Assembly (NCBI GenBank): GCA_029880285.1
Contig: JAOUOS010000012.1
Span: forward strand, 484-64,483
Length of the DNA stretch: 64,000 nt
Source: Spirochaetia bacterium
GTDB taxonomy: Bacteria; Spirochaetota; Leptospiria; Turneriellales; JAOUOS01
Direction of reading: 5' to 3'
This document shows, one piece after another, positions 1 through 64,000 of this stretch. Every line of letters starts with the position of its first letter. The stretch's first letter is position 1. The notes beneath the pieces were generated by a model that was not told the DNA's origin, ran no database searches, and saw only the letters and a list, made by a program, of their open reading frames with translations. Made by a program: the position numbers and the translations under genes.

Positions 1-1055
1 TTGATTTTGTCATAGGTCCTGACTCTTTAAATGCTCTTCCTGATATTTTACAAGAATCTAATGAAAAAATAAAACTTGTGAAATTGTCTAAAACGGAATT
101 ATATGAAAATCACATACCCGATATTACGCATCATTTGAAAGATGAGAAAAGCCTCTCAACGGCATATGTAGCCATTCAAAGAGGATGTGATAATTTTTGT
201 TCTTTTTGTATTGTACCTTATACAAGAGGCAGAGAGCGGTCAAGAAATCCTGATTTAATTATCAAAGAAATAAATAATTTAACTGAGGGAGGTATCAAAT
301 CTGTTATTTTATTGGGACAAAACGTTAATTCATATAATTATAAAGAAATAAATTTTCATCATTTAATAGAAAATATTTTAATGAATACCAATTTAGAAAG
401 AATTTATTTTACCTCTCCGCATCCTAAAGATTTTCCTCTTGAGCTTATTGACTTAATGGCCAAAGAAAAAAGATTTATAAGCATGATACATCTGCCCCTT
501 CAATCGGGCAGTAATAAAATACTAAAACTAATGAAAAGAAATTATACTTCTGAAGATTTCTTACGACTAACTGATATTATTAGAAATAAAGTAGATGATG
601 TTTTTATAAGCACCGATGTAATAGTCGGATACCCCTCAGAAGATGAAACAGATTTCTTAGATACCCTTGATACCATGCAAAAGGCCAATTTTGATGCGGC
701 GTTTATGTTTGCTTATTCAGAGAGAATGGGCACCCACGCTTCTCAAAATCATAAAGATAATGTATCCCTTGAAGAAAAACAAAAACGCCTTGAAGAAATA
801 ATTAAACAACAGTTAGAAAGATCATCTAAAAAAAATAATTTATATATTAATAAAACAGTTGAAGTTATGATTGAAGATTTTTCTCGCAAAAACAAAAATG
901 AACTTTCAGGAAGAATGTTAAACGGAAGAAAAGTTGTTTTTTCTATGCCTGAAAAATTAAAAAATAAACCAATTGAATTAATTATTGGATCATCAGTTAA
1001 TGTTTTAATTGAAAAAACAACAAGCTCTACCCTTTTAGGCAAATCTTTTGATTGA
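1..1055 (+). CDS. miaB: tRNA methylthiotransferase MiaB, 5'-truncated by the window edge
   Basis: The frame is open from nt 3 (DFVIGPDSLNALPDIL...), so the N-terminus lies upstream. Radical-SAM motif CDNFCSFCIVPYTRGRERSR is present, followed by a C-terminal TRAM-like segment. Confidence 0.85.
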   Translation, partial: DFVIGPDSLNALPDILQESNEKIKLVKLSKTELYENHIPDITHHLKDEKSLSTAYVAIQRGCDNFCSFCIVPYTRGRERSRNPDLIIKEINNLTEGGIKSVILLGQNVNSYNYKEINFHHLIENILMNTNLERIYFTSPHPKDFPLELIDLMAKEKRFISMIHLPLQSGSNKILKLMKRNYTSEDFLRLTDIIRNKVDDVFISTDVIVGYPSEDETDFLDTLDTMQKANFDAAFMFAYSERMGTHASQNHKDNVSLEEKQKRLEEIIKQQLERSSKKNNLYINKTVEVMIEDFSRKNKNELSGRMLNGRKVVFSMPEKLKNKPIELIIGSSVNVLIEKTTSSTLLGKSFD

Positions 1056-1059
1056 AAAA

Positions 1060-1920
1060 TTATATTTCTTGAAAATTATCACGATAATCTGAACAAATAA
1101 TAGGTTGAAATTCTGTCATTTCTTTAAGCCTAGACACAATTCTACCACCGAATAAATTCATCTCGCTTATCTCTTCAGGACTTAAATTTGATGTAATAAT
1201 AGTCGGTTTATCATATTCATAACGAGCATCTATTAAATCGTATAATGTTCTTTGTTCCCATGAGGTATCGGCCTGAACACCAAAATCATCTATAACTAAT
1301 ACATCTTTATCAAGTAATTCTTTAAAAATATCATCGCCTCTTCGTTTTAAAGCGGCCTCTAAGTTAAAAGTTGATTTTATCTCGTTAAAAAAATCTCTTG
1401 TTATTTTTACATATTTTACAGAAATACCATATTGCAGTATTAATTCATTCAATATAAGACAGGCTAAAAATGTTTTACCTGTTCCCGGCGGTCCAAAAAT
1501 ATATAATCCGCGAATATTTTCACTTTGTTCAGTACTAAAACGCTCAATAAAGTGGTGAGCATTATCAAGAGCCATAATTAAATTATTTTGTGTTTCTTTA
1601 TCATTATTTTTGATTTCAAATTCACTTATTCTTCTGTATCTAAATCTTACGGGAATATTAGAAGTTTTAAAATTATCAATTGTTTTTTCTATTTTTCGCC
1701 GTACAGGAAGGCACGCACATTCTTCAAGTATTCTTTCTTTTTCGTTAAATACCATATACGGTGTTTTTTTTTCGCATTGACATTTTTTTTCAATGCATTC
1801 GCATATCTCTAAAAAAGAAAACTGTTTTTTTCTTGCTGAGGGTTTGTATAAATATCCCCTGCCTGAACAAATAGAGCAATATGATTTTTTTTCAGAATAT
1901 ATTACTTTTACATTTGACAC
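1060..1920 (-). CDS. DnaC/IstB-like AAA+ ATPase with Cys-rich N-terminal domain (possible helicase loader)
   Basis: Walker A GPPGTGKTFLA and Walker B VLVIDDFG. The N-terminal ~80 aa carry CSICSGRG, CECIEKKCQCE and ECAC. No transposase lies adjacent. Confidence 0.7.
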   Translation of the reverse strand: MSNVKVIYSEKKSYCSICSGRGYLYKPSARKKQFSFLEICECIEKKCQCEKKTPYMVFNEKERILEECACLPVRRKIEKTIDNFKTSNIPVRFRYRRISEFEIKNNDKETQNNLIMALDNAHHFIERFSTEQSENIRGLYIFGPPGTGKTFLACLILNELILQYGISVKYVKITRDFFNEIKSTFNLEAALKRRGDDIFKELLDKDVLVIDDFGVQADTSWEQRTLYDLIDARYEYDKPTIITSNLSPEEISEMNLFGGRIVSRLKEMTEFQPIICSDYRDNFQEI

Positions 1921-2072
1921 TATTGAATAGTGATTTTTTTATGAATAAGCCGTCAATTTTAATTGAATAAAACAATAAAAATAATATTGAATTTTGAAAC
2001 ACTTGTTTTGGTTTATATTCATTCAATGATATATGTTATATTTATGCACTAATTTTTCTATAATATTTTATC

Positions 2073-3131
2073 TTAAGGGTCATTTGCAACAGGCCAATTT
2101 GGCGACATTGTTTTAATCAGTTCTTCTTTTTCATTTATTTCAACAATTAAAAAATCAACTTTTAATTCGTTAAATAGATTTTTACTTTTTTCGCCCAGTA
2201 TTAAACCAGCTGTTGCTAAAGCATCAGCAAAGTCGCATGAGTCTGCTATAATTGAAACTGAAACCACTTTATGAATCACGGGAAATCCTGTTTTGGCGTT
2301 TAAAATATGGCTGTATTTTTGATTTTCCATTTTAAAATAATTTCTATAAGTGCCACTGGTTGCTAATGATTTATCTGACAGTTCTAAAACTTGAAAAACA
2401 TCGTTTATTTTTGCGTCGTCTTTTGGTAAATTTATGCCTATTTTCCAGGGTTTTTGTGAATTTGATACACCTTTTGTTTTAATCTCTCCTCCTATTTCTA
2501 CTAAATAATTAAACCATCCGGCGTTTTCTATTAATTCAGCGATTTTATCGACTGCGTATCCTTTGGCAATTGAAGATAAATCTACTTCAATGTTCTTATT
2601 TTCTTTTCGTATATAATATTTATTATTTTTTTTTGTTAATTTTATTTTGTCATACCCCATATTTTCTTTCGCTTCTGATATTTCAATTTTAGAAGGTATT
2701 GAAATTATTTTTTTTTCTTTGCCGCCAAAACCCCATAAATTAATCAGCGGATTTATAGTTACATCGTATACACCGTTAGAAATTTTTGATACATATATTG
2801 ATTTATCAATTACCACATATAATTCTTTTGAAATTTCTACATCTTCAGTTGTTAAATTTTTATTTAACAATGATAGTTCAGAATTTAAATCATATGTTGA
2901 AAATATTTTATTTATTTTTTTTAATTTATTTTCTATTTCTGCAATTAAACTTTTTTTATCTTTACCTGATTTTTTTTGTGGAACATTGTGCCATTTTACG
3001 TGATAATAGGTTCCCATTGTTTGGCCCTTAAACTCACCTTCTATTGAGTTAAAAAAAGAACAAGAAAAATTAAATAGAAAAAAAAGTATAAAATATATAT
3101 TTCTACCGTAACAATACATTTTTGTATTCAA
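2073..3131 (-). CDS. apbE: ApbE-family FAD:protein FMN transferase, probable lipoprotein
   Basis: Motifs TINPLINLWGFG, SIAKGYAVD, ATSGTYRNYF and HILNAKTG. The N-terminus is hydrophobic with a Cys (FNFSCS). Confidence 0.8.
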   Translation of the reverse strand: MNTKMYCYGRNIYFILFFLFNFSCSFFNSIEGEFKGQTMGTYYHVKWHNVPQKKSGKDKKSLIAEIENKLKKINKIFSTYDLNSELSLLNKNLTTEDVEISKELYVVIDKSIYVSKISNGVYDVTINPLINLWGFGGKEKKIISIPSKIEISEAKENMGYDKIKLTKKNNKYYIRKENKNIEVDLSSIAKGYAVDKIAELIENAGWFNYLVEIGGEIKTKGVSNSQKPWKIGINLPKDDAKINDVFQVLELSDKSLATSGTYRNYFKMENQKYSHILNAKTGFPVIHKVVSVSIIADSCDFADALATAGLILGEKSKNLFNELKVDFLIVEINEKEELIKTMSPNWPVANDP

Positions 3132-3225
3132 TTCAATTTAATTTGATGTGATATCTTTTTTCTATAAGCCTAGGCTTATGGCTTAAATTATTTTACTTAA
3201 TAATTTATGAAAATGTATACTTTCT

Positions 3226-5067
3226 TTAATTATATTTCTCTGCCCGTTTAATCCACTTTTCTACATCTTTTTCATTTAAATCAAGAGGAAGACCTGGATG
3301 TATAATCTTTGCCGGACATTTTTCTGCGGCTTTAACAATATCTCGGTAAGGACCGCCTTTCATATCTTTTATTATAACTTGTTTATTTTCATTATAAACA
3401 AAAATATTTTTATTTATAATAATACATTCATCACAAGCAGTACATAATTCCGTTTCAATCCAAGGTTCTTCACCGCCGCCAGATGTATCTGCCGATTCTT
3501 GCGCTGCTGCAACCGCCGGCGCTGAAGATGCAGAAGGTACAGAGGTAGCCGAAACTGACACAGACGCTGTAGGCATATTACTTATTCCAGTAAGTTTCAT
3601 GGCAAGATTTCTCATTGCCAAAGTTACCGCTTCTTTCGTTTTATTTTCTATCTCGGCTGTCATTTTAGCTTTAATATCACTCACGGCCCTATCTTTTTCA
3701 TTTGCCAATGCTTCTTTTGTTTTTTGTTCAATTTCAGCTACAAATGGATTTTTAACTCCGGCTAATTGTTGAAATGTTCTCCAAAGATGAAATTTATCTG
3801 TTGTTAAAGCAACTATATTTTTAGGAACTAAATATTGCTGCATTTTATTCTGTCCGTTAAGCGCATAAATTACGGGTTTTTTTTGTTGTCTTTGTTCGTA
3901 ATCTAATGTTAAATATTTATATAAAGTAACATAACTTGATCCGGGATTTATATCTTTTACCTCTTCATATTCTTTTTCAAAACCAGATATTTGTTTTACA
4001 TAATCAGCAAAAGTAAAATTATAGGCTTCTGCTTTTGTTTCGCCAGATTCAGATACATACTGAAATCTAACGCTTGGCGAAGGATTTTCAATATCAGGAT
4101 TCATTTCTATATCAAGGCATTTTACAAAATCAGCATGTTTATCAGGATCATAAACAAGATGTGTAAAGGCTCTGGAACGTAACAGCAACATTGACTTTTC
4201 TTTAATTTCATCTTCACTTTTCCCTTCGGGAGAGTAAATTGAAAAGAGTGCCGGCCTTGTCGAATTAATACCAGAAGAAATGCCATTTTTTAATCCGTCT
4301 GGATGAGCCAATGAACCTTGTAACACGAAAATTTTTCTAAGTGAAACTCCCATAAAACCCAAATCAGGATTAAGCTTTAATACAGCCGCTCTGCCTGTTT
4401 CATTAGATTCTGCGTCAATAATTGTTTTTTGAAGAATTGCAGTTTTTATGGGTCTACCTGCAGATACAAGTTTTATTATATCACCTAAATCATTTTCACC
4501 GGCAGTTCCTTCTGCAGTAACAATAAATGGAGTCAAAAATGATAGTTCTTCATTATTCATCTTCTTCCAGTTAAAATCTTTAAAAAATTTATCATGTATA
4601 CTTTCATCATAGGCGGCTTTAACTTCTAAACTGCCTATTCTATACTGTTTTATAAAATCTATATTTTCTGCCGCGTGTTTATCATAACCGTTTATTATTT
4701 CTTGAACATTATTTTTTAGTTCAGAAAAAACAGGCACCGGAGGTGAATCTGAATACATTTTGGCAAATTTACTTAATGAATTATATGCCACTTTAATTCT
4801 TTTAAGTCTGTTTTCTGGTATTGATCTTTTATCATCACCCTTAGATAAAACTGAAGCCAGCAATTTTTCATCAATTGTATTTTTAGTAAAATCTCCCAGC
4901 GCTTTTTTTAATTTTTTTTCATCTTTATGCTCTTCGCGATAATAATTTTCGGTATCTATAATATTTTTAAGTTTTAAAGATGTTTCATTCAGCTTTTCGG
5001 CTATACTGGCACAATGTTCTTTCCAGCTTTCGCCAGCTGTTTTTTTTACATAATCTTTTATTGACAT
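3226..5067 (-). CDS. Unassigned 613-aa protein with C-terminal single-cluster ferredoxin-like domain, co-oriented with korAB
   Basis: The C-terminus reads CTACDEC...KCPAKIIHPG (CxxCxxC...CP), preceded by an S/A/V-rich linker. It starts 33 nt downstream of korB on the same strand. Confidence 0.6.
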   Translation of the reverse strand: MSIKDYVKKTAGESWKEHCASIAEKLNETSLKLKNIIDTENYYREEHKDEKKLKKALGDFTKNTIDEKLLASVLSKGDDKRSIPENRLKRIKVAYNSLSKFAKMYSDSPPVPVFSELKNNVQEIINGYDKHAAENIDFIKQYRIGSLEVKAAYDESIHDKFFKDFNWKKMNNEELSFLTPFIVTAEGTAGENDLGDIIKLVSAGRPIKTAILQKTIIDAESNETGRAAVLKLNPDLGFMGVSLRKIFVLQGSLAHPDGLKNGISSGINSTRPALFSIYSPEGKSEDEIKEKSMLLLRSRAFTHLVYDPDKHADFVKCLDIEMNPDIENPSPSVRFQYVSESGETKAEAYNFTFADYVKQISGFEKEYEEVKDINPGSSYVTLYKYLTLDYEQRQQKKPVIYALNGQNKMQQYLVPKNIVALTTDKFHLWRTFQQLAGVKNPFVAEIEQKTKEALANEKDRAVSDIKAKMTAEIENKTKEAVTLAMRNLAMKLTGISNMPTASVSVSATSVPSASSAPAVAAAQESADTSGGGEEPWIETELCTACDECIIINKNIFVYNENKQVIIKDMKGGPYRDIVKAAEKCPAKIIHPGLPLDLNEKDVEKWIKRAEKYN

Positions 5068-5100
5068 AATAATCTCCGGGGTTTAGATTTTAAAATTCAA

Positions 5101-6063
5101 TTATATGGTATACTTATCCAGTTCCTCATTTAACCTTGCTACTTTTTCTTCAGGTGTTATCTTATCAGCAGTAGCATGTAATTCTTCATTGTAAACAGGA
5201 ATACTAGGGTTATAATACAAAAGACCCAGCGGACTGCTAGTTTCTTCCATCATTGCTATTTTTTTGGCTGCTTCTAAATCTTTGCAGTTATGATCGATAA
5301 TAGGAGCCATTTTTTCAAATACTTTATCAACAGGAATACCATTTTCATCTCGCAAGAATGTAAAAGGAGCTTTTACTTTACCATCCTGCCCAAAAGCCTG
5401 AGGAGAAAATATGGGACACTTTTGCAGAATTCTTACAAATGCAGTTCCCTTATGATGCCAGGCCGCTCTTATGGTTTTATCAAGGTGACCAGGGGTCCAG
5501 CTTGCTGTTTGTGCCAAAAAAGAAACATTGGTAATACCGAGCATTACGCTTAAAACATTCATTTCTTTTAATACCGATCCATGAGGAGTTGTATTTGTCG
5601 AGGTCCCACAATGAGTTGTTGGCGAAACCTGATTTTTCGTTAGCGCATAAATTTCATTATCAAAAACCAATACTGTCATATCGGTATTATATCTCATGCC
5701 GTGAAGCCAATGACCGCCGCCAATACTAAAACAGTCGCCGTCACCCATAGTGACCAGTACTTTTAAATCGGGCCGGCCAAGTTTAACACCTGTTGCAATG
5801 GTCATCGCGCGTCCGTGAATTCCGTGAAAACCGTAAGTGTTTAGATAATGAGGAAAACGGCTTGAACAACCAATACCTGACACGGCTACTACCGATTCAG
5901 GAGCCACTTGCTCGTCTCTAAACATTTTTTGAACCGACGATAAAATTCCAAAATCGCCGCAGCCTTTACACCATCTAGGTACATCACCCTCATAGTCTTC
6001 TAGAGTATAATTTTTTATTTCACACTGCTCTTCAATATATTCTTCTAATTGTAATGTTTCCAT
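5101..6063 (-). CDS. korB: 2-oxoacid (2-oxoglutarate):ferredoxin oxidoreductase beta subunit (TPP-binding)
   Basis: WCKGCGDFGIL and the GDGD TPP motif (VTMGDGDCFSIGGGH). It lies 17 nt downstream of the alpha subunit. Confidence 0.85.
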   Translation of the reverse strand: METLQLEEYIEEQCEIKNYTLEDYEGDVPRWCKGCGDFGILSSVQKMFRDEQVAPESVVAVSGIGCSSRFPHYLNTYGFHGIHGRAMTIATGVKLGRPDLKVLVTMGDGDCFSIGGGHWLHGMRYNTDMTVLVFDNEIYALTKNQVSPTTHCGTSTNTTPHGSVLKEMNVLSVMLGITNVSFLAQTASWTPGHLDKTIRAAWHHKGTAFVRILQKCPIFSPQAFGQDGKVKAPFTFLRDENGIPVDKVFEKMAPIIDHNCKDLEAAKKIAMMEETSSPLGLLYYNPSIPVYNEELHATADKITPEEKVARLNEELDKYTI

Positions 6064-6080
6064 AATATGTACTCCTTTAA

Positions 6081-7940
6081 TTATTTTGATTTTTGCGCTA
6101 ACTTTTTACTCAACGCGTCGTAAATTTCCATTGGCATTAACGGTCTGCCATAAACTCTTGAAAAACAATCAACATCAACAAGAGTATGCGATCGCAACAG
6201 CATAGATAATTGGCTGTAGCGTCTTGTATCTTCGTTTACCATTGGATCATCCCAATCGTCACTGTAATTTAATTCGACAACCATTACTTTTTTATATTTT
6301 GAAAAAATTTCTTTAAGCCCGGGAGGAAAAGGCGATAAAAACTGTAGACTAACCGAACCTACTTTTTTACCTTCTTTTCTTAAATTATCAACGGCTTCGT
6401 CAATGGGACCTTTTATACTTCCCCAACTTACAACCAGCAAGTCGCCTTCTTTATCGCCGTAAACATCAGGTTTTTTCAATGATTTCTGTAAAGTCATAAG
6501 CTTGCGACTTCTCATTCTGTGAGCTTTCTGGTTCATATCGGGATCGTGATTTACCTTGCCCTCAGGAGAATGATTTAATGAAGTTGTTCTGCACATACCC
6601 CCCGGCTGGCCAGGTATAATTCTTCTTGAAAGACCGGTTTCTTCATCCCAATCATATGGCTTAGTTCCCGGAGGTATAGGACTCGTATCTATAGGCAGAG
6701 GGAACGATTCTGTGCTTAGCTTTGGTCTTGGATAAAGCTGTGTACCTGTCGCAAGGTTTGCATCTGTTAAAACAATAACAAGCATTCTAAATTCTTCGGC
6801 AATTTTTCTGGCCGTAATCATAACATGGTAGCATTCTTCAATGTCTGTAGGGGCCATAATAACTTTGGGCGCGTCTCCCGGAGTTGAAAATAAAGAGGAC
6901 AATAAATCACCCTGCTCAATTTTTGTAGGTAAACCGGTGCTAGGCCCGCCTCTTTGAACATCTACAACCACCAGTGGAGTTTCTGTCATTACAGTTAATC
7001 CTAAAAATTCTGTTTTTAGCGCCATGCCAGGACCCGATGTAATGGTAAGTGTTGGCCGCCCTGCATAATAACTGCCAAGAGCAACGCCAATGGCAGCTAT
7101 TTCATCTTCTGCCTGGTGAACAATACCGCCCATTCTACCAAAATATTCTGACAAAGCATGCGTTGCCGAAGTCGCCGGAGTAATAGGATACATTGAACAA
7201 TGTTCAAACCCAGCCGCTACCGCACCAAGAGCCACGGCTTCGTTACCGTTCATAGCAACCATAGGCACCTTAAAAGGCGTTGATTCTATAACATATTGAA
7301 AATCAATTGTTTCTTTTGCGAGTTCATAACCTAGGGTTAAAAGGGCAACGTTGTTGTCTTGTATTTCTTTTGATTTTTTCTTGAAAATCGATCGAATTTC
7401 ATCGGCTAAGATATCCATATCTCTTGTATACAAATAACCAAGCATACCAAGAGCCACCATATTCTTACCTCTTTGAGGATTATCAATTAAGGTCATGGTT
7501 TTTTCTTCAATAGGAACCTCATATATATTGGCTCCTTTTGTTTTTAAGTCATCTAAAATTTCACGGTACTGTTTTCTTATCGTCTCATCGCTATCATTCG
7601 CCCATTTATTATCTATGATAACTACAACATCATTGGCAAGCATCTTTCCCTTGATTCTTGATAAAAGATTCATTTCATTAAAAGCAACCACGACATTGGT
7701 AAGATTTCCTCCGTTTGTAACCGGTTTTGAAGATAATCTAATTCTGTTGCCGCTTGTACTGCCCATCGTATGCGGCGGAGGCTGTATTTCAGAAGGTATA
7801 ATTTCTACTGTCCATAAACTGTTACCCATTTTGGCCGATACTTTCGCGAATGATACAGCTGCTTTCTGGGCACCCTCACCCGCGTCGCACACAAATTCTA
7901 CAATGTGTTCTTCTAGTTTAATTTTCTTAGGTTCTTTCAT
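6081..7940 (-). CDS. korA: 2-oxoacid (2-oxoglutarate):ferredoxin oxidoreductase alpha subunit (fused gamma-alpha type)
   Basis: 619 aa. The N-terminal gamma-like domain (DAGEGAQKAA) is followed by the alpha core (MNGNEAVALGAVAAG, YPITPAT). This is the two-subunit KOR architecture. Confidence 0.85.
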   Translation of the reverse strand: MKEPKKIKLEEHIVEFVCDAGEGAQKAAVSFAKVSAKMGNSLWTVEIIPSEIQPPPHTMGSTSGNRIRLSSKPVTNGGNLTNVVVAFNEMNLLSRIKGKMLANDVVVIIDNKWANDSDETIRKQYREILDDLKTKGANIYEVPIEEKTMTLIDNPQRGKNMVALGMLGYLYTRDMDILADEIRSIFKKKSKEIQDNNVALLTLGYELAKETIDFQYVIESTPFKVPMVAMNGNEAVALGAVAAGFEHCSMYPITPATSATHALSEYFGRMGGIVHQAEDEIAAIGVALGSYYAGRPTLTITSGPGMALKTEFLGLTVMTETPLVVVDVQRGGPSTGLPTKIEQGDLLSSLFSTPGDAPKVIMAPTDIEECYHVMITARKIAEEFRMLVIVLTDANLATGTQLYPRPKLSTESFPLPIDTSPIPPGTKPYDWDEETGLSRRIIPGQPGGMCRTTSLNHSPEGKVNHDPDMNQKAHRMRSRKLMTLQKSLKKPDVYGDKEGDLLVVSWGSIKGPIDEAVDNLRKEGKKVGSVSLQFLSPFPPGLKEIFSKYKKVMVVELNYSDDWDDPMVNEDTRRYSQLSMLLRSHTLVDVDCFSRVYGRPLMPMEIYDALSKKLAQKSK

Positions 7941-8128
7941 AATTTTCCCCCTGTTTTTAGGTATGAGTATTATTGAACCGGCACAATATTTATTATATAC
8001 AGAGTGTCAAATCATATACGCCATTATTTTAGAATATTTAAATTTTAATGACTATATTCCCAAATTTTTTAACAAAAAATTGAAGACTCCAGTATAATTT
8101 TATATCATTCAATTGTCTTTAATAAAAT

Positions 8129-9232
8129 ATGAATATAACAGAACTTACACTTCTTGAGCAGCTGAGAATAACGGAACGTGATATTAAACGTCGTCAGGAA
8201 CTTTTAGAATTTAACGGAGATGATGCAAATAACCTGCTTCAATATAGAAAAAAAGTATCCGAAGTAATTGATAGTATTGTAAATGATTTCTATACAACTC
8301 AGGTAAATGAAGAAGAAATTACCCAGTTAATAGGCGACGCTGATACTTTGGCCCGTTTAAAAAAACATATGCGAAAATATATTTTAGATTTATTTGATGG
8401 TGATTATTTTGAAGATTATGTTCAATCAAGACTTCGTATAGGGATGGTTCATAAAAGAATTGGCGTAACCCCTAAGTTATATATTTCTGCTGTAAGAAAA
8501 TTACAAAAATTACTTTTTCAATATATTATCCTTCCTGAAAATGATCAGAAAAAAGAGAAAAACTGTAAAGATTGTATTTCAAAAACAGAATCTTTGGAAA
8601 AAATTCTTTTTTTTGATTTAAAACTGGTTTTTGACACTTACATTCACAGCTTAATGGCAGAAATTCAAAGAAGCAAAGACGAACTTGAAAAATATGCCCA
8701 GAGTCTTGAAGAGAAAATCAATGAAAGAACAAAAGAATTAAAAAATATGGCCCGCAAAGACTCTTTAACAAATCTATTAAACCAAAAAAGTTTTTATGAA
8801 GAACTAAAAAAAGAATTATCACGTAACCAGAGAAATCAAGAAAGCTTAACCTTAGCCTATATAGATCTTGATAATTTTAAAATACTAAATGACTCAAGAG
8901 GGCATTTAGCGGGCGACATTATTTTAGCCAGCATTGCTGATTGCGCCAGACATATTTTAAGACCTACTGATATAATTGCCCGCTACGGGGGGGATGAATT
9001 TTGCGTTATACTACCGCAAACTGATATAAAACAAGGTAAAGAAATTATGACCCGATTAATAGAAATATTCTCAAAAAAAAATTTGAAAACAAATGTTACC
9101 TTGAGTATTGGCCTCGCAGAAAGTAACCCTAAAAATATTTTAGATGCCAATACCCTTGTCAAAAAAGCTGATGAAGCCATGTATCTATCAAAAAAAGAAA
9201 AAGGACACTTCATTTCGGTTCTAAAATATTAA
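8129..9232 (+). CDS. Globin-coupled sensor diguanylate cyclase
   Basis: The N-terminal protoglobin-like sensor has the RLRIGMVHKRIGVTPKLYISA signature. A coiled-coil linker follows, then a GGDEF domain (RYGGDEF) with an RxxD I-site (RPTD) five residues upstream. Confidence 0.8.
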   Translation: MNITELTLLEQLRITERDIKRRQELLEFNGDDANNLLQYRKKVSEVIDSIVNDFYTTQVNEEEITQLIGDADTLARLKKHMRKYILDLFDGDYFEDYVQSRLRIGMVHKRIGVTPKLYISAVRKLQKLLFQYIILPENDQKKEKNCKDCISKTESLEKILFFDLKLVFDTYIHSLMAEIQRSKDELEKYAQSLEEKINERTKELKNMARKDSLTNLLNQKSFYEELKKELSRNQRNQESLTLAYIDLDNFKILNDSRGHLAGDIILASIADCARHILRPTDIIARYGGDEFCVILPQTDIKQGKEIMTRLIEIFSKKNLKTNVTLSIGLAESNPKNILDANTLVKKADEAMYLSKKEKGHFISVLKY

Positions 9233-9241
9233 ATTTATTCT

Positions 9242-11209
9242 TTATTTAATAATCTCACCTATCTTAAAAAAAGATACTGTTTTTTGAAGATGCTCAGACT
9301 GCCCACTTAATTCTTCAGCTGTCGCGGCCAACTCTTCTGCTGATGAGGCGTTTTGCTGTGTAGCTTTATCAAGCTGACCCATGGCACTATTTATTTGACT
9401 AACGCCGCTATTTTGCTGTTCAGAAGCCGCTGTTATTTCTTGAATTAAATCTGCTGTTTTTTGTATATTTGGAACCAGTAACTCTAAAAGTTTTCCCGCT
9501 TTGTCTGCGACTTCTACGCTATCACCTGCCAATGTTCCAATTTCTTGAGCAGCTATCTGACTTCTTTCGGCGAGTTTTCTTACTTCTGATGCTACTACCG
9601 CGAATCCTTTTCCATGCTCGCCTGCTCTGGCCGCCTCAATGGCTGCATTCAATGCCAGTAAATTAGTCTGGTAGGCAATTTCTTCTATAATTGTAATTTT
9701 TTCAGCAATCTGCCTCATAGCCTGAACAGTTTCATCTACCGCCTGACCACCCTCAAAAGCATCTTTAGAGGCTTTTTGTGCAATTCCATCGGTTAATTTA
9801 GCGTTTTCTGCATTTTGTGAAATACTGGCCGACATCTCTTCAAGAGATGATGTTGTCTCTTCAACACTCGCGGCCTGCTCATTTGCCCCCTGACTCATAC
9901 TCTGCGCCGTTGAACTAAGTTCAGTTGAAGCAGAAGATACTGACTCAGCGTTATTTAATACATCTGCAATTATCTTCTTTAACTTTTCTTGCATATCACT
10001 TAAAGACTGAAGAACCTCCCCTATTTCATCTTTGCGGTTTATAATAATATTGTTTTTAAGATTACCATCTGCCATAGACTTAAAATAATTTTGAGCATTT
10101 GAAAGCGCATTAGTTATGTTTTTATTGATTATTACTGAAAAAAATAAAGCGGCCAAAATTCCCGCTATTACCGCTAGTATCGTATACCAAACTGTTTTTT
10201 CTAAATTATTAATTCGTTTATTAGTTAAATCTTCAAAAGCGGGAATAGTTTTATCGTATAAAGAAATTAAAAAGGACAAAGCCTCTGTTGCCGCATTAAA
10301 ATATACAGTCGCGCTTTTAGCTTCTTTACTAAAATCTGCATTAATAACATCATTTTCAACCATTTTAATAAAATTATTTACAGATTCTTTTGCTTTATCA
10401 TGGTCTAATTTAATTTTTTTTTCTGTCACTGACGATATCTCATATATTTTTGAAAAATTTTCATTAATAGTATTATTTAGATCTTTTATTAACACCAAAT
10501 AAGAAATAACTGTATCTCTCTGCATAACATTAATCGTGTTTTTTGCCAAAATACCTGAACCTACGGCTCTGGCTCTACCCATATATTCCATAATCCATGG
10601 TATTTTTACAGTAAATAAATCCATTAAGTAAAAGGTTGCCACTTCGGGATCCAGCGTTAAATTAGAATTATCTCCTGCTTTACCCATTAATGAATATACT
10701 TCTTCTATTAGAACACTAAATTCTTTAATCGCTATAGCCGGATCATCACCGTCTTTTACTTCGATTTTTTCAAGAATATTTTTTCTTAGCGCGTCCCATT
10801 TTACATACACATCTAGCTCTTTGCCTAATTTTTTATTGATTTTATCAACACCTTCAACAGCCTCTTGTATAAGCTTTTTCTTATCACGCATTTTTTCTTT
10901 GAAACTATTATCTCCGTTTAAATAAGCGCTGGTCATACCCCTATACTGAGGTATATGCTCAAAAAGTTTTCTAATAGGTTTAATATATTCAACACCAAGA
11001 AGCTCTTTTTTCGCGAAATCAATACCAAGCTCTTTTTTTGAAGAGATCATTTCATAAGTAACCACAGCCAGAGGTATTAAAAGAATAATTGTATTTAATA
11101 AAGATTTTTGTGAAATTTTCAATCTATTCAATAAACTTATTTTTTCATTTACTGATTCTTTGATCAATTCATTCATTAGAATTCTCCTGCATTTATTATT
11201 TTCGGACAT
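9242..11209 (-). CDS. Methyl-accepting chemotaxis protein with large helical periplasmic sensor, HAMP and MCP signalling domain
   Basis: Two TM segments flank a ~300-aa sensor region. A HAMP domain follows, then the conserved hairpin [42 protein letters not shown]. Confidence 0.9.
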
Positions 11210-11337
11210 TATAATTGAAACAAACTAGTTTTTATACGTTTTTTTTTGATTTTTTTCTATGTTATACAATTTCATTTATTAGTTTTTTCATGGCCCTAGT
11301 TATACTCAACTTTATAAACAAAGTTTAGTAGAAAATC

Positions 11338-11365
11338 TTGACCTCTTGACCTATGTTAAGATAAT
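11338..11365 (+). promoter_or_regulatory. Sigma70-like promoter for the hemerythrin gene
   Basis: TTGACC (11338-11343), a 16-nt spacer, then GATAAT (11360-11365). An AGGGGG RBS follows and the ATG is at 11393. Confidence 0.4.
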
Positions 11366-11392
11366 GGATTGAGAAAATACAGGGGGTTCAGC

Positions 11393-11800
11393 ATGTCGTT
11401 AATAAAATGGAGCAATGATTTAAGCATAAATGTACAAGAAATAGACGATCAGCATCAAAAGCTAGTAGATATGATTAATAGTCTGCATAAGGCAATGAAT
11501 GACGGTCAGTCTCAGCAGATAATCGGCAAGATTATTAAAAATATGGTTGAATACACAGAATCACATTTTCAGCTTGAAGAGAACTATTTTGAACAGTTTA
11601 ACTATGATCTTAGAGATGAACATAAAAAAGAACATGACCAATTTATTGAAAAAGCTCAAAAACTGCAAAACGATTATTTTGAGGGCAGTATAAGAATTGG
11701 TATTGAAACTATGCAATTTTTAAAAGAATGGCTTGTTGATCATATTATGGTCTCAGATAAAAAATTTGTTCAATGTTTTCATGAAAATGATATTGTATAG
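11393..11800 (+). CDS. Hemerythrin-like metal-binding protein (bacteriohemerythrin)
   Basis: WSNDLSINVQEIDDQHQKLVDMIN, HFQLEE, HKKEHDQF and WLVDHIMVSDKKF. I chose the ATG at 11393 behind the AGGGGG RBS rather than the TTG at 11369. Confidence 0.85.
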   Translation: MSLIKWSNDLSINVQEIDDQHQKLVDMINSLHKAMNDGQSQQIIGKIIKNMVEYTESHFQLEENYFEQFNYDLRDEHKKEHDQFIEKAQKLQNDYFEGSIRIGIETMQFLKEWLVDHIMVSDKKFVQCFHENDIV

Positions 11801-12025
11801 AAATAAAAAGGGTATTTGAACAACCCGTCTGCCTCATACGAAAATTTGATAATATGCTGTGTTTGATGTAACCCAGTTGTATTAATAAGTGGTCATTTTT
11901 TTTTTGACCAATTTAATATTCTTTATTACAATTTAGACAATAAATATATATTATAATGTATAATACCAAAATAGCAAAATGTCAAATAAGATAAAATCTG
12001 CTCATTTTAAGGTAACAACGACAAT

Positions 12026-13651
12026 ATGAATTATCCTGTTTGGGTTACTGAGGTTGGCGGTAATTTTTATATCGCTCTTATTTCTATATTTCATGTATAT
12101 ATTGCTCATTTTGCCATTGGCGGCGGAATTTTTCTCGTATTAACCGAGCATTACGCTTACCGCAAAAATGACACACGGCTTTTAGATTATTTAAAATTAC
12201 ACAGTAAATTTTTTGCGCTTGTAACGCTTGTTGCCGGCGCTTTAAGCGGGGTCGGTATCTGGTTTGTCGTAAGTCTGGTAAGCCCTACGGGTATAAGCGC
12301 TTTAATTCGGGTTTATGTATGGGCATGGGCCATTGAATGGGTTCTTTTTTTCGTTGAAATTATCGCTTCTATCGCGTATTATTCTTCATGGAACACTATA
12401 AGCCGCAAGCGTCATTTAACAATCGGATGGATTTATGTTGTAACCGGAATTTTATCTTTAGCTGTCATAAACGGTATTATTACTTTTATGCTGACTCCCG
12501 GCGAGTGGATTGAAACGAAAAATATTACCGATGGTTTTTTTAACCCCACGTACAAGCCATCTTTATTTCTTAGATTTTTTATCTGCATCTCACTTGCCGG
12601 TATTTACGCCCTTTTTACGACCGTAACTTTAAAAGATAAAGAGACTCGGGCAAAGCTTCTAAGATATGCCTCAATTTGGGCAATTGTTGGCGCTTTAATG
12701 ACCATACCCGGCTTTAGATGGTATTTTAGTCTGCTTCCCGAGGGCAGCGAAGAAATGTTATTATTAGGAGGTATGCCCATCGCGCAAAACGCTTATGATA
12801 TACTTACTTTCGCGGGTGTTCTACTCATAATATTTTTGCTTGTGCCTCTTTTTATACCTAGAAAATTTCACTGGAGTCTGACAATATTAATTGCGGCTTT
12901 TGCTCTTTCTGTATTTGGGGCAGCAGAATGGATTCGTGAAACAATCCGTAGACCCTATGTTATCTATGATTATTTATACGGTAATAATTTAAGGATAGAT
13001 GAATATGAAAACGTACAAAGAAAAGGCGGCATATTAAAAAACGCGCTCTGGGTAAAAGAAAAAGATGTATTGAATATAAACGCGGGCAAAGACATCTTTA
13101 GAATTGCTTGTCGAAGCTGTCATACGCTTAACGGATATAATGCCCTTGCGCCGCCTTTTGGTAAAATTGAAGAAGAATATATTTATGCTATAATTGGCAA
13201 ACTAAAACACCTTCGCGGTAAAATGCCTCCTCTGGCGGCTACTGAAGAAGAAAAACTGATCTTAGCAAAATATCTTTATGAATCGGGCAAAAAGATTAGC
13301 CAAACAGAAAAAACAGGGCATGAAGTCTTTGAGAAAAGATGTACTTTTTGCCATACTAAAGATAAATATAACGGTTTATATGATTCTTTTGAAGGCGAAG
13401 AGCTTGAAAGCATACGCGATTCAATACCAATATTAGACGAAATGGCCGAAGAAATGGTACCCTGGTTTGGCAATGACGATGAAGCCGATTTACTCGCAAA
13501 ATATATTCATTCATGGTACTTAGAAAAAAAACCTTCTTCAAAGAAAATGGACAAAGAGAAGAAAATTGAAGAAGATGAAAATAATGATGATGACACCACA
13601 GAAGAAGAGGAGAGCGAAGAAACAGATGATTCGGAGGATGAAGAAGAATGA
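12026..13651 (+). CDS. Polytopic membrane protein (CydA-like N-terminal domain) fused to dihaem cytochrome c domain with an acidic tail
   Basis: About 8 TM helices. TM1 reads ISIFHVYIAHFAIGGG and TM3 reads WAIEWVLFFVEIIASIAYYSSW. There are two CxxCH motifs (CRSCH, CTFCH) and a C-terminal D/E-rich tail. Confidence 0.6.
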   Translation: MNYPVWVTEVGGNFYIALISIFHVYIAHFAIGGGIFLVLTEHYAYRKNDTRLLDYLKLHSKFFALVTLVAGALSGVGIWFVVSLVSPTGISALIRVYVWAWAIEWVLFFVEIIASIAYYSSWNTISRKRHLTIGWIYVVTGILSLAVINGIITFMLTPGEWIETKNITDGFFNPTYKPSLFLRFFICISLAGIYALFTTVTLKDKETRAKLLRYASIWAIVGALMTIPGFRWYFSLLPEGSEEMLLLGGMPIAQNAYDILTFAGVLLIIFLLVPLFIPRKFHWSLTILIAAFALSVFGAAEWIRETIRRPYVIYDYLYGNNLRIDEYENVQRKGGILKNALWVKEKDVLNINAGKDIFRIACRSCHTLNGYNALAPPFGKIEEEYIYAIIGKLKHLRGKMPPLAATEEEKLILAKYLYESGKKISQTEKTGHEVFEKRCTFCHTKDKYNGLYDSFEGEELESIRDSIPILDEMAEEMVPWFGNDDEADLLAKYIHSWYLEKKPSSKKMDKEKKIEEDENNDDDTTEEEESEETDDSEDEEE

Positions 13652-14769
13652 ATGCGATAATTCCCGCTCCGGACCAACTTGCTATACCGGGCCCCTTTTG
13701 GCTGTTTCAGGTTTTACTTGTATTTACTTTTTTACTGCATGTATTAACCATGAATGCCTTATTAGGCGGTTCAATCATTGCCGTAGTAAGTTATTTTCGC
13801 GGCAAGGTTGACAAAAATCATCAAAAACTGGCTAAAACCATTTATTCTTATTTACCCACCGTAATTGCGACTGCCGTATCTTTTGGCGTAGCTCCATTAC
13901 TTTTTGTACAATTAATATACGGTCAATTTTTTTACACCTCTTCAATCATCTTAGGGGGAATTTGGCTTTCTGTAGTGCTATTCATCATCTTCGCTTATTA
14001 CAGTTCCTATTTTATGAAATTTAATCATGAAAAAAAAATAAACATCGCTAAATATGTATCGTTTAGCGCGCCCATTCTTTTTCTTATTGTCGCTTCTATT
14101 TTTGCCAATAATTTATCTATTTTAGAAAAACCTTTAAAATGGTACGATTTATATTTTAAATCGATTGAGTCTGGTGAAAACCCAATGTTTCATGATACCA
14201 TAATTTATCTGCGACTAACACACGTTCTTCTAGGAGCCATCGCTTTAACCGGCATTTGGATATTTTTAATAGGATACTTTAATCGAAATAAAGATGAAAA
14301 CTGGTCGGTTTGGGCAAAATCTTACGGATTAAAAATTTTTCTTTTCTCAACATTATTAAACATTGTCGCGGGAACTTTATATCTTATGGCACAGCCGCGC
14401 GAAATTATGCTTTTATTTATGGGTAAAAATATTACTTTATCAATTCTATTTATTCTTTCATTAATTATAACAGGTTTTCTATTATATATAACATATCGCA
14501 GAAAAAATGAAAAATTTCAAAAAAAAGAAATGATTATTATAACAAGTGTATTTAGTCTTTTACTTCTTTTTATGCTTATCATTCGTCACCAGGTTCGCGC
14601 GGCTTATTTGAAAGATTATTTTAAACTGGAAGCCTTAAAATTTGAATCTCAAGACGGCATGATGGCTTTATTTTTTATTTTTTTCTTAATAGGAACCGCC
14701 GTAGTTGCTTATATTATTAAAACAGCGGTTTTTTATAAACAAAAAACTGAAAATAAAAAGAAAAATTAG
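13648..14769 (+). CDS. Polytopic membrane protein, translationally coupled partner of the preceding gene
   Basis: The start overlaps the upstream stop (ATGA). It has about 10 hydrophobic helices and no motif I recognise. Confidence 0.6.
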   Translation: MNAIIPAPDQLAIPGPFWLFQVLLVFTFLLHVLTMNALLGGSIIAVVSYFRGKVDKNHQKLAKTIYSYLPTVIATAVSFGVAPLLFVQLIYGQFFYTSSIILGGIWLSVVLFIIFAYYSSYFMKFNHEKKINIAKYVSFSAPILFLIVASIFANNLSILEKPLKWYDLYFKSIESGENPMFHDTIIYLRLTHVLLGAIALTGIWIFLIGYFNRNKDENWSVWAKSYGLKIFLFSTLLNIVAGTLYLMAQPREIMLLFMGKNITLSILFILSLIITGFLLYITYRRKNEKFQKKEMIIITSVFSLLLLFMLIIRHQVRAAYLKDYFKLEALKFESQDGMMALFFIFFLIGTAVVAYIIKTAVFYKQKTENKKKN

Positions 14770-14984
14770 GCATTGGTTTCTTTATCTTACAACCTTTTTT
14801 ATGAACTATTTTCTTATTTCTTTTCTAATTAACAGTTACTTTTCATAATTATTATATTAAAAAAGAAATTTTTTTGTTATTTTTAAGTATTTTTTGTATA
14901 ATACATGAAAGAATGACATATTATCAAAAAAATCATATCTAATATATGAGTAGATAAATTCTAAGATAAAAGGAGATTCAATTT

Positions 14985-15980
14985 ATGAGAACAAAGTTCT
15001 TAACAAAAACTACTATAATTATTTTTAGCTTCAGTATTTTTATATTTTGCAGCAAAGAAAATAAAAAAGCAAACGAATTAATGAACAAAGCAAAAGAAAC
15101 AATCGGTGTTTTACCCGATAAAATGCCGGGCGCAGAAAACGATACCCCAAAAAAAATTGAACTTGGCAAGAAACTTTATTTTGAAACTAAACTTTCAATA
15201 ACGGATACTCAGTCTTGCAATAGCTGTCATCTGGTTGACAATAAAAAAGGTGGTGTTGACAACACCCAGTTCTCACCGGGAGCCAAAGGCAGTCTAGGCG
15301 GCAGAAACGCGCCTACCGTGTTAAACGCAGGATTTCACATTGCGCAATTTTGGGATGGACGCGCCCCCGATTTAAAAGAGCAGGCTAAGGGCCCTATATT
15401 AAATCCCGTTGAAATGGCCATGCCAAATGAACAAGCTGTTATCGATAAAATATCGTCGCTAGAAGATTACCAAAGCTTATTTAAAGAGGCATATCCTGAT
15501 TCTAATAATCCAATCACATATGATAATCTTGCCGATGCCATAGCGGCATTTGAGCGCACTTTAATTACAAAAGACAGATTTGACGATTTTCAAAAAGGAG
15601 ATTTAAACGCATTGAGCGAAGATGAACTTGAAGGACTAAGTTTGTTTATGAACAAATTAGATTGTACGCAATGCCACGACGGGCCTCTTCTTGGCGGTAA
15701 CAGCTATGAAAAAATGGGCGTTGAAAAACCTTATAAAAATACCAAAGACCTAGGTAGATTTGATGTTACAAAGGAAGAAGATGACAAATATTATTTTAAA
15801 GTACCCTCTCTTAGAAACATCGCTATAACCTTTCCTTATTTTCATGATGGCGGCGCGATGAGTCTTGAAGACGCTGTTAAAACAATGGCCGATATACAGC
15901 TTAATGTAAATTTAACAAAAGAACAAATTGATAAAATTGTTAAATTTTTAAAAACTCTTACGGATAAAGAAAGATTATAA
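14985..15980 (+). CDS. ccpA: Dihaem cytochrome c peroxidase (CCP/MauG family)
   Basis: Signal peptide, CNSCH and CTQCH haem motifs, and the FWDGRA and FKVPSLRNI signatures. Confidence 0.9.
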   Translation: MRTKFLTKTTIIIFSFSIFIFCSKENKKANELMNKAKETIGVLPDKMPGAENDTPKKIELGKKLYFETKLSITDTQSCNSCHLVDNKKGGVDNTQFSPGAKGSLGGRNAPTVLNAGFHIAQFWDGRAPDLKEQAKGPILNPVEMAMPNEQAVIDKISSLEDYQSLFKEAYPDSNNPITYDNLADAIAAFERTLITKDRFDDFQKGDLNALSEDELEGLSLFMNKLDCTQCHDGPLLGGNSYEKMGVEKPYKNTKDLGRFDVTKEEDDKYYFKVPSLRNIAITFPYFHDGGAMSLEDAVKTMADIQLNVNLTKEQIDKIVKFLKTLTDKERL

Positions 15981-15997
15981 AACTTGTTTAATTGTAT

Positions 15998-16048
15998 AAC
16001 CGAGAAGTGGATAAAATTACTTAACTTCTCGGTTTTCTATTATTTTTA
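15998..16048 (+). terminator. Rho-independent terminator after ccp
   Basis: A perfect 11-bp stem pairs AACCGAGAAGT (15998-16008) with ACTTCTCGGTT (16024-16034). A T-rich tract TTCTATTATTTTT follows. Confidence 0.6.
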
Positions 16049-16134
16049 ACTTAAAAATTTAACAAATCCATTTCTGTTTAATTTGCTAGTTCTTTACTGG
16101 TTTCTTTCTCGACTTCTTCTTTAGGTTTCTTGCG

Positions 16135-17706
16135 TTAAACCATTTCGGCTGCTTTTTTCAACATCTCTTCTTTTACCTGAAAGGTCTCGGTTTGTCTTCT
16201 TATGTTTTCATCAATTGTAAAAAATGATACAGTTAATTGAAGATGTTCTGCCTGACCGCTTAACTCTTCTGAGGTCGCGGCCAACTCTTCTGCTGCCGAG
16301 GCGCTCTGCTGTGTTACTTTATCAAGCTGACCCATCGCTGCATTTATTTGACTTACCCCGCTGTTTTGCTGTTCTGAGGCGGCTGTTATTTCTTGAATTA
16401 AATCGGCTGTTTTTTGTATACTAGGAACAATAACTTCAAGAAGTTTACCCGCTTTATCGGCTATTTCTACACTGTCGGCCGCGAGTGTTCCTATTTCTTG
16501 AGCTGCTGTTTGACTTCGTTCTGCCAGCTTTCGCACCTCAGACGCGACCACCGCAAAGCCCTTGCCATGCTCTCCCGCGCGTGCGGCCTCTATAGCCGCG
16601 TTTAAAGCAAGAAGATTTGTCTGATAGGCAATTTCTTCTATAATAGTAATCTTTTCAGCAATTTGTCTCATCGCGTTTACCGTTTCATCTACCGCTTTAC
16701 CACCCTCACCCGCGTCTTTAGAAGCTTTTTGGGCAATGCCGTCAGTTATTTTCGCGTTTTCTGTATTCTGTGAAATACTGGCCGACATCTCTTCAAGAGA
16801 CGAAGTAGTTTCTTCAACACTGGCTGCCTGCTCATTTGATCCCTGGCTCATACTCTGAGCGGTAGAACTTAACTCTGTGGCGGCGGCAGAAACTGACTCG
16901 GCATTATTTAATACATCTGAGATAATTTTTGAAAGATTGCTTTGCATATCGCTTAAAGCCTTAAGAAGCTGTCCTATTTCATCATTACTATGAACTATAA
17001 TTTTGTTTTTAAGGTTCCCGTCAGATATCAAATTAAAATAATCAATAGCTCTTTTTAAAGGTTTATTTATGCTACTTATAATATAAGTTAAAATAAGACC
17101 AAGCACTACAAGAGCAATAACGAACATTGCCCAGGTTAATGTTCTCGCCTCTGAAACAGCAGCGTCGCCTTTTTCTTGTATGGATTCATTATATTTTTCA
17201 AGTAAATCGCCTAAATTTTCCATTTTTACTTCTAATTTCTCAAACAATTCTTCAAATTTTTGCAATTTTTCTTCAATAAGCTCTTTATCTTCAGCATTCT
17301 TTAGAAAAACAATATCATTAGCGCCATCTATATACGCTTTTAACTGGGGTTTAACTTCACTAAGAGCGTTTCTTATATTAGAAGGAAGTTCAGCTTTTTC
17401 AAGTTCATTAATAGATTTATTAAAAGTCTCATCGTTTTCTTTTAGTGATTTTCTAACTTCGGCCAGCATATCCATATCGCCATGCTCCATTTCAAGAAGT
17501 CCGGCGAAAACATTACCGTAAATTGCCTCATGCATCATATCTGCATTCATTAGTGCTCGTATTAATCCTGAGTTTACAATGATTTTGTCCATCGCGTCAT
17601 CAATCTTGTTAAGACCTATATTGCCAACAGTTGTTGATATAAAAAAAATGATTCCGGTAAGCGCGCCCGTAAGCCACAACTTGGTTTTTATTTTTAAATT
17701 TTTCAT
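16135..17706 (-). CDS. Methyl-accepting chemotaxis protein, paralogue of 9242-11209 with a different sensor domain
   Basis: A four-helix-like periplasmic region is followed by HAMP. The signalling domain is nearly identical in protein sequence to the first MCP. Confidence 0.9.
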
Positions 17707-17781
17707 TATCTCTCCCTTTTTTTATATTAAAAAACCATTATTATTATCGTATTATAAAAGTTCTTTCTATAGTTCTTTTCT

Positions 17782-17818
17782 TTAAAGGTAGGTATTCTAT
17801 TTTTATTAAAGGTAGGTA
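17782..17818. repeat. 13-bp perfect direct repeat TTAAAGGTAGGTA x2 (24-nt period) in the MCP/OprB divergent intergenic region
   Basis: Copies at 17782-17794 and 17806-17818. Confidence 0.8.
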
Positions 17819-18024
17819 AACAGTATCAACGAAAATTTAATTTATATTTAATACATCTTCTTATTTTTTTATAAGAGATACTATTTCATGAATAGTTTTT
17901 TTTATTTTGACTTTTATTTAAATATACTATCACCAAGAATATTGCCTATTTTTTTGTCAAATTTTATTATTAAGTATATAATTATAAGTTAATACACTTA
18001 CTTAAAATAAAAGGAGAAAATTTA

Positions 18025-19296
18025 ATGAAAAAATTATTTATTACAGCCTTTATGCTGCTGTTTACTATAACAATATCAGCGCAGGAAAAAGCAGCTGTTG
18101 AACCGCAGACGAAAACAGAAGCTGCGTCAGAAACTCAAAAAAAAGAAGAATCTGAAAAAATTGCTGATTCATATCTTACGGGAGACTGGGGCGGCTCACG
18201 ACAGTCTATGGTAGATAACGGCGTTACTTTTGAAGTGGTATACCTTAGCGAAATACTGTATAACGCTGCCGGCGGTATAGAACAAGATTACGCGTGGCTG
18301 GGTAATCTTGACGTTACGCTTGATATTGACATGGGCGCTTTAGCAGGCATTAGTGGAATGCAGGTATTTTTATACGGGCTTGGCGGCCATGGTGACGCGC
18401 CTACCGAGCTTCTAGGCGACGCGCAGGCAACCAGTAACATTGAAACAGGAATGGATTATTTTAAACTTTACGAGGCCTATATTCAACAAAGTCTATTTGA
18501 TGACAAAGTCGCGATTTTAGCAGGTATGCATGATTTAAATTCAGAATTTTATGCTAACGATCCCGCGGGTGTTTTTACAAACAGCTCAATGGGTATAGGT
18601 ACCGAAATTGCCCAGGCAGGCCCTTCAATTTTTCCCGCTGTATCGCCCGCTTTAAGATTATTAATTAAACCTACTGAAAGCTATTATTTTTCAGCCGCAG
18701 GTTATAACGCCATTACAACCGATCCTGACGACCCTGAAGACGCTGGAAAAACATATGCCGATTTCTCTTTTGACAGCGGCTTTTTAACAATTGCCGAAAC
18801 AGGGCTTTATGTAGAAGGCGATTACAAATTTGCTCTTGGCGGATGGATGTTTACCGATAAGGTTATTGTTGGATTCGACGAGGCAACGACAGAACCTATA
18901 GAAGAAACCGGATACGGTGCATATTTATTGGCCGATAAAACTTTTGGCGACATATCGGTATTTGTTCGTTTTGGTATGACCAATGCTGATATTTATCCTT
19001 TTGCTTATAATATAATGGAAGGCATTGTGTTATCGGGCGCGATGTGGGGCAGAGGCGATGACTCTTTGGGTATTGGCGCGACTACTATTATCACATCGGC
19101 TCCATTCAAAAAGAGCATTGAAGATTTAGGTGGTGAAATTGACAGCCATGAAACATCTATTGAACTTACTTATATACTTCAGTTAACGCCTTGGATGGCT
19201 ATACAGCCTGATGTTCAGTATGTATTAAATCCGGGAGCTGACCCGTCAATTGATGATGCACTCGCCATGTCACTGAGAGTTGAATTGGTTTTTTAA
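18025..19296 (+). CDS. OprB-family carbohydrate-selective porin
   Basis: Signal peptide, LTGDWGGSRQ and LYGLGGHGD, and beta-barrel periodicity ending ...RVELVF. GC is visibly higher than in neighbouring genes. Confidence 0.75.
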   Translation: MKKLFITAFMLLFTITISAQEKAAVEPQTKTEAASETQKKEESEKIADSYLTGDWGGSRQSMVDNGVTFEVVYLSEILYNAAGGIEQDYAWLGNLDVTLDIDMGALAGISGMQVFLYGLGGHGDAPTELLGDAQATSNIETGMDYFKLYEAYIQQSLFDDKVAILAGMHDLNSEFYANDPAGVFTNSSMGIGTEIAQAGPSIFPAVSPALRLLIKPTESYYFSAAGYNAITTDPDDPEDAGKTYADFSFDSGFLTIAETGLYVEGDYKFALGGWMFTDKVIVGFDEATTEPIEETGYGAYLLADKTFGDISVFVRFGMTNADIYPFAYNIMEGIVLSGAMWGRGDDSLGIGATTIITSAPFKKSIEDLGGEIDSHETSIELTYILQLTPWMAIQPDVQYVLNPGADPSIDDALAMSLRVELVF

Positions 19297-19311
19297 TTCC
19301 ATTGTCTTTTA

Positions 19312-19424
19312 GTCATTCCCGTACCGCATCATAGTGCGGCATAAATTCCAACGGGAATCGACTAGAATAAAAAACTCTATAGATTCCGTGTAATAGCACG
19401 TCCCGTGACGGGGCACGGAATGAC
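19312..19424 (+). repeat. Structured intergenic repeat element, copy 1 (MITE/REP-like)
   Basis: Inverted ends GTCATTCCCGTACC and GGCACGGAATGAC. Internal hairpins include ATTCCGTG...CACGGAAT. It shares AAATTCCAACGGGAATC with the copy at 49080-49096. Confidence 0.7.
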
Positions 19425-19578
19425 AAATTCCTGTATACTTTTAATAATAAAAACCATATTAATAAAATGGATGTCCTTCCCTACTGCCGGTTTTTAAATA
19501 TAAATAAAAAATTTATATCCTTATTGTTTAAAAAAGATTTTCTTACTCATTTATTAATATAAATTATAGTATAAAATT

Positions 19579-20751
19579 ATGGCATTTATTTTAGCAATTA
19601 TTTTAACAACATCAGCGAATTTAGGTGAAATTCATTTAACCGACAATACTGTAATAAAAGCAGAAATTGTACGGGTAGGAAGAAGCCACATTGAATACAG
19701 GTTCTCTGAAGATTCTGAAATATTAGAAGTTTATCGTGATAGCGTAAAAAAAATAGTTTATCCTTCAGGTGAAATTCTTGAATTTAGTAGCAATGAAAAC
19801 AAATTAACAAATGACAACTCCTTTTCTTTTAATGATTTATCTTTAAAAATAGGAATAAAAAGCGAATATCTTTTAGGTGATACAACCTACCAGTTAGGCG
19901 GATACTACACCACTAGCACCGGTAAAAGTGGCAATGCCCGCTTTCCCTTAAGCGAACTTAGTTTTCCTGTAAACACCTATAATCTTAGCGGAATGATCAG
20001 CTTTATATTTCTTAAAAACTTCACTCTTTCAACTATAATGACTTTTAATTTAAACAAAGATCCAGGCAAACTAAAAGATTATGATTGGGGAATTTATTAC
20101 GGCGATCCTGAAATTCCCAACGCAACTCAAAATTCTCTTGATATATACTCTGAAAGCAAATTAAAAATAAAATACCAATTTATTGAAACTCTTTTAAGGT
20201 ACAACTCTAAGCTTTTTTCAAATTTCTTTTTTATTTCTCAGCTTGGTTATACAAGACAGAATTTTTCTTTTGAAGGAAAAGACGCGGTTCAAAGCTACCC
20301 TTCTTCTGAAGAATATTTCGCGATAAAAAAAGCAAACCGATTTTTAGAAGGTACGGTAATTACCTATGATGCAAACTACAATATTTTATCATTTTCAGGC
20401 GGTTTAGGATATTCATTTTTTGATAATTTCAACACGAGTCTGCAATTCGGATTTATGCCTTATGTTTTTATAAAAGATCGAGACGACCACGTTATAAGGT
20501 ATAAACTTTTTGAAAGTAAAACTTATGGGCAGGGCTTTTTAGCAATATTTGAAACAAATTATGAAATCTTAAGTGTGGTTACAATTTCTCTTGCTGCCGC
20601 GTATAAAAAAATAAGTTCCACGGGAAGACAAACACAAACATTCTACAAAACAACTGAAGATGCAAACGCGGGCGATACTGCTGAAGTTGACAGCAAGGTA
20701 TTTTCTGTGCAAAATACAATTTCAATAATGGTTGAATACACCTTATTTTAA
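19579..20751 (+). CDS. Putative outer-membrane beta-barrel protein
   Basis: Alternating hydrophobic beta-strand pattern, aromatic C-terminus (VEYTLF), and no motif I recognise. Confidence 0.45.
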   Translation: MAFILAIILTTSANLGEIHLTDNTVIKAEIVRVGRSHIEYRFSEDSEILEVYRDSVKKIVYPSGEILEFSSNENKLTNDNSFSFNDLSLKIGIKSEYLLGDTTYQLGGYYTTSTGKSGNARFPLSELSFPVNTYNLSGMISFIFLKNFTLSTIMTFNLNKDPGKLKDYDWGIYYGDPEIPNATQNSLDIYSESKLKIKYQFIETLLRYNSKLFSNFFFISQLGYTRQNFSFEGKDAVQSYPSSEEYFAIKKANRFLEGTVITYDANYNILSFSGGLGYSFFDNFNTSLQFGFMPYVFIKDRDDHVIRYKLFESKTYGQGFLAIFETNYEILSVVTISLAAAYKKISSTGRQTQTFYKTTEDANAGDTAEVDSKVFSVQNTISIMVEYTLF

Positions 20752-23297
20752 TTTTTCAACAAACGGGCCTTCATTTGAATATATGAACTTCCCTTTGCAT
20801 CTTTTTTAAATTCTCCCATAGATGATTTTTTAAATTTAGAATTCTTGGTTTTAACCGCAAAAGATTTAACTATTGAAAATAGTTTATTATTTAACACGTA
20901 AGAAATATGAATATTTATATAGCCTGCCTTTTGAGAAGGCAATATAAACATCCCTTCTTGTTCATGCAATGTATTTGCTTTTATACTATTTACTTCTTTA
21001 TAAAATCTGTCTTTAATAACAACATCATCAATACCGGTTACGTTTATTTTAATGTTCGACAAATCTATTAAAGATTTAATTTTTATCACGAATTTATTTT
21101 TCCTGCCGGGCAAAGCGTATTCAGGCACATCCGCTGATATAAAAAAAGGTAAACCCGGTTTTTGAGGGTTTGTATAAATATTATATCCTGAAACCTCTGT
21201 GTTTAATCCATGAACGGTTATTATATAGGTTTCATCAGCCGCCGCGGGAAAAGTAATAAAAGGGCAAGACGCGGTTAATCCGCTGGCTTCTTCATCAAAG
21301 GCAATCATTTCTCCTTTATGATAAACATACATATCCAGAAAATCTCCTCCCCCGCAGGTGTATCCGGTTAAGTCTGTTACCGAAATATTCGCGTCTATTC
21401 CCTTGCCTGTATAACGATACCAGCGCGACATCCCAAATTTGTTTTCATAATAAGTATAATTTGAAAATACCGTTTTATCATGCTCGTTTGCATTCCATGC
21501 AATATTTAAATTTTTATATAAACGCCAAAACTCAGCGCCTTTTAATAAACCGTCATTTTTATAGTAATTACGATTTACCGCGTAATGTACTCCTATATCA
21601 TTATCTACATCAAATATATCGGGTGTATCTGAATTACCGTTGCAAGTTCCCGCGCATAAAGCGTCAAAGGGAGTATCTAAATCTGAAACCCATAGAGTTT
21701 CTAAATTTTCAGAGGTCTTACCGTATATTGAATTATAATACGCTGCAAAAACCGGCAGACTTTCAAAAGCATAAGTAGAGCGTATGAAAAAACGCATGAC
21801 ATTATAAATTTTAGTGAAAGACCCGCTATAAAGTGCTGCATCAGTGTTTTCAAACAAGGACCATAAAAAATACAAAGCGCTTCTTTCACTGTAAACACCT
21901 TTATCATTGCCTAAAGGCGCCCTGTTTGACTCTAAACTAAAACCAGAATTTTGGCCGCTTCCGTTTGTGTCTACATAAACCGGATCACGAAACGCCATTG
22001 CTGCCACGGCGGTAGCGTATCCCTCTGAAAAAGCGATTCTTAAATCGAGAACATCTTCTAAGCTGTGCGGGCCGCCGTATGAATCTGTACGAAATAGATT
22101 ATCTTCAAAATAATGAGCCATTTCATGCGCTATAACATGATCATCATATTCATCAGTGTCAGAATTTTCTTTTCCCAATATATATATATATGAATTACCC
22201 TGAGTATCTTTTGTGTAATGCGTAGTACCAATTTGACCCAAAGCAAACAAACCCGAAGCGGCAATATTCTCAGGACTCCAGTTTATTGAAAGTTCGGGAA
22301 AAATAATAGATGACTCTCCCTGACACATAAGTTCTATTAACGAAACCGATGTATCAAGAATAGCAAAAGGAGCCGCTGTTCTGTTTACATAGCCCCCAGA
22401 ATATTCTAAAGGGGCATGAAAATTTATATCTGAAGCTGTTGAATTATATATCGTCGAATCACTTAAAATATACAGGGCTCCTTCTGAAGTATTATCAAAC
22501 ACACTCATGTTCCATACTGAATCTATACAGTAATTTGGCTCATAAGCGTCTGCCTGACTGCCGCCTGAAAAAATATTAGCCAATACCTGAATTGTAACAG
22601 ATTTTTCTGAGGGAACACTTAGTGTAAAATTCCCATTATCATCTGCTGATACTTCGCTAATTATTATACCATCTCCGCTGGCAGGCACAGGATATTCAAC
22701 TGCCTGAACACGTACCCTTCTGGCTGGTTTCATAATAATATTTGAATAATCAATTTTTATACCACTTTCAGTAATATCGTCTAAAACAGCCGCGTAATCA
22801 TAAGTTATCCTTCCCGAAAGATAGTATAAAACATCTGCCGTAATTATAATTTCATCATAAGCGCTCTGAGTTTCTATAAAATTTCCATTTTCATCTTTTC
22901 CATTATCTGAAACTGTAAGCCGTAAAGTATAAATTCCAACTACATCGGGTATAAAAACCGCGAGTCTAGTGTCTGCGTATAATAAACAGTTCGAAAGCCC
23001 GCTTATGCATCCTGAGTTTACTGGTTCATTAATTATTTCCCATTTGTATTCAGTAATTCCTCCGAATGTTATGTTTTGATCTTTTACATTGGGTTTAAGT
23101 TGGTAAGAGCTGCCAATTGGAATATTTAAATCATCACCAGCATAAACATACGGTTTAGGATTTATGGGATCAGTCGGTTTATTGGGTATAATTTCTATTT
23201 TAGAATCAGGCAATATGTCTAATCCATCACCCCCGCAATGATAGAAATTACTGATTAATATAGACAAAAAATAAAAATATTGAATTAAATTTTTCAA
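20748..23297 (-). CDS. Large secreted/lipoprotein zinc metalloprotease-like protein (HExxH)
   Basis: N-terminal signal with Cys (NFYHCGG), a PKD-like segment (ITEYKWEIINEP) and HEMAHY in DDHVIAHEMAHYFEDN. Confidence 0.55.
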   Translation of the reverse strand: MKNLIQYFYFLSILISNFYHCGGDGLDILPDSKIEIIPNKPTDPINPKPYVYAGDDLNIPIGSSYQLKPNVKDQNITFGGITEYKWEIINEPVNSGCISGLSNCLLYADTRLAVFIPDVVGIYTLRLTVSDNGKDENGNFIETQSAYDEIIITADVLYYLSGRITYDYAAVLDDITESGIKIDYSNIIMKPARRVRVQAVEYPVPASGDGIIISEVSADDNGNFTLSVPSEKSVTIQVLANIFSGGSQADAYEPNYCIDSVWNMSVFDNTSEGALYILSDSTIYNSTASDINFHAPLEYSGGYVNRTAAPFAILDTSVSLIELMCQGESSIIFPELSINWSPENIAASGLFALGQIGTTHYTKDTQGNSYIYILGKENSDTDEYDDHVIAHEMAHYFEDNLFRTDSYGGPHSLEDVLDLRIAFSEGYATAVAAMAFRDPVYVDTNGSGQNSGFSLESNRAPLGNDKGVYSERSALYFLWSLFENTDAALYSGSFTKIYNVMRFFIRSTYAFESLPVFAAYYNSIYGKTSENLETLWVSDLDTPFDALCAGTCNGNSDTPDIFDVDNDIGVHYAVNRNYYKNDGLLKGAEFWRLYKNLNIAWNANEHDKTVFSNYTYYENKFGMSRWYRYTGKGIDANISVTDLTGYTCGGGDFLDMYVYHKGEMIAFDEEASGLTASCPFITFPAAADETYIITVHGLNTEVSGYNIYTNPQKPGLPFFISADVPEYALPGRKNKFVIKIKSLIDLSNIKINVTGIDDVVIKDRFYKEVNSIKANTLHEQEGMFILPSQKAGYINIHISYVLNNKLFSIVKSFAVKTKNSKFKKSSMGEFKKDAKGSSYIQMKARLLKN

Positions 23298-23364
23298 TTA
23301 TACCCTAATTAATAAAATATATCTGCTACTGTCAATACAAATTAGCAGAATCTTGTCGGAGTTT

Positions 23365-23395
23365 ATGCGACACTAAGATGCGGTATGGAAATGCC
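23365..23395 (-). repeat. Degenerate inverted partial copy of the intergenic repeat (copy 3)
   Basis: ATGCGACACTAAGATGCGGTATGGAAATGCC matches the reverse complement of 19312-19342 at 25 of 31 positions in a hand alignment. Confidence 0.45.
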
Positions 23396-23496
23396 GCCAG
23401 CGTCATCTCTTTCGTGTATATGACCTTCCCCTGCCGCTATTAATAACCACACTTAAAAGTCTTTACGCGAAGTTTAAATGATTTTTTTCATCCGTT

Positions 23497-24924
23497 ATGG
23501 GAAAAACTCTTTTTGAAAAAGTATGGGAAAAACACTTGGTAAATCTTGATAATTACCCAAAAGAAAAAGAATATCTTGAAGATAAGAAATTATTATACAT
23601 TGATCTTCACCTTCTTCATGAAGTCACTTCGCCGCAGGCATTTGAAGGGCTAAGGCTAACAGGTCGAAAAGTAAGAAAACCCGAAAAAACATTTGCCACG
23701 ATGGATCATAATGTTCCCACAAAAGATAGAGACAAACCTGTCTCTGATGAAATAAGCAGAAAACAAATGGAGTTCTTAAAGAAAAACTGTTTAGAATTTG
23801 GTGTAACATTATTTGATATAAATTCATATGACAACGGTATTGTTCACGTAATAGGGCCAGAATTAGGCCTCACATTACCGGGAAAAACCATCGTATGCGG
23901 CGATTCTCACACATCAACGCACGGAGCTTTTGGAGCTTTGGCATTTGGTATAGGCACAAGCGAGGTTGAACATGTTCTTGCCACACAATGCTTAATACAG
24001 TCTAAACCTAAAACGATGCGTATTAATTTTACGGGAAAACTTCCTAAAGGTCTTTACGCTAAAGATATGATACTGGCGCTTATAAGAAAATTAGGAACAG
24101 CCGGAGCAACCGGTTACGTTATTGAATACGCGGGTGATGCCATTAAAGAACTTTCTATGGAAGGCCGTATGACCATTTGCAACATGAGCATAGAAGCCGG
24201 GGCCAAGGCAGGTATGATAGCGCCTGATCAAAAAACATTTGATTATATTTTAAGCAGGCCATACTCACCAACAGGCGATAAATTAAAAAAAGCCATGGCA
24301 TGGTGGCAAACCTTAAAATCAGACAATGACGCAATTTTTGATAAAGAAATTGAATTAAATATATCAGATTTAAAACCGCAAATAACATGGGGAACATCAC
24401 CCGATATGGTAATTGATATCACTGAAACTGTTCCCTCGCCGGATGAAGGTTTAAATGAGAATGAGAAAAATAATATAAGCAGGGCCTTAAAATACACTGA
24501 ACTAAATGAAAAAACAGACGCTGATAAAATTTATCTTGATAAAGTATTCATTGGTTCATGCACAAACTCAAGAATAGAAGACCTAAGAGAAGCCGCGTCA
24601 ATTATAAAAGGCAGGAAAAAGGCTGAATCTGTAAAGCTTGTACTGGTTGTTCCCGGTAGTTATAGAGTAAAAGAACAGGCAGAAAAAGAAGGTCTTGATA
24701 AAATATTCAAAGAGGCGGGGTTTGAATGGAGAGAACCCGGATGCTCTATGTGTCTTGCTATGAACGATGATATTTTAGAACCGGGTGAAAGATGTGCCTC
24801 TACTTCAAACCGAAACTTTGAAGGAAGACAGGGAAAAGACAGTAAAACACATTTAGTATCACCCGCGATGGCAGCTGCAGCTGCTATTCATGGACATTTT
24901 GTAGATATAAGAAAAGAGATTTAA
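23497..24924 (+). CDS. leuC: 3-isopropylmalate dehydratase large subunit
   Basis: Aconitase-family motifs [35 protein letters not shown] and CSMCLAMN. Confidence 0.95.
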
Positions 24925-24927
24925 ATT

Positions 24928-25524
24928 ATGAAACCATTTGAAAAAATTACATCAAACATATGCCCTTTAGACATATCAAATATAGATACCGACCAGATAA
25001 TTCCCAAACAATTTTTAAAAAGAGTTGAAAGAACCGGGTTCGGAAAGTATTTATTTTACGACTGGCGGTACAATAAAGATAAAACAGAAAATACTGATTT
25101 TAACTTAAATAAACCATATTTTAAGAACGCGAAAATACTTTTAGCAAGAGAAAACTTTGGATGCGGTTCTTCGCGCGAACATGCTCCCTGGGCCTTGAAA
25201 GACTATGGATTTGAAGTCATTATCGCGTCTTCATATGCTGATATATTTTATAACAATTGTTTTCAAAATGGAATTTTACCCATTATCTTACAAAAAGATG
25301 AAATTAATAAACTATTTAAACTTATTGAGAATTCAAGTGAAAATGAATATGAAGTTGATTTAGAAAATCAAAGCATTCTAAGTTTAAAAGATAATACCAA
25401 ATTTATATTTAATTTAGATAAAAACAGAAAAGAAAAACTACTAAAGGGTATTGATGATATTGGTTACACGCTACAGTTTGAAAAGTCAATTGTAGAATAT
25501 GAAAACTCAATAGAGTTTTTCTAA
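24928..25524 (+). CDS. leuD: 3-isopropylmalate dehydratase small subunit
   Basis: NIDTDQIIPKQFL and ENFGCGSSREHAPWAL. It starts 3 nt after leuC. Confidence 0.95.
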   Translation: MKPFEKITSNICPLDISNIDTDQIIPKQFLKRVERTGFGKYLFYDWRYNKDKTENTDFNLNKPYFKNAKILLARENFGCGSSREHAPWALKDYGFEVIIASSYADIFYNNCFQNGILPIILQKDEINKLFKLIENSSENEYEVDLENQSILSLKDNTKFIFNLDKNRKEKLLKGIDDIGYTLQFEKSIVEYENSIEFF

Positions 25525-25528
25525 CGCA

Positions 25529-26560
25529 CTAATCAACAAACTCCTCTTTTTCTTTGTGAAGCATTAGCATACCTTCTCTCTCAAGTTTTTCAACAGATTC
25601 CATAACAACTCTGCGGTTTTTTTCAATTTCTGCCGTAGAAATGGCTCCTATAATTTTCATCTCTTCTAAAATATCAGAAGACCTATTTACAGATATATTA
25701 CTGAATATATGCCTGCGCAATTCTTCTCCGGCTCCTTTTAACGCTTTCGCCCATACTTGATTTTCAGCTGTTTTTTCAAAAATTCTGCGTATCTCTTTAC
25801 CGTTTAATTTAATTAGATCTTCAAACATAAAAAGACTTTCTTTTATTCTTCTTGCCATTTCTGGATCATTTTCATCTAATGCCCGCAAAATATTTTCTTC
25901 ACTTTTAACGTCCAGAAAACTTAAAATCGCAGATAATTTTTCTTCACCGCTTATTTGTTCAAATTCTTCTTTTTCTATTTTTTCAAGTTTTGAAGAAAGT
26001 GTTTTATATATTGCATTTAAAGTATCTGGATGAACTTTTTGCATGAAAGCTACTTTTCTGGCTACCTGCGCCCGAAACGAGGCTTCAAAATTTTTTAACA
26101 CTTTGGCGGCAAACTTTGATGTTAAATTTGTTAGAACGACAGCCGCTGTCTGAGCCATTTCTTGAGAAAGCACTTGGGCTATAACTTCTTCTGAATAAGA
26201 CTCAAATTCATGAAAATGTTTTGCAGTTTGTCTTTTATTTAATTTTTCAATATACTTTTCTGCTTTTTCATGACCAAGAGCTTTTTGAAGCAGTAAAATA
26301 GCTTCATCTTTACCTCCTGTTAGAGTTCCCTCATTTTTTTTAATCTCCTGCTGAAATTCTTTAAGAAGAGAATTTTTCTCATCTTTTTCTAATTTCTTAA
26401 TACTTACTATTTCACGAATTAATTTTTCTATTGAATCAGAGTCAAGATATTCCATTATTTTTGCGGCGTTATCTTCGCCTAATGCTACTAATATTTTCGC
26501 GGCTTTTTTTATTTTTTCTCTGCTATTTATATCAACAGGCTTTTTTGAATTCATTATCAA
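25529..26560 (-). CDS. fliG: FliG-family flagellar motor switch protein (paralogue-like), last gene of the partner-switching operon
   Basis: 343 aa. The N-terminus reads KILVALGEDNAAKIMEYL. The C-terminal torque-helix region reads ISVNRSSDILEEMKIIGAISTAEIEKNRRVVMESV. Confidence 0.75.
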   Translation of the reverse strand: MIMNSKKPVDINSREKIKKAAKILVALGEDNAAKIMEYLDSDSIEKLIREIVSIKKLEKDEKNSLLKEFQQEIKKNEGTLTGGKDEAILLLQKALGHEKAEKYIEKLNKRQTAKHFHEFESYSEEVIAQVLSQEMAQTAAVVLTNLTSKFAAKVLKNFEASFRAQVARKVAFMQKVHPDTLNAIYKTLSSKLEKIEKEEFEQISGEEKLSAILSFLDVKSEENILRALDENDPEMARRIKESLFMFEDLIKLNGKEIRRIFEKTAENQVWAKALKGAGEELRRHIFSNISVNRSSDILEEMKIIGAISTAEIEKNRRVVMESVEKLEREGMLMLHKEKEEFVD

Positions 26561-26568
26561 GAGGTAAA

Positions 26569-26901
26569 TTATGAAGCTTGAACAGCTTCTTCTTCAGTGT
26601 CATATACTTCAAACATATCAATTAATTCAACTACTTCAAAAACTTTTCTTACGGCGCTATTTAAAGCGCATAAGCGAAGCGATCTATCTTTCTCTTTTAA
26701 AATACGCATAGCCGCAACTAATATTCTTAATCCGCTGGAAGACATATATTCTACTTCACGCATATTAATAATTAAATCGGCCTTAGTATTTTCATCAATT
26801 AATTTATTTAACTCTTTTTCAATTTCTGCGCTTAAATGAACATCTAATCGCCCCTTCAAATATACTATAATACTATTTCCCGCTTGTTTTGTCTTTATCA
26901 T
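26569..26901 (-). CDS. STAS-domain anti-sigma-factor antagonist (RsbV/SpoIIAA-like)
   Basis: 110 aa. The phosphorylatable serine context is EYMSSSGLRILV. Confidence 0.85.
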   Translation of the reverse strand: MIKTKQAGNSIIVYLKGRLDVHLSAEIEKELNKLIDENTKADLIINMREVEYMSSSGLRILVAAMRILKEKDRSLRLCALNSAVRKVFEVVELIDMFEVYDTEEEAVQAS

Positions 26902-26917
26902 AAAATCTCCTTTTTTT

Positions 26918-27343
26918 TTAAATTGTTTTTTTTATTAGCTTAACTATATTTTTTTCTTCTTCATATTTATACTTTATACGATCCATCATATTCTTCATTA
27001 AGAAAACCCCAAAACCTCCTTCTCTTTTTCCTTTTAAGTTTTGTTTTATATCAGGCGGCGGAGAGTTTAGTATATTAAATTCTTTGCCATTATCTGTTAT
27101 TATAATTTTAACAATCTTTCCTCTTTTCTTTAATTCTATACTAAAATTTTTTTTGCTGTTATTCTTGTCGTCTTTATACGCATACATCACTATATTAGCA
27201 CAAGCTTCATCACATGCCAGCACAATATCTTTGATATCATCTTCATGAAGATCCCATAATAGCAACTGTCCCTCTACAAATTTTTTAACTGTGGGAACCG
27301 ATTCTTTTTCTGCCTTAAATATTTTTTTTGTCTTTAATACCAT
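26918..27343 (-). CDS. RsbW/SpoIIAB-like serine kinase (HATPase_c)
   Basis: N-box DEACANIVMYAY, G1 ITDNGKEF and G2 REGGFGVFLM. Confidence 0.8.
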   Translation of the reverse strand: MVLKTKKIFKAEKESVPTVKKFVEGQLLLWDLHEDDIKDIVLACDEACANIVMYAYKDDKNNSKKNFSIELKKRGKIVKIIITDNGKEFNILNSPPPDIKQNLKGKREGGFGVFLMKNMMDRIKYKYEEEKNIVKLIKKTI

Positions 27344-27356
27344 TTCTTTTAAAACA

Positions 27357-29795
27357 CTATTTTATTTTTAGTAACAATATAGTAAAATCATCAAACTGCG
27401 GCTCGGTTTCAGCAAAATCTTTTACCTCAGCAAATATTTTTTTAATAAGTTCATCAGCAGATAAAGATTCTTCTTTTTTTATTAATTCTTTAAATCTATC
27501 GATGCCATATTCTTCTTTTTGGGGATTTATAGCTTCAACCACGCCGTCTGTATATAAAATAAGAATATCGCCGCTTTCTAAAGTAGCTTCGCCTTGAGTA
27601 AATTCACCATGTAAATCTGATGAAATAACTCCCAAGGGGCTACCCTTTGCGTATAAATATTCAATTTCTTTTGTTTTTTTCCGATAAACCATCTGCTCGT
27701 TATGACCGGCTGAAGCGAACCTTAATAATCCTGTATCTGAATTATAAATGCTGTAGAAAAGAGTTACAAACATACCCGCTTGACTATCTTCATAAATTAA
27801 ATCGTTAGCTTCTGTTAAAAGTTCCGATGGCTCTTTTCTTTCTTTCGCAACTGTTCTTATAATAGAACTTGTTACCGCCATAAAAAGGGCCGCAGGCAGA
27901 CTTTTGCCTGATACATCGGCCACAGAAAATGAAAACTCATTTTTAGATAAAGCAAAGAAGTCATAGAAATCTCCTCCCATCATTTTCGCGGGAAGAGAGA
28001 AAACACCCATATCAAACTTATCATTAATAATTTTTTTGCCGGGTAAAATTGATTTTTGAATTGAAGAAGTAATTTCAAGCTCTTTTTCATAGGCTTTCTT
28101 TTGCATCATCTCATCAAGTAATCGAAAGTTTTGAATTCCCTTTGTTATTTGGCTGGCAATAGTAGAAACCAATCTAAAATCATCTTCTTGAAATTTTTTG
28201 TTCTCTTTTTTTTCAGCAATATTTAACACGCCATAAACCGTATCGCCCTGCCCTAAAGGTAATATAATACAAGAATTAATTTTATCTTCTGTATTATAAT
28301 ACTTTTCATACTCGCTATTTTTTAAATCGTTAGAAAAAATTATCTCATTTTTATGAAACGCCAAGCCGCTTAAAGAATCATCAATAGGGATTTTCTTATT
28401 TTCGTTTATATCGTCAGAAGGACCATGATGAGAAACGATTTGAAGCGTATTTTCTTCTTTATTGTGAAGCATTATAGAAACTTTTTCTGCTTCAACTTCA
28501 TCAGATATTATTTTTACAACCGAATCATATAAATCCACTTCATTTAATGTAGAAATCATAGATTTACTTATTTCATGCAAGCTGGATAATTCATGCACCT
28601 TTTTTTCGAGTTCTTTATTAATTGTTGTTAATGAATCAATTAATTCGCGGTTATGAATCGCGAGCGCGGCCTGTTCAGAAAAAGAATTAAATAATTCTAA
28701 ATCTTTTTCATCAAATTCATCACGGCCCAAAGAATTAATTACTTCAATTACGCCTATAATTTTTCTCTGTACCATCAAAGGTACGGCAATAAGGTTTCGT
28801 GTAACAAAATTACTTTTCTGATCGGCTTCTTTAAAAACCCGGTCATCTTCCTGGGCATTATTTACAATTAATGGTTCTTCGTCTTTTGCCACTATACCGG
28901 CGATGCCCACGCCAATGGGAATTCGAATTTCTTTTAATGCTTTTTCTTTTTCTCCTGAAATTATATTAAAATACAGCTCATTTGTTTTTTTATCTATTAA
29001 CATTAAACTAGAAGCTTCTGCCTTTAAAACCATCTTGGCTGACTGCATTATAGATTCCAATAAACTCTGTAAGTCTAAAGTAGAGTTAATCATCTTTGAA
29101 ACTTTAATTATTTCAGAAAGAAGTATGTTATTTTCTAGATTGTTTTTATATAAATACAGATTTTCAACAATTGTAACTAAATTAGAAGCAAAGTGAATCA
29201 TTAATCCGCTGCCATTTTGATTTGAAATAGAGCTATAAATTAAACGCGCGAATGTTTTAGCGAAAGCTGTGGCAACACTTACATCTTCATAATCAAATTT
29301 ATTTAACGGGATTTTCTCTTCAAAAATAATCGCACCAAGAACAATACGCTGGTCTACTTCTAACGGAGAAAATATGTAAGAAGTTTCGGCCCTTCCTATA
29401 TCATTACCTTCTTCATCATATACATTCTGATTTTTTTCAATAAAAAAAGAATCTTTTATTCTTATACATTTTTTTGCCAGATTTTTTTCAATTAATTTTA
29501 CTTTTGCTTCTTTTTTTCTTATAATCTTTAGTTTTTGATCTTCTCCTATAAGCAATATCTTACAATACTTTGCCCTTAAAAGCTGTGCCGCCGATTTAAG
29601 AATAAATTGAGAAGCTCTTAAAAATTCCGATTGAATATCAACAAAAAACCCATTTTCACCATGTTTCACTATTGAATTCTCAGTGTTTTGATATTTTTCA
29701 GCGGACGATATTATACTTACATTTCTTATGGCATTTTGCATATTTTGTGCTATAAAATTAACCATGCTTAACCCTGCAATAAAAAAAATCATCAA
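27357..29795 (-). CDS. Multi-GAF PP2C/SpoIIE-family serine phosphatase (RsbU-like)
   Basis: Repeated GAF-like segments are followed by a C-terminal PP2C domain (GGDFYDF, VADVSGKSLPAALFM, LYTDGVVEA, QFDDFTILLLK). Confidence 0.85.
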   Translation of the reverse strand: MMIFFIAGLSMVNFIAQNMQNAIRNVSIISSAEKYQNTENSIVKHGENGFFVDIQSEFLRASQFILKSAAQLLRAKYCKILLIGEDQKLKIIRKKEAKVKLIEKNLAKKCIRIKDSFFIEKNQNVYDEEGNDIGRAETSYIFSPLEVDQRIVLGAIIFEEKIPLNKFDYEDVSVATAFAKTFARLIYSSISNQNGSGLMIHFASNLVTIVENLYLYKNNLENNILLSEIIKVSKMINSTLDLQSLLESIMQSAKMVLKAEASSLMLIDKKTNELYFNIISGEKEKALKEIRIPIGVGIAGIVAKDEEPLIVNNAQEDDRVFKEADQKSNFVTRNLIAVPLMVQRKIIGVIEVINSLGRDEFDEKDLELFNSFSEQAALAIHNRELIDSLTTINKELEKKVHELSSLHEISKSMISTLNEVDLYDSVVKIISDEVEAEKVSIMLHNKEENTLQIVSHHGPSDDINENKKIPIDDSLSGLAFHKNEIIFSNDLKNSEYEKYYNTEDKINSCIILPLGQGDTVYGVLNIAEKKENKKFQEDDFRLVSTIASQITKGIQNFRLLDEMMQKKAYEKELEITSSIQKSILPGKKIINDKFDMGVFSLPAKMMGGDFYDFFALSKNEFSFSVADVSGKSLPAALFMAVTSSIIRTVAKERKEPSELLTEANDLIYEDSQAGMFVTLFYSIYNSDTGLLRFASAGHNEQMVYRKKTKEIEYLYAKGSPLGVISSDLHGEFTQGEATLESGDILILYTDGVVEAINPQKEEYGIDRFKELIKKEESLSADELIKKIFAEVKDFAETEPQFDDFTILLLKIK

Positions 29796-29825
29796 TTAGC
29801 TATTTTTAGATATAGTTAATTTTTT

Positions 29826-29854
29826 TGACACTTTATATTTTATTTATTAATATT
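29826..29854 (+). promoter_or_regulatory. Sigma70-like promoter for sucB-lpd
   Basis: TTGACA (29826-29831), a 17-nt spacer, then TAATAT (29849-29854). The ATG is at 29869, which implies a very short leader with no clear RBS. Confidence 0.4.
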
Positions 29855-29868
29855 TAAATTTAAAGAAC

Positions 29869-31080
29869 ATGAGAGAAATTCTTGTCCCAAATTTAGGGGA
29901 ATCAATTACCGAAGGAACAATTGCTTCTTGGTTTAAGAAAGAAGGTGAACCAGTATCAGCTGACGAGCCTTTAGTAGAACTTGAAACAGATAAAGTTACG
30001 GTTGAAATAAACTCTCCCGCAGAGGGAATTTTAGAAAAAATAAACAAAACCGCGGGCGAAAACGTATCAGTTAATGAGGTAATAGGCATTGTAAAAACAG
30101 GCGTTTCGGCTCAAAGTAAACCAAAAGACGACTTATCCACATCTCCTAAATCTAAAAAAGAAGAAATTAAATCAGAAGAGACTTTAATATCACCAGCTGC
30201 CAGAAGATTAGCCGAAGAAAACTCTATTGATATATCGAAAATTACCGGAACGGGTAAACACGATCAAATAAGCAAAGAAGACGTAATTTTATTTTTAGAT
30301 AAAATAAAAAAACCACCCAATGAAAATAAACCTGATATGAATAAATCTTCTGATTTTACTGCTACATCAGAAAATACCAATAAAAATGAAGAAATTATTC
30401 CCATGAGCCGGTTAAGGCAGGCTATTGCTCAAAGGCTGGTACAGGTTCAACAAACATCGGCTATTTTAACTACATTTAATGAAATTGATATGTCTGCGGT
30501 AATGAATCTTCGCGCGAAATACAAAGATGCATTTGAAAAAAAATACGGCATTAAACTTGGTTTTATGAGTTTTTTTGTAAAAGCAGTTATATACGCCTTA
30601 AAAGAATTTCCTGCGATTAACGCAGAGATAAGAAATAATAATATTGTTTATAAAAAATACTATAATATAGGAGTAGCCGTGGGCGGCCCAAAAGGATTGG
30701 TTGTTCCCGTGCTAAAAAACGCAGAAAAACTCTCTTTTGCAGATATTGAAAAAGAAATCAGCCGCTTAGCTTTAAAAGTAAAAGATTCTGCTATATCACT
30801 TTCAGAGCTGGAAGGCGGTACTTTTTCAATTACAAACGGCGGAATTTACGGCTCAATGCTTTCTACGCCCATATTAAATCCTCCCCAAAGCGCTATTTTG
30901 GGCATGCATAATATTGTGCAAAGACCTGTTGTGATTCATAATGAAATAGTCATAAGGCCCGTTATGTACGTGGCTTTATCATATGATCACCGCATTGTAG
31001 ACGGTAAAGAAGCGGTAACATTTCTTTTGCGAATAAAAGAAGCAGTTGAAGAGCCTGCAAGATTAATGCTTGAGGCATAA
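29869..31080 (+). CDS. sucB: Dihydrolipoamide acyl(succinyl)transferase E2
   Basis: Single lipoyl domain ([14 protein letters not shown]), a PSBD segment ([22 protein letters not shown]) and the catalytic DHRIVDG. Confidence 0.8.
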
Positions 31081-31083
31081 AAA

Positions 31084-32502
31084 ATGAGTTTAGAATTCGA
31101 CTTAGCAGTAATAGGAGCGGGACCAGGCGGATATACCGCCGCAATAAGAGCTTCTCAACTGGGTCTAAAAACAGCAATTATAGATAAGCGTGAAACTCTT
31201 GGGGGAACCTGTTTAAATGTGGGATGTATACCCACTAAAGCCCTTTTAGATTCATCTGAAAAATTTTATAAAGTCAATGAGAAATTATCAGTACACGGAA
31301 TTGAAGTTCCATCTGTTAAACTTGATTTTAAAAAATTAATGGATAGAAAAAATAAAATAGTTTCAGAAGTATGTCAAGGCGTTGATTTTTTAATGAAAAA
31401 AAATAAAATCACCCGCTATCACGCCGCCGCTTCATTGAAAAATTCTCAAGAAGTTGAACTTGAAATTTTAAGTGGCGAAAATAAAAATAAAAAAATAACC
31501 TTAAACGCTAAAAATATACTTCTAGCGACAGGATCGGTGCCTGTTGATATACCTTCTTTATCTGTTGATGGTAAACACATTATTACCTCTGATCATGCCG
31601 TTAACTTATCAAAAATACCAAAGAATATGATTATCGTAGGCGCCGGAGTAATAGGTCTTGAACTTGGTTCGGTATACAGCCGCTTGGGCACTAAAATAAC
31701 CGTAATAGAACTTATGCCAAGACTTTTGCCCTTTGTTGATAAACAAATCGCGGCTTTTATGCAGCGTTCATTAGAATCTCAAGGTTTTAAATTTTTCTTT
31801 GAAGAGAAAGTCACTTCGTCAGAAATAAAGCAAAATGCAGTGGTATTAAAGACAACAGATAATAGCGGTAAAGTAAAAGAATTTGAAACTGAAGTTGTTC
31901 TTACTGCCATAGGCCGAAAACCCTATACCGAAAACTTAGGTTTAGAAAATGCGGGTATTAAACTTACTCCCGCTGGAAAAATTTCAATTGATAAAAAAAC
32001 ATACCAGACAAACATTAAGGGAATATACGCCGTAGGCGATGCAGTTGAAGGCCCTATGCTGGCGCATAAAGCAGAAGAAGAAGGCATTGCCGCTGCAGAA
32101 ATTATCGCCCAAAAACCAGGTCATGTGAATTATGAAGCAATACCATCCGTTGTTTATACATCCCCTGAACTAGCGTGGGTAGGTTTGTCAGAAGAAAACT
32201 GCAAAGAAAATAACATAGAAGTAAACACAGGAACATTTTTCTTTAGAGCAAATGCGCGCGCCAAAGCCATGAATGAAGCAGACGGATTAGTAAAGGTAAT
32301 TGCTCATAAAAAAACAGACAGACTTTTGGGTGTTTTTATCGCCGGACCTCACGCCTCTGAATTAATAGCCGAGGCAGTTGTGGCTTTTGAATTCGCGGCT
32401 TCTTCTGAAGATATTGCACGTTCGGTTCACGCACACCCGACTCTTTCTGAAGCTTTGCGCGAAGCCGCCATGGCCGTCTCTAAATGGTCCATTCATAGTT
32501 AG
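31084..32502 (+). CDS. lpdA: Dihydrolipoyl dehydrogenase E3
   Basis: GAGPGGY, the redox disulfide [13 protein letters not shown], and HAHPTLSE. Confidence 0.95.
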
Positions 32503-32503
32503 G

Positions 32504-34543
32504 TTATTTTCCGCCGCCGAATTTATTCTTTATAAATTCACTGGTAGCTTTTTGCTGTTTTATTGAACCTTCCATACGTCCAAATTTTTCACGAAGTTTT
32601 TGTTCATATTTTTTAACATGTTCTTCTGTTCGTTCAATATCTTTTTGAAGTCTTGATATTTTATCTTGATTATTTTGTATTTGAGTAGAAATAACACCTT
32701 TCGTAAGGCGGGTATAAGGCTTTAAAAAGTTTTCTGTCATATAAGCCATGCCATTATCTACTCTTAAATCTCCATCAGAATCAACACCAAAAAAATCTTT
32801 TACCGCGCCCGGGTATTTTAAAAGGGTCTCTTCTAACTTCGCTTCATCAACCATAAGATAGCCTTCTGAAATGTCCTGCCATCTGCTTCCTATTTCACCT
32901 GTTGAAACGCCAATTACCGGTAAAATTTTAATTTGCGGTTCTTTTGTGGCAGGATATGGATTTAAAATTCTGCTTCTTAATCCGTTAACCAAACCTCTTA
33001 CCGTGGCATTTGTTATTAATGCGCCGGTTTCTTTTTTAGCTTCTTTAAATTTGCCTTCTTCTTTAATTTCAGGTGATTTTGTTACTTCTTTTGTAAACTG
33101 AATTAAGGTATTATAACTATTAACAAATTCCATTACCTGTTCTTTTGCTTTTGCCATATTTGGTTTTATTTCGGCCTTGATTGTTTCATTTCCCGCTTTT
33201 AACAAATTTAGTGTTGCTCCATTTACTATATCTTGTATATCTTCATTTTTTTCTCTTTCTATTTCAACTCCGTCAAAGTTAATAACTGCGTTTTGGGCAG
33301 GTTGAATTAAATTCGGGAAGTTTTCATTACCATCGGCGGGCTTTTTTTTATTATCCTCTTTTTTATCTTTTTCACTGTCTTTCTTTTCGCTTCCTTTTAC
33401 TTCATAAATCCATTCGGGATTTATAAAATCTACCTGCGCGTTTTCAACATAAAAGTCAATACTTTTAACATCTTCTTTTAATGGAACGTCTACAAGCTCG
33501 CCTTTTTCTTTTAATGATATTAATTCTGTTTCAAAAGATTTATAATTTACTTTAACCCCATAATCAAAAGTTTGCACTTCAAAGTGAGGCTTTTCTCTTT
33601 CTCTTGCAATATTGTAACTATCAAGAAGTATACCTTTAATATTTAATGATTCCACGGGCCCTTCTATAATACTAAAGGGTCCTAAATCTTCGTCTTCACT
33701 GGTCTTTGCGTGGTATTTTACGCGTATTTTTAATTTTTTAAGTTTACCATCAGCAATAACTTCAGGACTTTTATCAAAACGTCTCGCTGCGTTTTGATTC
33801 AAAGAAAGCTGTGTATAATCACTATTTATTTCTGAAGGACCTTCTTTAACTAATGAAATATTTTCCGGTTTAAAATAAATTTGCCTTCTTTCTTCACGCG
33901 TTTTATCTTCTGATTTTTCAGGCTGCGCGTTTGTCGGTAAAATTTCAATGGGACGATAAATTCCTAATGAATCTAAAATCTTATCTTGATCTTTTACCTG
34001 CCAAACACCTTTTTTGCCTGTCTCTTTACCCTCAAGAATCAAAACAAAATTTTCAGAATCTATATTTACTGTTTTTGCCGTTAGAATTTCATTGAAGTTT
34101 GAATTAAAAAATTCTTTTAAAGCGTGAATAGAACCGCCTGAAAATTTTTTTTCTGTGCCATTTATATTTATTAAAGCAGGTGAGAGCTTCTCTTTTGATT
34201 TTATAGGATTGCTTTTTACTTTTAAAACAGTCGCGAGATTATTTATTTTTATGTCATGCGTACCATCTTCAGCGTTTTTATTGGCTACACCTTCAATAAA
34301 TCCCGGAGGATTTGACTCTATGACTTTTTTTTCAAAAGCCGCGTCAAAGTTATATAGTACCCTTAAACTTTCTTCTAATTTTTGGGTTTGTTCGCGAAGA
34401 GCTTTTAATGATTCTATTTCAAATTTTAATTCATCCTGCTCATTTTTCATTCGATGGATAGGACGTTCTTCAAACTGTTTTAGTTTTTCTATCATGGGTT
34501 TAGTATCAACCCCTGACAAACCTTCCATCGTTAACGTAGGCAT
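32504..34543 (-). CDS. fliD: Flagellar filament cap protein FliD (hook-associated protein 2)
   Basis: N-terminus GLSGVDTKPMIEKLKQFEERPI, plus C-terminal coiled-coil FliD-type segments. Confidence 0.8.
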   Translation of the reverse strand: MPTLTMEGLSGVDTKPMIEKLKQFEERPIHRMKNEQDELKFEIESLKALREQTQKLEESLRVLYNFDAAFEKKVIESNPPGFIEGVANKNAEDGTHDIKINNLATVLKVKSNPIKSKEKLSPALININGTEKKFSGGSIHALKEFFNSNFNEILTAKTVNIDSENFVLILEGKETGKKGVWQVKDQDKILDSLGIYRPIEILPTNAQPEKSEDKTREERRQIYFKPENISLVKEGPSEINSDYTQLSLNQNAARRFDKSPEVIADGKLKKLKIRVKYHAKTSEDEDLGPFSIIEGPVESLNIKGILLDSYNIAREREKPHFEVQTFDYGVKVNYKSFETELISLKEKGELVDVPLKEDVKSIDFYVENAQVDFINPEWIYEVKGSEKKDSEKDKKEDNKKKPADGNENFPNLIQPAQNAVINFDGVEIEREKNEDIQDIVNGATLNLLKAGNETIKAEIKPNMAKAKEQVMEFVNSYNTLIQFTKEVTKSPEIKEEGKFKEAKKETGALITNATVRGLVNGLRSRILNPYPATKEPQIKILPVIGVSTGEIGSRWQDISEGYLMVDEAKLEETLLKYPGAVKDFFGVDSDGDLRVDNGMAYMTENFLKPYTRLTKGVISTQIQNNQDKISRLQKDIERTEEHVKKYEQKLREKFGRMEGSIKQQKATSEFIKNKFGGGK

Positions 34544-34722
34544 TTAAATTCCTTTTCTTATACTACCCCGTAAAAATATCGGAATATTTTTTAATTTACA
34601 ACAGAAAATTATTTTTGGCGATTAATTGACATACATTTAAATAATTGACTTTAAAAGCCGACATTGAATAAATAGTATAGAAGAAATTCATAAAATATAC
34701 ATTTAATTTCAGATATGTTAAT

Positions 34723-35928
34723 ATGCTAAAACAAATATTTTCAGATATATGGAGAAACAAAATCGCGCGAACAGGTTTCTTTGTCGCTATATTTTTAATT
34801 TCTTTTTCTAATATTATACAATACCGTTTTCAAATAAATAATTTTATTAACAGCTTTTTTAAGCCTCATTCTTTTGATAATCCTGATTCTTTTGGCAACA
34901 CACCGTATGGATTCGAAGAAGATATTGAAGAAGCCTTAGAAACCTATAAAACAGGTCTTGAAAAACTTATTGAAGAAAGTTATGATCTTTATAACTATGA
35001 TATTCCCGAAGAAATTTTTGAAAAAAAAATAGATTTAAATATTAATTGGCAAAAAGGACTTAACCGAGATTCTCTAGAAAAAGTTTATTACTTATTTTCT
35101 GATCTGTCCCTTTTTTGCAAACCTGTAACCGAGACAGACTCTGTATCTACTGAATGGCAAAGAAAAGAAAAGCTTAAAAAAAGAAAATTACGTTTAAATA
35201 AAACTGAAAAAACCTCACCTTTTGATTTCGCCCTAAAAGAAGATGATTATGAGAACATTAGAAATTATTTATTTGATCTTGATAGAAAATATTTTTCAAT
35301 CGCTATAGGCATGAAACCCGATAGTTTGGCAATAATTACATTTAGAGAAACTCTTCTTAACGCTTTATGTAAATCATCAATAAAACCAAAATTATGGATA
35401 AAAGCAATTGAATATAAAGAATACTATCATGAAAAAAAAATATTTAATGAAATAAAAAATCAGGGCAAAAATACCCGTGATTTTATGGATGAAGTTTACA
35501 CGAAGGGCCTAGTAAACGCAAAAAATGATCCTTATTATATTTCATTTTTAAAATCATATTTTATGGCTTCTACCGCGAGAAGTGAAAATATCCAATGGAA
35601 ATATGATTTTAGTAAAAACTACTATCTATTACATAAAGATAAAAACTATTTATATACGTATATCGAGTCTATGCTTTCAAAATCAAGAGTTTCAAATATA
35701 GAAGAAAACAAATTAATTTTTGATGAATTATTCAAATTAGAGTATCCAAACATTGAATCGGATTTTTCATATGTATACGCACTTGCTGAAACTGCTTTTA
35801 GAGCGGCAAATTATAAAAAATCAAGGGCCATAACAAATAATATAATTAAACATCGTTTATACAATAATAAAACTGAATATTCTCATATAAAAAGAATTGA
35901 CTTTATGCTAGAACTATCAGGTTATTAA
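34723..35928 (+). CDS. Hypothetical protein with one N-terminal TM segment
   Basis: Long ORF with host-like composition and no motif I recognise. Confidence 0.5.
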   Translation: MLKQIFSDIWRNKIARTGFFVAIFLISFSNIIQYRFQINNFINSFFKPHSFDNPDSFGNTPYGFEEDIEEALETYKTGLEKLIEESYDLYNYDIPEEIFEKKIDLNINWQKGLNRDSLEKVYYLFSDLSLFCKPVTETDSVSTEWQRKEKLKKRKLRLNKTEKTSPFDFALKEDDYENIRNYLFDLDRKYFSIAIGMKPDSLAIITFRETLLNALCKSSIKPKLWIKAIEYKEYYHEKKIFNEIKNQGKNTRDFMDEVYTKGLVNAKNDPYYISFLKSYFMASTARSENIQWKYDFSKNYYLLHKDKNYLYTYIESMLSKSRVSNIEENKLIFDELFKLEYPNIESDFSYVYALAETAFRAANYKKSRAITNNIIKHRLYNNKTEYSHIKRIDFMLELSGY

Positions 35929-35932
35929 ACAA

Positions 35933-37120
35933 ATGAAAAAAAAAAACATTTATCTCGATTATAACTCAACTCATCCGCCTAATAAGGCGTTAATAACCAA
36001 AGCCCAAAATATTTATTTTGAAAACTTTGGCAACACTTCTGGACTATCATCATTTTCCCAAAAAGCAGAATACCTTCTTGAAACATCCAGAGAATCTATC
36101 GCTAATAACCTAAATTTTAAAACTGACCAAATCATTTTTACCGCTTCAGCGTCTGAAGCAAACGCGATAGCTGTTTATACATCCATTAAGCCGATGTTAA
36201 ATAAAAAAAAAAATATAAATATTTATATTTCTCCGTTTGAACACCCTTCTGTTTCAGAAACAGTTCTTAGAATACCAAATGCAAAAGTAAATTTTCTAAA
36301 AATATGCCCTAAAGGAATTATAGATTTAGAATTTTTAGAAAAGCTCCTTAAAAATAAAAAAATAGATTTTTTAGCAATAACTCAAACACATAATGAAACA
36401 GGAATACTTCAACCAATAAATGAAATTATAAAGATTATCAAACGCTTTCCTGTACCTTTTCTTGTAGATTCAGTTCAAACGCTTTCTCGTCTGAATAAAA
36501 AATCTAAAAATGAATACTTTTATTTTGATCATACTATCGATCTTCCTATTTTCTTTACTTTATCAGGGCATAAAATAGGCGCCGGTTTTGGCACAGGTAT
36601 ACTAATAAGACCCGATGGAAAATATTCTGACATATTAAAAGACAATATTATTTACGCGGGAGGCACTCAGGAACATGAAATAAGACCGGGTTCTCACAAT
36701 CTAGCTTCAATATTAGCTTTTGATTTTGTATTAAAAGCTCAATTAAACAATAAGACGCTTACTGAAAATATAAAAAAAAATACGCGTGAGTGGGAATGTC
36801 TTTTATTAAAAGAATTTGAAAACTTTCTACCTGTAAAAATTATAGGTCAACACACTGAAAGAATTCCTGGAATAAGTCTTGTTTTATTTTTAAATGTACC
36901 GGTTGACTTTTTATTAATGGGACTAGATCAGCGCAACATATTTGTCTCTACAGGCAGCTCTTGCAAGTCAAAGGCGAGAAGCGCCTCACCAGCTCTCTTG
37001 AAACTGGGGTTAAATGAAAATGAAGCATTAAGTGTCATAAGATTCTCTTTTACAAATTTATTTCAAGATAAAGTTTTTGTAATTAATGAACTTAAAAAAA
37101 TAATAAAAAAACTTTCATGA
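35933..37120 (+). CDS. Class-V aminotransferase / NifS-IscS-like cysteine desulfurase
   Basis: PLP lysine context LSGHKIGAGFGTGILI and catalytic Cys context STGSSCKSK. Confidence 0.7.
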   Translation: MKKKNIYLDYNSTHPPNKALITKAQNIYFENFGNTSGLSSFSQKAEYLLETSRESIANNLNFKTDQIIFTASASEANAIAVYTSIKPMLNKKKNINIYISPFEHPSVSETVLRIPNAKVNFLKICPKGIIDLEFLEKLLKNKKIDFLAITQTHNETGILQPINEIIKIIKRFPVPFLVDSVQTLSRLNKKSKNEYFYFDHTIDLPIFFTLSGHKIGAGFGTGILIRPDGKYSDILKDNIIYAGGTQEHEIRPGSHNLASILAFDFVLKAQLNNKTLTENIKKNTREWECLLLKEFENFLPVKIIGQHTERIPGISLVLFLNVPVDFLLMGLDQRNIFVSTGSSCKSKARSASPALLKLGLNENEALSVIRFSFTNLFQDKVFVINELKKIIKKLS

Positions 37121-37202
37121 AAATATTTTTTCTATTGAAATTATGTTACAAGTTTTTTTATTAGCCTTAAACTTATTTCAAATAAGAAAAAAAGGAGATA
37201 TC

Positions 37203-37403
37203 ATGCCAAGAACACCAGCACAAGTAGAAAGAGCAATTAAACTAAATTTAGACAAACAGGCTAAATTAAAAAAAGAAGCTGATAGCGCAAAAAATGATCT
37301 TAAAAAATTAAGAGATGAACTTACAAAAGCTAAAGCTGATGCTAAAGCGAAAGCAGTTGCAAAACCAAAGGCTAAAAAAAAACCAGCACCCAAAAAAAAA
37401 TAA
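37203..37403 (+). CDS. Small lysine/alanine-rich basic protein (histone H1-like tail)
   Basis: The ATG at 37203 sits behind an AAAGGAG RBS. The 66-aa product ends KAKADAKAKAVAKPKAKKKPAPKKK. Confidence 0.6.
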   Translation: MPRTPAQVERAIKLNLDKQAKLKKEADSAKNDLKKLRDELTKAKADAKAKAVAKPKAKKKPAPKKK

Positions 37404-37419
37404 ACAATTCAATTATATA

Positions 37420-37460
37420 AAAAATCGGGATTTGATATATTTGCCAATTCTCGATTTTTT
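37420..37460. terminator. Bidirectional hairpin terminator between convergent genes
   Basis: AAAAATCGGGA (37420-37430) pairs with TCTCGATTTTT (37449-37459), including one G-U pair. A and T runs flank both sides. Confidence 0.5.
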
Positions 37461-37463
37461 ATA

Positions 37464-37853
37464 CTATTGTGCATTATTAAATAAATTTTTTTCAAGAGAA
37501 GAACGGTTCAACTTAAAATCCTGAAGTTCTTCTAATAAGCTATCTAAATCATTTTTTACATCTGTGTATTTATACGACATATTAGAAAGTGACGATTTCA
37601 ATTCTGAAAAATCTTTGCTAAATCTAGAGAGTAATTCTGGTTTATTGGTTTGATGTAGAAAATTTTCACTTTTGTTTTCTTCATTATTATGTTTAACTAA
37701 ATGCATATTTTCAGTATGTATCGCCTGTTTGCCCTGTAATTCTCTGCCATTTAATTCTCTTTCAATTTTCTCATCTTCAGCCGCAAATGCTTCTAAAAAA
37801 TTAGATATTCTTTCCCATTGTTCTTCAAATGTTTTTTCATTTTCTTTTTTCAT
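37464..37853 (-). CDS. Hypothetical coiled-coil protein
   Basis: 129-aa ORF, charged and helical, with no motif I recognise. Confidence 0.4.
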   Translation of the reverse strand: MKKENEKTFEEQWERISNFLEAFAAEDEKIERELNGRELQGKQAIHTENMHLVKHNNEENKSENFLHQTNKPELLSRFSKDFSELKSSLSNMSYKYTDVKNDLDSLLEELQDFKLNRSSLEKNLFNNAQ

Positions 37854-37964
37854 ATAAATATATTCGGATGTATTTTATTTTTTTAATAGATTTTTTTTAT
37901 GTCGTATTTTCTTTTTATTTAATAATATATTGACATACTATTTTATAAAAATATCACATATAAC

Positions 37965-38414
37965 ATGACAGCTTTATTAATAACCTTTTTATTTTTTAGT
38001 ATAATTTTAATTTTCGCGGCTTTAATATATCCTTTTTCAATTATAGCTGTATTATTGCAGACAATTTTTTTAACTCTCTCGATCTATGTCTATAGAAAAA
38101 AAAAAGAAAATCCGGGTATGACTGTTATAGCAATGCTCCTTCATTCGGTATTTTTTATAATTATTTTTTCAGCTTTTATTTTTATATCATATCCCTCAAA
38201 AGAAGATAGCGATATTCAATCTATTATTACAGGCTTAAAAAAAATAACAGCTAAATATTTTAACATACAAATTAATAATACAAATAAATATTTTAAAGAA
38301 TTAAATATAACACCGCCTGATAAAAGTTCAAATAAGAAAAAGATCGATAATAATCTATACGAAAATCCTATTGAAAAGAATATTGATGAAAAAAAAGTTG
38401 AGGACCCTTTTTAA
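37965..38414 (+). CDS. Hypothetical membrane protein (3 TM)
   Basis: Three hydrophobic helices followed by a charged tail. Confidence 0.45.
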   Translation: MTALLITFLFFSIILIFAALIYPFSIIAVLLQTIFLTLSIYVYRKKKENPGMTVIAMLLHSVFFIIIFSAFIFISYPSKEDSDIQSIITGLKKITAKYFNIQINNTNKYFKELNITPPDKSSNKKKIDNNLYENPIEKNIDEKKVEDPF

Positions 38415-38490
38415 TATTATTTAATTAACTAATTAAAGGAAAAATGGTGATATTTGCAATCAATAATTATATTATTGGCACAGAATTTAT

Positions 38491-40092
38491 ATGGGACTTT
38501 ACATTATTCTATCACTAACTTCTCTTATTTCGGCGGAATCTAAAATTTCACAGCCATTAGAAACTATTGTAGCGGGCAGCTCTGAATATAATGATATAGC
38601 CCCCGCACTTTCGGCTGATAAAAAAATTTGTATTTTTCAATCAAATAGAAAACCAAATTCAGGTTCTATAGATTTATATGAAACAAAATATATAAATAAC
38701 GAATGGCAAGAGCCTGTTAATATAACTTCTATTAATACTGAGTTTTTTGAGGGTTTTCCTGCCTTATCTGCCGATGGTAATTCGCTTTATTTCGCGACTA
38801 ATCGCGGCACAAAAGATAAAAACAATGAAAACTTAGATATATGGATTTCTAAAAGAGATAAAAACGATAAATGGCTTCATCCTGTTCCCATTGAAAATAT
38901 AAACTCAGAAGCTTATGACGCTATGCCCTCTATTTCTGCCGATGGCAATACTATATATTTTGTTTCAAAACGAGAAGGCGGCCCAGGCGGATTAGATATA
39001 TGGTATTCAAACAAAAAAAAAGAAAATTCGTGGGAATCACCTAAAGTACTTGAGGCAAATATTAATTCAGTGTATCATGAAGTTTCGCCTGTTATTTCGG
39101 CTTCGGGTAAAGAACTATTTTTTGCTTCAAATAAAAATGAAGGTTTTGGCGGTTTCGATTTGTATATGTCTATTTTAGATACAACTACGAATAAATATAC
39201 TACCGCCTTAAATTTAGGAGCCGACATTAACTCGAAAGATCATGAATATCTTTTTAGCTTATCGTATCAAGAAAACTCATTTTATATTTCAAAAGGAGAA
39301 CAGGGAGTTAAAAATATTATAAGCGCTCCCATTCTTCAAAATATAAATATAACACCTGTATTAATCTTTAACGCTATCATCGAAAACAATGACATTAAAG
39401 ATATAGAAAAAATAAATATACAACTTATCGAAAAAGAAAAATCTGTAATAAGAGAAATAATGCCGCGAAAAAATAATAATTTTTCAACTGTTCTTTCAGC
39501 AGGTTCCATTTACAGCCTTATAATTAAACATCCTGACTTTGAAGAATTCAATGCCAATATAAATTTGACAAAATTAAATTTCTCACGCGAAAAATATTTT
39601 TCTTTATCGCTAAATAAAAAAGGAGACTTATCAGAAAACTTAGGATTAAAAGAGATCTCTACAGAAAACATAGAAACAAAAGAAAAACCTGCGAAAGAAG
39701 AAAACACAGATACAGAAAATGAATCTACTAATTATATTAAATCTGAGGTTGTACCTTTGTCTTTTTCCGGCGTTGAATTTTTGGGCAATACATTAAATCT
39801 TGATGATGAATCAAAACTTGCTCTTAGAATATTTTACAGAAAAATACAAGATAAAAAAATAAATAAGATGAAAATAACAGCTTTAATAAATGAAAATAAA
39901 TCAAAAAAAACAAATGAAAATATAGCTTACAAAAGAGCTGAAGCTGTTCTTGCATATTTTTTAACTTTAGGATTAAACAAAGCACAAGCAGAAACAAATA
40001 TAAAAAAAGTGACAAAATTAGAAAGTCTTAAAACAATTGAAATTAGTATTGAAGAACAAAATGAAAATGAAAAGGAAAGTAAAGAAAAATGA
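38491..40092 (+). CDS. PD40 (TolB-like beta-propeller repeat) protein with C-terminal OmpA-like domain
   Basis: Repeated (P)ALSADG..(L)YFAS.R units, and a C-terminal OmpA-like AYKRAEAVLAYFLTLGL. Confidence 0.65.
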   Translation: MGLYIILSLTSLISAESKISQPLETIVAGSSEYNDIAPALSADKKICIFQSNRKPNSGSIDLYETKYINNEWQEPVNITSINTEFFEGFPALSADGNSLYFATNRGTKDKNNENLDIWISKRDKNDKWLHPVPIENINSEAYDAMPSISADGNTIYFVSKREGGPGGLDIWYSNKKKENSWESPKVLEANINSVYHEVSPVISASGKELFFASNKNEGFGGFDLYMSILDTTTNKYTTALNLGADINSKDHEYLFSLSYQENSFYISKGEQGVKNIISAPILQNINITPVLIFNAIIENNDIKDIEKINIQLIEKEKSVIREIMPRKNNNFSTVLSAGSIYSLIIKHPDFEEFNANINLTKLNFSREKYFSLSLNKKGDLSENLGLKEISTENIETKEKPAKEENTDTENESTNYIKSEVVPLSFSGVEFLGNTLNLDDESKLALRIFYRKIQDKKINKMKITALINENKSKKTNENIAYKRAEAVLAYFLTLGLNKAQAETNIKKVTKLESLKTIEISIEEQNENEKESKEK

Positions 40093-41447
40093 TAAACTAC
40101 AAAAGTGAAACATTAAAGTTTTCTGTATCAGGACTTAGAGGACTTTATCCTGAAGATATAAATCCGTCGAACATACCGGCCATTGTGCTATCATGGCATA
40201 AAACTTTGCCAAAAGGTCCCATCGCCATAGCGCGTGACAGCCGACCCACCGGACCCGCAATAAGCCGTCTTGCTGAGGGTGTTTTACTTTCTGCAGGCAG
40301 AGAAATATACGATCTTGGCGTTGTGCCAACGCCTACAATAAAAGCTTTTATCAACAAAAAAAACCTCGCGGGCGGACTTATGATATCGGCCAGCCATAAT
40401 CCCATGACCTATAACGCGTTTAAATTCATCGGCAAAAACGGATTTTTTTTCAATCAGGCTCAAAATGAAATTTTTAAAAAAAATATAGATTCCAAACAAA
40501 AATTAAACTGGGGTGATATGAAAACAGCCCGTCAAAATATAATATCAGCCGAAAAAGAAGCTATTGAAAAACATATTGAATCGGTTTTAGAAACAACAAA
40601 ATTATATCAGTATTTCAACTCGCTAAAAAATATTAGAGTAGCGATAGATCCTGTAGGCGGCTGCGCCTGCAATATTGTACCCATACTCTTAAAAACCGCC
40701 GGCGTTCAATACTTTTCGGTTCATGGCAAAATTGTGCCTAATTTTCCCAGAAATCCTGAACCTGTGCCTAACGCGTTAAAAGCACTGGGAAGTCTTGTAG
40801 TTGAAAAAAACTGTCATATTGGGTTTGCTTTTGATCCTGACGCCGACAGATTGGCCCTAGTGGGCCCTGACGGCAAACCTCTGGGTGAAGAAATGACCCT
40901 GCCACTTTCACTGCTTAAAGCATTACCCGAAAGAAACGGCGATATTGTTATAAACCTTTCTACTTCATGGTATAATAATTTTGTTGCAGCGAACTATAAC
41001 AAGAAAACTATACGCTCGGCTGTCGGCGAGGCCAATGTCGTAAAAAAAATGGTTCAAAAAAAAGCGGCTTTTGGCGGCGAAGGCAACGGCGGAGTTATAG
41101 ATCCTAAAGTTCCTTCTTTTGGCAGAGATTCTCTAACCGGCGTGGCATATATTTTATCACTTCTGGCCGAAGAAAATAATATTTATCAAATAACGAAAAC
41201 ATTTCCCGCATTGAAAATGAAAAAACTTACGCTAAAGGCAGATAAAAAAACATTAACCAATCTTTCTAATAAGTTAATAAAGAATTTTAAGAATTTTAAA
41301 ATTAACAAAGAAGACGGACTGCATCTTTCGGGTAAAAACGGTCTGCCGTGGATTCACTTAAGACCTTCAAATACAGAACCTATCGCGCGATTAATAGTAG
41401 AAGCAGAAACAGAAAAAGAATTGAACAGTATTTTATCAGATATATAA
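40089..41447 (+). CDS. Phosphohexomutase family enzyme (phosphomannomutase / phosphoglucosamine mutase)
   Basis: Active-site ISASHNP, metal loop FAFDPDADR, and GGEGNGG. The start overlaps the upstream stop (ATGA). Confidence 0.8.
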   Translation: MINYKSETLKFSVSGLRGLYPEDINPSNIPAIVLSWHKTLPKGPIAIARDSRPTGPAISRLAEGVLLSAGREIYDLGVVPTPTIKAFINKKNLAGGLMISASHNPMTYNAFKFIGKNGFFFNQAQNEIFKKNIDSKQKLNWGDMKTARQNIISAEKEAIEKHIESVLETTKLYQYFNSLKNIRVAIDPVGGCACNIVPILLKTAGVQYFSVHGKIVPNFPRNPEPVPNALKALGSLVVEKNCHIGFAFDPDADRLALVGPDGKPLGEEMTLPLSLLKALPERNGDIVINLSTSWYNNFVAANYNKKTIRSAVGEANVVKKMVQKKAAFGGEGNGGVIDPKVPSFGRDSLTGVAYILSLLAEENNIYQITKTFPALKMKKLTLKADKKTLTNLSNKLIKNFKNFKINKEDGLHLSGKNGLPWIHLRPSNTEPIARLIVEAETEKELNSILSDI

Positions 41448-41462
41448 AATAGTATTTTTTTA

Positions 41463-41681
41463 TCATACAGACTGCAATTCTATGTTTTCAAGAATTACTT
41501 TAGGAAGCATACCATCACCCACATTTTTTTTTGCATCTAATATTTCTATACCCACAAGAATTTCGTCAGGGCCAATATTAAGCGCTATCTCATCTGAAAG
41601 CCGAATAGTTCTGCATTCAAAATTACTAGACTTTAATTCAATGTACATTGTATCATATTTATCATCATATTTTATTTTCAT
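41463..41681 (-). CDS. DUF2283-family small protein (putative antitoxin partner of DUF4258)
   Basis: 72 aa. The YDDKYDTMYIEL and VGIEILDAK pattern is typical of DUF2283. Confidence 0.6.
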   Translation of the reverse strand: MKIKYDDKYDTMYIELKSSNFECRTIRLSDEIALNIGPDEILVGIEILDAKKNVGDGMLPKVILENIELQSV

Positions 41682-41691
41682 AATTTACCCC

Positions 41692-41946
41692 TTAATAATA
41701 AAAAGTATAAACGGTTATGACCACAATTTCTTTCTCTTCTTCAACTATTACAGGCGCAACCTGTTTAATAGCATAATAGACTCCTTGCCATTTTGAATTA
41801 AACTGAAAATTTGATCGATAAAGTTTACGATTTTTTTTTACAGTTTCAACTTCTCCATTTATAATTGCATACTCTATTTCGCTGACTTTTGCCCCGCGCA
41901 TTACAGCTTACTCTTGAGCATGTACTGTCAAACGAATCGGTTTCAT
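41692..41946 (-). pseudogene. DUF4258-family toxin-like gene interrupted by an in-frame TAA
   Basis: The minus strand reads ATG(41946-41944) MKPIRLTVHAQE, then TAA (41910-41908), then AVMRGAKVSEIEYAIING...VITVYTFYY, all in one frame. The track ORF starts at the internal Met (41901). Confidence 0.6.
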
Positions 41947-42050
41947 TTTACATGACTTTTAATTTATTATTCTTCTATATTGCAAATATTTTTTCTTCTC
42001 TTTCTTAAAATTTTTAGTTTTTATTATCTATTCTAAGTGAAAAATGTAAC

Positions 42051-43499
42051 CTATAATAACAAACCCAATACTTCAAAATGAGAGGTCCACGGGAAAAAAT
42101 CAAATAATGTTATTTCTTTTAATTGATATCCTAATTCTTTAAGTTTATTTACATCTCTGGCAAATGTCGCGGCATTGCATGAAGAATAAATGATTGGTTT
42201 TTTAAACTCGGGCCATATTTCTTTAAAAAATATTTCTATTTGAGAAGGCATAAACCCCCCTCTTGGAGGATTTATTAAAATAATATCGGCGTTATAATTT
42301 TGAATTTGTTTTTTATTTTCTTTTGATAATTTTTCAAGCTCATTTATATTTGCCTCTATATAATTTTGTTCAAACTCTTTTCTGTTATTATTAAATACAC
42401 CGCCGGCGAGCGCTACGTTATTATCTTTCGTTTTTTGCTCATGGTTTTTCGGCAAGTCAAAGAGATTATTTTCAATTTTTATTTTTTTCAAATCTTCTTT
42501 TTTTAATATATCAATACCCATTGATTTTAAAGGCAATGAATAATTTATTAAAGACGTAATAAATCCGAAACCTGAAAATATTTCTAATACTTTTATTTCT
42601 TTTGACTGTATATTTTTTTCGCCGCGAGTCTGCTTAATATACCCTTCTATTTTTTTGAGCCATAAAGGTAAAATTTTACTATTCACCTGAAAAAAAGAAG
42701 TATTCGGAATGGTAATTGTTGAAACTGTTTTTTCGGGAAATTCAATATTATATTGAAACATTAAATTTTTATCTTCAGGCGAATTTAATGAAGCATAATT
42801 TACCGTTTTTGAAAAATCATCAATTCTTGATCTTATGCATCGTTCAAGTTTTAACTTTTCAGGAAAACTTTTATCAAAAATATTCTGATCAAACAAAAGA
42901 CATCCTTTTTCAGGAAAGGGCATAGTTCTGTAACTCATGGGAGCATAAAATCCGCGCTTTGCGTATTTATTAATATGTACCTGAATATTGTTGCGGTAAT
43001 GATAAGGGTCAGATAAAGAAATAACTTCGACATTCGGCAGTTCAATTTTTTCTCTTTGAAAATGAATATTCAACCAGTTTTTTTTATATTCCAAAGTTTT
43101 TTCATAAGGCAGATGAAGCAGTTTACATCCGCCGCAAAATGTAAAGCTTTCACAGGTTTCGTCTACTCTCTCTTTTGATACATTCAAAAGAGCCCATTTT
43201 TTATGCTCAAATAACGGCTTGGATGGTTTTTCTTTATGTAACCTATATACTTCTTCGTTTGTAATTTCTTTAATCTCTTTTTGAGAAAGCAAAACTCCAA
43301 AAAAATGTTTAGACCTAACGCGCGTTACTTTTATGTATCCCGTTTCAGATGGAAGAATGCCAAGAATAAAACCTGTAAGAGGTTTTACCGGATATTTTAA
43401 ATTTTCAGCTTTTAGATGAACTAATCCATAGCCTTCAGATACAAGCGCGGAACATGAAACTTCGTAAATTTCATACTTTCGCAGTTTTCGTGTCTGCAT
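42051..43499 (-). CDS. 23S rRNA (uracil-5)-methyltransferase RumA/RlmD family
   Basis: Fe-S Cys cluster CESFTFCGGCKLLHL, plus FFQVN, INPPRGG and SCNAATFARD. Confidence 0.8.
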   Translation of the reverse strand: MQTRKLRKYEIYEVSCSALVSEGYGLVHLKAENLKYPVKPLTGFILGILPSETGYIKVTRVRSKHFFGVLLSQKEIKEITNEEVYRLHKEKPSKPLFEHKKWALLNVSKERVDETCESFTFCGGCKLLHLPYEKTLEYKKNWLNIHFQREKIELPNVEVISLSDPYHYRNNIQVHINKYAKRGFYAPMSYRTMPFPEKGCLLFDQNIFDKSFPEKLKLERCIRSRIDDFSKTVNYASLNSPEDKNLMFQYNIEFPEKTVSTITIPNTSFFQVNSKILPLWLKKIEGYIKQTRGEKNIQSKEIKVLEIFSGFGFITSLINYSLPLKSMGIDILKKEDLKKIKIENNLFDLPKNHEQKTKDNNVALAGGVFNNNRKEFEQNYIEANINELEKLSKENKKQIQNYNADIILINPPRGGFMPSQIEIFFKEIWPEFKKPIIYSSCNAATFARDVNKLKELGYQLKEITLFDFFPWTSHFEVLGLLL

Positions 43500-43511
43500 T
43501 AAAAAAACAAA

Positions 43512-45062
43512 TTATCCATGCCTAAAGTGTCTAATGCCGGTAAAAGCCATAATAATGCCGGCCTCATCGGCCGCCTTAATGCTCTCTTCGTCATTCATGG
43601 AACCTCCCGGCTGAATAATCGCTTTTGCTCCTGCTTTAATAGCAAGATCAACCGCGTCTCTAAACGGGAAAAACGCTTCAGAAGCCATACAGCTGCCGGT
43701 TAAATCGAGTTTAGCGTCTTTTGCTTTTTTAACGGCAATATCCATAGAGTCAAGGCGGCTCATTTGCCCGGCGCCAATTCCTAATGTATGATTATCTTTG
43801 GTAAAAACCACAGCGTTAGATTTAATATATTTTACCACTTGAAACGCGAACAATAACTCTTCAATCTCATTTTTTTCGGGTTTTTTCTTAGTTACTATAT
43901 TTAAATCTTTTTCTGTTACTATGCGGCTGTCGCTCTCCTGCAGTAAAAATCCGAAAGAAGAATTTTTAATTTCAATTTGAGACATAGAAAGTTCATGTAA
44001 ATTGGGTATCTTTATAAGCCTTAAATTTTTCTTCTTTTTTAATATTTCAAGAGCCTTATCGTCATATTCGGGAGCCACTACTATTTCAAAAAAATGTTTG
44101 TTAATAAGTTCCGCCGTTTCAGGCTCTATTTTATCATTAAAAGAAATAATTCCCCCGAAAAAACTTACCGGATCTGTTTGTATGGCCCGCTCCAGGTTTT
44201 CAAGCTGGGTTTTACCAAGCGATATTCCACAGGGATTGGTATGCTTAAATATGGCGCAAACCGGTTCAGAAAAATCTCTGGCTACCGAAATAGCGGCGTC
44301 AAGATCAAGAAAGTTATTGTAAGAAAGCTCTTTACCGTGAAGCTGATCCCACGGCAGTTTTTCGCTTAAAGCAGGCATGAAAAACGCGCCTTCCTGATGC
44401 GGATTTTCGCCGTATCGTAAATTTTGAAATCTTTTCATTGCCAAACTAAAACCCGCGGGAAACTTCTCTCCCTGAAGACCATACAGATACTGAGAAATTA
44501 TAGAATCATAAGATGCCGTGCGCGAGAACGCCTCTACCGCGAGCTGGAATCTGTATTCTTCTGAAAACTCTCCCGAATTTTCGCTGAATCTTCGTAAAAA
44601 TTCTTTGTACTGCGAAGGGTCTACAATTACGGCGACATCTTTATAATTTTTCGCGGCGGCACGAATCATCGAGGGCCCGCCAATATCTATATTTTCAATG
44701 GCTTCTTCAAACGTAAAATTATCTTTTCTTACCACCTCTTCAAAAGGATATAAATTAATACAAACCAGATCAAAAGTAAGTACATCGTAAGACGACAAAC
44801 TTTCCATATGAGAATCGTTATCTCTTTTCGCTAAAATTCCGCCATGCACCTTAGGATGAAGGGTTTTAACCCTACCGTCTAAAATTTCGGGGAAGCCCGT
44901 ATATTTACCAATGGATATTGCGTCAATACCCGCTTCATTTAGCGTTCGCAGCGTACCCCCCGTAGAATAAATTTCAATCCCGTGTTTATCAAGTTCTTTA
45001 GCAAGCTCAATAAGCCCTGTCTTATCAGATACCGAAATAATTGCTCTTTCTATTTTTTTCAT
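43512..45062 (-). CDS. purH: Bifunctional AICAR transformylase / IMP cyclohydrolase
   Basis: RAIISVSDKTGL, GGILAKRD, IDIGGPSMIRAAAKN, and a C-terminal ...FTGIRHFRHG. Confidence 0.95.
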   Translation of the reverse strand: MKKIERAIISVSDKTGLIELAKELDKHGIEIYSTGGTLRTLNEAGIDAISIGKYTGFPEILDGRVKTLHPKVHGGILAKRDNDSHMESLSSYDVLTFDLVCINLYPFEEVVRKDNFTFEEAIENIDIGGPSMIRAAAKNYKDVAVIVDPSQYKEFLRRFSENSGEFSEEYRFQLAVEAFSRTASYDSIISQYLYGLQGEKFPAGFSLAMKRFQNLRYGENPHQEGAFFMPALSEKLPWDQLHGKELSYNNFLDLDAAISVARDFSEPVCAIFKHTNPCGISLGKTQLENLERAIQTDPVSFFGGIISFNDKIEPETAELINKHFFEIVVAPEYDDKALEILKKKKNLRLIKIPNLHELSMSQIEIKNSSFGFLLQESDSRIVTEKDLNIVTKKKPEKNEIEELLFAFQVVKYIKSNAVVFTKDNHTLGIGAGQMSRLDSMDIAVKKAKDAKLDLTGSCMASEAFFPFRDAVDLAIKAGAKAIIQPGGSMNDEESIKAADEAGIIMAFTGIRHFRHG

Positions 45063-45152
45063 GGCGCCTCTTTATAATTCATATAGTCCTGAAAATATAT
45101 TTTTTTCACGGCGTCAAGTGAATGGGGCTCTAAAGTCGATTTTATCGCAAGT

Positions 45153-45332
45153 TCAATTACTTGGGCCACAGAGGCCCCAGAGTTCACAGAGAAATTCTTC
45201 CAATAATCCCACTTCTAAAACCTTATGCACTTCTATCGCTTCACCAATTATTTGCTCTGTTATTATACCCCTAAACTCTATGTTCTCTGGGTGCGCCACC
45301 TGCAGTGAGCAAGGTCGAACCTGTGACTTCAA
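45153..45332 (-). pseudogene. Remnant of a GxxExxY-family (PD-(D/E)XK-like) gene
   Basis: The minus-strand frame gives ...HPENIEFRGIITEQIIGEAIEVHKVLEVGLLEEFLCELWGLCGPSN*. The IIG.AIEVH..LG.GLLE core of the family is present but there is no ATG and the C-terminal two thirds are missing. Confidence 0.45.
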
Positions 45333-45380
45333 CTAAAAGACTAATGTTTGTTTAATCTATGAATTTTAAAATATTTAACA

Positions 45381-46565
45381 TTAAACAACAACACTTTCTA
45401 ATTTTTTATAATGATCATTCAGTTCTTCTATGGCATATAAAAATCTTGTTTTTTCATCCATATGAGCGTGCTCATCATTATCATTATGATCACATGGCAG
45501 GCCCGTATCCAGATTATAATTTTTATCAAGATAAGGTACATCCGCATGATTTTTATGAAAGTAATCTTTAGCCGAATTACTCTTTACGTCATTTAAATAA
45601 GCTTCTGAAGCCAGAATAATTTTTTCGGTAACCGATACGGCAATATTAAACAACTGCTCGGCAGAATATAAAAGCTGGTGTTCTTCTGATACACTCCAGT
45701 TACTGTTTTTTTCATTTAAATATTTTTCGGTCTCCATACTAACTATTGATTTAATGGGCTTTAGGGCCAATATTTTTTTTGACGTTGTTAAATTAAACAA
45801 GGGCGAAGAATAAACGCTGCTTATAGTATCTACAAAATCGTCGTATGCTTCATGAATAGGATGTTCTTCATCGTCAAGAGAAAACTTTTCAAAATATTCG
45901 GCATATTTTCTATTATTATTATAACTGCCTGAATCTATATGTGCCGCGTAAACTTCTTTAATACTGTCGTTTATTAATTTGAAAATATCTTCATCAAGCG
46001 TTTTATCGTTATTTTGATGATAGCATTTTATTTTTTCATAGTATTTATATTTATACGGATTTACATCTTTCCCTTCGATTTTTTTCAAAAGATGCGTATC
46101 AATAACCGCCTCTACCAGTTTATGTTTATTGTAATTTTCTGCCGGATCATGTTTTAACCAGTGATCCTCTGATTTTCTATACACAAACGGATGAAATACA
46201 AAATCAGAAACCGCATGGCAGTAATATCCATACGCGAAAGCCAATAACTTGTTTATAACTTTTTCACTTGCGCCTTCATTTTTTTTCTTTTTAATATTAT
46301 CAAGCATAGAACTAAAAAAATCGAGCGAACCTTCCCAGTGAAATAAATCGGATATAAATTCGTAATTATATTTTTCAATAGTTTCACTAATACCGCCTAA
46401 AACTCCCCAGAAAATATCTTTCATATAAAACAAATCGGGACCAAACGATCCAAAACCGGCGTACTTGTTATTTTCTTCCCATTTATTACTTTGCGTATTT
46501 TTCATCGCGTTTTTTATTACTAGATAATGTGTTATTGGCTGCGGCATTGTTGTCTCCTTTAACAT
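45381..46565 (-). CDS. Zinc-dependent phospholipase C-like domain protein
   Basis: N-terminal ITHYLV, FGSFGPDLFY, and GYYCHAVSDFVFHPFV. The pattern resembles the PLC / P1-nuclease-like fold family. Confidence 0.45.
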   Translation of the reverse strand: MLKETTMPQPITHYLVIKNAMKNTQSNKWEENNKYAGFGSFGPDLFYMKDIFWGVLGGISETIEKYNYEFISDLFHWEGSLDFFSSMLDNIKKKKNEGASEKVINKLLAFAYGYYCHAVSDFVFHPFVYRKSEDHWLKHDPAENYNKHKLVEAVIDTHLLKKIEGKDVNPYKYKYYEKIKCYHQNNDKTLDEDIFKLINDSIKEVYAAHIDSGSYNNNRKYAEYFEKFSLDDEEHPIHEAYDDFVDTISSVYSSPLFNLTTSKKILALKPIKSIVSMETEKYLNEKNSNWSVSEEHQLLYSAEQLFNIAVSVTEKIILASEAYLNDVKSNSAKDYFHKNHADVPYLDKNYNLDTGLPCDHNDNDEHAHMDEKTRFLYAIEELNDHYKKLESVVV

Positions 46566-46569
46566 TTTT

Positions 46570-46929
46570 TCATATCAGTAAAATAACGACAAGCGCTCCC
46601 AAAACTAAACCTGCACCACCCGTTATCCACTTCCATTTTTTTTCTGATTGATAATTATCCTCTGCTTTTTTACCCATTTCATTCATTAATGTTGCTCTAT
46701 CCCTGAGTTTTTTAATCTCGTCACTCTTTACATCTGTCACATCTTCATATTTTTTAACCAGTTTTTTTTGTTCTTCTATTTCTGTTTGTTGTAGCTCAAT
46801 TTGTTTTTCTGATGCCTCTAATTCTTTTTTTAACGGCTCAACCGTTTCACTTTTCTTTTTATAATCTAACGCTTTTTCTACAAACTCTCTTTCAACAACA
46901 AATACACTTTCGTGGGGTCGTCGCCTATT
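46570..46929 (-). other. 119-codon open frame (coiled coil plus C-terminal TM) lacking a start codon and overlapping the amidase ORF end in another frame
   Basis: It translates as ...EFVEKALDYKKKSETVEPLKKELEASEKQIELQQTEIEEQKKLVKKYEDV...KKWKWITGGAGLVLGALVVILLI*. The first ATG would give only a 38-aa product. Confidence 0.5.
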
Positions 46930-47261
46930 TCATGGCCTAGTCCCTTAAAATTTCCATGATGAGCTATTGATACGCCATATCTATTTTCAGATTTCGTGTG
47001 CCAAACTACATGCTCCAAGTCATTTGCCTGAATGACCTCGCCGTCTTCGCGTATACCAAAATGATAGCATATATGCGGGCATCCTCTTTGAGAAATATGA
47101 TTATTAACACCCGGGCTTATATGATATCTATTTATGGTTTCAAAAGTTGAATTGGCCTGCGTTTGATGAACAACAATTTTATTAATTTCATGTATTTTGC
47201 GCTCACCCCAAACACCATCAGGGTGCCAGGGTAACTGGCGAATTAAATTTTTGACTTGCAT
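46878..47261 (-). CDS. N-acetylmuramoyl-L-alanine amidase (Amidase_2/PGRP-like), apparently C-terminally truncated
   Basis: IVVHQTQ, CYHFGIREDGEVIQ and WHTKSENRYGVSIAHHGNF. The ORF stops soon after DDPTK, before the usual last zinc-ligand segment. Confidence 0.65.
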   Translation of the reverse strand: MQVKNLIRQLPWHPDGVWGERKIHEINKIVVHQTQANSTFETINRYHISPGVNNHISQRGCPHICYHFGIREDGEVIQANDLEHVVWHTKSENRYGVSIAHHGNFKGLGHEIGDDPTKVYLLLKESL

Positions 47262-47493
47262 ACAATATCCCCATTTGTTTTTTTATATTTATTTTATTGT
47301 ATTTTTGATAGCTTTATATTTGTCCTTTCATTTTGGCAATAATTATTTTGTTGTTTTATTGTTTTTTTATTGTTTTTTTCGGCAATGTTGAACATCCAGC
47401 CTTTGGGAATAAGGCCGTCAAAAAAAGAAAAAGTAACCTCTAAACCTTAAATTAATGGTCAAATCTGCTAAATTTATCTAAATATATTCTAGA

Positions 47494-48087
47494 ATGTCAG
47501 TATATTCTGCTGCGGTTATTTTATTTTTGGTGATGGACCCTTTTGGGAACATACCGGCTTTTTTATCGGTTCTAAATTCGGTAGACAGAAAAAGAAGAAA
47601 ACGCGTAATACTCAGAGAAATGCTTATCGCTCTTTTTGTATTGACAGTGTTTTTATTCGCGGGCAAATATATTTTAACGGGCCTTCAGATTTCAGAACCC
47701 GCATTAAGTATTTCGGGCGGTATTATTTTGTTTATTATTGCTCTTAAAATGATATTTTCTATTCAATTTCACTGGCATAACGGCGGTGAAGATGAAGAAC
47801 CTCTGGTTGTCCCTTTGGCTATGCCGTTAATTGCCGGGCCTTCTGCTATGGCGATGGTCATTCTTTTCTCAACACGATATCCCGAAAAAATATGGCTTTG
47901 GTTTGCGGCCCTTATTGCCGCGTGGTCTATGAGTTGTATTATTTTATTAATGTCTGATATAATTTTTAAGTTTTTTGGCAGTAAATTTATGAAAGCCATT
48001 GAAAAATTTATGGGAATGATATTAACAACGTTCTCGGTACAAATGCTTTTAAATGGAATTAAAAACTTTATACAAACATTAAACTAA
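47494..48087 (+). CDS. MarC-family (UPF0056) integral membrane protein
   Basis: MDPFGNIPAFL signature and six TM helices. Confidence 0.8.
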   Translation: MSVYSAAVILFLVMDPFGNIPAFLSVLNSVDRKRRKRVILREMLIALFVLTVFLFAGKYILTGLQISEPALSISGGIILFIIALKMIFSIQFHWHNGGEDEEPLVVPLAMPLIAGPSAMAMVILFSTRYPEKIWLWFAALIAAWSMSCIILLMSDIIFKFFGSKFMKAIEKFMGMILTTFSVQMLLNGIKNFIQTLN

Positions 48088-48091
48088 CTTT

Positions 48092-48967
48092 TTAATAAAC
48101 TTCTTTTAAAATTCTTCCCTGAAATTTATTTATTAAGTAATTTTCGCTTTCGCCAAGTTCTTTAGATATAACCTGCATTGCTTCTTCAATGCCTTCTTCC
48201 ATACCTTTTAGGCCGCATAAATAAATAATTGTTTTATCGTTTTGCAAAATACCTGCTAATTCTTCACTCATTTCAATCATACGGTGATGAACATACATAC
48301 GGCCGCCCTCTTTGTTTTTTTGCTCGCGGCTTATGGCTTGTATATAATGAAAATTTGGATTTTCAATTTTTGAAAATTCATCTTCATACATCATTTCACT
48401 TTTATAACGCGCGCCAAAAAACAGGTATATGGGGCTGTTGAATTCAGGAGTATGATTTAACAAACGGTCTATCATGCCTCTAAAAGGAGCAATACCTGTG
48501 CCTGTTGCTAAAAATACGTAGGGCCTGTTTATTTCAGATGTATCGGGCAATAAATATTTTCTGCCAGATGGACCTGTCATTAAAACCTCATCGCCTTCTT
48601 TTAAATCACATAGATAATTTGAGCAAACGCCTTTAACTTCTTTACCTGTGCTTTCATCGTTATACACGACTCGCCTTACACATAGTGTTAATTTTTCATT
48701 ATGATTAATATCATTACCCATTGAGGCTATTGAATACAATCTGGGATTATGCGCCTTGCCCTGTTCATTTTCACCCGGAGGTATAACCGGCGCGCTTTGG
48801 CCTTCTTTATATTTATAATCTTTAGTATCAAAAACAATATGGCATACATCACTGCCCGATTCGCCCTCTACTAAGATTTTTTTTTCAACACACACGGCTT
48901 TTAAAGGCTCCGCTTTTCTATACTGGTTAACAATAACTTCTGGTAATTTAAAAGATACTTCTGACAT
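48092..48967 (-). CDS. fpr: Plant-type ferredoxin-NADP+ reductase
   Basis: PRLYSIAS, GTGIAPFRG, LCGLKGME and a C-terminal Tyr. Confidence 0.85.
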   Translation of the reverse strand: MSEVSFKLPEVIVNQYRKAEPLKAVCVEKKILVEGESGSDVCHIVFDTKDYKYKEGQSAPVIPPGENEQGKAHNPRLYSIASMGNDINHNEKLTLCVRRVVYNDESTGKEVKGVCSNYLCDLKEGDEVLMTGPSGRKYLLPDTSEINRPYVFLATGTGIAPFRGMIDRLLNHTPEFNSPIYLFFGARYKSEMMYEDEFSKIENPNFHYIQAISREQKNKEGGRMYVHHRMIEMSEELAGILQNDKTIIYLCGLKGMEEGIEEAMQVISKELGESENYLINKFQGRILKEVY

Positions 48968-49028
48968 AATAAATCCAATTTTTTATTTTGAAACACCCTA
49001 TCAACTTAAATAAATCTTCTTCCCATTT

Positions 49029-49142
49029 GTCATTCACGCACCGCATCTAAGCCTGTGCCCGCGAAAGCGGGTACGGCAAAAATTCCAACGGGAATCTATA
49101 ACTAACCCTTCTTTGAGATTTCCACTTTCGTGGGAATTACGG
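49029..49142 (+). repeat. Structured intergenic repeat element, copy 2
   Basis: GTCATTCACGCACCGCATC matches copy 1 at 16 of 19 positions. It has the hairpin GTGCCCGC-GAAA-GCGGGTAC, an exact AAATTCCAACGGGAATC (49080-49096) and the hairpin TTCCAC-TTTC-GTGGGAA. Confidence 0.7.
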
Positions 49143-49243
49143 TTTGCATCAAGGCCTAATCCTGTAAATCCTGTTAAAAAAAATATATAAGATATTTTTT
49201 ATTTGACATAACAAATAGAATTCAAATGAATCTTAAATAAATT

Positions 49244-50398
49244 ATGACATTTAATAAAAGCGAAGATATTTTTCCTGTTAAAAAAGAATTTATTTATTTA
49301 AGTAACTGCGGCGTCGCGCCTTTATATTCAGGCGCAGCGAAAGCGGCGGCAAAATTTCAAGAAATAAGGGTTAATAAAGGTGCCGCTGTATTTCGAGAGT
49401 ATGAAAACATGGATAATGAGTTTAAGAAAGAAGCCGCCGACTTTGTTAATACTCCCCCTTTGAATATTTCTTTTATGAAAAACACGGCCGAAGCCATGTC
49501 AATTCTCGCCAACGGATATCCTTTTGAAAAAGACGATGAAATTATTTCTTATATTCATGAGTACCCTTCTAATCATTACCCATGGTTTATACAACAAAAT
49601 AGGGGCGTTAAATTAAAATTATTAAAAAATATACATCCGCCTGATAAAATTTATGAAAATAAACCCTACGCTTTTTCTTTTGAAGAGCTTGAAAACATGA
49701 CAACAAACAAAACACGTATTATTGCCATAAGCCATGTTCAATTTACCAGCGGATATAAAGCAGATATTGAAAAACTGGGAACTTTCTGCAAAGAGAGAAA
49801 TATAGATCTTATTATAGATACCGCTCAAAGTCTGGGTTCCGTAGCACTTTATCCTGAAAAATGGAACGTATCGGCATTTGCCTCATCAGGATGGAAGTGG
49901 CTTTTAGGTCCTATTGGCTGCGGAGTTTTATATACTTCGCCAGAATTTCGCGATAAAATAAAAATAACTATGGCGGGTGCCGACGTGGTAACACAGGGCA
50001 GTGATTATTTAAATCATACATGGCAGCCTTTTTCAGACAGCAGAAAATTTGAATACAGTTCTGTTGAAGCAGCCAACATGATAGCTCTTACAGCCTGTTT
50101 TCGCGATTTATTTAATAAATATAAGTCTGAAAATATACAAAGTGAAATTTTTCGCCTTCAAAATATTTTTCTTGAATTTATTGATAAAGGCAAATACAAA
50201 CCTGTTATTTTTAAGAACGAAAACCGATCAGGAATTTTATCGCTTATTGTTAATGAACCTGAAAAAATTGTAAAACAGGCCTTTTCGAAAGGCCTGTTTC
50301 TGGGAACGCGGGGAGGCTACTTAAGAATTGCACCCCACTTGTATAACGATGAAGAAGAAATGAAGCAATCAGCTAAGATATTAAATGAACTGGTGTAA
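49244..50398 (+). CDS. Class-V-fold PLP-dependent aminotransferase family protein
   Basis: PLP lysine context SSGWKWLLGPIGCGVLY and C-terminal LRIAPHLYN. No obvious catalytic Cys loop, so it is probably not a desulfurase. Confidence 0.65.
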   Translation: MTFNKSEDIFPVKKEFIYLSNCGVAPLYSGAAKAAAKFQEIRVNKGAAVFREYENMDNEFKKEAADFVNTPPLNISFMKNTAEAMSILANGYPFEKDDEIISYIHEYPSNHYPWFIQQNRGVKLKLLKNIHPPDKIYENKPYAFSFEELENMTTNKTRIIAISHVQFTSGYKADIEKLGTFCKERNIDLIIDTAQSLGSVALYPEKWNVSAFASSGWKWLLGPIGCGVLYTSPEFRDKIKITMAGADVVTQGSDYLNHTWQPFSDSRKFEYSSVEAANMIALTACFRDLFNKYKSENIQSEIFRLQNIFLEFIDKGKYKPVIFKNENRSGILSLIVNEPEKIVKQAFSKGLFLGTRGGYLRIAPHLYNDEEEMKQSAKILNELV

Positions 50399-50436
50399 TA
50401 TCTAGCAAGGCAACAAATCAATTACAAGACTATATT

Positions 50437-50634
50437 TTATTGTTTATTTAGCTTACTATAAAAAATTAAAATTCCCAAACCTAAGAAAAACATAAATCCA
50501 TATAAAAACGCATAAGCTGTTTCAAAATTAGGATTATTTTTCATATTAGAAAAAAACTGCATACCGCCTTCAAAAATAAGAAACCAGCCCGCGAATAAAA
50601 CAAAAAACTTATATTTTTTTATAAATTCTATCAT
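50437..50634 (-). CDS. Small two-TM membrane protein
   Basis: 65 aa with two hydrophobic helices. It starts immediately after the stop of the upstream gene. Confidence 0.4.
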   Translation of the reverse strand: MIEFIKKYKFFVLFAGWFLIFEGGMQFFSNMKNNPNFETAYAFLYGFMFFLGLGILIFYSKLNKQ

Positions 50635-51117
50635 TTATTCATCATGCTCACATTTATGCTTTTTTTTATGTTCATGCTTTTCAAGATATTCAATAAGTTT
50701 GCCTTTTTGATCGGGTGTAAGTATTGAATATATTTCTACCAGTTTAGAAATAAAAAATTCTCTGTGTTCTTTTCTCTTATCTTCTTTATCTTCAAAAAAT
50801 TTATTAATTTCAGCTTCATTAATTTTATCTTTTTTTAGGGCCTCAAGTAATTTTTCTTTAAAATTTTCTTTTAGCGGCTTAAAACTTTTATTTTTTTCAA
50901 TAACCTCATCTCTTATCTTAAACAGTTTTTGTTTTTGTGTTTCATCTAAATTAAGATGTTCACTTAAATTTTCAGCTATTTTCGTTACCTGTTCGGCCGA
51001 AAGCATGGGTCTGTGCAAGTCGCACTTATGATGTCCGCCGCATTGGCCTATAAAAAACACGGCGCCCGTAATAAACAATACTGCTGTTAATATCCAGTGG
51101 TATTTCATTAGTTTCAT
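50635..51117 (-). CDS. Spy/CpxP/ZraP-like periplasmic protein (LTxxQ) with His-rich tail
   Basis: Signal peptide, ILTPDQKGKL and LDETQKQKL motifs, and a C-terminal HEHKKKHKCEHDE. Confidence 0.55.
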   Translation of the reverse strand: MKLMKYHWILTAVLFITGAVFFIGQCGGHHKCDLHRPMLSAEQVTKIAENLSEHLNLDETQKQKLFKIRDEVIEKNKSFKPLKENFKEKLLEALKKDKINEAEINKFFEDKEDKRKEHREFFISKLVEIYSILTPDQKGKLIEYLEKHEHKKKHKCEHDE

Positions 51118-51240
51118 TTTTTTCTCCTTTGTTTCATATAATAATTTAAATATTTCTTTAATTAGATTAGTTCTATTTTATAGATATTTAATTTACTTTT
51201 AATATATATTTACTTATGGTTTTTGCCATTTTTATTTGGT

Positions 51241-52581
51241 TTATTTACTTATCGCAACAATAGACATCGGTTTATTGCCTGTATCAAAGTTTTGAGTGCC
51301 CAGTAAAGATTCATCTGCGTCAACCGGTATTAATATGCCGCTATCTGGATGAATAACAAAAGCAGAAATATCATTCGAGCCAGAGTTAGAAACAAAAGCA
51401 AATAACCCGCTGTTATCTATAGACATTGAAACAGGATTATCACCCGCCCTAAAGTGCTGAATGCCTTCTGAAATTGCATCGGCATCTATTGATGAAATTA
51501 TTCCGGTCACATCATCTAACAAAAAAGCTGAAATATTATCAGATAAAGCATTAATAGCATAAACATACTTACCGTCTTTAGCTACAGACACTAATACGGG
51601 TCCAGAAGATGCGGTAAAATTCTGAATACCCGTAGTCGTAGTATCTTCAGCAACGTCAGCAATTGCATCTATTTGGGTTAAAGAGCCGGTTGATGAATCA
51701 ATTAAAAAAGCAGATATTGCATTCGCGCTTTTATTGGTAGCGTATAAAAATTTACCATTTGGAGCGATAGAAACCGAACGATATATAAATCCGGCCGCGA
51801 AGTTTTGTATATCAGCAGCTTCTGCATCAGCATCAATTTGTGTTAGAACACCTGTTGCTAAATCAAACGAGAAAGCCGATATATCATTAGAATTAAAATT
51901 GGCCGCGTATAAATATTGACCCGAAGAATTAATAGTTATTGAAACAGGATTAGTTCCGGCTGGAAAATTTTGAATACCATCTAAAACGCTGTCGGCGTCT
52001 ACAGGTGTTAAAGCTCCACTCGCTGAATCAATAACAAATACTGAAATATCATTAGAACCGCCATTCGCGACGAATAAATATTTACCGGTTGAATCTATAA
52101 CCACAGAACGCGGATTTGTGCCTGCCGCGAAATTTTGAATGCCTTCTAAAGCGCTGTCGGCATCTACCGCGGTTAAAACACCTGTATCGCTGCCTATCGT
52201 ATAAACTGAAATATCATTAGAATTAAAATTGGCCGCATATAAAAATTTCAAACCAGAATCTACGGCTAAAGAGGCAGGATTTATACCTGCCGCATAATTT
52301 TGAATACCATCTAAAGCACTGTCGGCATCTATTTGAGCAAGGCTGCCCGAAGAGGTATCTATAATAAAAGCTGAAATATCATTTGAGTTATAATTAGCGG
52401 TATAAACAAAGCCATATGACGGTGCATCTTGAAAAATTCCTGTTTTGTCTGTTATATCATCAGCATTATTGTGGTCATCATCAAAATCATCACCCGATTT
52501 ATTACAACTAAAATTGAAAAACATCAAAACCATTGACGCAAAAACAATTGTTTTTCTTAATTTATTTGCAACTTTTTTCAT
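51241..52581 (-). CDS. Lipoprotein, seven-bladed beta-propeller (lactonase/YncE-like repeats)
   Basis: Signal plus Cys (FNFSCN), then seven ~55-aa repeats of the form (F/Y)LYAANFNSNDISAF.ID..TG.LT.IDAD..L.GIQNFAAG.NP.S. Confidence 0.7.
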   Translation of the reverse strand: MKKVANKLRKTIVFASMVLMFFNFSCNKSGDDFDDDHNNADDITDKTGIFQDAPSYGFVYTANYNSNDISAFIIDTSSGSLAQIDADSALDGIQNYAAGINPASLAVDSGLKFLYAANFNSNDISVYTIGSDTGVLTAVDADSALEGIQNFAAGTNPRSVVIDSTGKYLFVANGGSNDISVFVIDSASGALTPVDADSVLDGIQNFPAGTNPVSITINSSGQYLYAANFNSNDISAFSFDLATGVLTQIDADAEAADIQNFAAGFIYRSVSIAPNGKFLYATNKSANAISAFLIDSSTGSLTQIDAIADVAEDTTTTGIQNFTASSGPVLVSVAKDGKYVYAINALSDNISAFLLDDVTGIISSIDADAISEGIQHFRAGDNPVSMSIDNSGLFAFVSNSGSNDISAFVIHPDSGILIPVDADESLLGTQNFDTGNKPMSIVAISK

Positions 52582-52851
52582 CTAGATTCCATTAAATAAT
52601 CATTAATGAGGTTTTCAATTATTTTTTGCTTTTTGTTTTAATATATAAAATATTTTCAACATTATTTTTTGGGCCAATTATATTTTTAAAAAATCCTTTC
52701 ATCCGCGATTTTCTAAAAAAACTTGACTTTTATTATATGAAGGCTTACGTTTCTCAAAATCGGCTGAGTAGGGTTGATAAGAAAAAGGCTTTTTAATATA
52801 TTACAATTAAAAAAGATTGACATGCAATGAGTAAAAATATAATATTTAATT

Positions 52852-53091
52852 ATGCTATTAAATTATATACAATCTGCTATGAAAAAAGCGCATTATGAAA
52901 TACTAAAAGACGAAGGATACTATGGCGAAATACCTGAAATTGACGGTGTCTACGCGCAAGCAGAAACTTTAGAAAAATGCCGCGATGAATTAGCTACTGT
53001 TCTTGAAGAATGGATTTTTTTCCGATTAACCCGTAATCTTTCTATTCCTGCTATTGACGGCATTGAATTAAAAATAAAAAGCATTGCCTAA
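52852..53091 (+). CDS. hicB: HicB-family (UPF0150) antitoxin
   Basis: 79 aa. The YYGEIPEIDGVYAQAETLEKCRDEL pattern is present. Confidence 0.7.
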   Translation: MLLNYIQSAMKKAHYEILKDEGYYGEIPEIDGVYAQAETLEKCRDELATVLEEWIFFRLTRNLSIPAIDGIELKIKSIA

Positions 53092-53309
53092 TGCCGCCCC
53101 TCAAACCAATAAAACGTAAAGAACTAATTCGGTATTTACGAAAAATTGGATTTAAAGGCCCATATTCAGGAGGCAGACATCAGTTTATGCAAAAAGAAAA
53201 ATTGACTTTAACTCTGCCAAATCCACATAAATCAGATATTGGGCCTGAATTTCTAAGTAAAATTTTAAAACAGGCTAATATCACAAGAGATGAATGGGAA
53301 AAACTATAA
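53091..53309 (+). CDS. hicA: HicA-family mRNA interferase toxin
   Basis: 72 aa with KRKELIRYLRKIGFKGPYSGGRHQFM. The start overlaps the hicB stop (TAATG). Confidence 0.75.
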   Translation: MPPLKPIKRKELIRYLRKIGFKGPYSGGRHQFMQKEKLTLTLPNPHKSDIGPEFLSKILKQANITRDEWEKL

Positions 53310-53321
53310 TAATAAATTACG

Positions 53322-55973
53322 TTAATACCCCACCGTTAAAACATCAGTAAATACCCAGTCTTTTAAACCGGCTGATTGTCTGACAATACCTTTTCCCGCA
53401 GAATTTGCCAGAGATATATCCACCGCTTCTTTTTGTATTTTTTCATCATTATATTCATCAAGGGGTTTTTCGCTAAAGGGCCAAACATGTTGAAGATTTT
53501 CATGCGTGTATAACAGAGCGCCTTTCATCATGCCAGATGAGATTGTGCCGTCATAATCGCTGTAATAAACCATATCTGCAACTTCTTCTTTGTATTCCAG
53601 TAATATTACACTGTCGGTGCCGCTTAAATTGCCCGCTGTACTATAAACATAACAAGCAGGTATTCCATCGGCATTGCAATCTCCCGATTTATCTTCACTT
53701 AATAAATGCTGAGAATAGCTGTTCTTAAGCAGAATAACAATAAAATCGCCTTCACTTATATATTTTTCATTAAATTCATAAAGCAGTTCTTTTGAACTTT
53801 CATTATATTCAAAAATACGATATCCCTTTAGTAAACCCGATTTTACTGCTTTTAGCTCTATCCAGTCATTTGATTCTTTCATGGCTACTTCGTTTAATAT
53901 AAGTTCAGCCTCTTTATTTGAGGCAGATGGATTTATGCCGTTTATAAAAAAAGTTCCACCGGCAGATAATAGGTTTGTATCTTTACAGTTAACCGAAGGT
54001 GAAATTTCATAGATAGCTGATGGCAAGCTAAAACAATCATTTTCAAATGAAAGTAAAATTTCAGAGGGTGCTTCGGTTAAAGAAGCATTTTGTAACGAGG
54101 TATTATCACAAGTATTTATTATAAATTTATCGGCTCCTTCGCAGTTTATCATATTAGCGTTTAAGTGCAATAAAATATTTTTCGCGTCAATAAGTTCAGC
54201 GTCAATAATTGATATTTCTTGAATTGGTTCGTTTGAATATCCGGCTGACGCGTATGTATATGCTGAAAATTCTTCACACTTATTATCAGGATTTACCATA
54301 AAAGAACAGTTCATGTTTAATGAAGAATGATACCATGCTGATTTTAGAGCGCCGTTTAAAATAAATTCATTATCATAACCGTATCGATTCATTGAAAATG
54401 TATTGGTTGTATTAAAATATCCGGCGGGGGTTTCTAATGAATTTCCCGCTTGATCAATTAAATTCATGGCTTTATCATAAAGTTTTATATTAAAATCGCT
54501 TCGTTGAAGAGAAAATTCTTTCACTCCTGAAAGTAAAATATGCGGATATGTTTTTTTCTCATACGTATTTTTCGTAAAAGCTGAATCATTTTTAGTGTAA
54601 ATAATTTTATATTCACCTGGATGTATTAAATTTTCTGTTTCATAATACCAGTTATACTCAGAAGGAATAGATACAATTTTTTTTTGAGTACCGCCTATTT
54701 CTAAACTAAAATAAGAAAGATCAATAATTTTTGCCGAACGATTATAAAGTTCAATAAAATCATCCGAATTATCAATTTCAAAATTAGATGATCCCGCCCA
54801 GCCTATTTCGCTTATAACAATATCTTGATTATTTAAAACATTGCCATAGATATTGGGCATTAAAGAACTCATACTTCGGGCATATTTTAGTGCTTCATTA
54901 AACTGATTATAAATTCTATTGGCGGTCTTTGGGTCATGAATAATAATTAAATTTTCATCATTATTTTCTACCGCGTTTTTTGACCAGTTAAAAGATCCGG
55001 TGGCTAATATCGCGTTATCGGTACCGGCATCAATAATAATTGTTTTGCAGTGCATCTTCCCGCCCATATCTTCAGGGTATATACTGCCGTCTAAAAAAAT
55101 ATGCGGTCCTTTTTGGTGCATTGTCATATCATTATTATATTTAGCGGCAAATAAACGCGGGGCTTCTTCTGAATTTTTTGTTATAAAATTAAAATCATGA
55201 ATTCCGTAAACATCCATATCTTTCTGTCTGGCCGCTCGAATTAAAGCAGAAGACAATTCATTATCCGTGAATGAAAAAATCATATAATGAACCGAATGTT
55301 TCGCGTTATCAACAAGTTCTGTAAGTTTTTTTATGGCTTCATTACCCATATACGGTGAAAAATATACTTCTACTTTGTTTTCATTTATATCAAAAATATT
55401 ATTTAACCCGTGTGGTTTTTTATCTTTGCCAAAAAGGCCTTTATACATTTGATTAAATTCAGCTAAATAATATTCAACAACTTCTTTATTTTTAATAAGT
55501 ATAAAATTATTATTGTTACGCAAAAAACCGTTATCAGTAAAATTTCCCGTACCTGTAAAAAGATACTGATTATCAATTATTATAAACTTATTATGCTGAA
55601 TACCGCTGGAATTCCCTACGGTCATATCAATATTATTTTTATATAATTCCTGATACCCCGCCGATTCAAATTCATCTATATCTCCCACAAATTTTACATC
55701 CACGCCTCGATTTCTTGCTTTAATTAAAGAGTCTATTATATTTTCACGGTTTAACTGGTATGCCGCTATATAAATACTTTTTTCAGCTTTATTGATAAGT
55801 TCAATTAATTTTATGTCTATCTTTTTATCGATGGTATTTAATTCATTTTTACCGGGATCGTTATAAAAAACCTGTATTAAATCTTTTTTTACGGCATCAC
55901 CCGGATCGCCAAACGGCGGATAAGCACAATTAATGATAAAAATAAACAAATAAATACTTCTTTGCATCTTCAT
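53322..55973 (-). CDS. Lipoprotein with two HKD (phospholipase D / Nuc-like) motifs and two lamin-tail domains
   Basis: Signal plus Cys (FIINCAY). HKD1 is HNKFIIID...GTGNFT and HKD2 is HCKTIIID...GSFNWS. LTD signatures are ISEIGWAG...DDFIELYN and LNEVAMKESNDWIELK. Confidence 0.75.
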   Translation of the reverse strand: MKMQRSIYLFIFIINCAYPPFGDPGDAVKKDLIQVFYNDPGKNELNTIDKKIDIKLIELINKAEKSIYIAAYQLNRENIIDSLIKARNRGVDVKFVGDIDEFESAGYQELYKNNIDMTVGNSSGIQHNKFIIIDNQYLFTGTGNFTDNGFLRNNNNFILIKNKEVVEYYLAEFNQMYKGLFGKDKKPHGLNNIFDINENKVEVYFSPYMGNEAIKKLTELVDNAKHSVHYMIFSFTDNELSSALIRAARQKDMDVYGIHDFNFITKNSEEAPRLFAAKYNNDMTMHQKGPHIFLDGSIYPEDMGGKMHCKTIIIDAGTDNAILATGSFNWSKNAVENNDENLIIIHDPKTANRIYNQFNEALKYARSMSSLMPNIYGNVLNNQDIVISEIGWAGSSNFEIDNSDDFIELYNRSAKIIDLSYFSLEIGGTQKKIVSIPSEYNWYYETENLIHPGEYKIIYTKNDSAFTKNTYEKKTYPHILLSGVKEFSLQRSDFNIKLYDKAMNLIDQAGNSLETPAGYFNTTNTFSMNRYGYDNEFILNGALKSAWYHSSLNMNCSFMVNPDNKCEEFSAYTYASAGYSNEPIQEISIIDAELIDAKNILLHLNANMINCEGADKFIINTCDNTSLQNASLTEAPSEILLSFENDCFSLPSAIYEISPSVNCKDTNLLSAGGTFFINGINPSASNKEAELILNEVAMKESNDWIELKAVKSGLLKGYRIFEYNESSKELLYEFNEKYISEGDFIVILLKNSYSQHLLSEDKSGDCNADGIPACYVYSTAGNLSGTDSVILLEYKEEVADMVYYSDYDGTISSGMMKGALLYTHENLQHVWPFSEKPLDEYNDEKIQKEAVDISLANSAGKGIVRQSAGLKDWVFTDVLTVGY

Positions 55974-56050
55974 AAAGTATAATAATTATTAATTTTATAG
56001 TTATATAAAGATGATTTAATATTTTGACATCTGTTTGCAATTAATTTTTA

Positions 56051-56848
56051 TTAGAATTTTCTTTGTATTAAAATTCCATGCGGCTGAAGTTTAATGCCAT
56101 AGTACATAAGCCCTGCTCCCGCAGCCGCTAAAGCTGCCCCTATAATTTTATAGTTTGCCCTGTTATTTTCCCATGTTTCTATTTCTTCATTGTATTTGGT
56201 ACGGGCGATAAATATTTCGGCGTAAGTATATTTTTTAGAATTCTGTAGTTCAGCTGGTGCTTCTGGCCTAAAAGCTTCTGAAATAAAACCCCATAATAAA
56301 GAACCCAAACCAATACCCGTTACAACAATACCAGACAAATATATGGAATAACCATAATCTACCCCTTGGTTAATTTTCCATATTTGTATTGTGTTATCGG
56401 CTTTTGCTTTAAACATACCCAGCTCATTATTAATCCCTGAAAAATAAAAAGGCATATAATTATTTTTAGAACCGCCAGAAAACATAATAAAACCCTTTTC
56501 TGGGGCAAGAAACTCTGTTTTTTTTCCCGACCCGTCAAGATACCAAATGGGAACACTTTTTTCATCTGTTTCAAATAATAAAATTGTTGTGGCCCGTGAA
56601 AGAAGAATATCTTTTAATTCTAAATTTGATTTTACTTTATAAACTCCATCTTCTTTTTCAGCAAAATCTGAAATATAAGGTGAATACGCGAAATCTAAGA
56701 AGACAGTGCTTTCGAATCCGGTAATTTTCTTTTCAATTTCATAAATATATTGTATTTTATTTACTGGTTTTTCTATTGAAAAAACACTTGAAACTAAAAA
56801 AATAAAAAATGCAAACTCAAACAGTAATAACTTTTTATTTTGTAGCAT
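56051..56848 (-). CDS. Hypothetical exported protein with two C-terminal TM helices
   Basis: Signal-like N-terminus, and hydrophobic segments GIVVTGIGLGSLLWGFI and IIGAALAAAGAGLMYYG. Confidence 0.45.
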   Translation of the reverse strand: MLQNKKLLLFEFAFFIFLVSSVFSIEKPVNKIQYIYEIEKKITGFESTVFLDFAYSPYISDFAEKEDGVYKVKSNLELKDILLSRATTILLFETDEKSVPIWYLDGSGKKTEFLAPEKGFIMFSGGSKNNYMPFYFSGINNELGMFKAKADNTIQIWKINQGVDYGYSIYLSGIVVTGIGLGSLLWGFISEAFRPEAPAELQNSKKYTYAEIFIARTKYNEEIETWENNRANYKIIGAALAAAGAGLMYYGIKLQPHGILIQRKF

Positions 56849-57097
56849 AATTATAAATATAACGAATATATTAAGCTTAAAAAGAAAATATTTTTAAAAT
56901 TTATCTTATACTTATAAGACTTTCTGCTTAGGGTAAAAAGAATAAAATTTTTAATGTTTCAAGCTTTATTTATTATTTTAGTTGTCAAATAAAATAATGA
57001 TATAACTGTTGGTTACTAATATTAAATTTTTTATTAATGTAAATATTATTTATCTAAATGAAAATATTTCATAAAACCAAAAAATAAACATTTATTA

Positions 57098-59074
57098 ATG
57101 AAATCTTCTAAAAATTTTTCTAAAAAAATTATTTTATTCTACGGCCAAAGTTTAAAACTAATTCTACTATACTCTTTTAGTATTATTCTATTTTCTTTAT
57201 TTAGACTTATTTTTTTATTCCGTTTCGCCAATAGAGAAGTCTATTCAAATCATATGCTTGATATATTTTTAGCCTTCATTGTTGGCTTTCGCTTTGATAC
57301 AGTTGTTATTTTGTTTGGTATTTTACTTATAGGAATATTAAATATTTTTTTACTATTTATTAACAATAAAAAACTTTTTCATGCGGTAAATTTAATATCA
57401 ATTTATTTTTGCAGTTTTGTAATTATTATTTTTTTTATTTTATTAACCATAGATCAACAATATTATTTATTTTTTCAAAATCACTTAAATATTTTAGTCT
57501 TTGGCTTAATTGAAGACGACACATTAGCTGTATTAAAATCGATGAATACAGATAACCCATTAATTTTAATCTCTATTTTGTGGGCAATAATTTCGTATCT
57601 AATAATAAAACTAGTTAAAAGGCTATATCTATTTGAATTTAAAACACCTGCTATTATAAAGAAAATATCCTTAAAAACCTCTGCTAGCATTGTGGTTATT
57701 ACTATTTATCTGCTTATCAATTTTATTGGCCTAAGAAATTCGTTTGGAGTATTTCCTTTAAAACTTGATAACGCGTATATTTCTTCAAATAATTTTGTAA
57801 ACCAGCTGGTACCTAATGGGATTTTTACGTTAAGAACAGCTTTTTCTGAAAAAAAATTCGATTACAAAAAGAAACAGCCGGGACAAATATTAAAATCTTA
57901 CGGATTTTCCAGCGTAAATCAGGCTCTTTCGGTTTATTTTGATGAGCCTCCCGATAATTTTACAGCTTCTGATTATAAAAAATATCTATACCAAACAACA
58001 AATAATAATTTGAAAATAAAAGAAAAACTCAATGTTGTATTTCTTTTGCTGGAAAGCTGGAGTAACTATTTTATTGATATTCATAACGAAGAGTTAAATT
58101 TATTAGGCGGGCTTGAAAGTCATTTTCATGATGACTATGTCTTTAGAAACTTTTTATCTGCCACAAGAGGAACAATTTACAGCTTAGAAGATATTCTTAT
58201 TAATACGCCCATTCAACCAATAACCTCAACAAAACATAGATTAAAAACATATAATTCTTCTGTGGCGCGTCTTTATAAAGAAAATGGCTATGAAACTTAT
58301 TTTATAACAAGTGGAGATAGCAACTGGAGAAAATTAAACGAATTTCTGAAAAATCAATTTTTTGATCATATTCACGGTAGAGTTGATATACTAAAAGCCT
58401 TACCTGAAGCAAAAGATAATACGTGGGGCGTATATGACGAATTTTTATTTGAGTATATTCAGCAAATATTAAAAAAAGATAATAAGCCAAAATTTATTTT
58501 CGCTTTAACAACTACAAACCATACACCCTACGAAATTCCAAGTAACTACAAGCCTAAGCCTATAAAATTATCAGAAAAATTAAAAAATGAAATTCTATGC
58601 TCAGAAGATATCGCTGAAAAAAGCTTTTTGTCTTATCAATATATGAACGAATCTTTTGGTAATTTTTTAAGCGAAATCAAGAATTCTTCTTTATCTAAAA
58701 ATACAATTGTTGGCGCCAGCGGAGATCATAATAATTTTACGGTTTTTCCTTTTGACAATAATATAGATATGCGTCAAAAACATAGTGTTCCATTTTATGT
58801 TTATATGCCCCAACATTTAAGAGGCTCTATCTTTTATAATCCAAACAGATATGGTTCGCATAAAGATATTTTTCCTACTTTATTTAATCTTTCATTTAGT
58901 AATCAAAAATATTTTGGCTTAGGAAACAATTTATTTGAAAATACAAAGGAAGAAGATAAGTTTATTTCTATACATCAACAATTTCAAATGGGCACAATGA
59001 ACAAAGAAAAAATAATTTTAAAAGCAAAAGCGAGAAAAGCGCTCTTATCACTTTATATTAATGAAAATTTTTAA
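57098..59074 (+). CDS. LtaS/phosphoglycerol-transferase-like membrane sulfatase-superfamily enzyme
   Basis: About 5 N-terminal TM helices. The extracytoplasmic alkaline-phosphatase-type domain carries VVFLLLESW, TTTNHTPY and ASGDHNN. Confidence 0.7.
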   Translation: MKSSKNFSKKIILFYGQSLKLILLYSFSIILFSLFRLIFLFRFANREVYSNHMLDIFLAFIVGFRFDTVVILFGILLIGILNIFLLFINNKKLFHAVNLISIYFCSFVIIIFFILLTIDQQYYLFFQNHLNILVFGLIEDDTLAVLKSMNTDNPLILISILWAIISYLIIKLVKRLYLFEFKTPAIIKKISLKTSASIVVITIYLLINFIGLRNSFGVFPLKLDNAYISSNNFVNQLVPNGIFTLRTAFSEKKFDYKKKQPGQILKSYGFSSVNQALSVYFDEPPDNFTASDYKKYLYQTTNNNLKIKEKLNVVFLLLESWSNYFIDIHNEELNLLGGLESHFHDDYVFRNFLSATRGTIYSLEDILINTPIQPITSTKHRLKTYNSSVARLYKENGYETYFITSGDSNWRKLNEFLKNQFFDHIHGRVDILKALPEAKDNTWGVYDEFLFEYIQQILKKDNKPKFIFALTTTNHTPYEIPSNYKPKPIKLSEKLKNEILCSEDIAEKSFLSYQYMNESFGNFLSEIKNSSLSKNTIVGASGDHNNFTVFPFDNNIDMRQKHSVPFYVYMPQHLRGSIFYNPNRYGSHKDIFPTLFNLSFSNQKYFGLGNNLFENTKEEDKFISIHQQFQMGTMNKEKIILKAKARKALLSLYINENF

Positions 59075-59823
59075 ATAGGATACGCTGAGTCAAGTTTTTC
59101 CTGTATTGGTTTTATTATAATATCAATTTCTTTTTTTAAATCATCAGGTAGCTGATTCCATTTACCCAGTTTATTTTCAAGTTTATCGGGTACTTTTTTT
59201 TCAATAGGTTCAAATTTAATATTTATAAAATCGCATATTTGTCTTACTAGTTTATGAGGGTTTTCACATACACTTTCATACCGCAAAACAAGTGTATCTG
59301 GTTTATTGTGCCAGTTCTCAAAAAAATATTCCATAGCTCTAACCCAAAATTTGGCTCTGGCAAATAATTTTAATTCAGGCTTATCGGTATTTCTTAACCA
59401 ATAATCTTTTGAAACAACCTGCGAATGTCCGTGTCTTAAGATAATAATTTTTTTCATTTCAAAATCAGAAAACTGATTTTTAATAAAATTAGGCATAAAA
59501 AAAAGCCATGGATTTTTTAAAAGTAGATATTTATTTTCTTTAACTTTAAATTTTTTTAAAAACTCTTTATTAAATTTTTCTTTCTTTTCACCAGCAAATA
59601 TCGGTTCATTATAATTTTTAAAGCCATTCTCAATAACTTCTGAATAATCGCCTAATTCAATAAAATTAGAATCTAGTTTTTTTAATATCTTTACAATATC
59701 TCTTTCTTCAAGATTGGGCTTGTATCTGGCTCTTTTTAGTTTAACTTCTGGATGTTTTCTAAGTAAATCGACCAATAAGGTAGTCCCAGAGTTCCAATAT
59801 CCAACAATAAAAATAGACTTCAT
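59071..59823 (-). CDS. Sulfotransferase family protein
   Basis: PAPS 5'-phosphosulfate loop IVGYWNSGTTLL and the later ILRHGHSQVVS segment. Confidence 0.65.
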   Translation of the reverse strand: MKSIFIVGYWNSGTTLLVDLLRKHPEVKLKRARYKPNLEERDIVKILKKLDSNFIELGDYSEVIENGFKNYNEPIFAGEKKEKFNKEFLKKFKVKENKYLLLKNPWLFFMPNFIKNQFSDFEMKKIIILRHGHSQVVSKDYWLRNTDKPELKLFARAKFWVRAMEYFFENWHNKPDTLVLRYESVCENPHKLVRQICDFINIKFEPIEKKVPDKLENKLGKWNQLPDDLKKEIDIIIKPIQEKLDSAYPI

Positions 59824-59863
59824 TCTAAAACTTTTAATTTATTATTTATAAATTCAAGAAAAA

Positions 59864-61492
59864 TTGATAAATTTAATATTAACTGCCCGTCAATTCTTTT
59901 TATTTAATAAAAACGCTCGACAATTCATCTTATACGCCAAAAATCGGCCAGTGCGAAACGGCATACTGATATTAGATTTTGGTTCACAATATACCCAGTT
60001 AATAGCGCGAAAAATCAGAGAGCTTCGATTTTATGCCGAAATACATCCCTACAATTTTCCTGTTAAAGAAATTAAAAATCAACAACCGGCAGGAATTATT
60101 TTATCCGGAGGGCCCCATTCGGTTTATGAAAAAAACGCGCCTTCTGTAAATAAAGAAATATTTTCATTAAATATTCCTATTTTAGGTATTTGCTACGGAT
60201 TACAGCTTATTACTCATTTATTAGGAGGCAAGGTCAATTCATCAAAAAACAGAGAATACGGAGCGGCCCTTCTAAAAATTCAAACAGAATCAGTTTTTTT
60301 TAACAATATTAACGAAAAAACACGTGTTTGGATGAGTCATGGCGATAAAGTAATTAAGCTGCCAGCGGGATTTAAGGCAATCGCCCAAACCGATTCATCA
60401 CCTTATGCTGCCGTAATTAATATTGAAAAGAAAATAACGGGCGTTCAATTTCATCCTGAGGTACAACATACCAATAATGGTAAAACTTTTTTAAAAAACT
60501 TTTGTATTAGTTTTTGTCATTTAAAACCAAACTGGACAATGAAAAATTTCGCCAAAGAAAAAATTAAAGAAATACAAAACCAAACCGGTAATGAAAGAGT
60601 GCTTTTAGGACTATCAGGAGGCGTCGATTCTACGGTTACCGCTAAAATACTTCACGATGCCATAGGTAAAAGATTAAGCTGTGTATATGTAGATAACGGA
60701 TTAATGAGAAAAGATGAAACCGAAGCTGTTATAAAAAGATTTAAAAATAATTTTCACATACCTCTTCATGTTGTAAAAGCAGAAAAATCTTTCTTAAGTA
60801 GCTTAAAAGGCGTTACTGATCCTGAGAAAAAAAGAAAAATAATAGGAAGAGTATTCTTAGAAGAATTTAAAAAAAAGGCCGAAGAAATAGGTCATCATGA
60901 ATATTTGGGACAGGGAACGTTGTATACAGACGTAATTGAATCTGTATCGGTAAAAGGGCCTTCTGATACAATAAAATCTCATCATAACCGCGTGGCAGAA
61001 GTTCAAAAACTAATAAAGGCCGGCAAAGTAATTGAACCTTTAAAAGAATTATTTAAAGATGAAGTAAGACGGCTAGGTTTAACTTTAAAAATACCAAGAG
61101 AACTTTTATTTAGACATCCTTTTCCGGGCCCTGGACTGGCTATACGTATATTAGGTGAAATTACAAAAGAAAGGCTAAACCTTTTAAGAGAAGCTGACGC
61201 CATCTTATTAGATGAACTAAAAAAAACAGGTTATTATAAAAAAATCTGGCAGGCCTTTGTGGTTTTACTGCCGGTAAAATCTGTAGGCGTTATGGGAGAT
61301 AACCGAACTTATGAAAATGCCGTAGCCGTTAGAATGGTTGAAAGCAAAGATGGTATGACTGCAGACTTTGCTAAAGTTCCTCACGCCATTTTAGGTAAAA
61401 TATCTAATAGAATTATAAACGAAGTATCGGGAATAAACCGTGTTGTGTATGATATTTCATCAAAACCGCCGGCAACAATTGAATGGGAATAG
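59864..61492 (+). CDS. guaA: GMP synthase (glutamine-hydrolysing)
   Basis: ILILDFGSQYTQLIARKIRE, GICYGLQ and SGGVDSTV, ending ATIEWE. The first 29 codons look non-conserved, and the in-frame GTG at 59951 is a likelier start. Confidence 0.93.
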   Translation: MINLILTARQFFLFNKNARQFILYAKNRPVRNGILILDFGSQYTQLIARKIRELRFYAEIHPYNFPVKEIKNQQPAGIILSGGPHSVYEKNAPSVNKEIFSLNIPILGICYGLQLITHLLGGKVNSSKNREYGAALLKIQTESVFFNNINEKTRVWMSHGDKVIKLPAGFKAIAQTDSSPYAAVINIEKKITGVQFHPEVQHTNNGKTFLKNFCISFCHLKPNWTMKNFAKEKIKEIQNQTGNERVLLGLSGGVDSTVTAKILHDAIGKRLSCVYVDNGLMRKDETEAVIKRFKNNFHIPLHVVKAEKSFLSSLKGVTDPEKKRKIIGRVFLEEFKKKAEEIGHHEYLGQGTLYTDVIESVSVKGPSDTIKSHHNRVAEVQKLIKAGKVIEPLKELFKDEVRRLGLTLKIPRELLFRHPFPGPGLAIRILGEITKERLNLLREADAILLDELKKTGYYKKIWQAFVVLLPVKSVGVMGDNRTYENAVAVRMVESKDGMTADFAKVPHAILGKISNRIINEVSGINRVVYDISSKPPATIEWE

Positions 61493-61493
61493 C

Positions 61494-61982
61494 ATGCCTT
61501 ATTATTTACAGAGAATAATTGATAAAAAAATACTGCTATTCACATTTTTTTTAATACTTCTTCAGCATCTATTATTAAATCCTCTATTTAGTGAAGATAT
61601 ACTTTTTACAAATAAAGCTGTTATATATATTACAAACGCAAAAAAAAATATTGTTTCTTTAAACTGTGATATGGCCGTTTCAGATACCGAAAAAAACAGG
61701 GGATTAATGTTTCGAAAAAAACTGGAAAAAAACGATGGAATGATATTTATTTATAATGAACCTGAAATATTAACTTTTTGGATGAAAAACACGCAAATAC
61801 CACTTTCTATCGCTTTTGTCAATAAAGACAATAGAATAACTGAAATATACGATATGAAACCAAATGATGAGAGAATTATTTCTTCTACAACCAAAGCAAA
61901 ATATGCCATTGAAGCAAACAAAGGCTGGTTTCATAAAAATTACATTACTACGGGCGCTAAAATATCAATTGTTCCTAATTAA
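61494..61982 (+). CDS. DUF192-family protein
   Basis: RGLMFRKKLEKNDGMIFIY and FWMKNTQIPLSIAFV. I chose the ATG at 61494, just after the guaA stop. Confidence 0.7.
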   Translation: MPYYLQRIIDKKILLFTFFLILLQHLLLNPLFSEDILFTNKAVIYITNAKKNIVSLNCDMAVSDTEKNRGLMFRKKLEKNDGMIFIYNEPEILTFWMKNTQIPLSIAFVNKDNRITEIYDMKPNDERIISSTTKAKYAIEANKGWFHKNYITTGAKISIVPN

Positions 61983-62016
61983 AAAAAAGGAGGTAAATAA
62001 AAAATAGATTTAATTC

Positions 62017-63180
62017 ATGGACGCCTCTTCACTAATTCAACACAAACTTACCATTTCATCGTCAGGTGAATATAGGGCTTTACTCATAGGTCAATACGGT
62101 TCTAAATATTACCCTAACAAAGAAATACAGGAAGAATCATTAAGAGAATTATACCTGCTTTCAGATACGGCAGGAATTTCTCAAATGAATGATTTATTCT
62201 TTCATGTTTCAACTCCCGATTCGGGAACTTTTTTCTCAAAAGGAATATTAGAAAAAATTCAAGAAATGATAAAAGAAAATAATTATAATATTCTAATTGC
62301 CGATGTAAACTTAAAACCAGCACAGCTAAAAAATTTAGAAGAACTATTAAAAATAAGAGTTCTAGGACGAATTGAACTTATTCTCGATATTTTCGCGATG
62401 AGAGCGGTTACTCATGAATCGGCACTTCAGGTTGAACTGGCTCAGCTTACATATATTCTTCCCCGTTTAAAAGGCTTAGGAGGTGTTTTATCGAGACTGG
62501 GCGGCGGTATTGGAACAAGAGGCCCGGGTGAAAGTATGTTAGAAACAGACAGGCGTCATATAAATAAAAGAATTCAAAAAATAAAAGAAGAATTAAAAAG
62601 TGTTTCAAAGCATCGTGACAATACGCGAAAAAACAGGAACATAATGACATATGCTCTTGTAGGTTACACCAACGCAGGTAAAACCAGTCTTTTAAATCAA
62701 CTGTGTTCCTCAGCTAAAAAACTTTTCGCTGAAGACAGACTTTTCGCGACCTTAGATTCTTTCTCAAGAAAAGTTTATCTTGGTGAAATTAATAATAAGC
62801 CGTTTTATTCAGTTATAACTGACACCGTTGGTTTTATAAGAAATCTACCACCCTCTTTATCTGCGGCGTTTCAATCTACTCTTGAAGAAATTTCATATAC
62901 TGATGCCATAATTCTGGTAATTGACGCCTCTAGTTTAAGACTAGACGAAGAAATTGAAATTGTACATAATGAACTTGAAAAATTAAAAGTAAATGAAAAA
63001 CAAAAAATTATTTTTTTTAATAAAAGCGATTTAATTTTTCCTTCTTTAAAAAGAAAACTTTCAAAAAAATATCCCAACGCTGTATGGGGCAACGCGCTTT
63101 CAAAAGATGGAACTAAAGATTTAAGAAAAAAACTTTTTGAACTTACAAAAAAATCATTTTTTCTTCATGAGACGCGGTAA
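62017..63180 (+). CDS. hflX: GTPase HflX
   Basis: HflX N-domain (ELAQLTYILPRL), G1 GYTNAGKTSLLN, DTVGFI and NKSD. Confidence 0.9.
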   Translation: MDASSLIQHKLTISSSGEYRALLIGQYGSKYYPNKEIQEESLRELYLLSDTAGISQMNDLFFHVSTPDSGTFFSKGILEKIQEMIKENNYNILIADVNLKPAQLKNLEELLKIRVLGRIELILDIFAMRAVTHESALQVELAQLTYILPRLKGLGGVLSRLGGGIGTRGPGESMLETDRRHINKRIQKIKEELKSVSKHRDNTRKNRNIMTYALVGYTNAGKTSLLNQLCSSAKKLFAEDRLFATLDSFSRKVYLGEINNKPFYSVITDTVGFIRNLPPSLSAAFQSTLEEISYTDAIILVIDASSLRLDEEIEIVHNELEKLKVNEKQKIIFFNKSDLIFPSLKRKLSKKYPNAVWGNALSKDGTKDLRKKLFELTKKSFFLHETR

Positions 63181-63681
63181 TTTATAAAGATTTCCTCTTA
63201 TTTCATATTTTTTTTTCATTTCTACAGCATTCATTGTTAAAACAGCATTATTGACCGGTTTTTGATTGTGGTAATCAATAAATTCTTGAAGATAACTTTT
63301 GTATTCTTTATCAAAATCATTTTTATTTTTACCGTGATAGAGTTTACCAAACTTTCTAAAACTACCGTCAAACTCCTCTGAAATATGGTACAGTTCATGG
63401 AATATAACATCTGCTTTTTGATTAAAATTATATTCAAAAAACCGGGGCCAGTAAAAATAAATTAAATATAGCTTACCTGCAGGAAAATGAGATATACTGT
63501 ATCCGGCTGGAATTTCTTTTCGTCCTATAATTTTTGCCAATATACCCGACTTATGAGTTTTTCTATTTCTCGAAATTAATATTTGAAGTTTAGTAACATC
63601 TATGTGAGAGAATATTTTATATTCTTGAACGATGTGCACTATAATTTCAAACAGCTTATCTGAAAGATTTATTTTTGTCAT
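63154..63681 (-). CDS. Hypothetical HExxH protein (possible SprT/WLM-like metallopeptidase)
   Basis: HELYH in VIFHELYHISEEFDG. I prefer the internal ATG at 63681 (MTKINLSDK...), which lies 1 nt after the dnaB stop. The track start at 63765 would overlap dnaB by 83 nt. Confidence 0.45.
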   Translation of the reverse strand: MTKINLSDKLFEIIVHIVQEYKIFSHIDVTKLQILISRNRKTHKSGILAKIIGRKEIPAGYSISHFPAGKLYLIYFYWPRFFEYNFNQKADVIFHELYHISEEFDGSFRKFGKLYHGKNKNDFDKEYKSYLQEFIDYHNQKPVNNAVLTMNAVEMKKKYEIRGNLYKLPRLMKKK

Positions 63682-63682
63682 T

Positions 63683-64000
63683 TCACAAAGGAACGGAATA
63701 GTGCACCGGCTCTCCCGGATCTTCTCGTTTATCTGTTTCACTAAAAAAACTTTTATCTTTATCAAAGGCGAGTTTTATTAAATCGGTAGGGCCGGCGCGG
63801 TGTTTAGCAATAATTAACTCTGCCTGATCTCTTTCTGATTCATTTATATCTGGATTATTTAAATCTTCACGATGAATAAACATAACAATATCAGCGTCTT
63901 GCTCTATTGCCCCAGATTCTCTTAAATCTGACAATTGAGGTCTTGAGTCTCTGCCGCGCTGTTCAATGGAGCGGTTCATTTGCGACAGGGCCAATACCGG
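63683..64000 (-). CDS. dnaB: Replicative DNA helicase DnaB, C-terminal part (continues beyond the window)
   Basis: LSQMNRSIEQRGRDSRPQLSDLRESGAIEQDADIVMFIHRED...AELIIAKHRAGPT. The frame is open to nt 64000. Confidence 0.9.
   Translation of the reverse strand, partial: PVLALSQMNRSIEQRGRDSRPQLSDLRESGAIEQDADIVMFIHREDLNNPDINESERDQAELIIAKHRAGPTDLIKLAFDKDKSFFSETDKREDPGEPVHYSVPL

Follow-up and report, generated by a model that had tools for sequence, protein, structure and literature searches.

An OR-C1-like gene pair of the cytochrome bd superfamily, with a CydA-type subunit that carries a dihaem cytochrome c domain, in a spirochaete genome

The window analysed here, a stretch of 64,000 nucleotides of spirochaete DNA, contains two overlapping genes for membrane proteins, ORF1 and ORF2, followed on the same strand by ccp, which encodes a dihaem cytochrome c peroxidase (CCP). 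The first-pass annotation had delimited these three genes and the 215-nt spacer in front of ccp, and all four are confirmed at the positions given below. The pair resembles OR-C1a and OR-C1b, names that were introduced from phylogenomics by Murali, Gennis & Hemp 2021 (bioRxiv 10.1101/2021.01.16.426971; ISME J 15:3534). The features of the locus are as follows:

11369..11800, + strand: bacteriohemerythrin gene (NCBIfam NF033749, 146.7 bits), outside the conserved module
12026..13651, + strand: ORF1, 541 aa, very probably OR-C1a; CydA-like subunit with eight transmembrane (TM) helices, a predicted periplasmic dihaem cytochrome c and an acidic tail
12026..12961, + strand: membrane domain of ORF1 (aa 1-312), eight TM helices (AF2 helices), both termini periplasmic
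12092-12094, + strand: ORF1 H23, equivalent to CydA His19
12335-12337, + strand: ORF1 E104, equivalent to CydA Glu99
12356-12358, + strand: ORF1 E111, equivalent to CydA Glu107
12938-12955, + strand: ORF1 motif E305-x-x-R308-x-P310, equivalent to the E445/R448 region of CydA
13058..13300, + strand: haem c domain 1 of ORF1 (aa ~345-425), with C362-R-S-C-H366 (13109-13123) and Met400 as sixth ligand (13223-13225)
13301..13534, + strand: haem c domain 2 of ORF1 (aa ~426-503), with C439-T-F-C-H443 (13340-13354) and Met477 (13454-13456)
13535..13648, + strand: acidic tail of ORF1 (aa 504-541), 58 % D/E, predicted to be disordered (pLDDT below 50)
13648..13651, + strand: ATGA, in which the start codon of ORF2 overlaps the stop codon of ORF1, read from the sequence
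13648..14769, + strand: ORF2, 373 aa, very probably OR-C1b; CydA paralogue without haem c, nine TM helices
13738-13740, 14221-14223 and 14572-14574, + strand: H31, H192 and M309 of ORF2, which are listed as invariant together with R313 and R317
14770..14984, + strand: AT-rich spacer of 215 nt between ORF2 and ccp; contains promoter-like hexamers at 14874-14902 and the Shine-Dalgarno sequence of ccp
14985..15980, + strand: ccp, 331 aa; dihaem cytochrome c peroxidase of the canonical bacterial type and a probable lipoprotein, outside the conserved module

ORF1 is a member of the bd superfamily by both profile match and fold. It scores 42.1 bits against Pfam PF01654 (Cyt_bd_oxida_I), for which the gathering score is 26.2, and the match pairs ORF1 residues 16-226 with positions 6-226 of the 418 in the profile. 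The AF2 monomer model (pLDDT 81.8) has eight TM helices, and a Foldseek search with it returns CydA chains as the best nine matches (E 8e-7 to 3e-5), with CydB next in rank. Homologues number at least 3,176. The first-pass annotation had noted a resemblance of TM1 and TM3 to the corresponding helices of CydA and had placed ORF1 in this superfamily; the resemblance holds, in that H23, E104 and E111 align with His19, Glu99 and Glu107 of CydA in phmmer, hhalign and hmmsearch alignments. Further pairs in these alignments are H130 with H126, S144 with S140, E305 with E445 and R308 with R448, and all seven residues are kept in 26/26 aligned homologues. The last two pairs belong to the sequence E305-T-I-R308-R-P310-Y, which is invariant in the family alignment and matches residues 445-451 of the E. 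coli protein ('EYGRQPW') and their Geobacillus equivalent, with an alignment score that is weak by itself; Table S6 of Murali et al. 2021 enters '-' for OR-C1a at the E445 position. Judged from sequence, the residues of the O2 site and the proton channel of CydA are retained in ORF1.

The quinol-oxidising half of CydA, comprising the Q-loop and haem b558, is missing from ORF1 as aligned, and a predicted periplasmic dihaem c domain is present in its stead. The loop between TM6 and TM7 spans only residues 236-250, 15 aa against ~150 aa in E. coli, and the Q-loop (the Lys252 and Glu257 region) is absent. The position of CydA H186 is occupied by L182, which is L, A or T across the family and is followed by an invariant R183 (n=120), while TM7 of the ORF1 family contains no conserved Met or His that could stand for Met393 (n=120). 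Table S6 concurs that the b558 ligands are missing from OR-C1a (Murali et al. 2021). The set of CydA features against which ORF1 was originally to be compared is divided, with His19, Glu99 and Glu107 present and His186, Met393 and the Q-loop lost.

The C-terminal part of ORF1 matches PF13442 at 47 bits (Pfam). The eight or so TM helices, the CRSCH (362-366) and CTFCH (439-443) motifs and the D/E tail had all been noticed before, and the reading of the motifs as a fused dihaem cytochrome c domain is borne out by a conserved Met ligand for each, which makes both predicted haems of the His/Met type. In domain 1, none of the 26 aligned homologues departs from C362, C365 and H366, while M400 and P401 are found in 120/120; profile comparison matches the domain to cytochrome c6 and to class I cytochromes of the CcoP type. 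Domain 2 is found in 109/120 homologues, and the number of c haems varies among members of the family, from one in those of ~430 aa to three in a few and up to eight in some members, in Desulfovibrionia. Lys/Arg-rich loops mark the predicted cytoplasmic side of ORF1; given eight TM helices and these positively charged loops, the haem c domain should be periplasmic. The 38-aa acidic tail occurs in none of the 119 nearest homologues and, by this comparison of sequences, is confined to ORF1's own lineage.

A counterpart of the c domain is seen in CcoP, the dihaem subunit by which electrons enter cbb3 oxidases; it is likewise a tandem class I His/Met cytochrome c and gives a profile match. By analogy with CcoP, the c domain of ORF1 is probably the point at which electrons enter from a periplasmic cytochrome c. 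Unlike CcoP, it shares a polypeptide with the catalytic subunit, and the oxidase superfamily to which that subunit belongs is an unrelated one, haem-only and without copper.

ORF2 begins within the end of ORF1: the junction reads GAATGAATG, and the ATG of ORF2 overlaps the TGA of ORF1 by 4 nt. An ORF2-like gene adjoins the homologue of ORF1 in about 76 of 80 genomes, which span many phyla; the same 4-nt overlap recurs in 46/76 related loci, with a 1-nt overlap in 9 more. ORF2 is translationally coupled to ORF1, as the first-pass annotation had proposed. Its comparison with the way in which CydB follows CydA is loose, because in E. coli a gap of 15 nt lies between cydA and cydB and there is no overlap. 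Two proteins, both of them singletons, possibly fuse the a and b subunits; one (P0475) is an apparently clean natural fusion, and the other seems to be frameshifted, which makes this a thin line of evidence.

The AF2 monomer model of ORF2 (pLDDT 84) confirms a membrane protein, with nine TM helices rather than the ten or so first estimated, and its best 13 Foldseek matches are all CydA or CydB. ORF2 has no Pfam or NCBIfam domain match, in agreement with the earlier statement that it has no known motif, but it is a detectable paralogue of CydA: hhalign relates it to the membrane domain of the ORF1 family at 97.6 % (E 3.7e-12), whereas the ORF2 family compared with E. coli CydB gives a probability of 0.5 % and no sequence similarity. 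As far as alignment can tell, ORF2 is a duplicated CydA that is CydB-like in role and fold only. Its profile matches 2,736 clusters at 50 % identity. H31, H192, M309 and R313 are kept in 120/120 family members and R317 in 117/120. H31 is the equivalent of His19, the Glu99/Glu107 pair is missing, and H192 occupies the position of CydA His186, the b558 ligand that ORF1 has lost; the TM6-TM7 loop is ~13 aa, with no Q-loop. ORF2 may bind haem, since equivalents of His19 and His186 and a Met are all invariant in its family.

These features place ORF1 and ORF2, with high confidence, in OR-C1. Table S6 gives H24, E105, E112, S145, H131, Y119, V77, W80 and F183 for the OR-C1a reference (Murali et al. 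2021), and the corresponding residues of ORF1 are H23, E104, E111, S144, H130, Y118, V76, W79 and L182, at a constant offset of -1. In common with OR-C1, ORF1 is a CydA-like subunit of eight TM helices with no quinol site and with a C-terminal CxxCH haem c; H19, E99 and E107 are kept, with six residues between the Glu pair, and H186 is replaced by a hydrophobic residue. The adjacent gene, as in OR-C1, is a CydA paralogue without the Glu pair and without haem c that is annotated as 'hypothetical'. The differences from OR-C1 relatives are the acidic tail of ORF1 and the presence of CCP and hemerythrin genes as neighbours, and ORF2 is modelled with nine TM helices, compared with eight for the b subunit according to Murali et al. 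2021, who had already recorded OR-C1 in Spirochaetota.

Canonical CydAB (E. coli bd-I, 6RKO/6RX4; Geobacillus, 5DOQ) has the same fold in both subunits, and shares with ORF1 the active-site residues of TM1-4 and TM8 and the motif E-x-x-R-x-P-[WY]. It differs in having the Q-loop, His186 and Met393, in a subunit I of nine rather than eight TM helices, in the absence of the covalently bound c haems predicted for ORF1, and in a second subunit that is CydB and not a CydA paralogue. Two CydA paralogues that arose by gene duplication are also found in CydAA' (qOR4a/qOR4b) of Archaea and in OR-N, and their 'b' subunits, like ORF2, keep the His19 equivalent and lack the proton-channel Glu pair. CydAA' still oxidises quinol, a difference from what is proposed for OR-C1, while OR-N has no fused haem c and is encoded in operons with other electron-donor modules. 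Unlike in CydAA' and OR-N, the equivalent of His186 in OR-C1 is kept by the b subunit alone.

The explanation we favour, with moderate confidence, is that the pair forms an OR-C1 two-subunit O2 reductase fed by cytochrome c. ORF1 and ORF2 would form a heterodimer of two CydA-fold paralogues, in which ORF2 takes the place of CydB and might carry a haem of its own. The c haems of ORF1 would receive electrons from a periplasmic cytochrome c, either soluble or anchored in the membrane, and would hand them on, by a route without b558, to a putative pair of b/d-type haems within the TM1-4/TM8 bundle. There, O2 would be reduced to water with protons drawn from the cytoplasm through the CydA-like channel, and as a consequence the enzyme would be electrogenic without proton pumping, like cytochrome bd. 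In a microaerophilic, Leptospirales-like spirochaete, such an enzyme could act as an oxidase of high affinity or serve to scavenge O2. The transfer of electrons from cytochrome c to O2 as such is only slightly more likely than not. The evidence agrees with the alternative reading in the first-pass annotation, a c-haem-containing O2 reductase, and the same function has been proposed in print, where OR-C1 is taken for a cytochrome-c-dependent O2 reductase (Murali et al. 2021).

The invariant residues of the ORF2 family also bear on a different role for the complex, that of a non-catalytic transmembrane module in which haems in both subunits carry electrons between the pool of periplasmic cytochrome c and a partner in the membrane or the cytoplasm, and terminal oxidase chemistry is absent. 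Three potential haem ligands (H31, H192, M309) in a family that has no equivalents of Glu99 and Glu107 would suit such a module, and the Desulfovibrionia members with many c haems resemble in this respect the membrane-bound redox complexes found in sulfate reducers. However, the Glu99/Glu107/Ser140/His126 set that is invariant in the ORF1 family argues for proton-consuming chemistry, and no third partner gene is conserved beside the pair in related loci, which together make this role improbable.

The peroxidase encoded downstream of ORF2 scores 189 bits against PF03150 (CCP_MauG), 282 bits against the N. europaea CCP (1IQC) and ~86 bits against MauG, and carries CNSCH and CTQCH motifs. The main hypothesis of the first-pass annotation was that quinol in the membrane is oxidised by the pair, whose own c haems hand the electrons to this periplasmic CCP, in a quinol:H2O2 chain for respiration or detoxification. 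The gene order agrees with this, as ccp lies on the same strand and no hairpin terminator was found in the spacer, and class I c haems of the His/Met type, such as those predicted for ORF1, are the usual electron donors of CCPs; the His at the b558-ligand position of ORF2 also makes a quinol-proximal haem conceivable. Yet neither subunit has a Q-loop, both b558 ligands are gone from ORF1, and a simple electron relay would have no use for the strictly conserved residues of the O2 site and proton channel. The spacer, moreover, has promoter-like hexamers, and ccp its own Shine-Dalgarno sequence. Synteny of the pair with ccp, on which the hypothesis had been staked, is not seen: CCP lies within 6 kb of the pair in 0/80 related genomes and in the 8-kb flanks of 0/3 closest relatives. 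A quinol-to-CCP chain is accordingly very unlikely, and the position of ccp next to the pair is a local coincidence and not a conserved partnership.

A cytochrome c-fed enzyme of the same architecture might instead use H2O2, NO or another small molecule as oxidant. The family is found in many nominal anaerobes (such as Desulfobacterota, Geobacter and KSB1), and the oxidant could for that reason be other than O2, or the role one of pure detoxification. In this genome, the pair would be part of a local oxidative-stress cluster along with hemerythrin and CCP, and its product and CCP would draw side by side on one cytochrome c pool; genes for hemerythrin and CCP flank the pair on the same strand, and two MCP genes flank it as well. 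Canonical cytochrome bd is reported to show peroxidase- and catalase-like side activities and to withstand NO, which lends this some plausibility. Against it, the hemerythrin gene is absent from all 80 related loci and the neighbourhood as a whole is not conserved, the active-site and proton-channel residues match those of O2-reducing bd enzymes, and anaerobes also carry canonical bd oxidases for protection against O2. We regard a non-O2 oxidant as unlikely, and O2 as the better candidate.

A more tentative suggestion concerns the cofactors of the favoured O2 reductase. The three-haem chain of CydA could be split across the two paralogues of OR-C1, with ORF2, unlike CydB, binding its own haem or haems through His31, His192 and Met309; this is doubtful, but if true, the complex would hold two c haems and up to four b/d-type haems, an arrangement not described for any bd-superfamily enzyme. 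An electron path from haem c via a b-subunit haem to the active site of the a subunit would then be possible, and it too is undescribed.

The cytochrome bd superfamily comprises three families, of which OR-C is one, and OR-C is widespread, with hosts across dozens of phyla. If its members are cytochrome-c-dependent, copper-free, high-affinity O2 reductases, the respiratory potential of many 'anaerobe' genomes would have to be reread. The O2-reductase reading itself is already published, and cultured hosts of OR-C include Desulfovibrio vulgaris, Chitinophaga pinensis, Lysinibacillus sphaericus, Myroides and Hydrogenobacter (Murali et al. 2021). No biochemical study of any OR-C member was found in the literature, where the family has phylogenomic mentions only; the first-pass annotation had said as much of bd members fused to haem c. 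The additions made by the window are small, namely a clean and well-modelled spirochaete example of OR-C1, the negative result on a link to CCP, a residue-level map of CydA features in each subunit and, as a modest new point, the hint from sequence that ORF2 may bind haem.

Other genes in the window code for a 2-oxoacid:ferredoxin oxidoreductase and for a 2-oxoacid dehydrogenase; alongside the hemerythrin and CCP, these fit a microoxic lifestyle.

The locus is a real, clear-cut feature and a well-defined member of a family already named in 2021, best read as a two-subunit OR-C1 enzyme that would pass electrons from cytochrome c to O2; the wider biochemical interest lies with the family as a whole. 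The bd superfamily has been split into the qOR, OR-C and OR-N types, with OR-C1a described as an eight-TM CydA that lacks a quinol site and carries a C-terminal haem c extension, and OR-C1b as an adjoining CydA paralogue derived from duplication; cytochrome c was inferred to be the electron donor (Murali, Gennis and Hemp 2021). The genes of the locus are as follows.

11369-11800 (+): bacteriohemerythrin gene, upstream of ORF1 (NCBIfam, 146.7 bits)
12026-13651 (+): ORF1, 541 aa, the OR-C1a subunit
13648-14769 (+): ORF2, 373 aa, the OR-C1b subunit
14985-15980 (+): dihaem peroxidase gene (ccp), 215 nt downstream of ORF2

The coordinates of both ORFs match the first-pass annotation exactly, and the ATGA overlap it described is seen at the junction (GAATGAATG), where four bases are shared and the ATG of ORF2 lies on the TGA of ORF1. 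Scanning GTDB genomes, with a single genome for each species, yielded at least 597 related loci; the 80 best were analysed further. About 76 of these 80 loci have an ORF2-like gene adjoining the ORF1-like one, downstream of it in all but two; the loci without such a neighbour are mostly contig ends. An identical 4-nt overlap of stop and start codons is present in 46 of 76 related loci, and nine others overlap by 1 nt, so translational coupling is a family trait.

ORF1 is a CydA homologue, as had been proposed, on the basis of an above-threshold Pfam match and a CydA fold. Cyt_bd_oxida_I scores 42.1 bits (gathering score 26.2) through the first half of the profile only, with ORF1 residues 16-226 aligned to profile positions 6-226 of 418. 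The AlphaFold2 model, built on 26 homologues (pLDDT 81.8, pTM 0.75), contains eight long TM helices (10-46, 50-85, 87-120, 127-156, 176-199, 205-235, 251-276 and 283-307), followed by a helical C-terminal domain and then a disordered tail. Its nine best Foldseek matches in the PDB are CydA chains, led by Geobacillus 5DOQ_A (E 8e-7) and including those of M. smegmatis bd-II, E. coli bd-I and bd-II, M. tuberculosis and C. glutamicum, with CydB chains ranking after them. Short Lys/Arg-rich loops after TM1 (RKND), TM3 (SRKRH), TM5 (KDKETRAK) and TM7 (PRKFH) place the N-terminus and the haem c domain beyond TM8 on the predicted periplasmic side. This arrangement fits the general rule that a domain to which haem c is covalently bound has to lie in the periplasm.

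Three alignments of ORF1 to CydA (phmmer to 5DOQ_A, hhalign to E. coli CydA, and the family HMM at maximum sensitivity) were used to compare individual residues. The hhalign comparison of the ORF1 family with the single E. coli CydA, at 12.7 % probability, serves for register and was rejected as evidence of homology.

E. coli CydA residues and their ORF1 counterparts
His19: His23, kept
Glu99: Glu104, kept
Glu107: Glu111, kept
His126: His130, kept
Ser140: Ser144, kept
Glu445-Y-G-Arg448-Q-Pro450-Trp: Glu305-T-I-Arg308-R-Pro310-Tyr, kept
His186: Leu182 (L/A/T), lost
Met393: none, lost

Every kept residue is invariant in the 26-member family alignment, and the two Glu are separated by six residues, a gap shared with the qOR2-4 and OR-C/OR-N types. 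Across 120 ORF1 homologues the His186 position is occupied by L, A or T and is directly followed by an invariant Arg183, while TM7 holds no conserved Met or His and hence no equivalent of Met393. The TM6-TM7 loop of ORF1 is 15 residues long, whereas E. coli CydA has a Q-loop of roughly 150 residues there. Taken together, the residue comparison, the missing b558 ligands and the short loop indicate that, of the two functional halves of CydA, ORF1 retains the one that reduces oxygen and has lost the one that oxidises quinol. The segment after TM8 that aligns with CydA E445-Y-G-R448-Q-P-W forms an invariant E-x-x-R-[KR]-P-Y motif (ORF1 E305-P310; 12938-12955).

Both CxxCH motifs attributed to ORF1 in the first-pass annotation were located, CRSCH at 362-366 and CTFCH at 439-443, and Pfam Cytochrome_CBB3 covers residues 351-417. 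At the first site C362, C365 and H366 are shared by every sequence of the 26-member alignment, and the sixth ligand, Met400, is present in 120/120 ORF1 homologues. The second haem site, C439xxCH443 with Met477, is found in 109 of the 120; the rest are shorter proteins with a single haem, and three haems occur in a few members. The sixth ligand is conserved for each of the two c haems. Profile comparison matches the domain to class I cytochromes c6 and to CcoP, the dihaem subunit through which electrons from periplasmic cytochrome c enter cbb3 oxidases. The D/E-rich tail noted earlier comprises the last 38 residues of ORF1 (aa 504-541; 13535-13648), is 58 % Asp+Glu and predicted to be disordered, and is found in none of the 119 nearest homologues; it might serve in docking of basic cytochromes or in cation binding.

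ORF2 has no Pfam or NCBIfam match, and its homologues, of about 370 aa, are all annotated 'hypothetical protein'; an exhaustive HMM search places 2,736 representative clusters in the family. ORF2 is a second CydA paralogue. Its profile (29 homologues) matches the ORF1 family profile with 97.6 % probability (hhalign, E 3.7e-12, 234 columns, ORF2 23-282 to ORF1 15-270), and the 13 best Foldseek matches of its AlphaFold2 model (pLDDT 84.1, pTM 0.83, nine TM helices) are CydA or CydB chains without exception. The link to CydA is drawn from this profile match and the fold, direct alignment of ORF2 to E. coli CydA being weak and confined to TM1-2. An identity as CydB was rejected, as ORF2 has no sequence similarity to E. 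coli CydB.

The Glu99/Glu107 pair is missing from ORF2. Residues conserved in 120/120 homologues include His31 (13738-13740), which aligns with ORF1 His23 and CydA His19, together with Arg189, His192 (14221-14223), Met309 (14572-14574) and Arg313; Arg317 is present in 117/120. Three clues equate His192 with CydA His186: the register of ORF2 on ORF1 in hhalign, a common [N/E]-P-x7-H spacing, and an independent local alignment of the ORF2 family HMM to E. coli residues 145-245, in which 'pRylH' pairs with 'vKfvH'. Each is weak individually, yet the three are mutually consistent, so that the His ligand of b558, lost from subunit a, appears to persist in subunit b. His31, His192 and Met309 constitute three invariant potential haem ligands of the OR-C1b family.

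The first-pass annotation had favoured quinol oxidation feeding the peroxidase. This idea fails because the quinol-site features are absent from ORF1 and ccp is not syntenic with the pair, both of which had been named beforehand as counting against it. In a phmmer search of neighbouring ORFs with the CCP of the window, none of the 80 loci gave a homologue within 6 kb, even at E<=10. The pair is retained in the three closest relatives (about 50 % identity), and CCP is not found among their Pfam-annotated neighbouring genes. A conserved association with CCP was rejected on these counts (0/80, 0/3), as was one with hemerythrin, which has a homologue within 6 kb in 0/80 loci even at E<=10. With 282 bits to Nitrosomonas europaea 1IQC vs about 86 bits to MauG, the peroxidase itself is of the canonical bacterial dihaem type. 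The 215 nt between ORF2 and ccp are AT-rich, with a strong Shine-Dalgarno sequence; consensus scans of this spacer, bearing on co-transcription of ccp with the pair, place promoter-like hexamers at about background density, and no hairpin terminator was found in it. The N-terminus of CCP (14985-15060, MRTKFLTKTTIIIFSFSIFIFC) looks like a lipoprotein-type signal peptide with Cys at position 22, and the protein may be a periplasmic one held to the membrane by an anchor.

The idea of a conserved electron donor encoded nearby was likewise rejected: when all neighbouring ORFs were clustered, no other family occurred in more than 12 of the 80 loci, and another ORF with CxxCH is found within 2.5 kb of the pair in 5/80, with no enrichment relative to regions farther away. 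In one of the three closest relatives (L083) the OR-C1 pair is immediately preceded, on the same strand, by a multihaem cytochrome gene (7285-7872 (+), Pfam Cytochrome_C554), whose product could be a dedicated donor in that lineage.

The alternative raised in the first-pass annotation, a c-haem O2 reductase, coincides with the function already proposed in the literature. The analysis establishes the homology, fold, conserved residues, topology and gene pairing of this enzyme, whereas we infer its cofactors, donor, oxidant and complex formation. A periplasmic cytochrome c would donate electrons to the His/Met c haems of the domain fused to ORF1, from which they would pass to a pair of b/d-type haems bound by His23, Glu104 and Glu305. 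O2 would be reduced at this pair with cytoplasmic protons delivered along a Glu111/Ser144/His130 path, and turnover would be electrogenic without proton pumping, as in cytochrome bd. A literature search found no biochemical or functional study of any OR-C enzyme or of the named locus tags, and papers after Murali et al. 2021 only cite the OR-C classification. Since the literature searched holds no OR-C enzyme assay, two rivals are kept: the same pair may reduce an oxidant other than O2, or may act as a pure electron-transfer module.

Two single polypeptides join an OR-C1a part (one haem c) to an OR-C1b part. P0475 (798 aa) looks like a clean a-b fusion, and an Arg-rich stretch at 385-445 of P0504 (807 aa) suggests frameshift read-through. 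Both are singletons and one is apparently frameshifted, so they add little; they were rejected as proof of a complex and give weak support for its formation.

The OR-C1a reference of Table S6 (H24, E105, E112, S145, H131, Y119, V77, W80, and F183 for H186; Murali et al. 2021) agrees with ORF1 at a constant offset of one. Table S7 lists OR-C1a in many cultured bacteria, including Desulfovibrio vulgaris DP4, Chitinophaga pinensis, Lysinibacillus, Myroides, Sulfurospirillum and Hydrogenobacter, and most of its OR-C1b entries are, like ORF2, a 'hypothetical protein' without haem c; Table S3 already records OR-C for Spirochaetota (Murali et al. 2021). Table S6 marks E445 and W441 '-' for OR-C1a and does not tabulate OR-C1b (Murali et al. 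2021), so the aligned E305/R308 match and the candidate His31/His192/Met309 set extend that work slightly.

The window has about 32 % GC and is ordinary chromosomal DNA, encoding FliD, several MCPs, an OprB-type porin, aconitase and GAF-SpoIIE phosphatases, as well as two types of 2-oxoacid enzyme.

3226-7940 (-): 2-oxoacid:ferredoxin oxidoreductase genes
29869-32502 (+): 2-oxoacid dehydrogenase E2/E3 genes

The former enzyme is typical of anaerobes and the latter of aerobes, and their presence in the same 64 kb fits a host that is probably microaerophilic or facultative. The housekeeping protein GuaA (59864-61492) shares 72 % identity with proteins in MAGs of Leptospiraceae and Turneriella, which identifies the host as an uncultured Leptospirales-like spirochaete. 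The nearest relatives of ORF1, in contrast, share about 50 % identity with it and come from KSB1-type and unnamed metagenomic sequences, and the OR-C1 pair may have been laterally acquired. Two methyl-accepting chemotaxis protein genes, at 9242-11209 (-) and 16135-17706 (-), flank the hemerythrin/OR-C1/CCP block; their products have near-identical C-terminal signalling domains, and the arrangement may point to a neighbourhood concerned with aerotaxis or redox taxis.

Follow-up and report, generated by a model that had tools for sequence, protein, structure and literature searches.

The 64,000-nucleotide stretch of DNA analysed here (the window) comes from an uncultured bacterium related to Leptospira and Turneriella and contains, at positions 25529–29795 of the minus strand, a cluster of four tightly packed genes; an ORF check recovered all four open reading frames that an earlier note had described on this strand. 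The first gene (27357..29795, minus strand) encodes a sensor phosphatase, in which three GAF domains are followed by a PP2C domain of the SpoIIE type at the C terminus. Pfam detects the SpoIIE domain (1.5e-50), located at residues 620–811 of an 812-aa product, and two GAF domains, and profile comparison identifies the N-terminal ~180 residues as a third, divergent GAF domain (hhalign, 97%). The domains of the 812-aa multi-GAF phosphatase claimed in the earlier note are thus borne out, whereas its length holds only for the longest ORF, which starts from a TTG codon; gene callers place the start at the ATG at 29765, probably the correct one, which gives a protein of 802 aa (P0377). The metal-binding aspartates of the PPM/PP2C phosphatases are intact, and across 49 orthologues the catalytic and metal-binding motifs GGDFYD, DVSGK, TDG and DD show little or no variation. 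About 64 full-length orthologues of the phosphatase exist, many of which are labelled Turneriella sp.

The second gene (26918..27343, minus strand) encodes a 141-aa RsbW/SpoIIAB-like GHKL serine kinase of the anti-sigma type (HATPase_c_2, E 3.5e-24). Its N (DEAxxNI), G1 (DxGxxF) and G2 (GGFG) boxes, previously reported as intact, are indeed present and are kept in relatives. Among NCBIfam models it comes closest to RsbW and SpoIIAB, scoring under the equivalog cut-off of each; at 63 bits against an RsbW cut-off of 145, the protein is a member of the family and not an RsbW equivalog. The third gene (26569..26901, minus strand), preceded by what reads as a strong AGGAG ribosome-binding site, encodes a single-domain STAS protein of the anti-sigma-antagonist type (110 aa; STAS, 3.1e-21), which scores 83.9 bits on TIGR00377, above the cut-off of 53.45, placing it in the anti-sigma-antagonist superfamily. 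Its phosphorylatable serine lies in EYMSSSGLRILVA; this serine context, also pointed out before, is kept as EYMSSSGLR[IV]LVA in 12/12 aligned orthologues and is preserved even where the operon has no kinase gene. Judged by their conserved motifs, the phosphatase and the kinase look active, and the STAS switch protein keeps its serine.

The last gene of the cluster (25529..26554, minus strand) encodes a divergent FliG of 341 aa, in which FliG_N, FliG_M and FliG_C are all detected above the Pfam cut-offs, in agreement with its earlier description as a full-length member of the FliG family. Translation probably begins at the ATG at 26554 (P0001), the longest ORF (25529–26560) running from a TTG, and only 4 nt separate the gene from leuD, with which it is convergent. 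The protein scores 206 bits on TIGR00207, short of the equivalog cut-off of 226.7, and its closest relative carries the NCBI name 'hypothetical protein'. The AlphaFold model (mean pLDDT 80) matches the FliG of the Salmonella C ring (E 1.7e-13) and predicts the full three-domain (N, M, C) FliG fold, with per-domain TM scores of 0.8–0.9, including 0.87–0.90 against MotAB-bound FliG_C and FliM-bound FliG_M.

The four genes are presumably co-transcribed as one operon. Two of the short spacers given in the earlier note, 13 and 16 nt, were reproduced, whereas the third is 14 nt when counted from the ATG and 8 nt only with the TTG start. A scan of the minus strand within the cluster found no terminator-like sites, and promoter-like hexamers occur inside it at the chance rate (29 found versus 22 +/- 5 expected). 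A candidate operon promoter, a sigma-70-like hexamer pair matching 9/12 consensus positions (29837..29864, minus strand), sits in the 73 nt that separate sucB from the phosphatase gene; the evidence for it is weak, as sigma-70-like sites in the AT-rich region around the cluster are not enriched relative to shuffled sequence. A search of sequencing runs matched the sequence in sediment-metagenome DNA runs only, and no RNA run contains the cluster. A domain search of the 64-kb window, covering ORFs of at least 120 aa, found no sigma factor, to which extent the earlier statement that none is encoded holds, nor was one seen in any related locus inspected.

Flagellar genes recur in the neighbourhood of the cluster. 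The upstream syntenic neighbour is fliD, encoding the flagellar filament cap (32504..34543, minus strand; FliD_N and FliD_C found), and in the window the sucB-lpd genes lie on the opposite strand between fliD and the cluster. The same order of fliD, sucB-lpd and the phosphatase gene recurs in loci L003 and L011. The fliD stop overlaps the phosphatase start in L004 and L007 and lies within 4 nt of it in L014 and L015, and in L006 a flgB-fliI operon adjoins the module.

The window FliG belongs to a rare clade, which we name A-type; it is monophyletic (bootstrap 96%) and accounts for just 16 clusters (50% identity) in a set of 1.84 billion representative proteins. A-type FliG was seen only in Leptospirales metagenome genomes, so that all carriers fall in one order. 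The phosphatase module is located directly upstream on the same strand in 19/19 A-type loci with readable upstream sequence, whereas it is found at 0/28 loci of the neighbouring FliG clades (Fisher p about 4e-13; 3.5e-13), and the linkage between the module and FliG is therefore not due to chance. An absence of the linkage in relatives, the outcome that the earlier note had set against its own proposal, is thus not what we observed. The linkage persists over a wide span of FliG identities (65% to 37%) and of locus GC contents (26% to 50%), and the gene junctions in relatives are often overlapping or shorter than 10 nt. Several A-type loci share a fliD ... leuDC frame; in L001, L005, L006, L009, L019 and L046 the flanks differ while the phosphatase–FliG pair stays.

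The makeup of the module varies by locus: full, without the kinase gene (L004, L007, L014 and L015), without the STAS gene (L006, L009, L012 and L049), reduced to the phosphatase (L051), or with the phosphatase and kinase fused (P0417 and P0435–P0437). In the STAS-less loci the FliG gene directly follows the kinase gene, in the slot normally held by the STAS gene, and in L051, which has lost both the kinase and STAS genes, the phosphatase–FliG pair persists. The constant pair is thus the GAF-PP2C phosphatase and FliG. The STAS protein, wherever present, is the best-conserved member of the cluster, with 58–70% identity across lineages whose FliG identity is 37–65%. No STAS–FliG or kinase–FliG fusions were found among the long FliG homologues. 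Outside the Leptospirales-labelled set, a Spirochaetes-labelled locus (L045) holds a related module that ends in a deaminase gene instead of fliG and has a phosphatase that is 34% identical and lacks the N-terminal GAF domain, indicating that the module can have other outputs.

The A-type proteins combine retained and altered FliG features. The EHPQR motif of the middle domain, on the FliM-binding surface, reads E-M-A-Q in the window FliG, with His-Pro lost. The histidine is missing from the clade A sequences inspected, where leucine is commonest at this position (39%), the proline is retained in about half of the clade, and the Glu, Gln and distal Arg/Lys residues are retained. Together with an invariant Trp268, the loss of this histidine is a hallmark of clade A, and the lost His-Pro and gained Trp268 point to changed FliG partners. 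The charges of the torque helix that face MotA are retained as Glu-Glu at 297–298, aligned with Asp288-Asp289 of E. coli; within the clade Glu298 is nearly invariant, and most members have Asp or Glu at 297. The torque-helix arginine is displaced by one residue (S-x-N-R), as it also is in clades B and C. The FliF-binding N-terminal signature is likewise retained, and in most members the N-terminal domain is complete and the two acidic residues that face the stator are kept. An exception is L046, whose FliG lacks the first ~68 residues (the FliF-binding helices) and is still linked to a phosphatase–kinase fusion and a STAS gene. The window fliG follows the STAS gene instead of occupying a place between fliF and fliH; in L006, fliF adjoins fliH with no fliG between them. 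On these grounds (TIGR00207 score, EHPQR and gene position) the 'FliG paralogue' of the earlier note is indeed a non-standard FliG, and it would be a paralogue if, as we infer, a second fliG is present elsewhere in the genome, the 64-kb window itself containing one copy.

The reading that we favour, with a probability of roughly 45%, is that the four genes form one operon of a partner-switching module and its own output, a specialised FliG. The pairing of the module with FliG in every relative examined suggests a switch that acts on the motor and not on a sigma factor. Partner switches with non-sigma outputs are known, including SiaABCD (PMC8457831, PMC7647112), HsbA-FlgM/HsbD (PMC6482189, PMC5085249) and HenR with a glycosyltransferase (PMC13555669). 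The closest parallel is SiaABCD of Pseudomonas aeruginosa, with the same operon order of PP2C phosphatase, kinase, switch protein and output (PMC8457831, PMC7647112). Its output is controlled through binding by the unphosphorylated switch protein, and its last gene encodes the controlled enzyme, a diguanylate cyclase, in place of a flagellar rotor protein. Further differences are that SiaC, which is phosphorylated on Thr, falls outside the classical STAS proteins, and that the sensor part of SiaA differs from that of the window phosphatase.

Under the favoured reading, the three GAF domains of the phosphatase would sense a small molecule, and the PP2C domain would strip the phosphate that the RsbW-like kinase puts on the STAS serine. 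Depending on this phosphorylation state, either the STAS protein or the kinase freed from it would bind the A-type FliG, and binding would decide whether this FliG enters or acts in the C ring of the periplasmic flagellar motor, altering torque or switching post-translationally. All protein–protein contacts of the module, and its effect on the motor, are what we infer here. The earlier proposal that the kinase or STAS output acts on FliG gains from the clade-wide linkage, but its wording is too specific in view of the variants without kinase, STAS or both: the invariant partner of FliG is the phosphatase, and no single kinase–FliG or STAS–FliG contact can be universal unless the partners come from elsewhere in the genome.

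The main alternative, which we consider rather doubtful though deserving of attention, is that the cluster is a conventional partner switch directed at a sigma factor whose gene lies elsewhere, e.g., sigma-28 (FliA), and that FliG is a passenger that is only co-expressed within a late flagellar operon, motility being controlled transcriptionally. The nearest models of the kinase are anti-sigma factors, the classical binding partners of RsbW-type proteins are sigma factors, and sigma-28 is from the sigma group that includes the classical targets of RsbW and SpoIIAB. In many bacteria fliD is a late flagellar gene, and it is syntenic with the operon or overlaps it. The kinase-less and STAS-less variants imply that partners are supplied from elsewhere, and Leptospira genomes contain many orphan STAS and RsbW genes. 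The related module without FliG at L045 fits this view as well, as does the L. interrogans locus lb136–lb139, which encodes a STAS protein and, in lb139, a phosphatase-containing sensor whose mutation lowers motility and chemotaxis transcription (PMC13066512). Against it, neither the window nor the related loci inspected supplied a sigma factor, and a passenger would not be expected to stay in 19/19 loci with changing flanks, to constitute a separate clade marked by residue changes of its own, or to remain paired with the phosphatase after the loss of both kinase and STAS.

The RsbU/RsbV/RsbW-SigB and SpoIIE/SpoIIAA/SpoIIAB-SigF systems of Bacillus comprise the same three families with the same motifs, including the STAS serine, whereas the window cluster has no sigma gene, another gene order, scores below the equivalog cut-offs and a triple-GAF sensor. 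The HsbR-HsbA switch of Pseudomonas feeds into flagellar motility, and HsbR combines a phosphatase with a kinase, like the fusions described above (PMC6482189, PMC5085249); however, HsbA targets the anti-sigma-28 factor FlgM and a cyclase, thereby affecting transcription and c-di-GMP, and has no linked FliG gene.

The invariance of the phosphatase–FliG pair, along with the position of FliG in the STAS slot of four loci, could also mean that the phosphatase (and the kinase where present) acts on FliG itself, as its phospho-substrate or direct client, with STAS as an accessory. This is improbable, since in this family both the PPM phosphatases and the RsbW-type kinases show high specificity for the STAS fold (PMC11418112), no Ser/Thr conserved in and unique to clade A FliG was found (Ser288 is universal in FliG), and STAS shows the strongest conservation where it occurs. 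We find it very improbable that the FliG copy is no working rotor subunit but an adaptor that docks the signalling module at the motor or MS ring and lets motor state inform the partner switch instead of the reverse: the truncated L046 protein and the degenerate FliM-binding motif of clade A agree with this, while the complete N-terminal domain and acidic pair of most members and the predicted full FliG fold speak against it. Finally, common descent within one order, with a shared fliD ... leuDC frame at several loci, explains part of the conservation, yet a functionally meaningless adjacency inherited in one lineage is hardly credible given flanks that change around the pair, a module whose makeup shifts without FliG ever being separated from it, and FliG identities dropping to 37%.

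Additional FliG copies have precedents in spirochaetes. Borrelia burgdorferi has FliG1 (PMC7225975), and Leptospira carries several copies, with three in L. interrogans (PMC11800159). These precedents share with the window protein a spirochaete fliG located away from the main flagellar operon. The paralogues are differently regulated, one L. interrogans copy being upregulated in biofilm while other motility genes are down (PMC11800159, PMC11442865). For these extra copies no linkage to a partner switch has been reported, and the clade B loci inspected, from the clade that neighbours clade A in the tree and includes one FliG of cultured Leptospira, lack the module. Post-translational control at the rotor–stator interface is exemplified by the c-di-GMP brakes YcgR and MotI, which bind the single resident FliG (PMC11800159).

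If the switch acts on FliG as we favour, the locus might go further and represent a phosphorylation-driven partner switch with a rotor subunit as its direct client, in which a dedicated FliG is held back or released and the C ring is remodelled in response to a GAF-sensed metabolite; we regard this fuller version as quite unlikely. The clutch effector EpsE also binds the single resident FliG and acts post-translationally at the rotor–stator interface; unlike YcgR, MotI and EpsE, the window cluster pairs a dedicated FliG variant with a phosphorylation switch. Borrelia FliG1 is reportedly found at one cell pole only. Should the reading be true and the FliG variant be loaded at only one pole, the switch could help the two polar motors of spirochaetes to behave differently.

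The cluster at 25529–29795 comprises four minus-strand genes, and its description in the earlier note, which was made from the sequence alone, held in every detail that could be checked. The first gene encodes a GAF-PP2C phosphatase of 812 aa when read from a TTG codon, or of 802 aa from the ATG at 29765 that is chosen by gene callers. The C-terminal domain is of the SpoIIE/PP2C type (E 1.5e-50), and Pfam recognizes two GAF domains. In an alignment of 49 orthologues the N-terminal ~180 residues match each of these GAF domains with 96.7–97.5% probability (hhalign), so that the architecture is three GAF domains followed by PP2C. The catalytic motifs are invariant or nearly invariant among the 49 orthologues. 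The second gene encodes the kinase, a 141-aa HATPase_c_2 protein whose nearest NCBIfam models are RsbW and SpoIIAB, with scores well under the equivalog cut-offs. The third product, a STAS protein of 110 aa, scores above the anti-sigma-antagonist superfamily cut-off and carries a serine in the context EYMSSSGLRILVA, in agreement with the phosphorylatable residue proposed earlier. The fourth gene, most likely starting with the ATG at 26554, encodes a 341-aa FliG with the FliG_N, FliG_M and FliG_C domains. The genes are separated by spacers of 13, 16 and 14 nt; a scan of the minus strand revealed no terminator-like site inside the cluster, and promoter-like sites occur in the region at the frequency expected by chance. 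As for RNA-level data on a single transcript, the sequencing runs containing the region are DNA sediment metagenomes only. The claim that no sigma factor is encoded here was borne out by a Pfam scan, which detected no sigma-factor domain in any ORF of at least 120 aa across the whole 64 kb, and no RNA family was found in the window with Rfam.

The cluster lies in a window with 33% GC and converges on leuCD, the ends of leuD and fliG being 4 nt apart (25524–25529). Upstream of it are the divergent sucB-lpd genes and, beyond them, fliD, which shares the cluster's strand. The convergent ends of lpd and fliD are 1 nt apart (32502–32504); these nearly back-to-back gene ends leave no space for separate terminators. 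Elsewhere in the window, the genes at 8129–13651 resemble an oxygen or redox sensing cluster and encode a protoglobin-GGDEF diguanylate cyclase, a methyl-accepting chemotaxis protein, a hemerythrin and a protein joining cytochrome bd subunit I-like and cbb3-type cytochrome c domains, and a second chemotaxis receptor is encoded at 16135–17706. An 849-aa ORF without a Pfam match (20748–23297) has a hydrophobic N-terminus and an HExxH motif (VIAHEMAHYFED) resembling that of zinc metalloproteases; its product may belong to an undescribed protease family, either secreted or a lipoprotein. Two phospholipase-D-like domains and a lamin-tail domain are joined in the 883-aa protein encoded at 53322–55973. 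An IstB/DnaC-like ATPase that has no adjoining IstA transposase (1060–1920) and a protein with a putative phage metallopeptidase domain (63154–63765) may be remnants of mobile elements.

The AlphaFold model of the window FliG (mean pLDDT 80) represents a full FliG that aligns with the Salmonella C-ring FliG over 321 columns (E 1.7e-13) and with isolated FliG_C and FliG_M structures, including MotAB-bound and FliM-bound ones, at TM 0.8–0.9. Its score against the FliG equivalog model is 206 bits, the cut-off being 226.7. Close relatives of this protein form a small set with 42–65% identity, after which identity drops to ~32% against ordinary FliG proteins. When 1.84 billion representative proteins were searched exhaustively with HMMER, 16 clusters scored 347–517 bits and the next best matches 291 bits or less. 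Scanning a single genome from each prokaryotic species gave 32 loci. Nearly all of these belong to metagenome-assembled genomes labelled Leptospirales, Leptospiraceae, Turneriella, Leptospira, Spirochaetia or Spirochaetota, the exceptions being a few generically or doubtfully labelled records. The closest relative, named "hypothetical" by NCBI, comes from a Spirochaetia bacterium in a sediment metagenome.

In a bootstrapped neighbour-joining tree of 398 FliG sequences, the window FliG falls into clade A (33 tips, bootstrap 96%). Neighbouring clades are clade B (36 tips, 96%), which includes a FliG of cultured saprophytic Leptospira species, and clade C (59 tips, 100%), which consists of Spirochaetota-labelled proteins retaining EHPQT; bootstrap values of 53% for A+B and 71% for A+B+C give weak support to the branching order among the three, and no argument is built here on a sister relation of A and B. 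The window protein retains the N-terminal signature of FliF binding and the acidic pair aligned with Asp288-Asp289 of E. coli, and shares with clades B and C a torque-helix arginine shifted by one residue (S-x-N-R). Specific to clade A are the loss of the histidine, and often also of the proline, from EHPQR, a middle-domain motif on the FliM-binding surface (E-M-A-Q in the window protein), an invariant Trp268 where other FliG proteins have Leu or Ile, and the loss of a conserved N-terminal glycine. The window FliG looks like a rotor protein that is still able to face the stator and has altered contacts on the switch side.

To examine the linkage, the surroundings of every fetchable relative were read. 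The phosphatase module lies directly upstream of fliG on the same strand in all 19 clade A loci with readable upstream sequence, versus none of the 28 loci from other clades (Fisher p 3.5e-13); locus L005 was reassigned to clade A for this count because it has Trp268 and falls within the clade in the tree. The linkage that the earlier note left to be sought in relatives is thus clearly present there, and the phosphatase-FliG pair is kept at FliG identities as low as 37% and at locus GC contents between 26% and 50%. This comparative evidence argues strongly for a functional link between the phosphatase module and FliG. Near one clade C fliG, a response-regulator-PP2C gene (L044:980–2161) lies ~2.8 kb upstream with two genes in between, and was not scored as linked. 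Among ten long FliG homologues examined, none is fused to a STAS, kinase or PP2C domain, and one is a FliF-FliG fusion.

The make-up of the module varies within clade A, where GAF-PP2C and FliG are the constant partners. The full order of phosphatase, kinase, STAS and FliG is found in the window and at loci L001, L003, L011, L013, L016 and L019, with which L005 and L050, both cut at a contig end, were grouped. At L004, L007, L014 and L015 the order is fliD, phosphatase, STAS and FliG with no kinase, and the fliD and phosphatase genes overlap or are at most 4 nt apart. Phosphatase, kinase and FliG without STAS occur at L006, L009, L012 and L049, and phosphatase and FliG only at L051. Finally, L046 combines a phosphatase-kinase fusion, STAS and a FliG that lacks the first ~68 residues; at L046:7001–11063 the fusion is a single 936-aa protein, the linked FliG has 288 aa, and the missing residues correspond to the FliF-binding helices. 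The phosphatase homologues include another three fusions of phosphatase and kinase (P0435–P0437). Where present, the STAS protein is the best-conserved component (58–70% identity) and keeps its serine motif even in operons with no adjoining kinase gene; the kinase is the least conserved (33–54%). A distant cluster of GAF-GAF-PP2C, kinase and STAS genes in a Spirochaetes-labelled genome outside the Leptospirales-labelled set (L045:7001–10032) has a cytidine/dCMP deaminase gene, not fliG, as its last member; the three-part switch is therefore older and more widely spread than its linkage to FliG. Its phosphatase is 34% identical to that of the window and has no N-terminal GAF, and its STAS protein is 49% identical. 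The deaminase was also considered as a linked partner; it follows STAS at L045, precedes a B-type fliG at L021 and does not recur further, and was treated as coincidence.

Using FliG queries from clades A, B and C, tblastn identified no further fliG in the window, and in a species-wide scan no genome carried both the A and B types, which is consistent with the two types being one paralogue lineage in separate branches of the order. Further indirect evidence on a second copy comes from Leptospira, of which a cultured representative has a FliG in clade B. In L. interrogans, protein has been detected for each of three FliG genes (PMC11800159), and one paralogue is regulated in the opposite direction to the other motility genes, both in biofilm and in a host-chamber model (PMC11442865, PMC13066512). 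The organism very probably has at least one other FliG, and if it has none, the finding would be more striking, not less. At L006, no fliG intervenes between fliF and fliH, which are 3 nt apart in a flgB-flgC-fliE-fliF-fliH-fliI operon (L006:5133–10673), and the phosphatase-kinase-FliG cluster lies 2.4 kb upstream of this operon on the same strand. This gap was set aside as a hint that the A-type is the only FliG, since in Leptospirales-like genomes the fliG genes of clades B and C likewise occur as orphans, away from fliF and fliH.

The gene arrangement, its conservation and the intact motifs are what the analysis establishes. On this basis we tentatively propose, with a probability of about 0.45, a partner switch whose output is the A-type FliG, by analogy with the SiaABCD system of Pseudomonas aeruginosa. 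In this scheme, every contact of which we infer, the GAF domains would set the activity of the phosphatase, the phosphatase and kinase would jointly set the phosphorylation state of the STAS protein, and that state would determine if the A-type FliG is withheld or can join the C ring or act there. SiaABCD has the same gene order of phosphatase, kinase, switch protein and output, and the protein encoded by its last gene is bound and activated by the switch protein in the unphosphorylated form (PMC8457831, PMC7647112); more partner switches with non-sigma outputs have been described (PMC6482189, PMC5085249, PMC13555669, PMC8256260). In the main rival, which we regard as somewhat less likely, the target of the switch is a sigma factor encoded elsewhere, sigma-28 being the natural candidate, and FliG is merely co-expressed with fliD. 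That such control exists in the order is shown by L. interrogans, whose lb136-lb139 locus has genes for a STAS protein and a phosphatase-containing sensor; when lb139, the sensor gene, is mutated, motility transcripts decrease (PMC13066512). Among smaller possibilities, FliG itself may be a client or substrate of the phosphatase, which fits their invariant pairing, or a docking adaptor for the module, which fits the N-terminally truncated FliG of L046. Adjacency as functionless inherited synteny is likewise a minor possibility; at several loci the flanking genes differ while the phosphatase-FliG pair stays.

Partner switches are known chiefly as regulators of sigma factors, and a few control enzymes. 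Extra FliG copies are known in spirochaetes, but little is understood of what they do, and it is an open question in the field what makes the motors at opposite cell ends differ. The components described here each come from known families, and non-sigma partner switches and extra spirochaete FliG proteins are also known; in the literature searched, we found no report of a FliG gene inside a partner-switch operon and no description of STAS, RsbW or PP2C proteins acting on FliG. Built on gene neighbourhood in uncultured organisms, the finding is unexpected and testable for specialists in flagellar motors and spirochaetes, and since Turneriella-labelled relatives carry the phosphatase, a cultivable model may exist. 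The strictly conserved operon is a concrete candidate, open to test, for a system in which a flagellar rotor would be controlled post-translationally in response to a signal, and provides a first functional handle on one lineage of spirochaete FliG paralogues.
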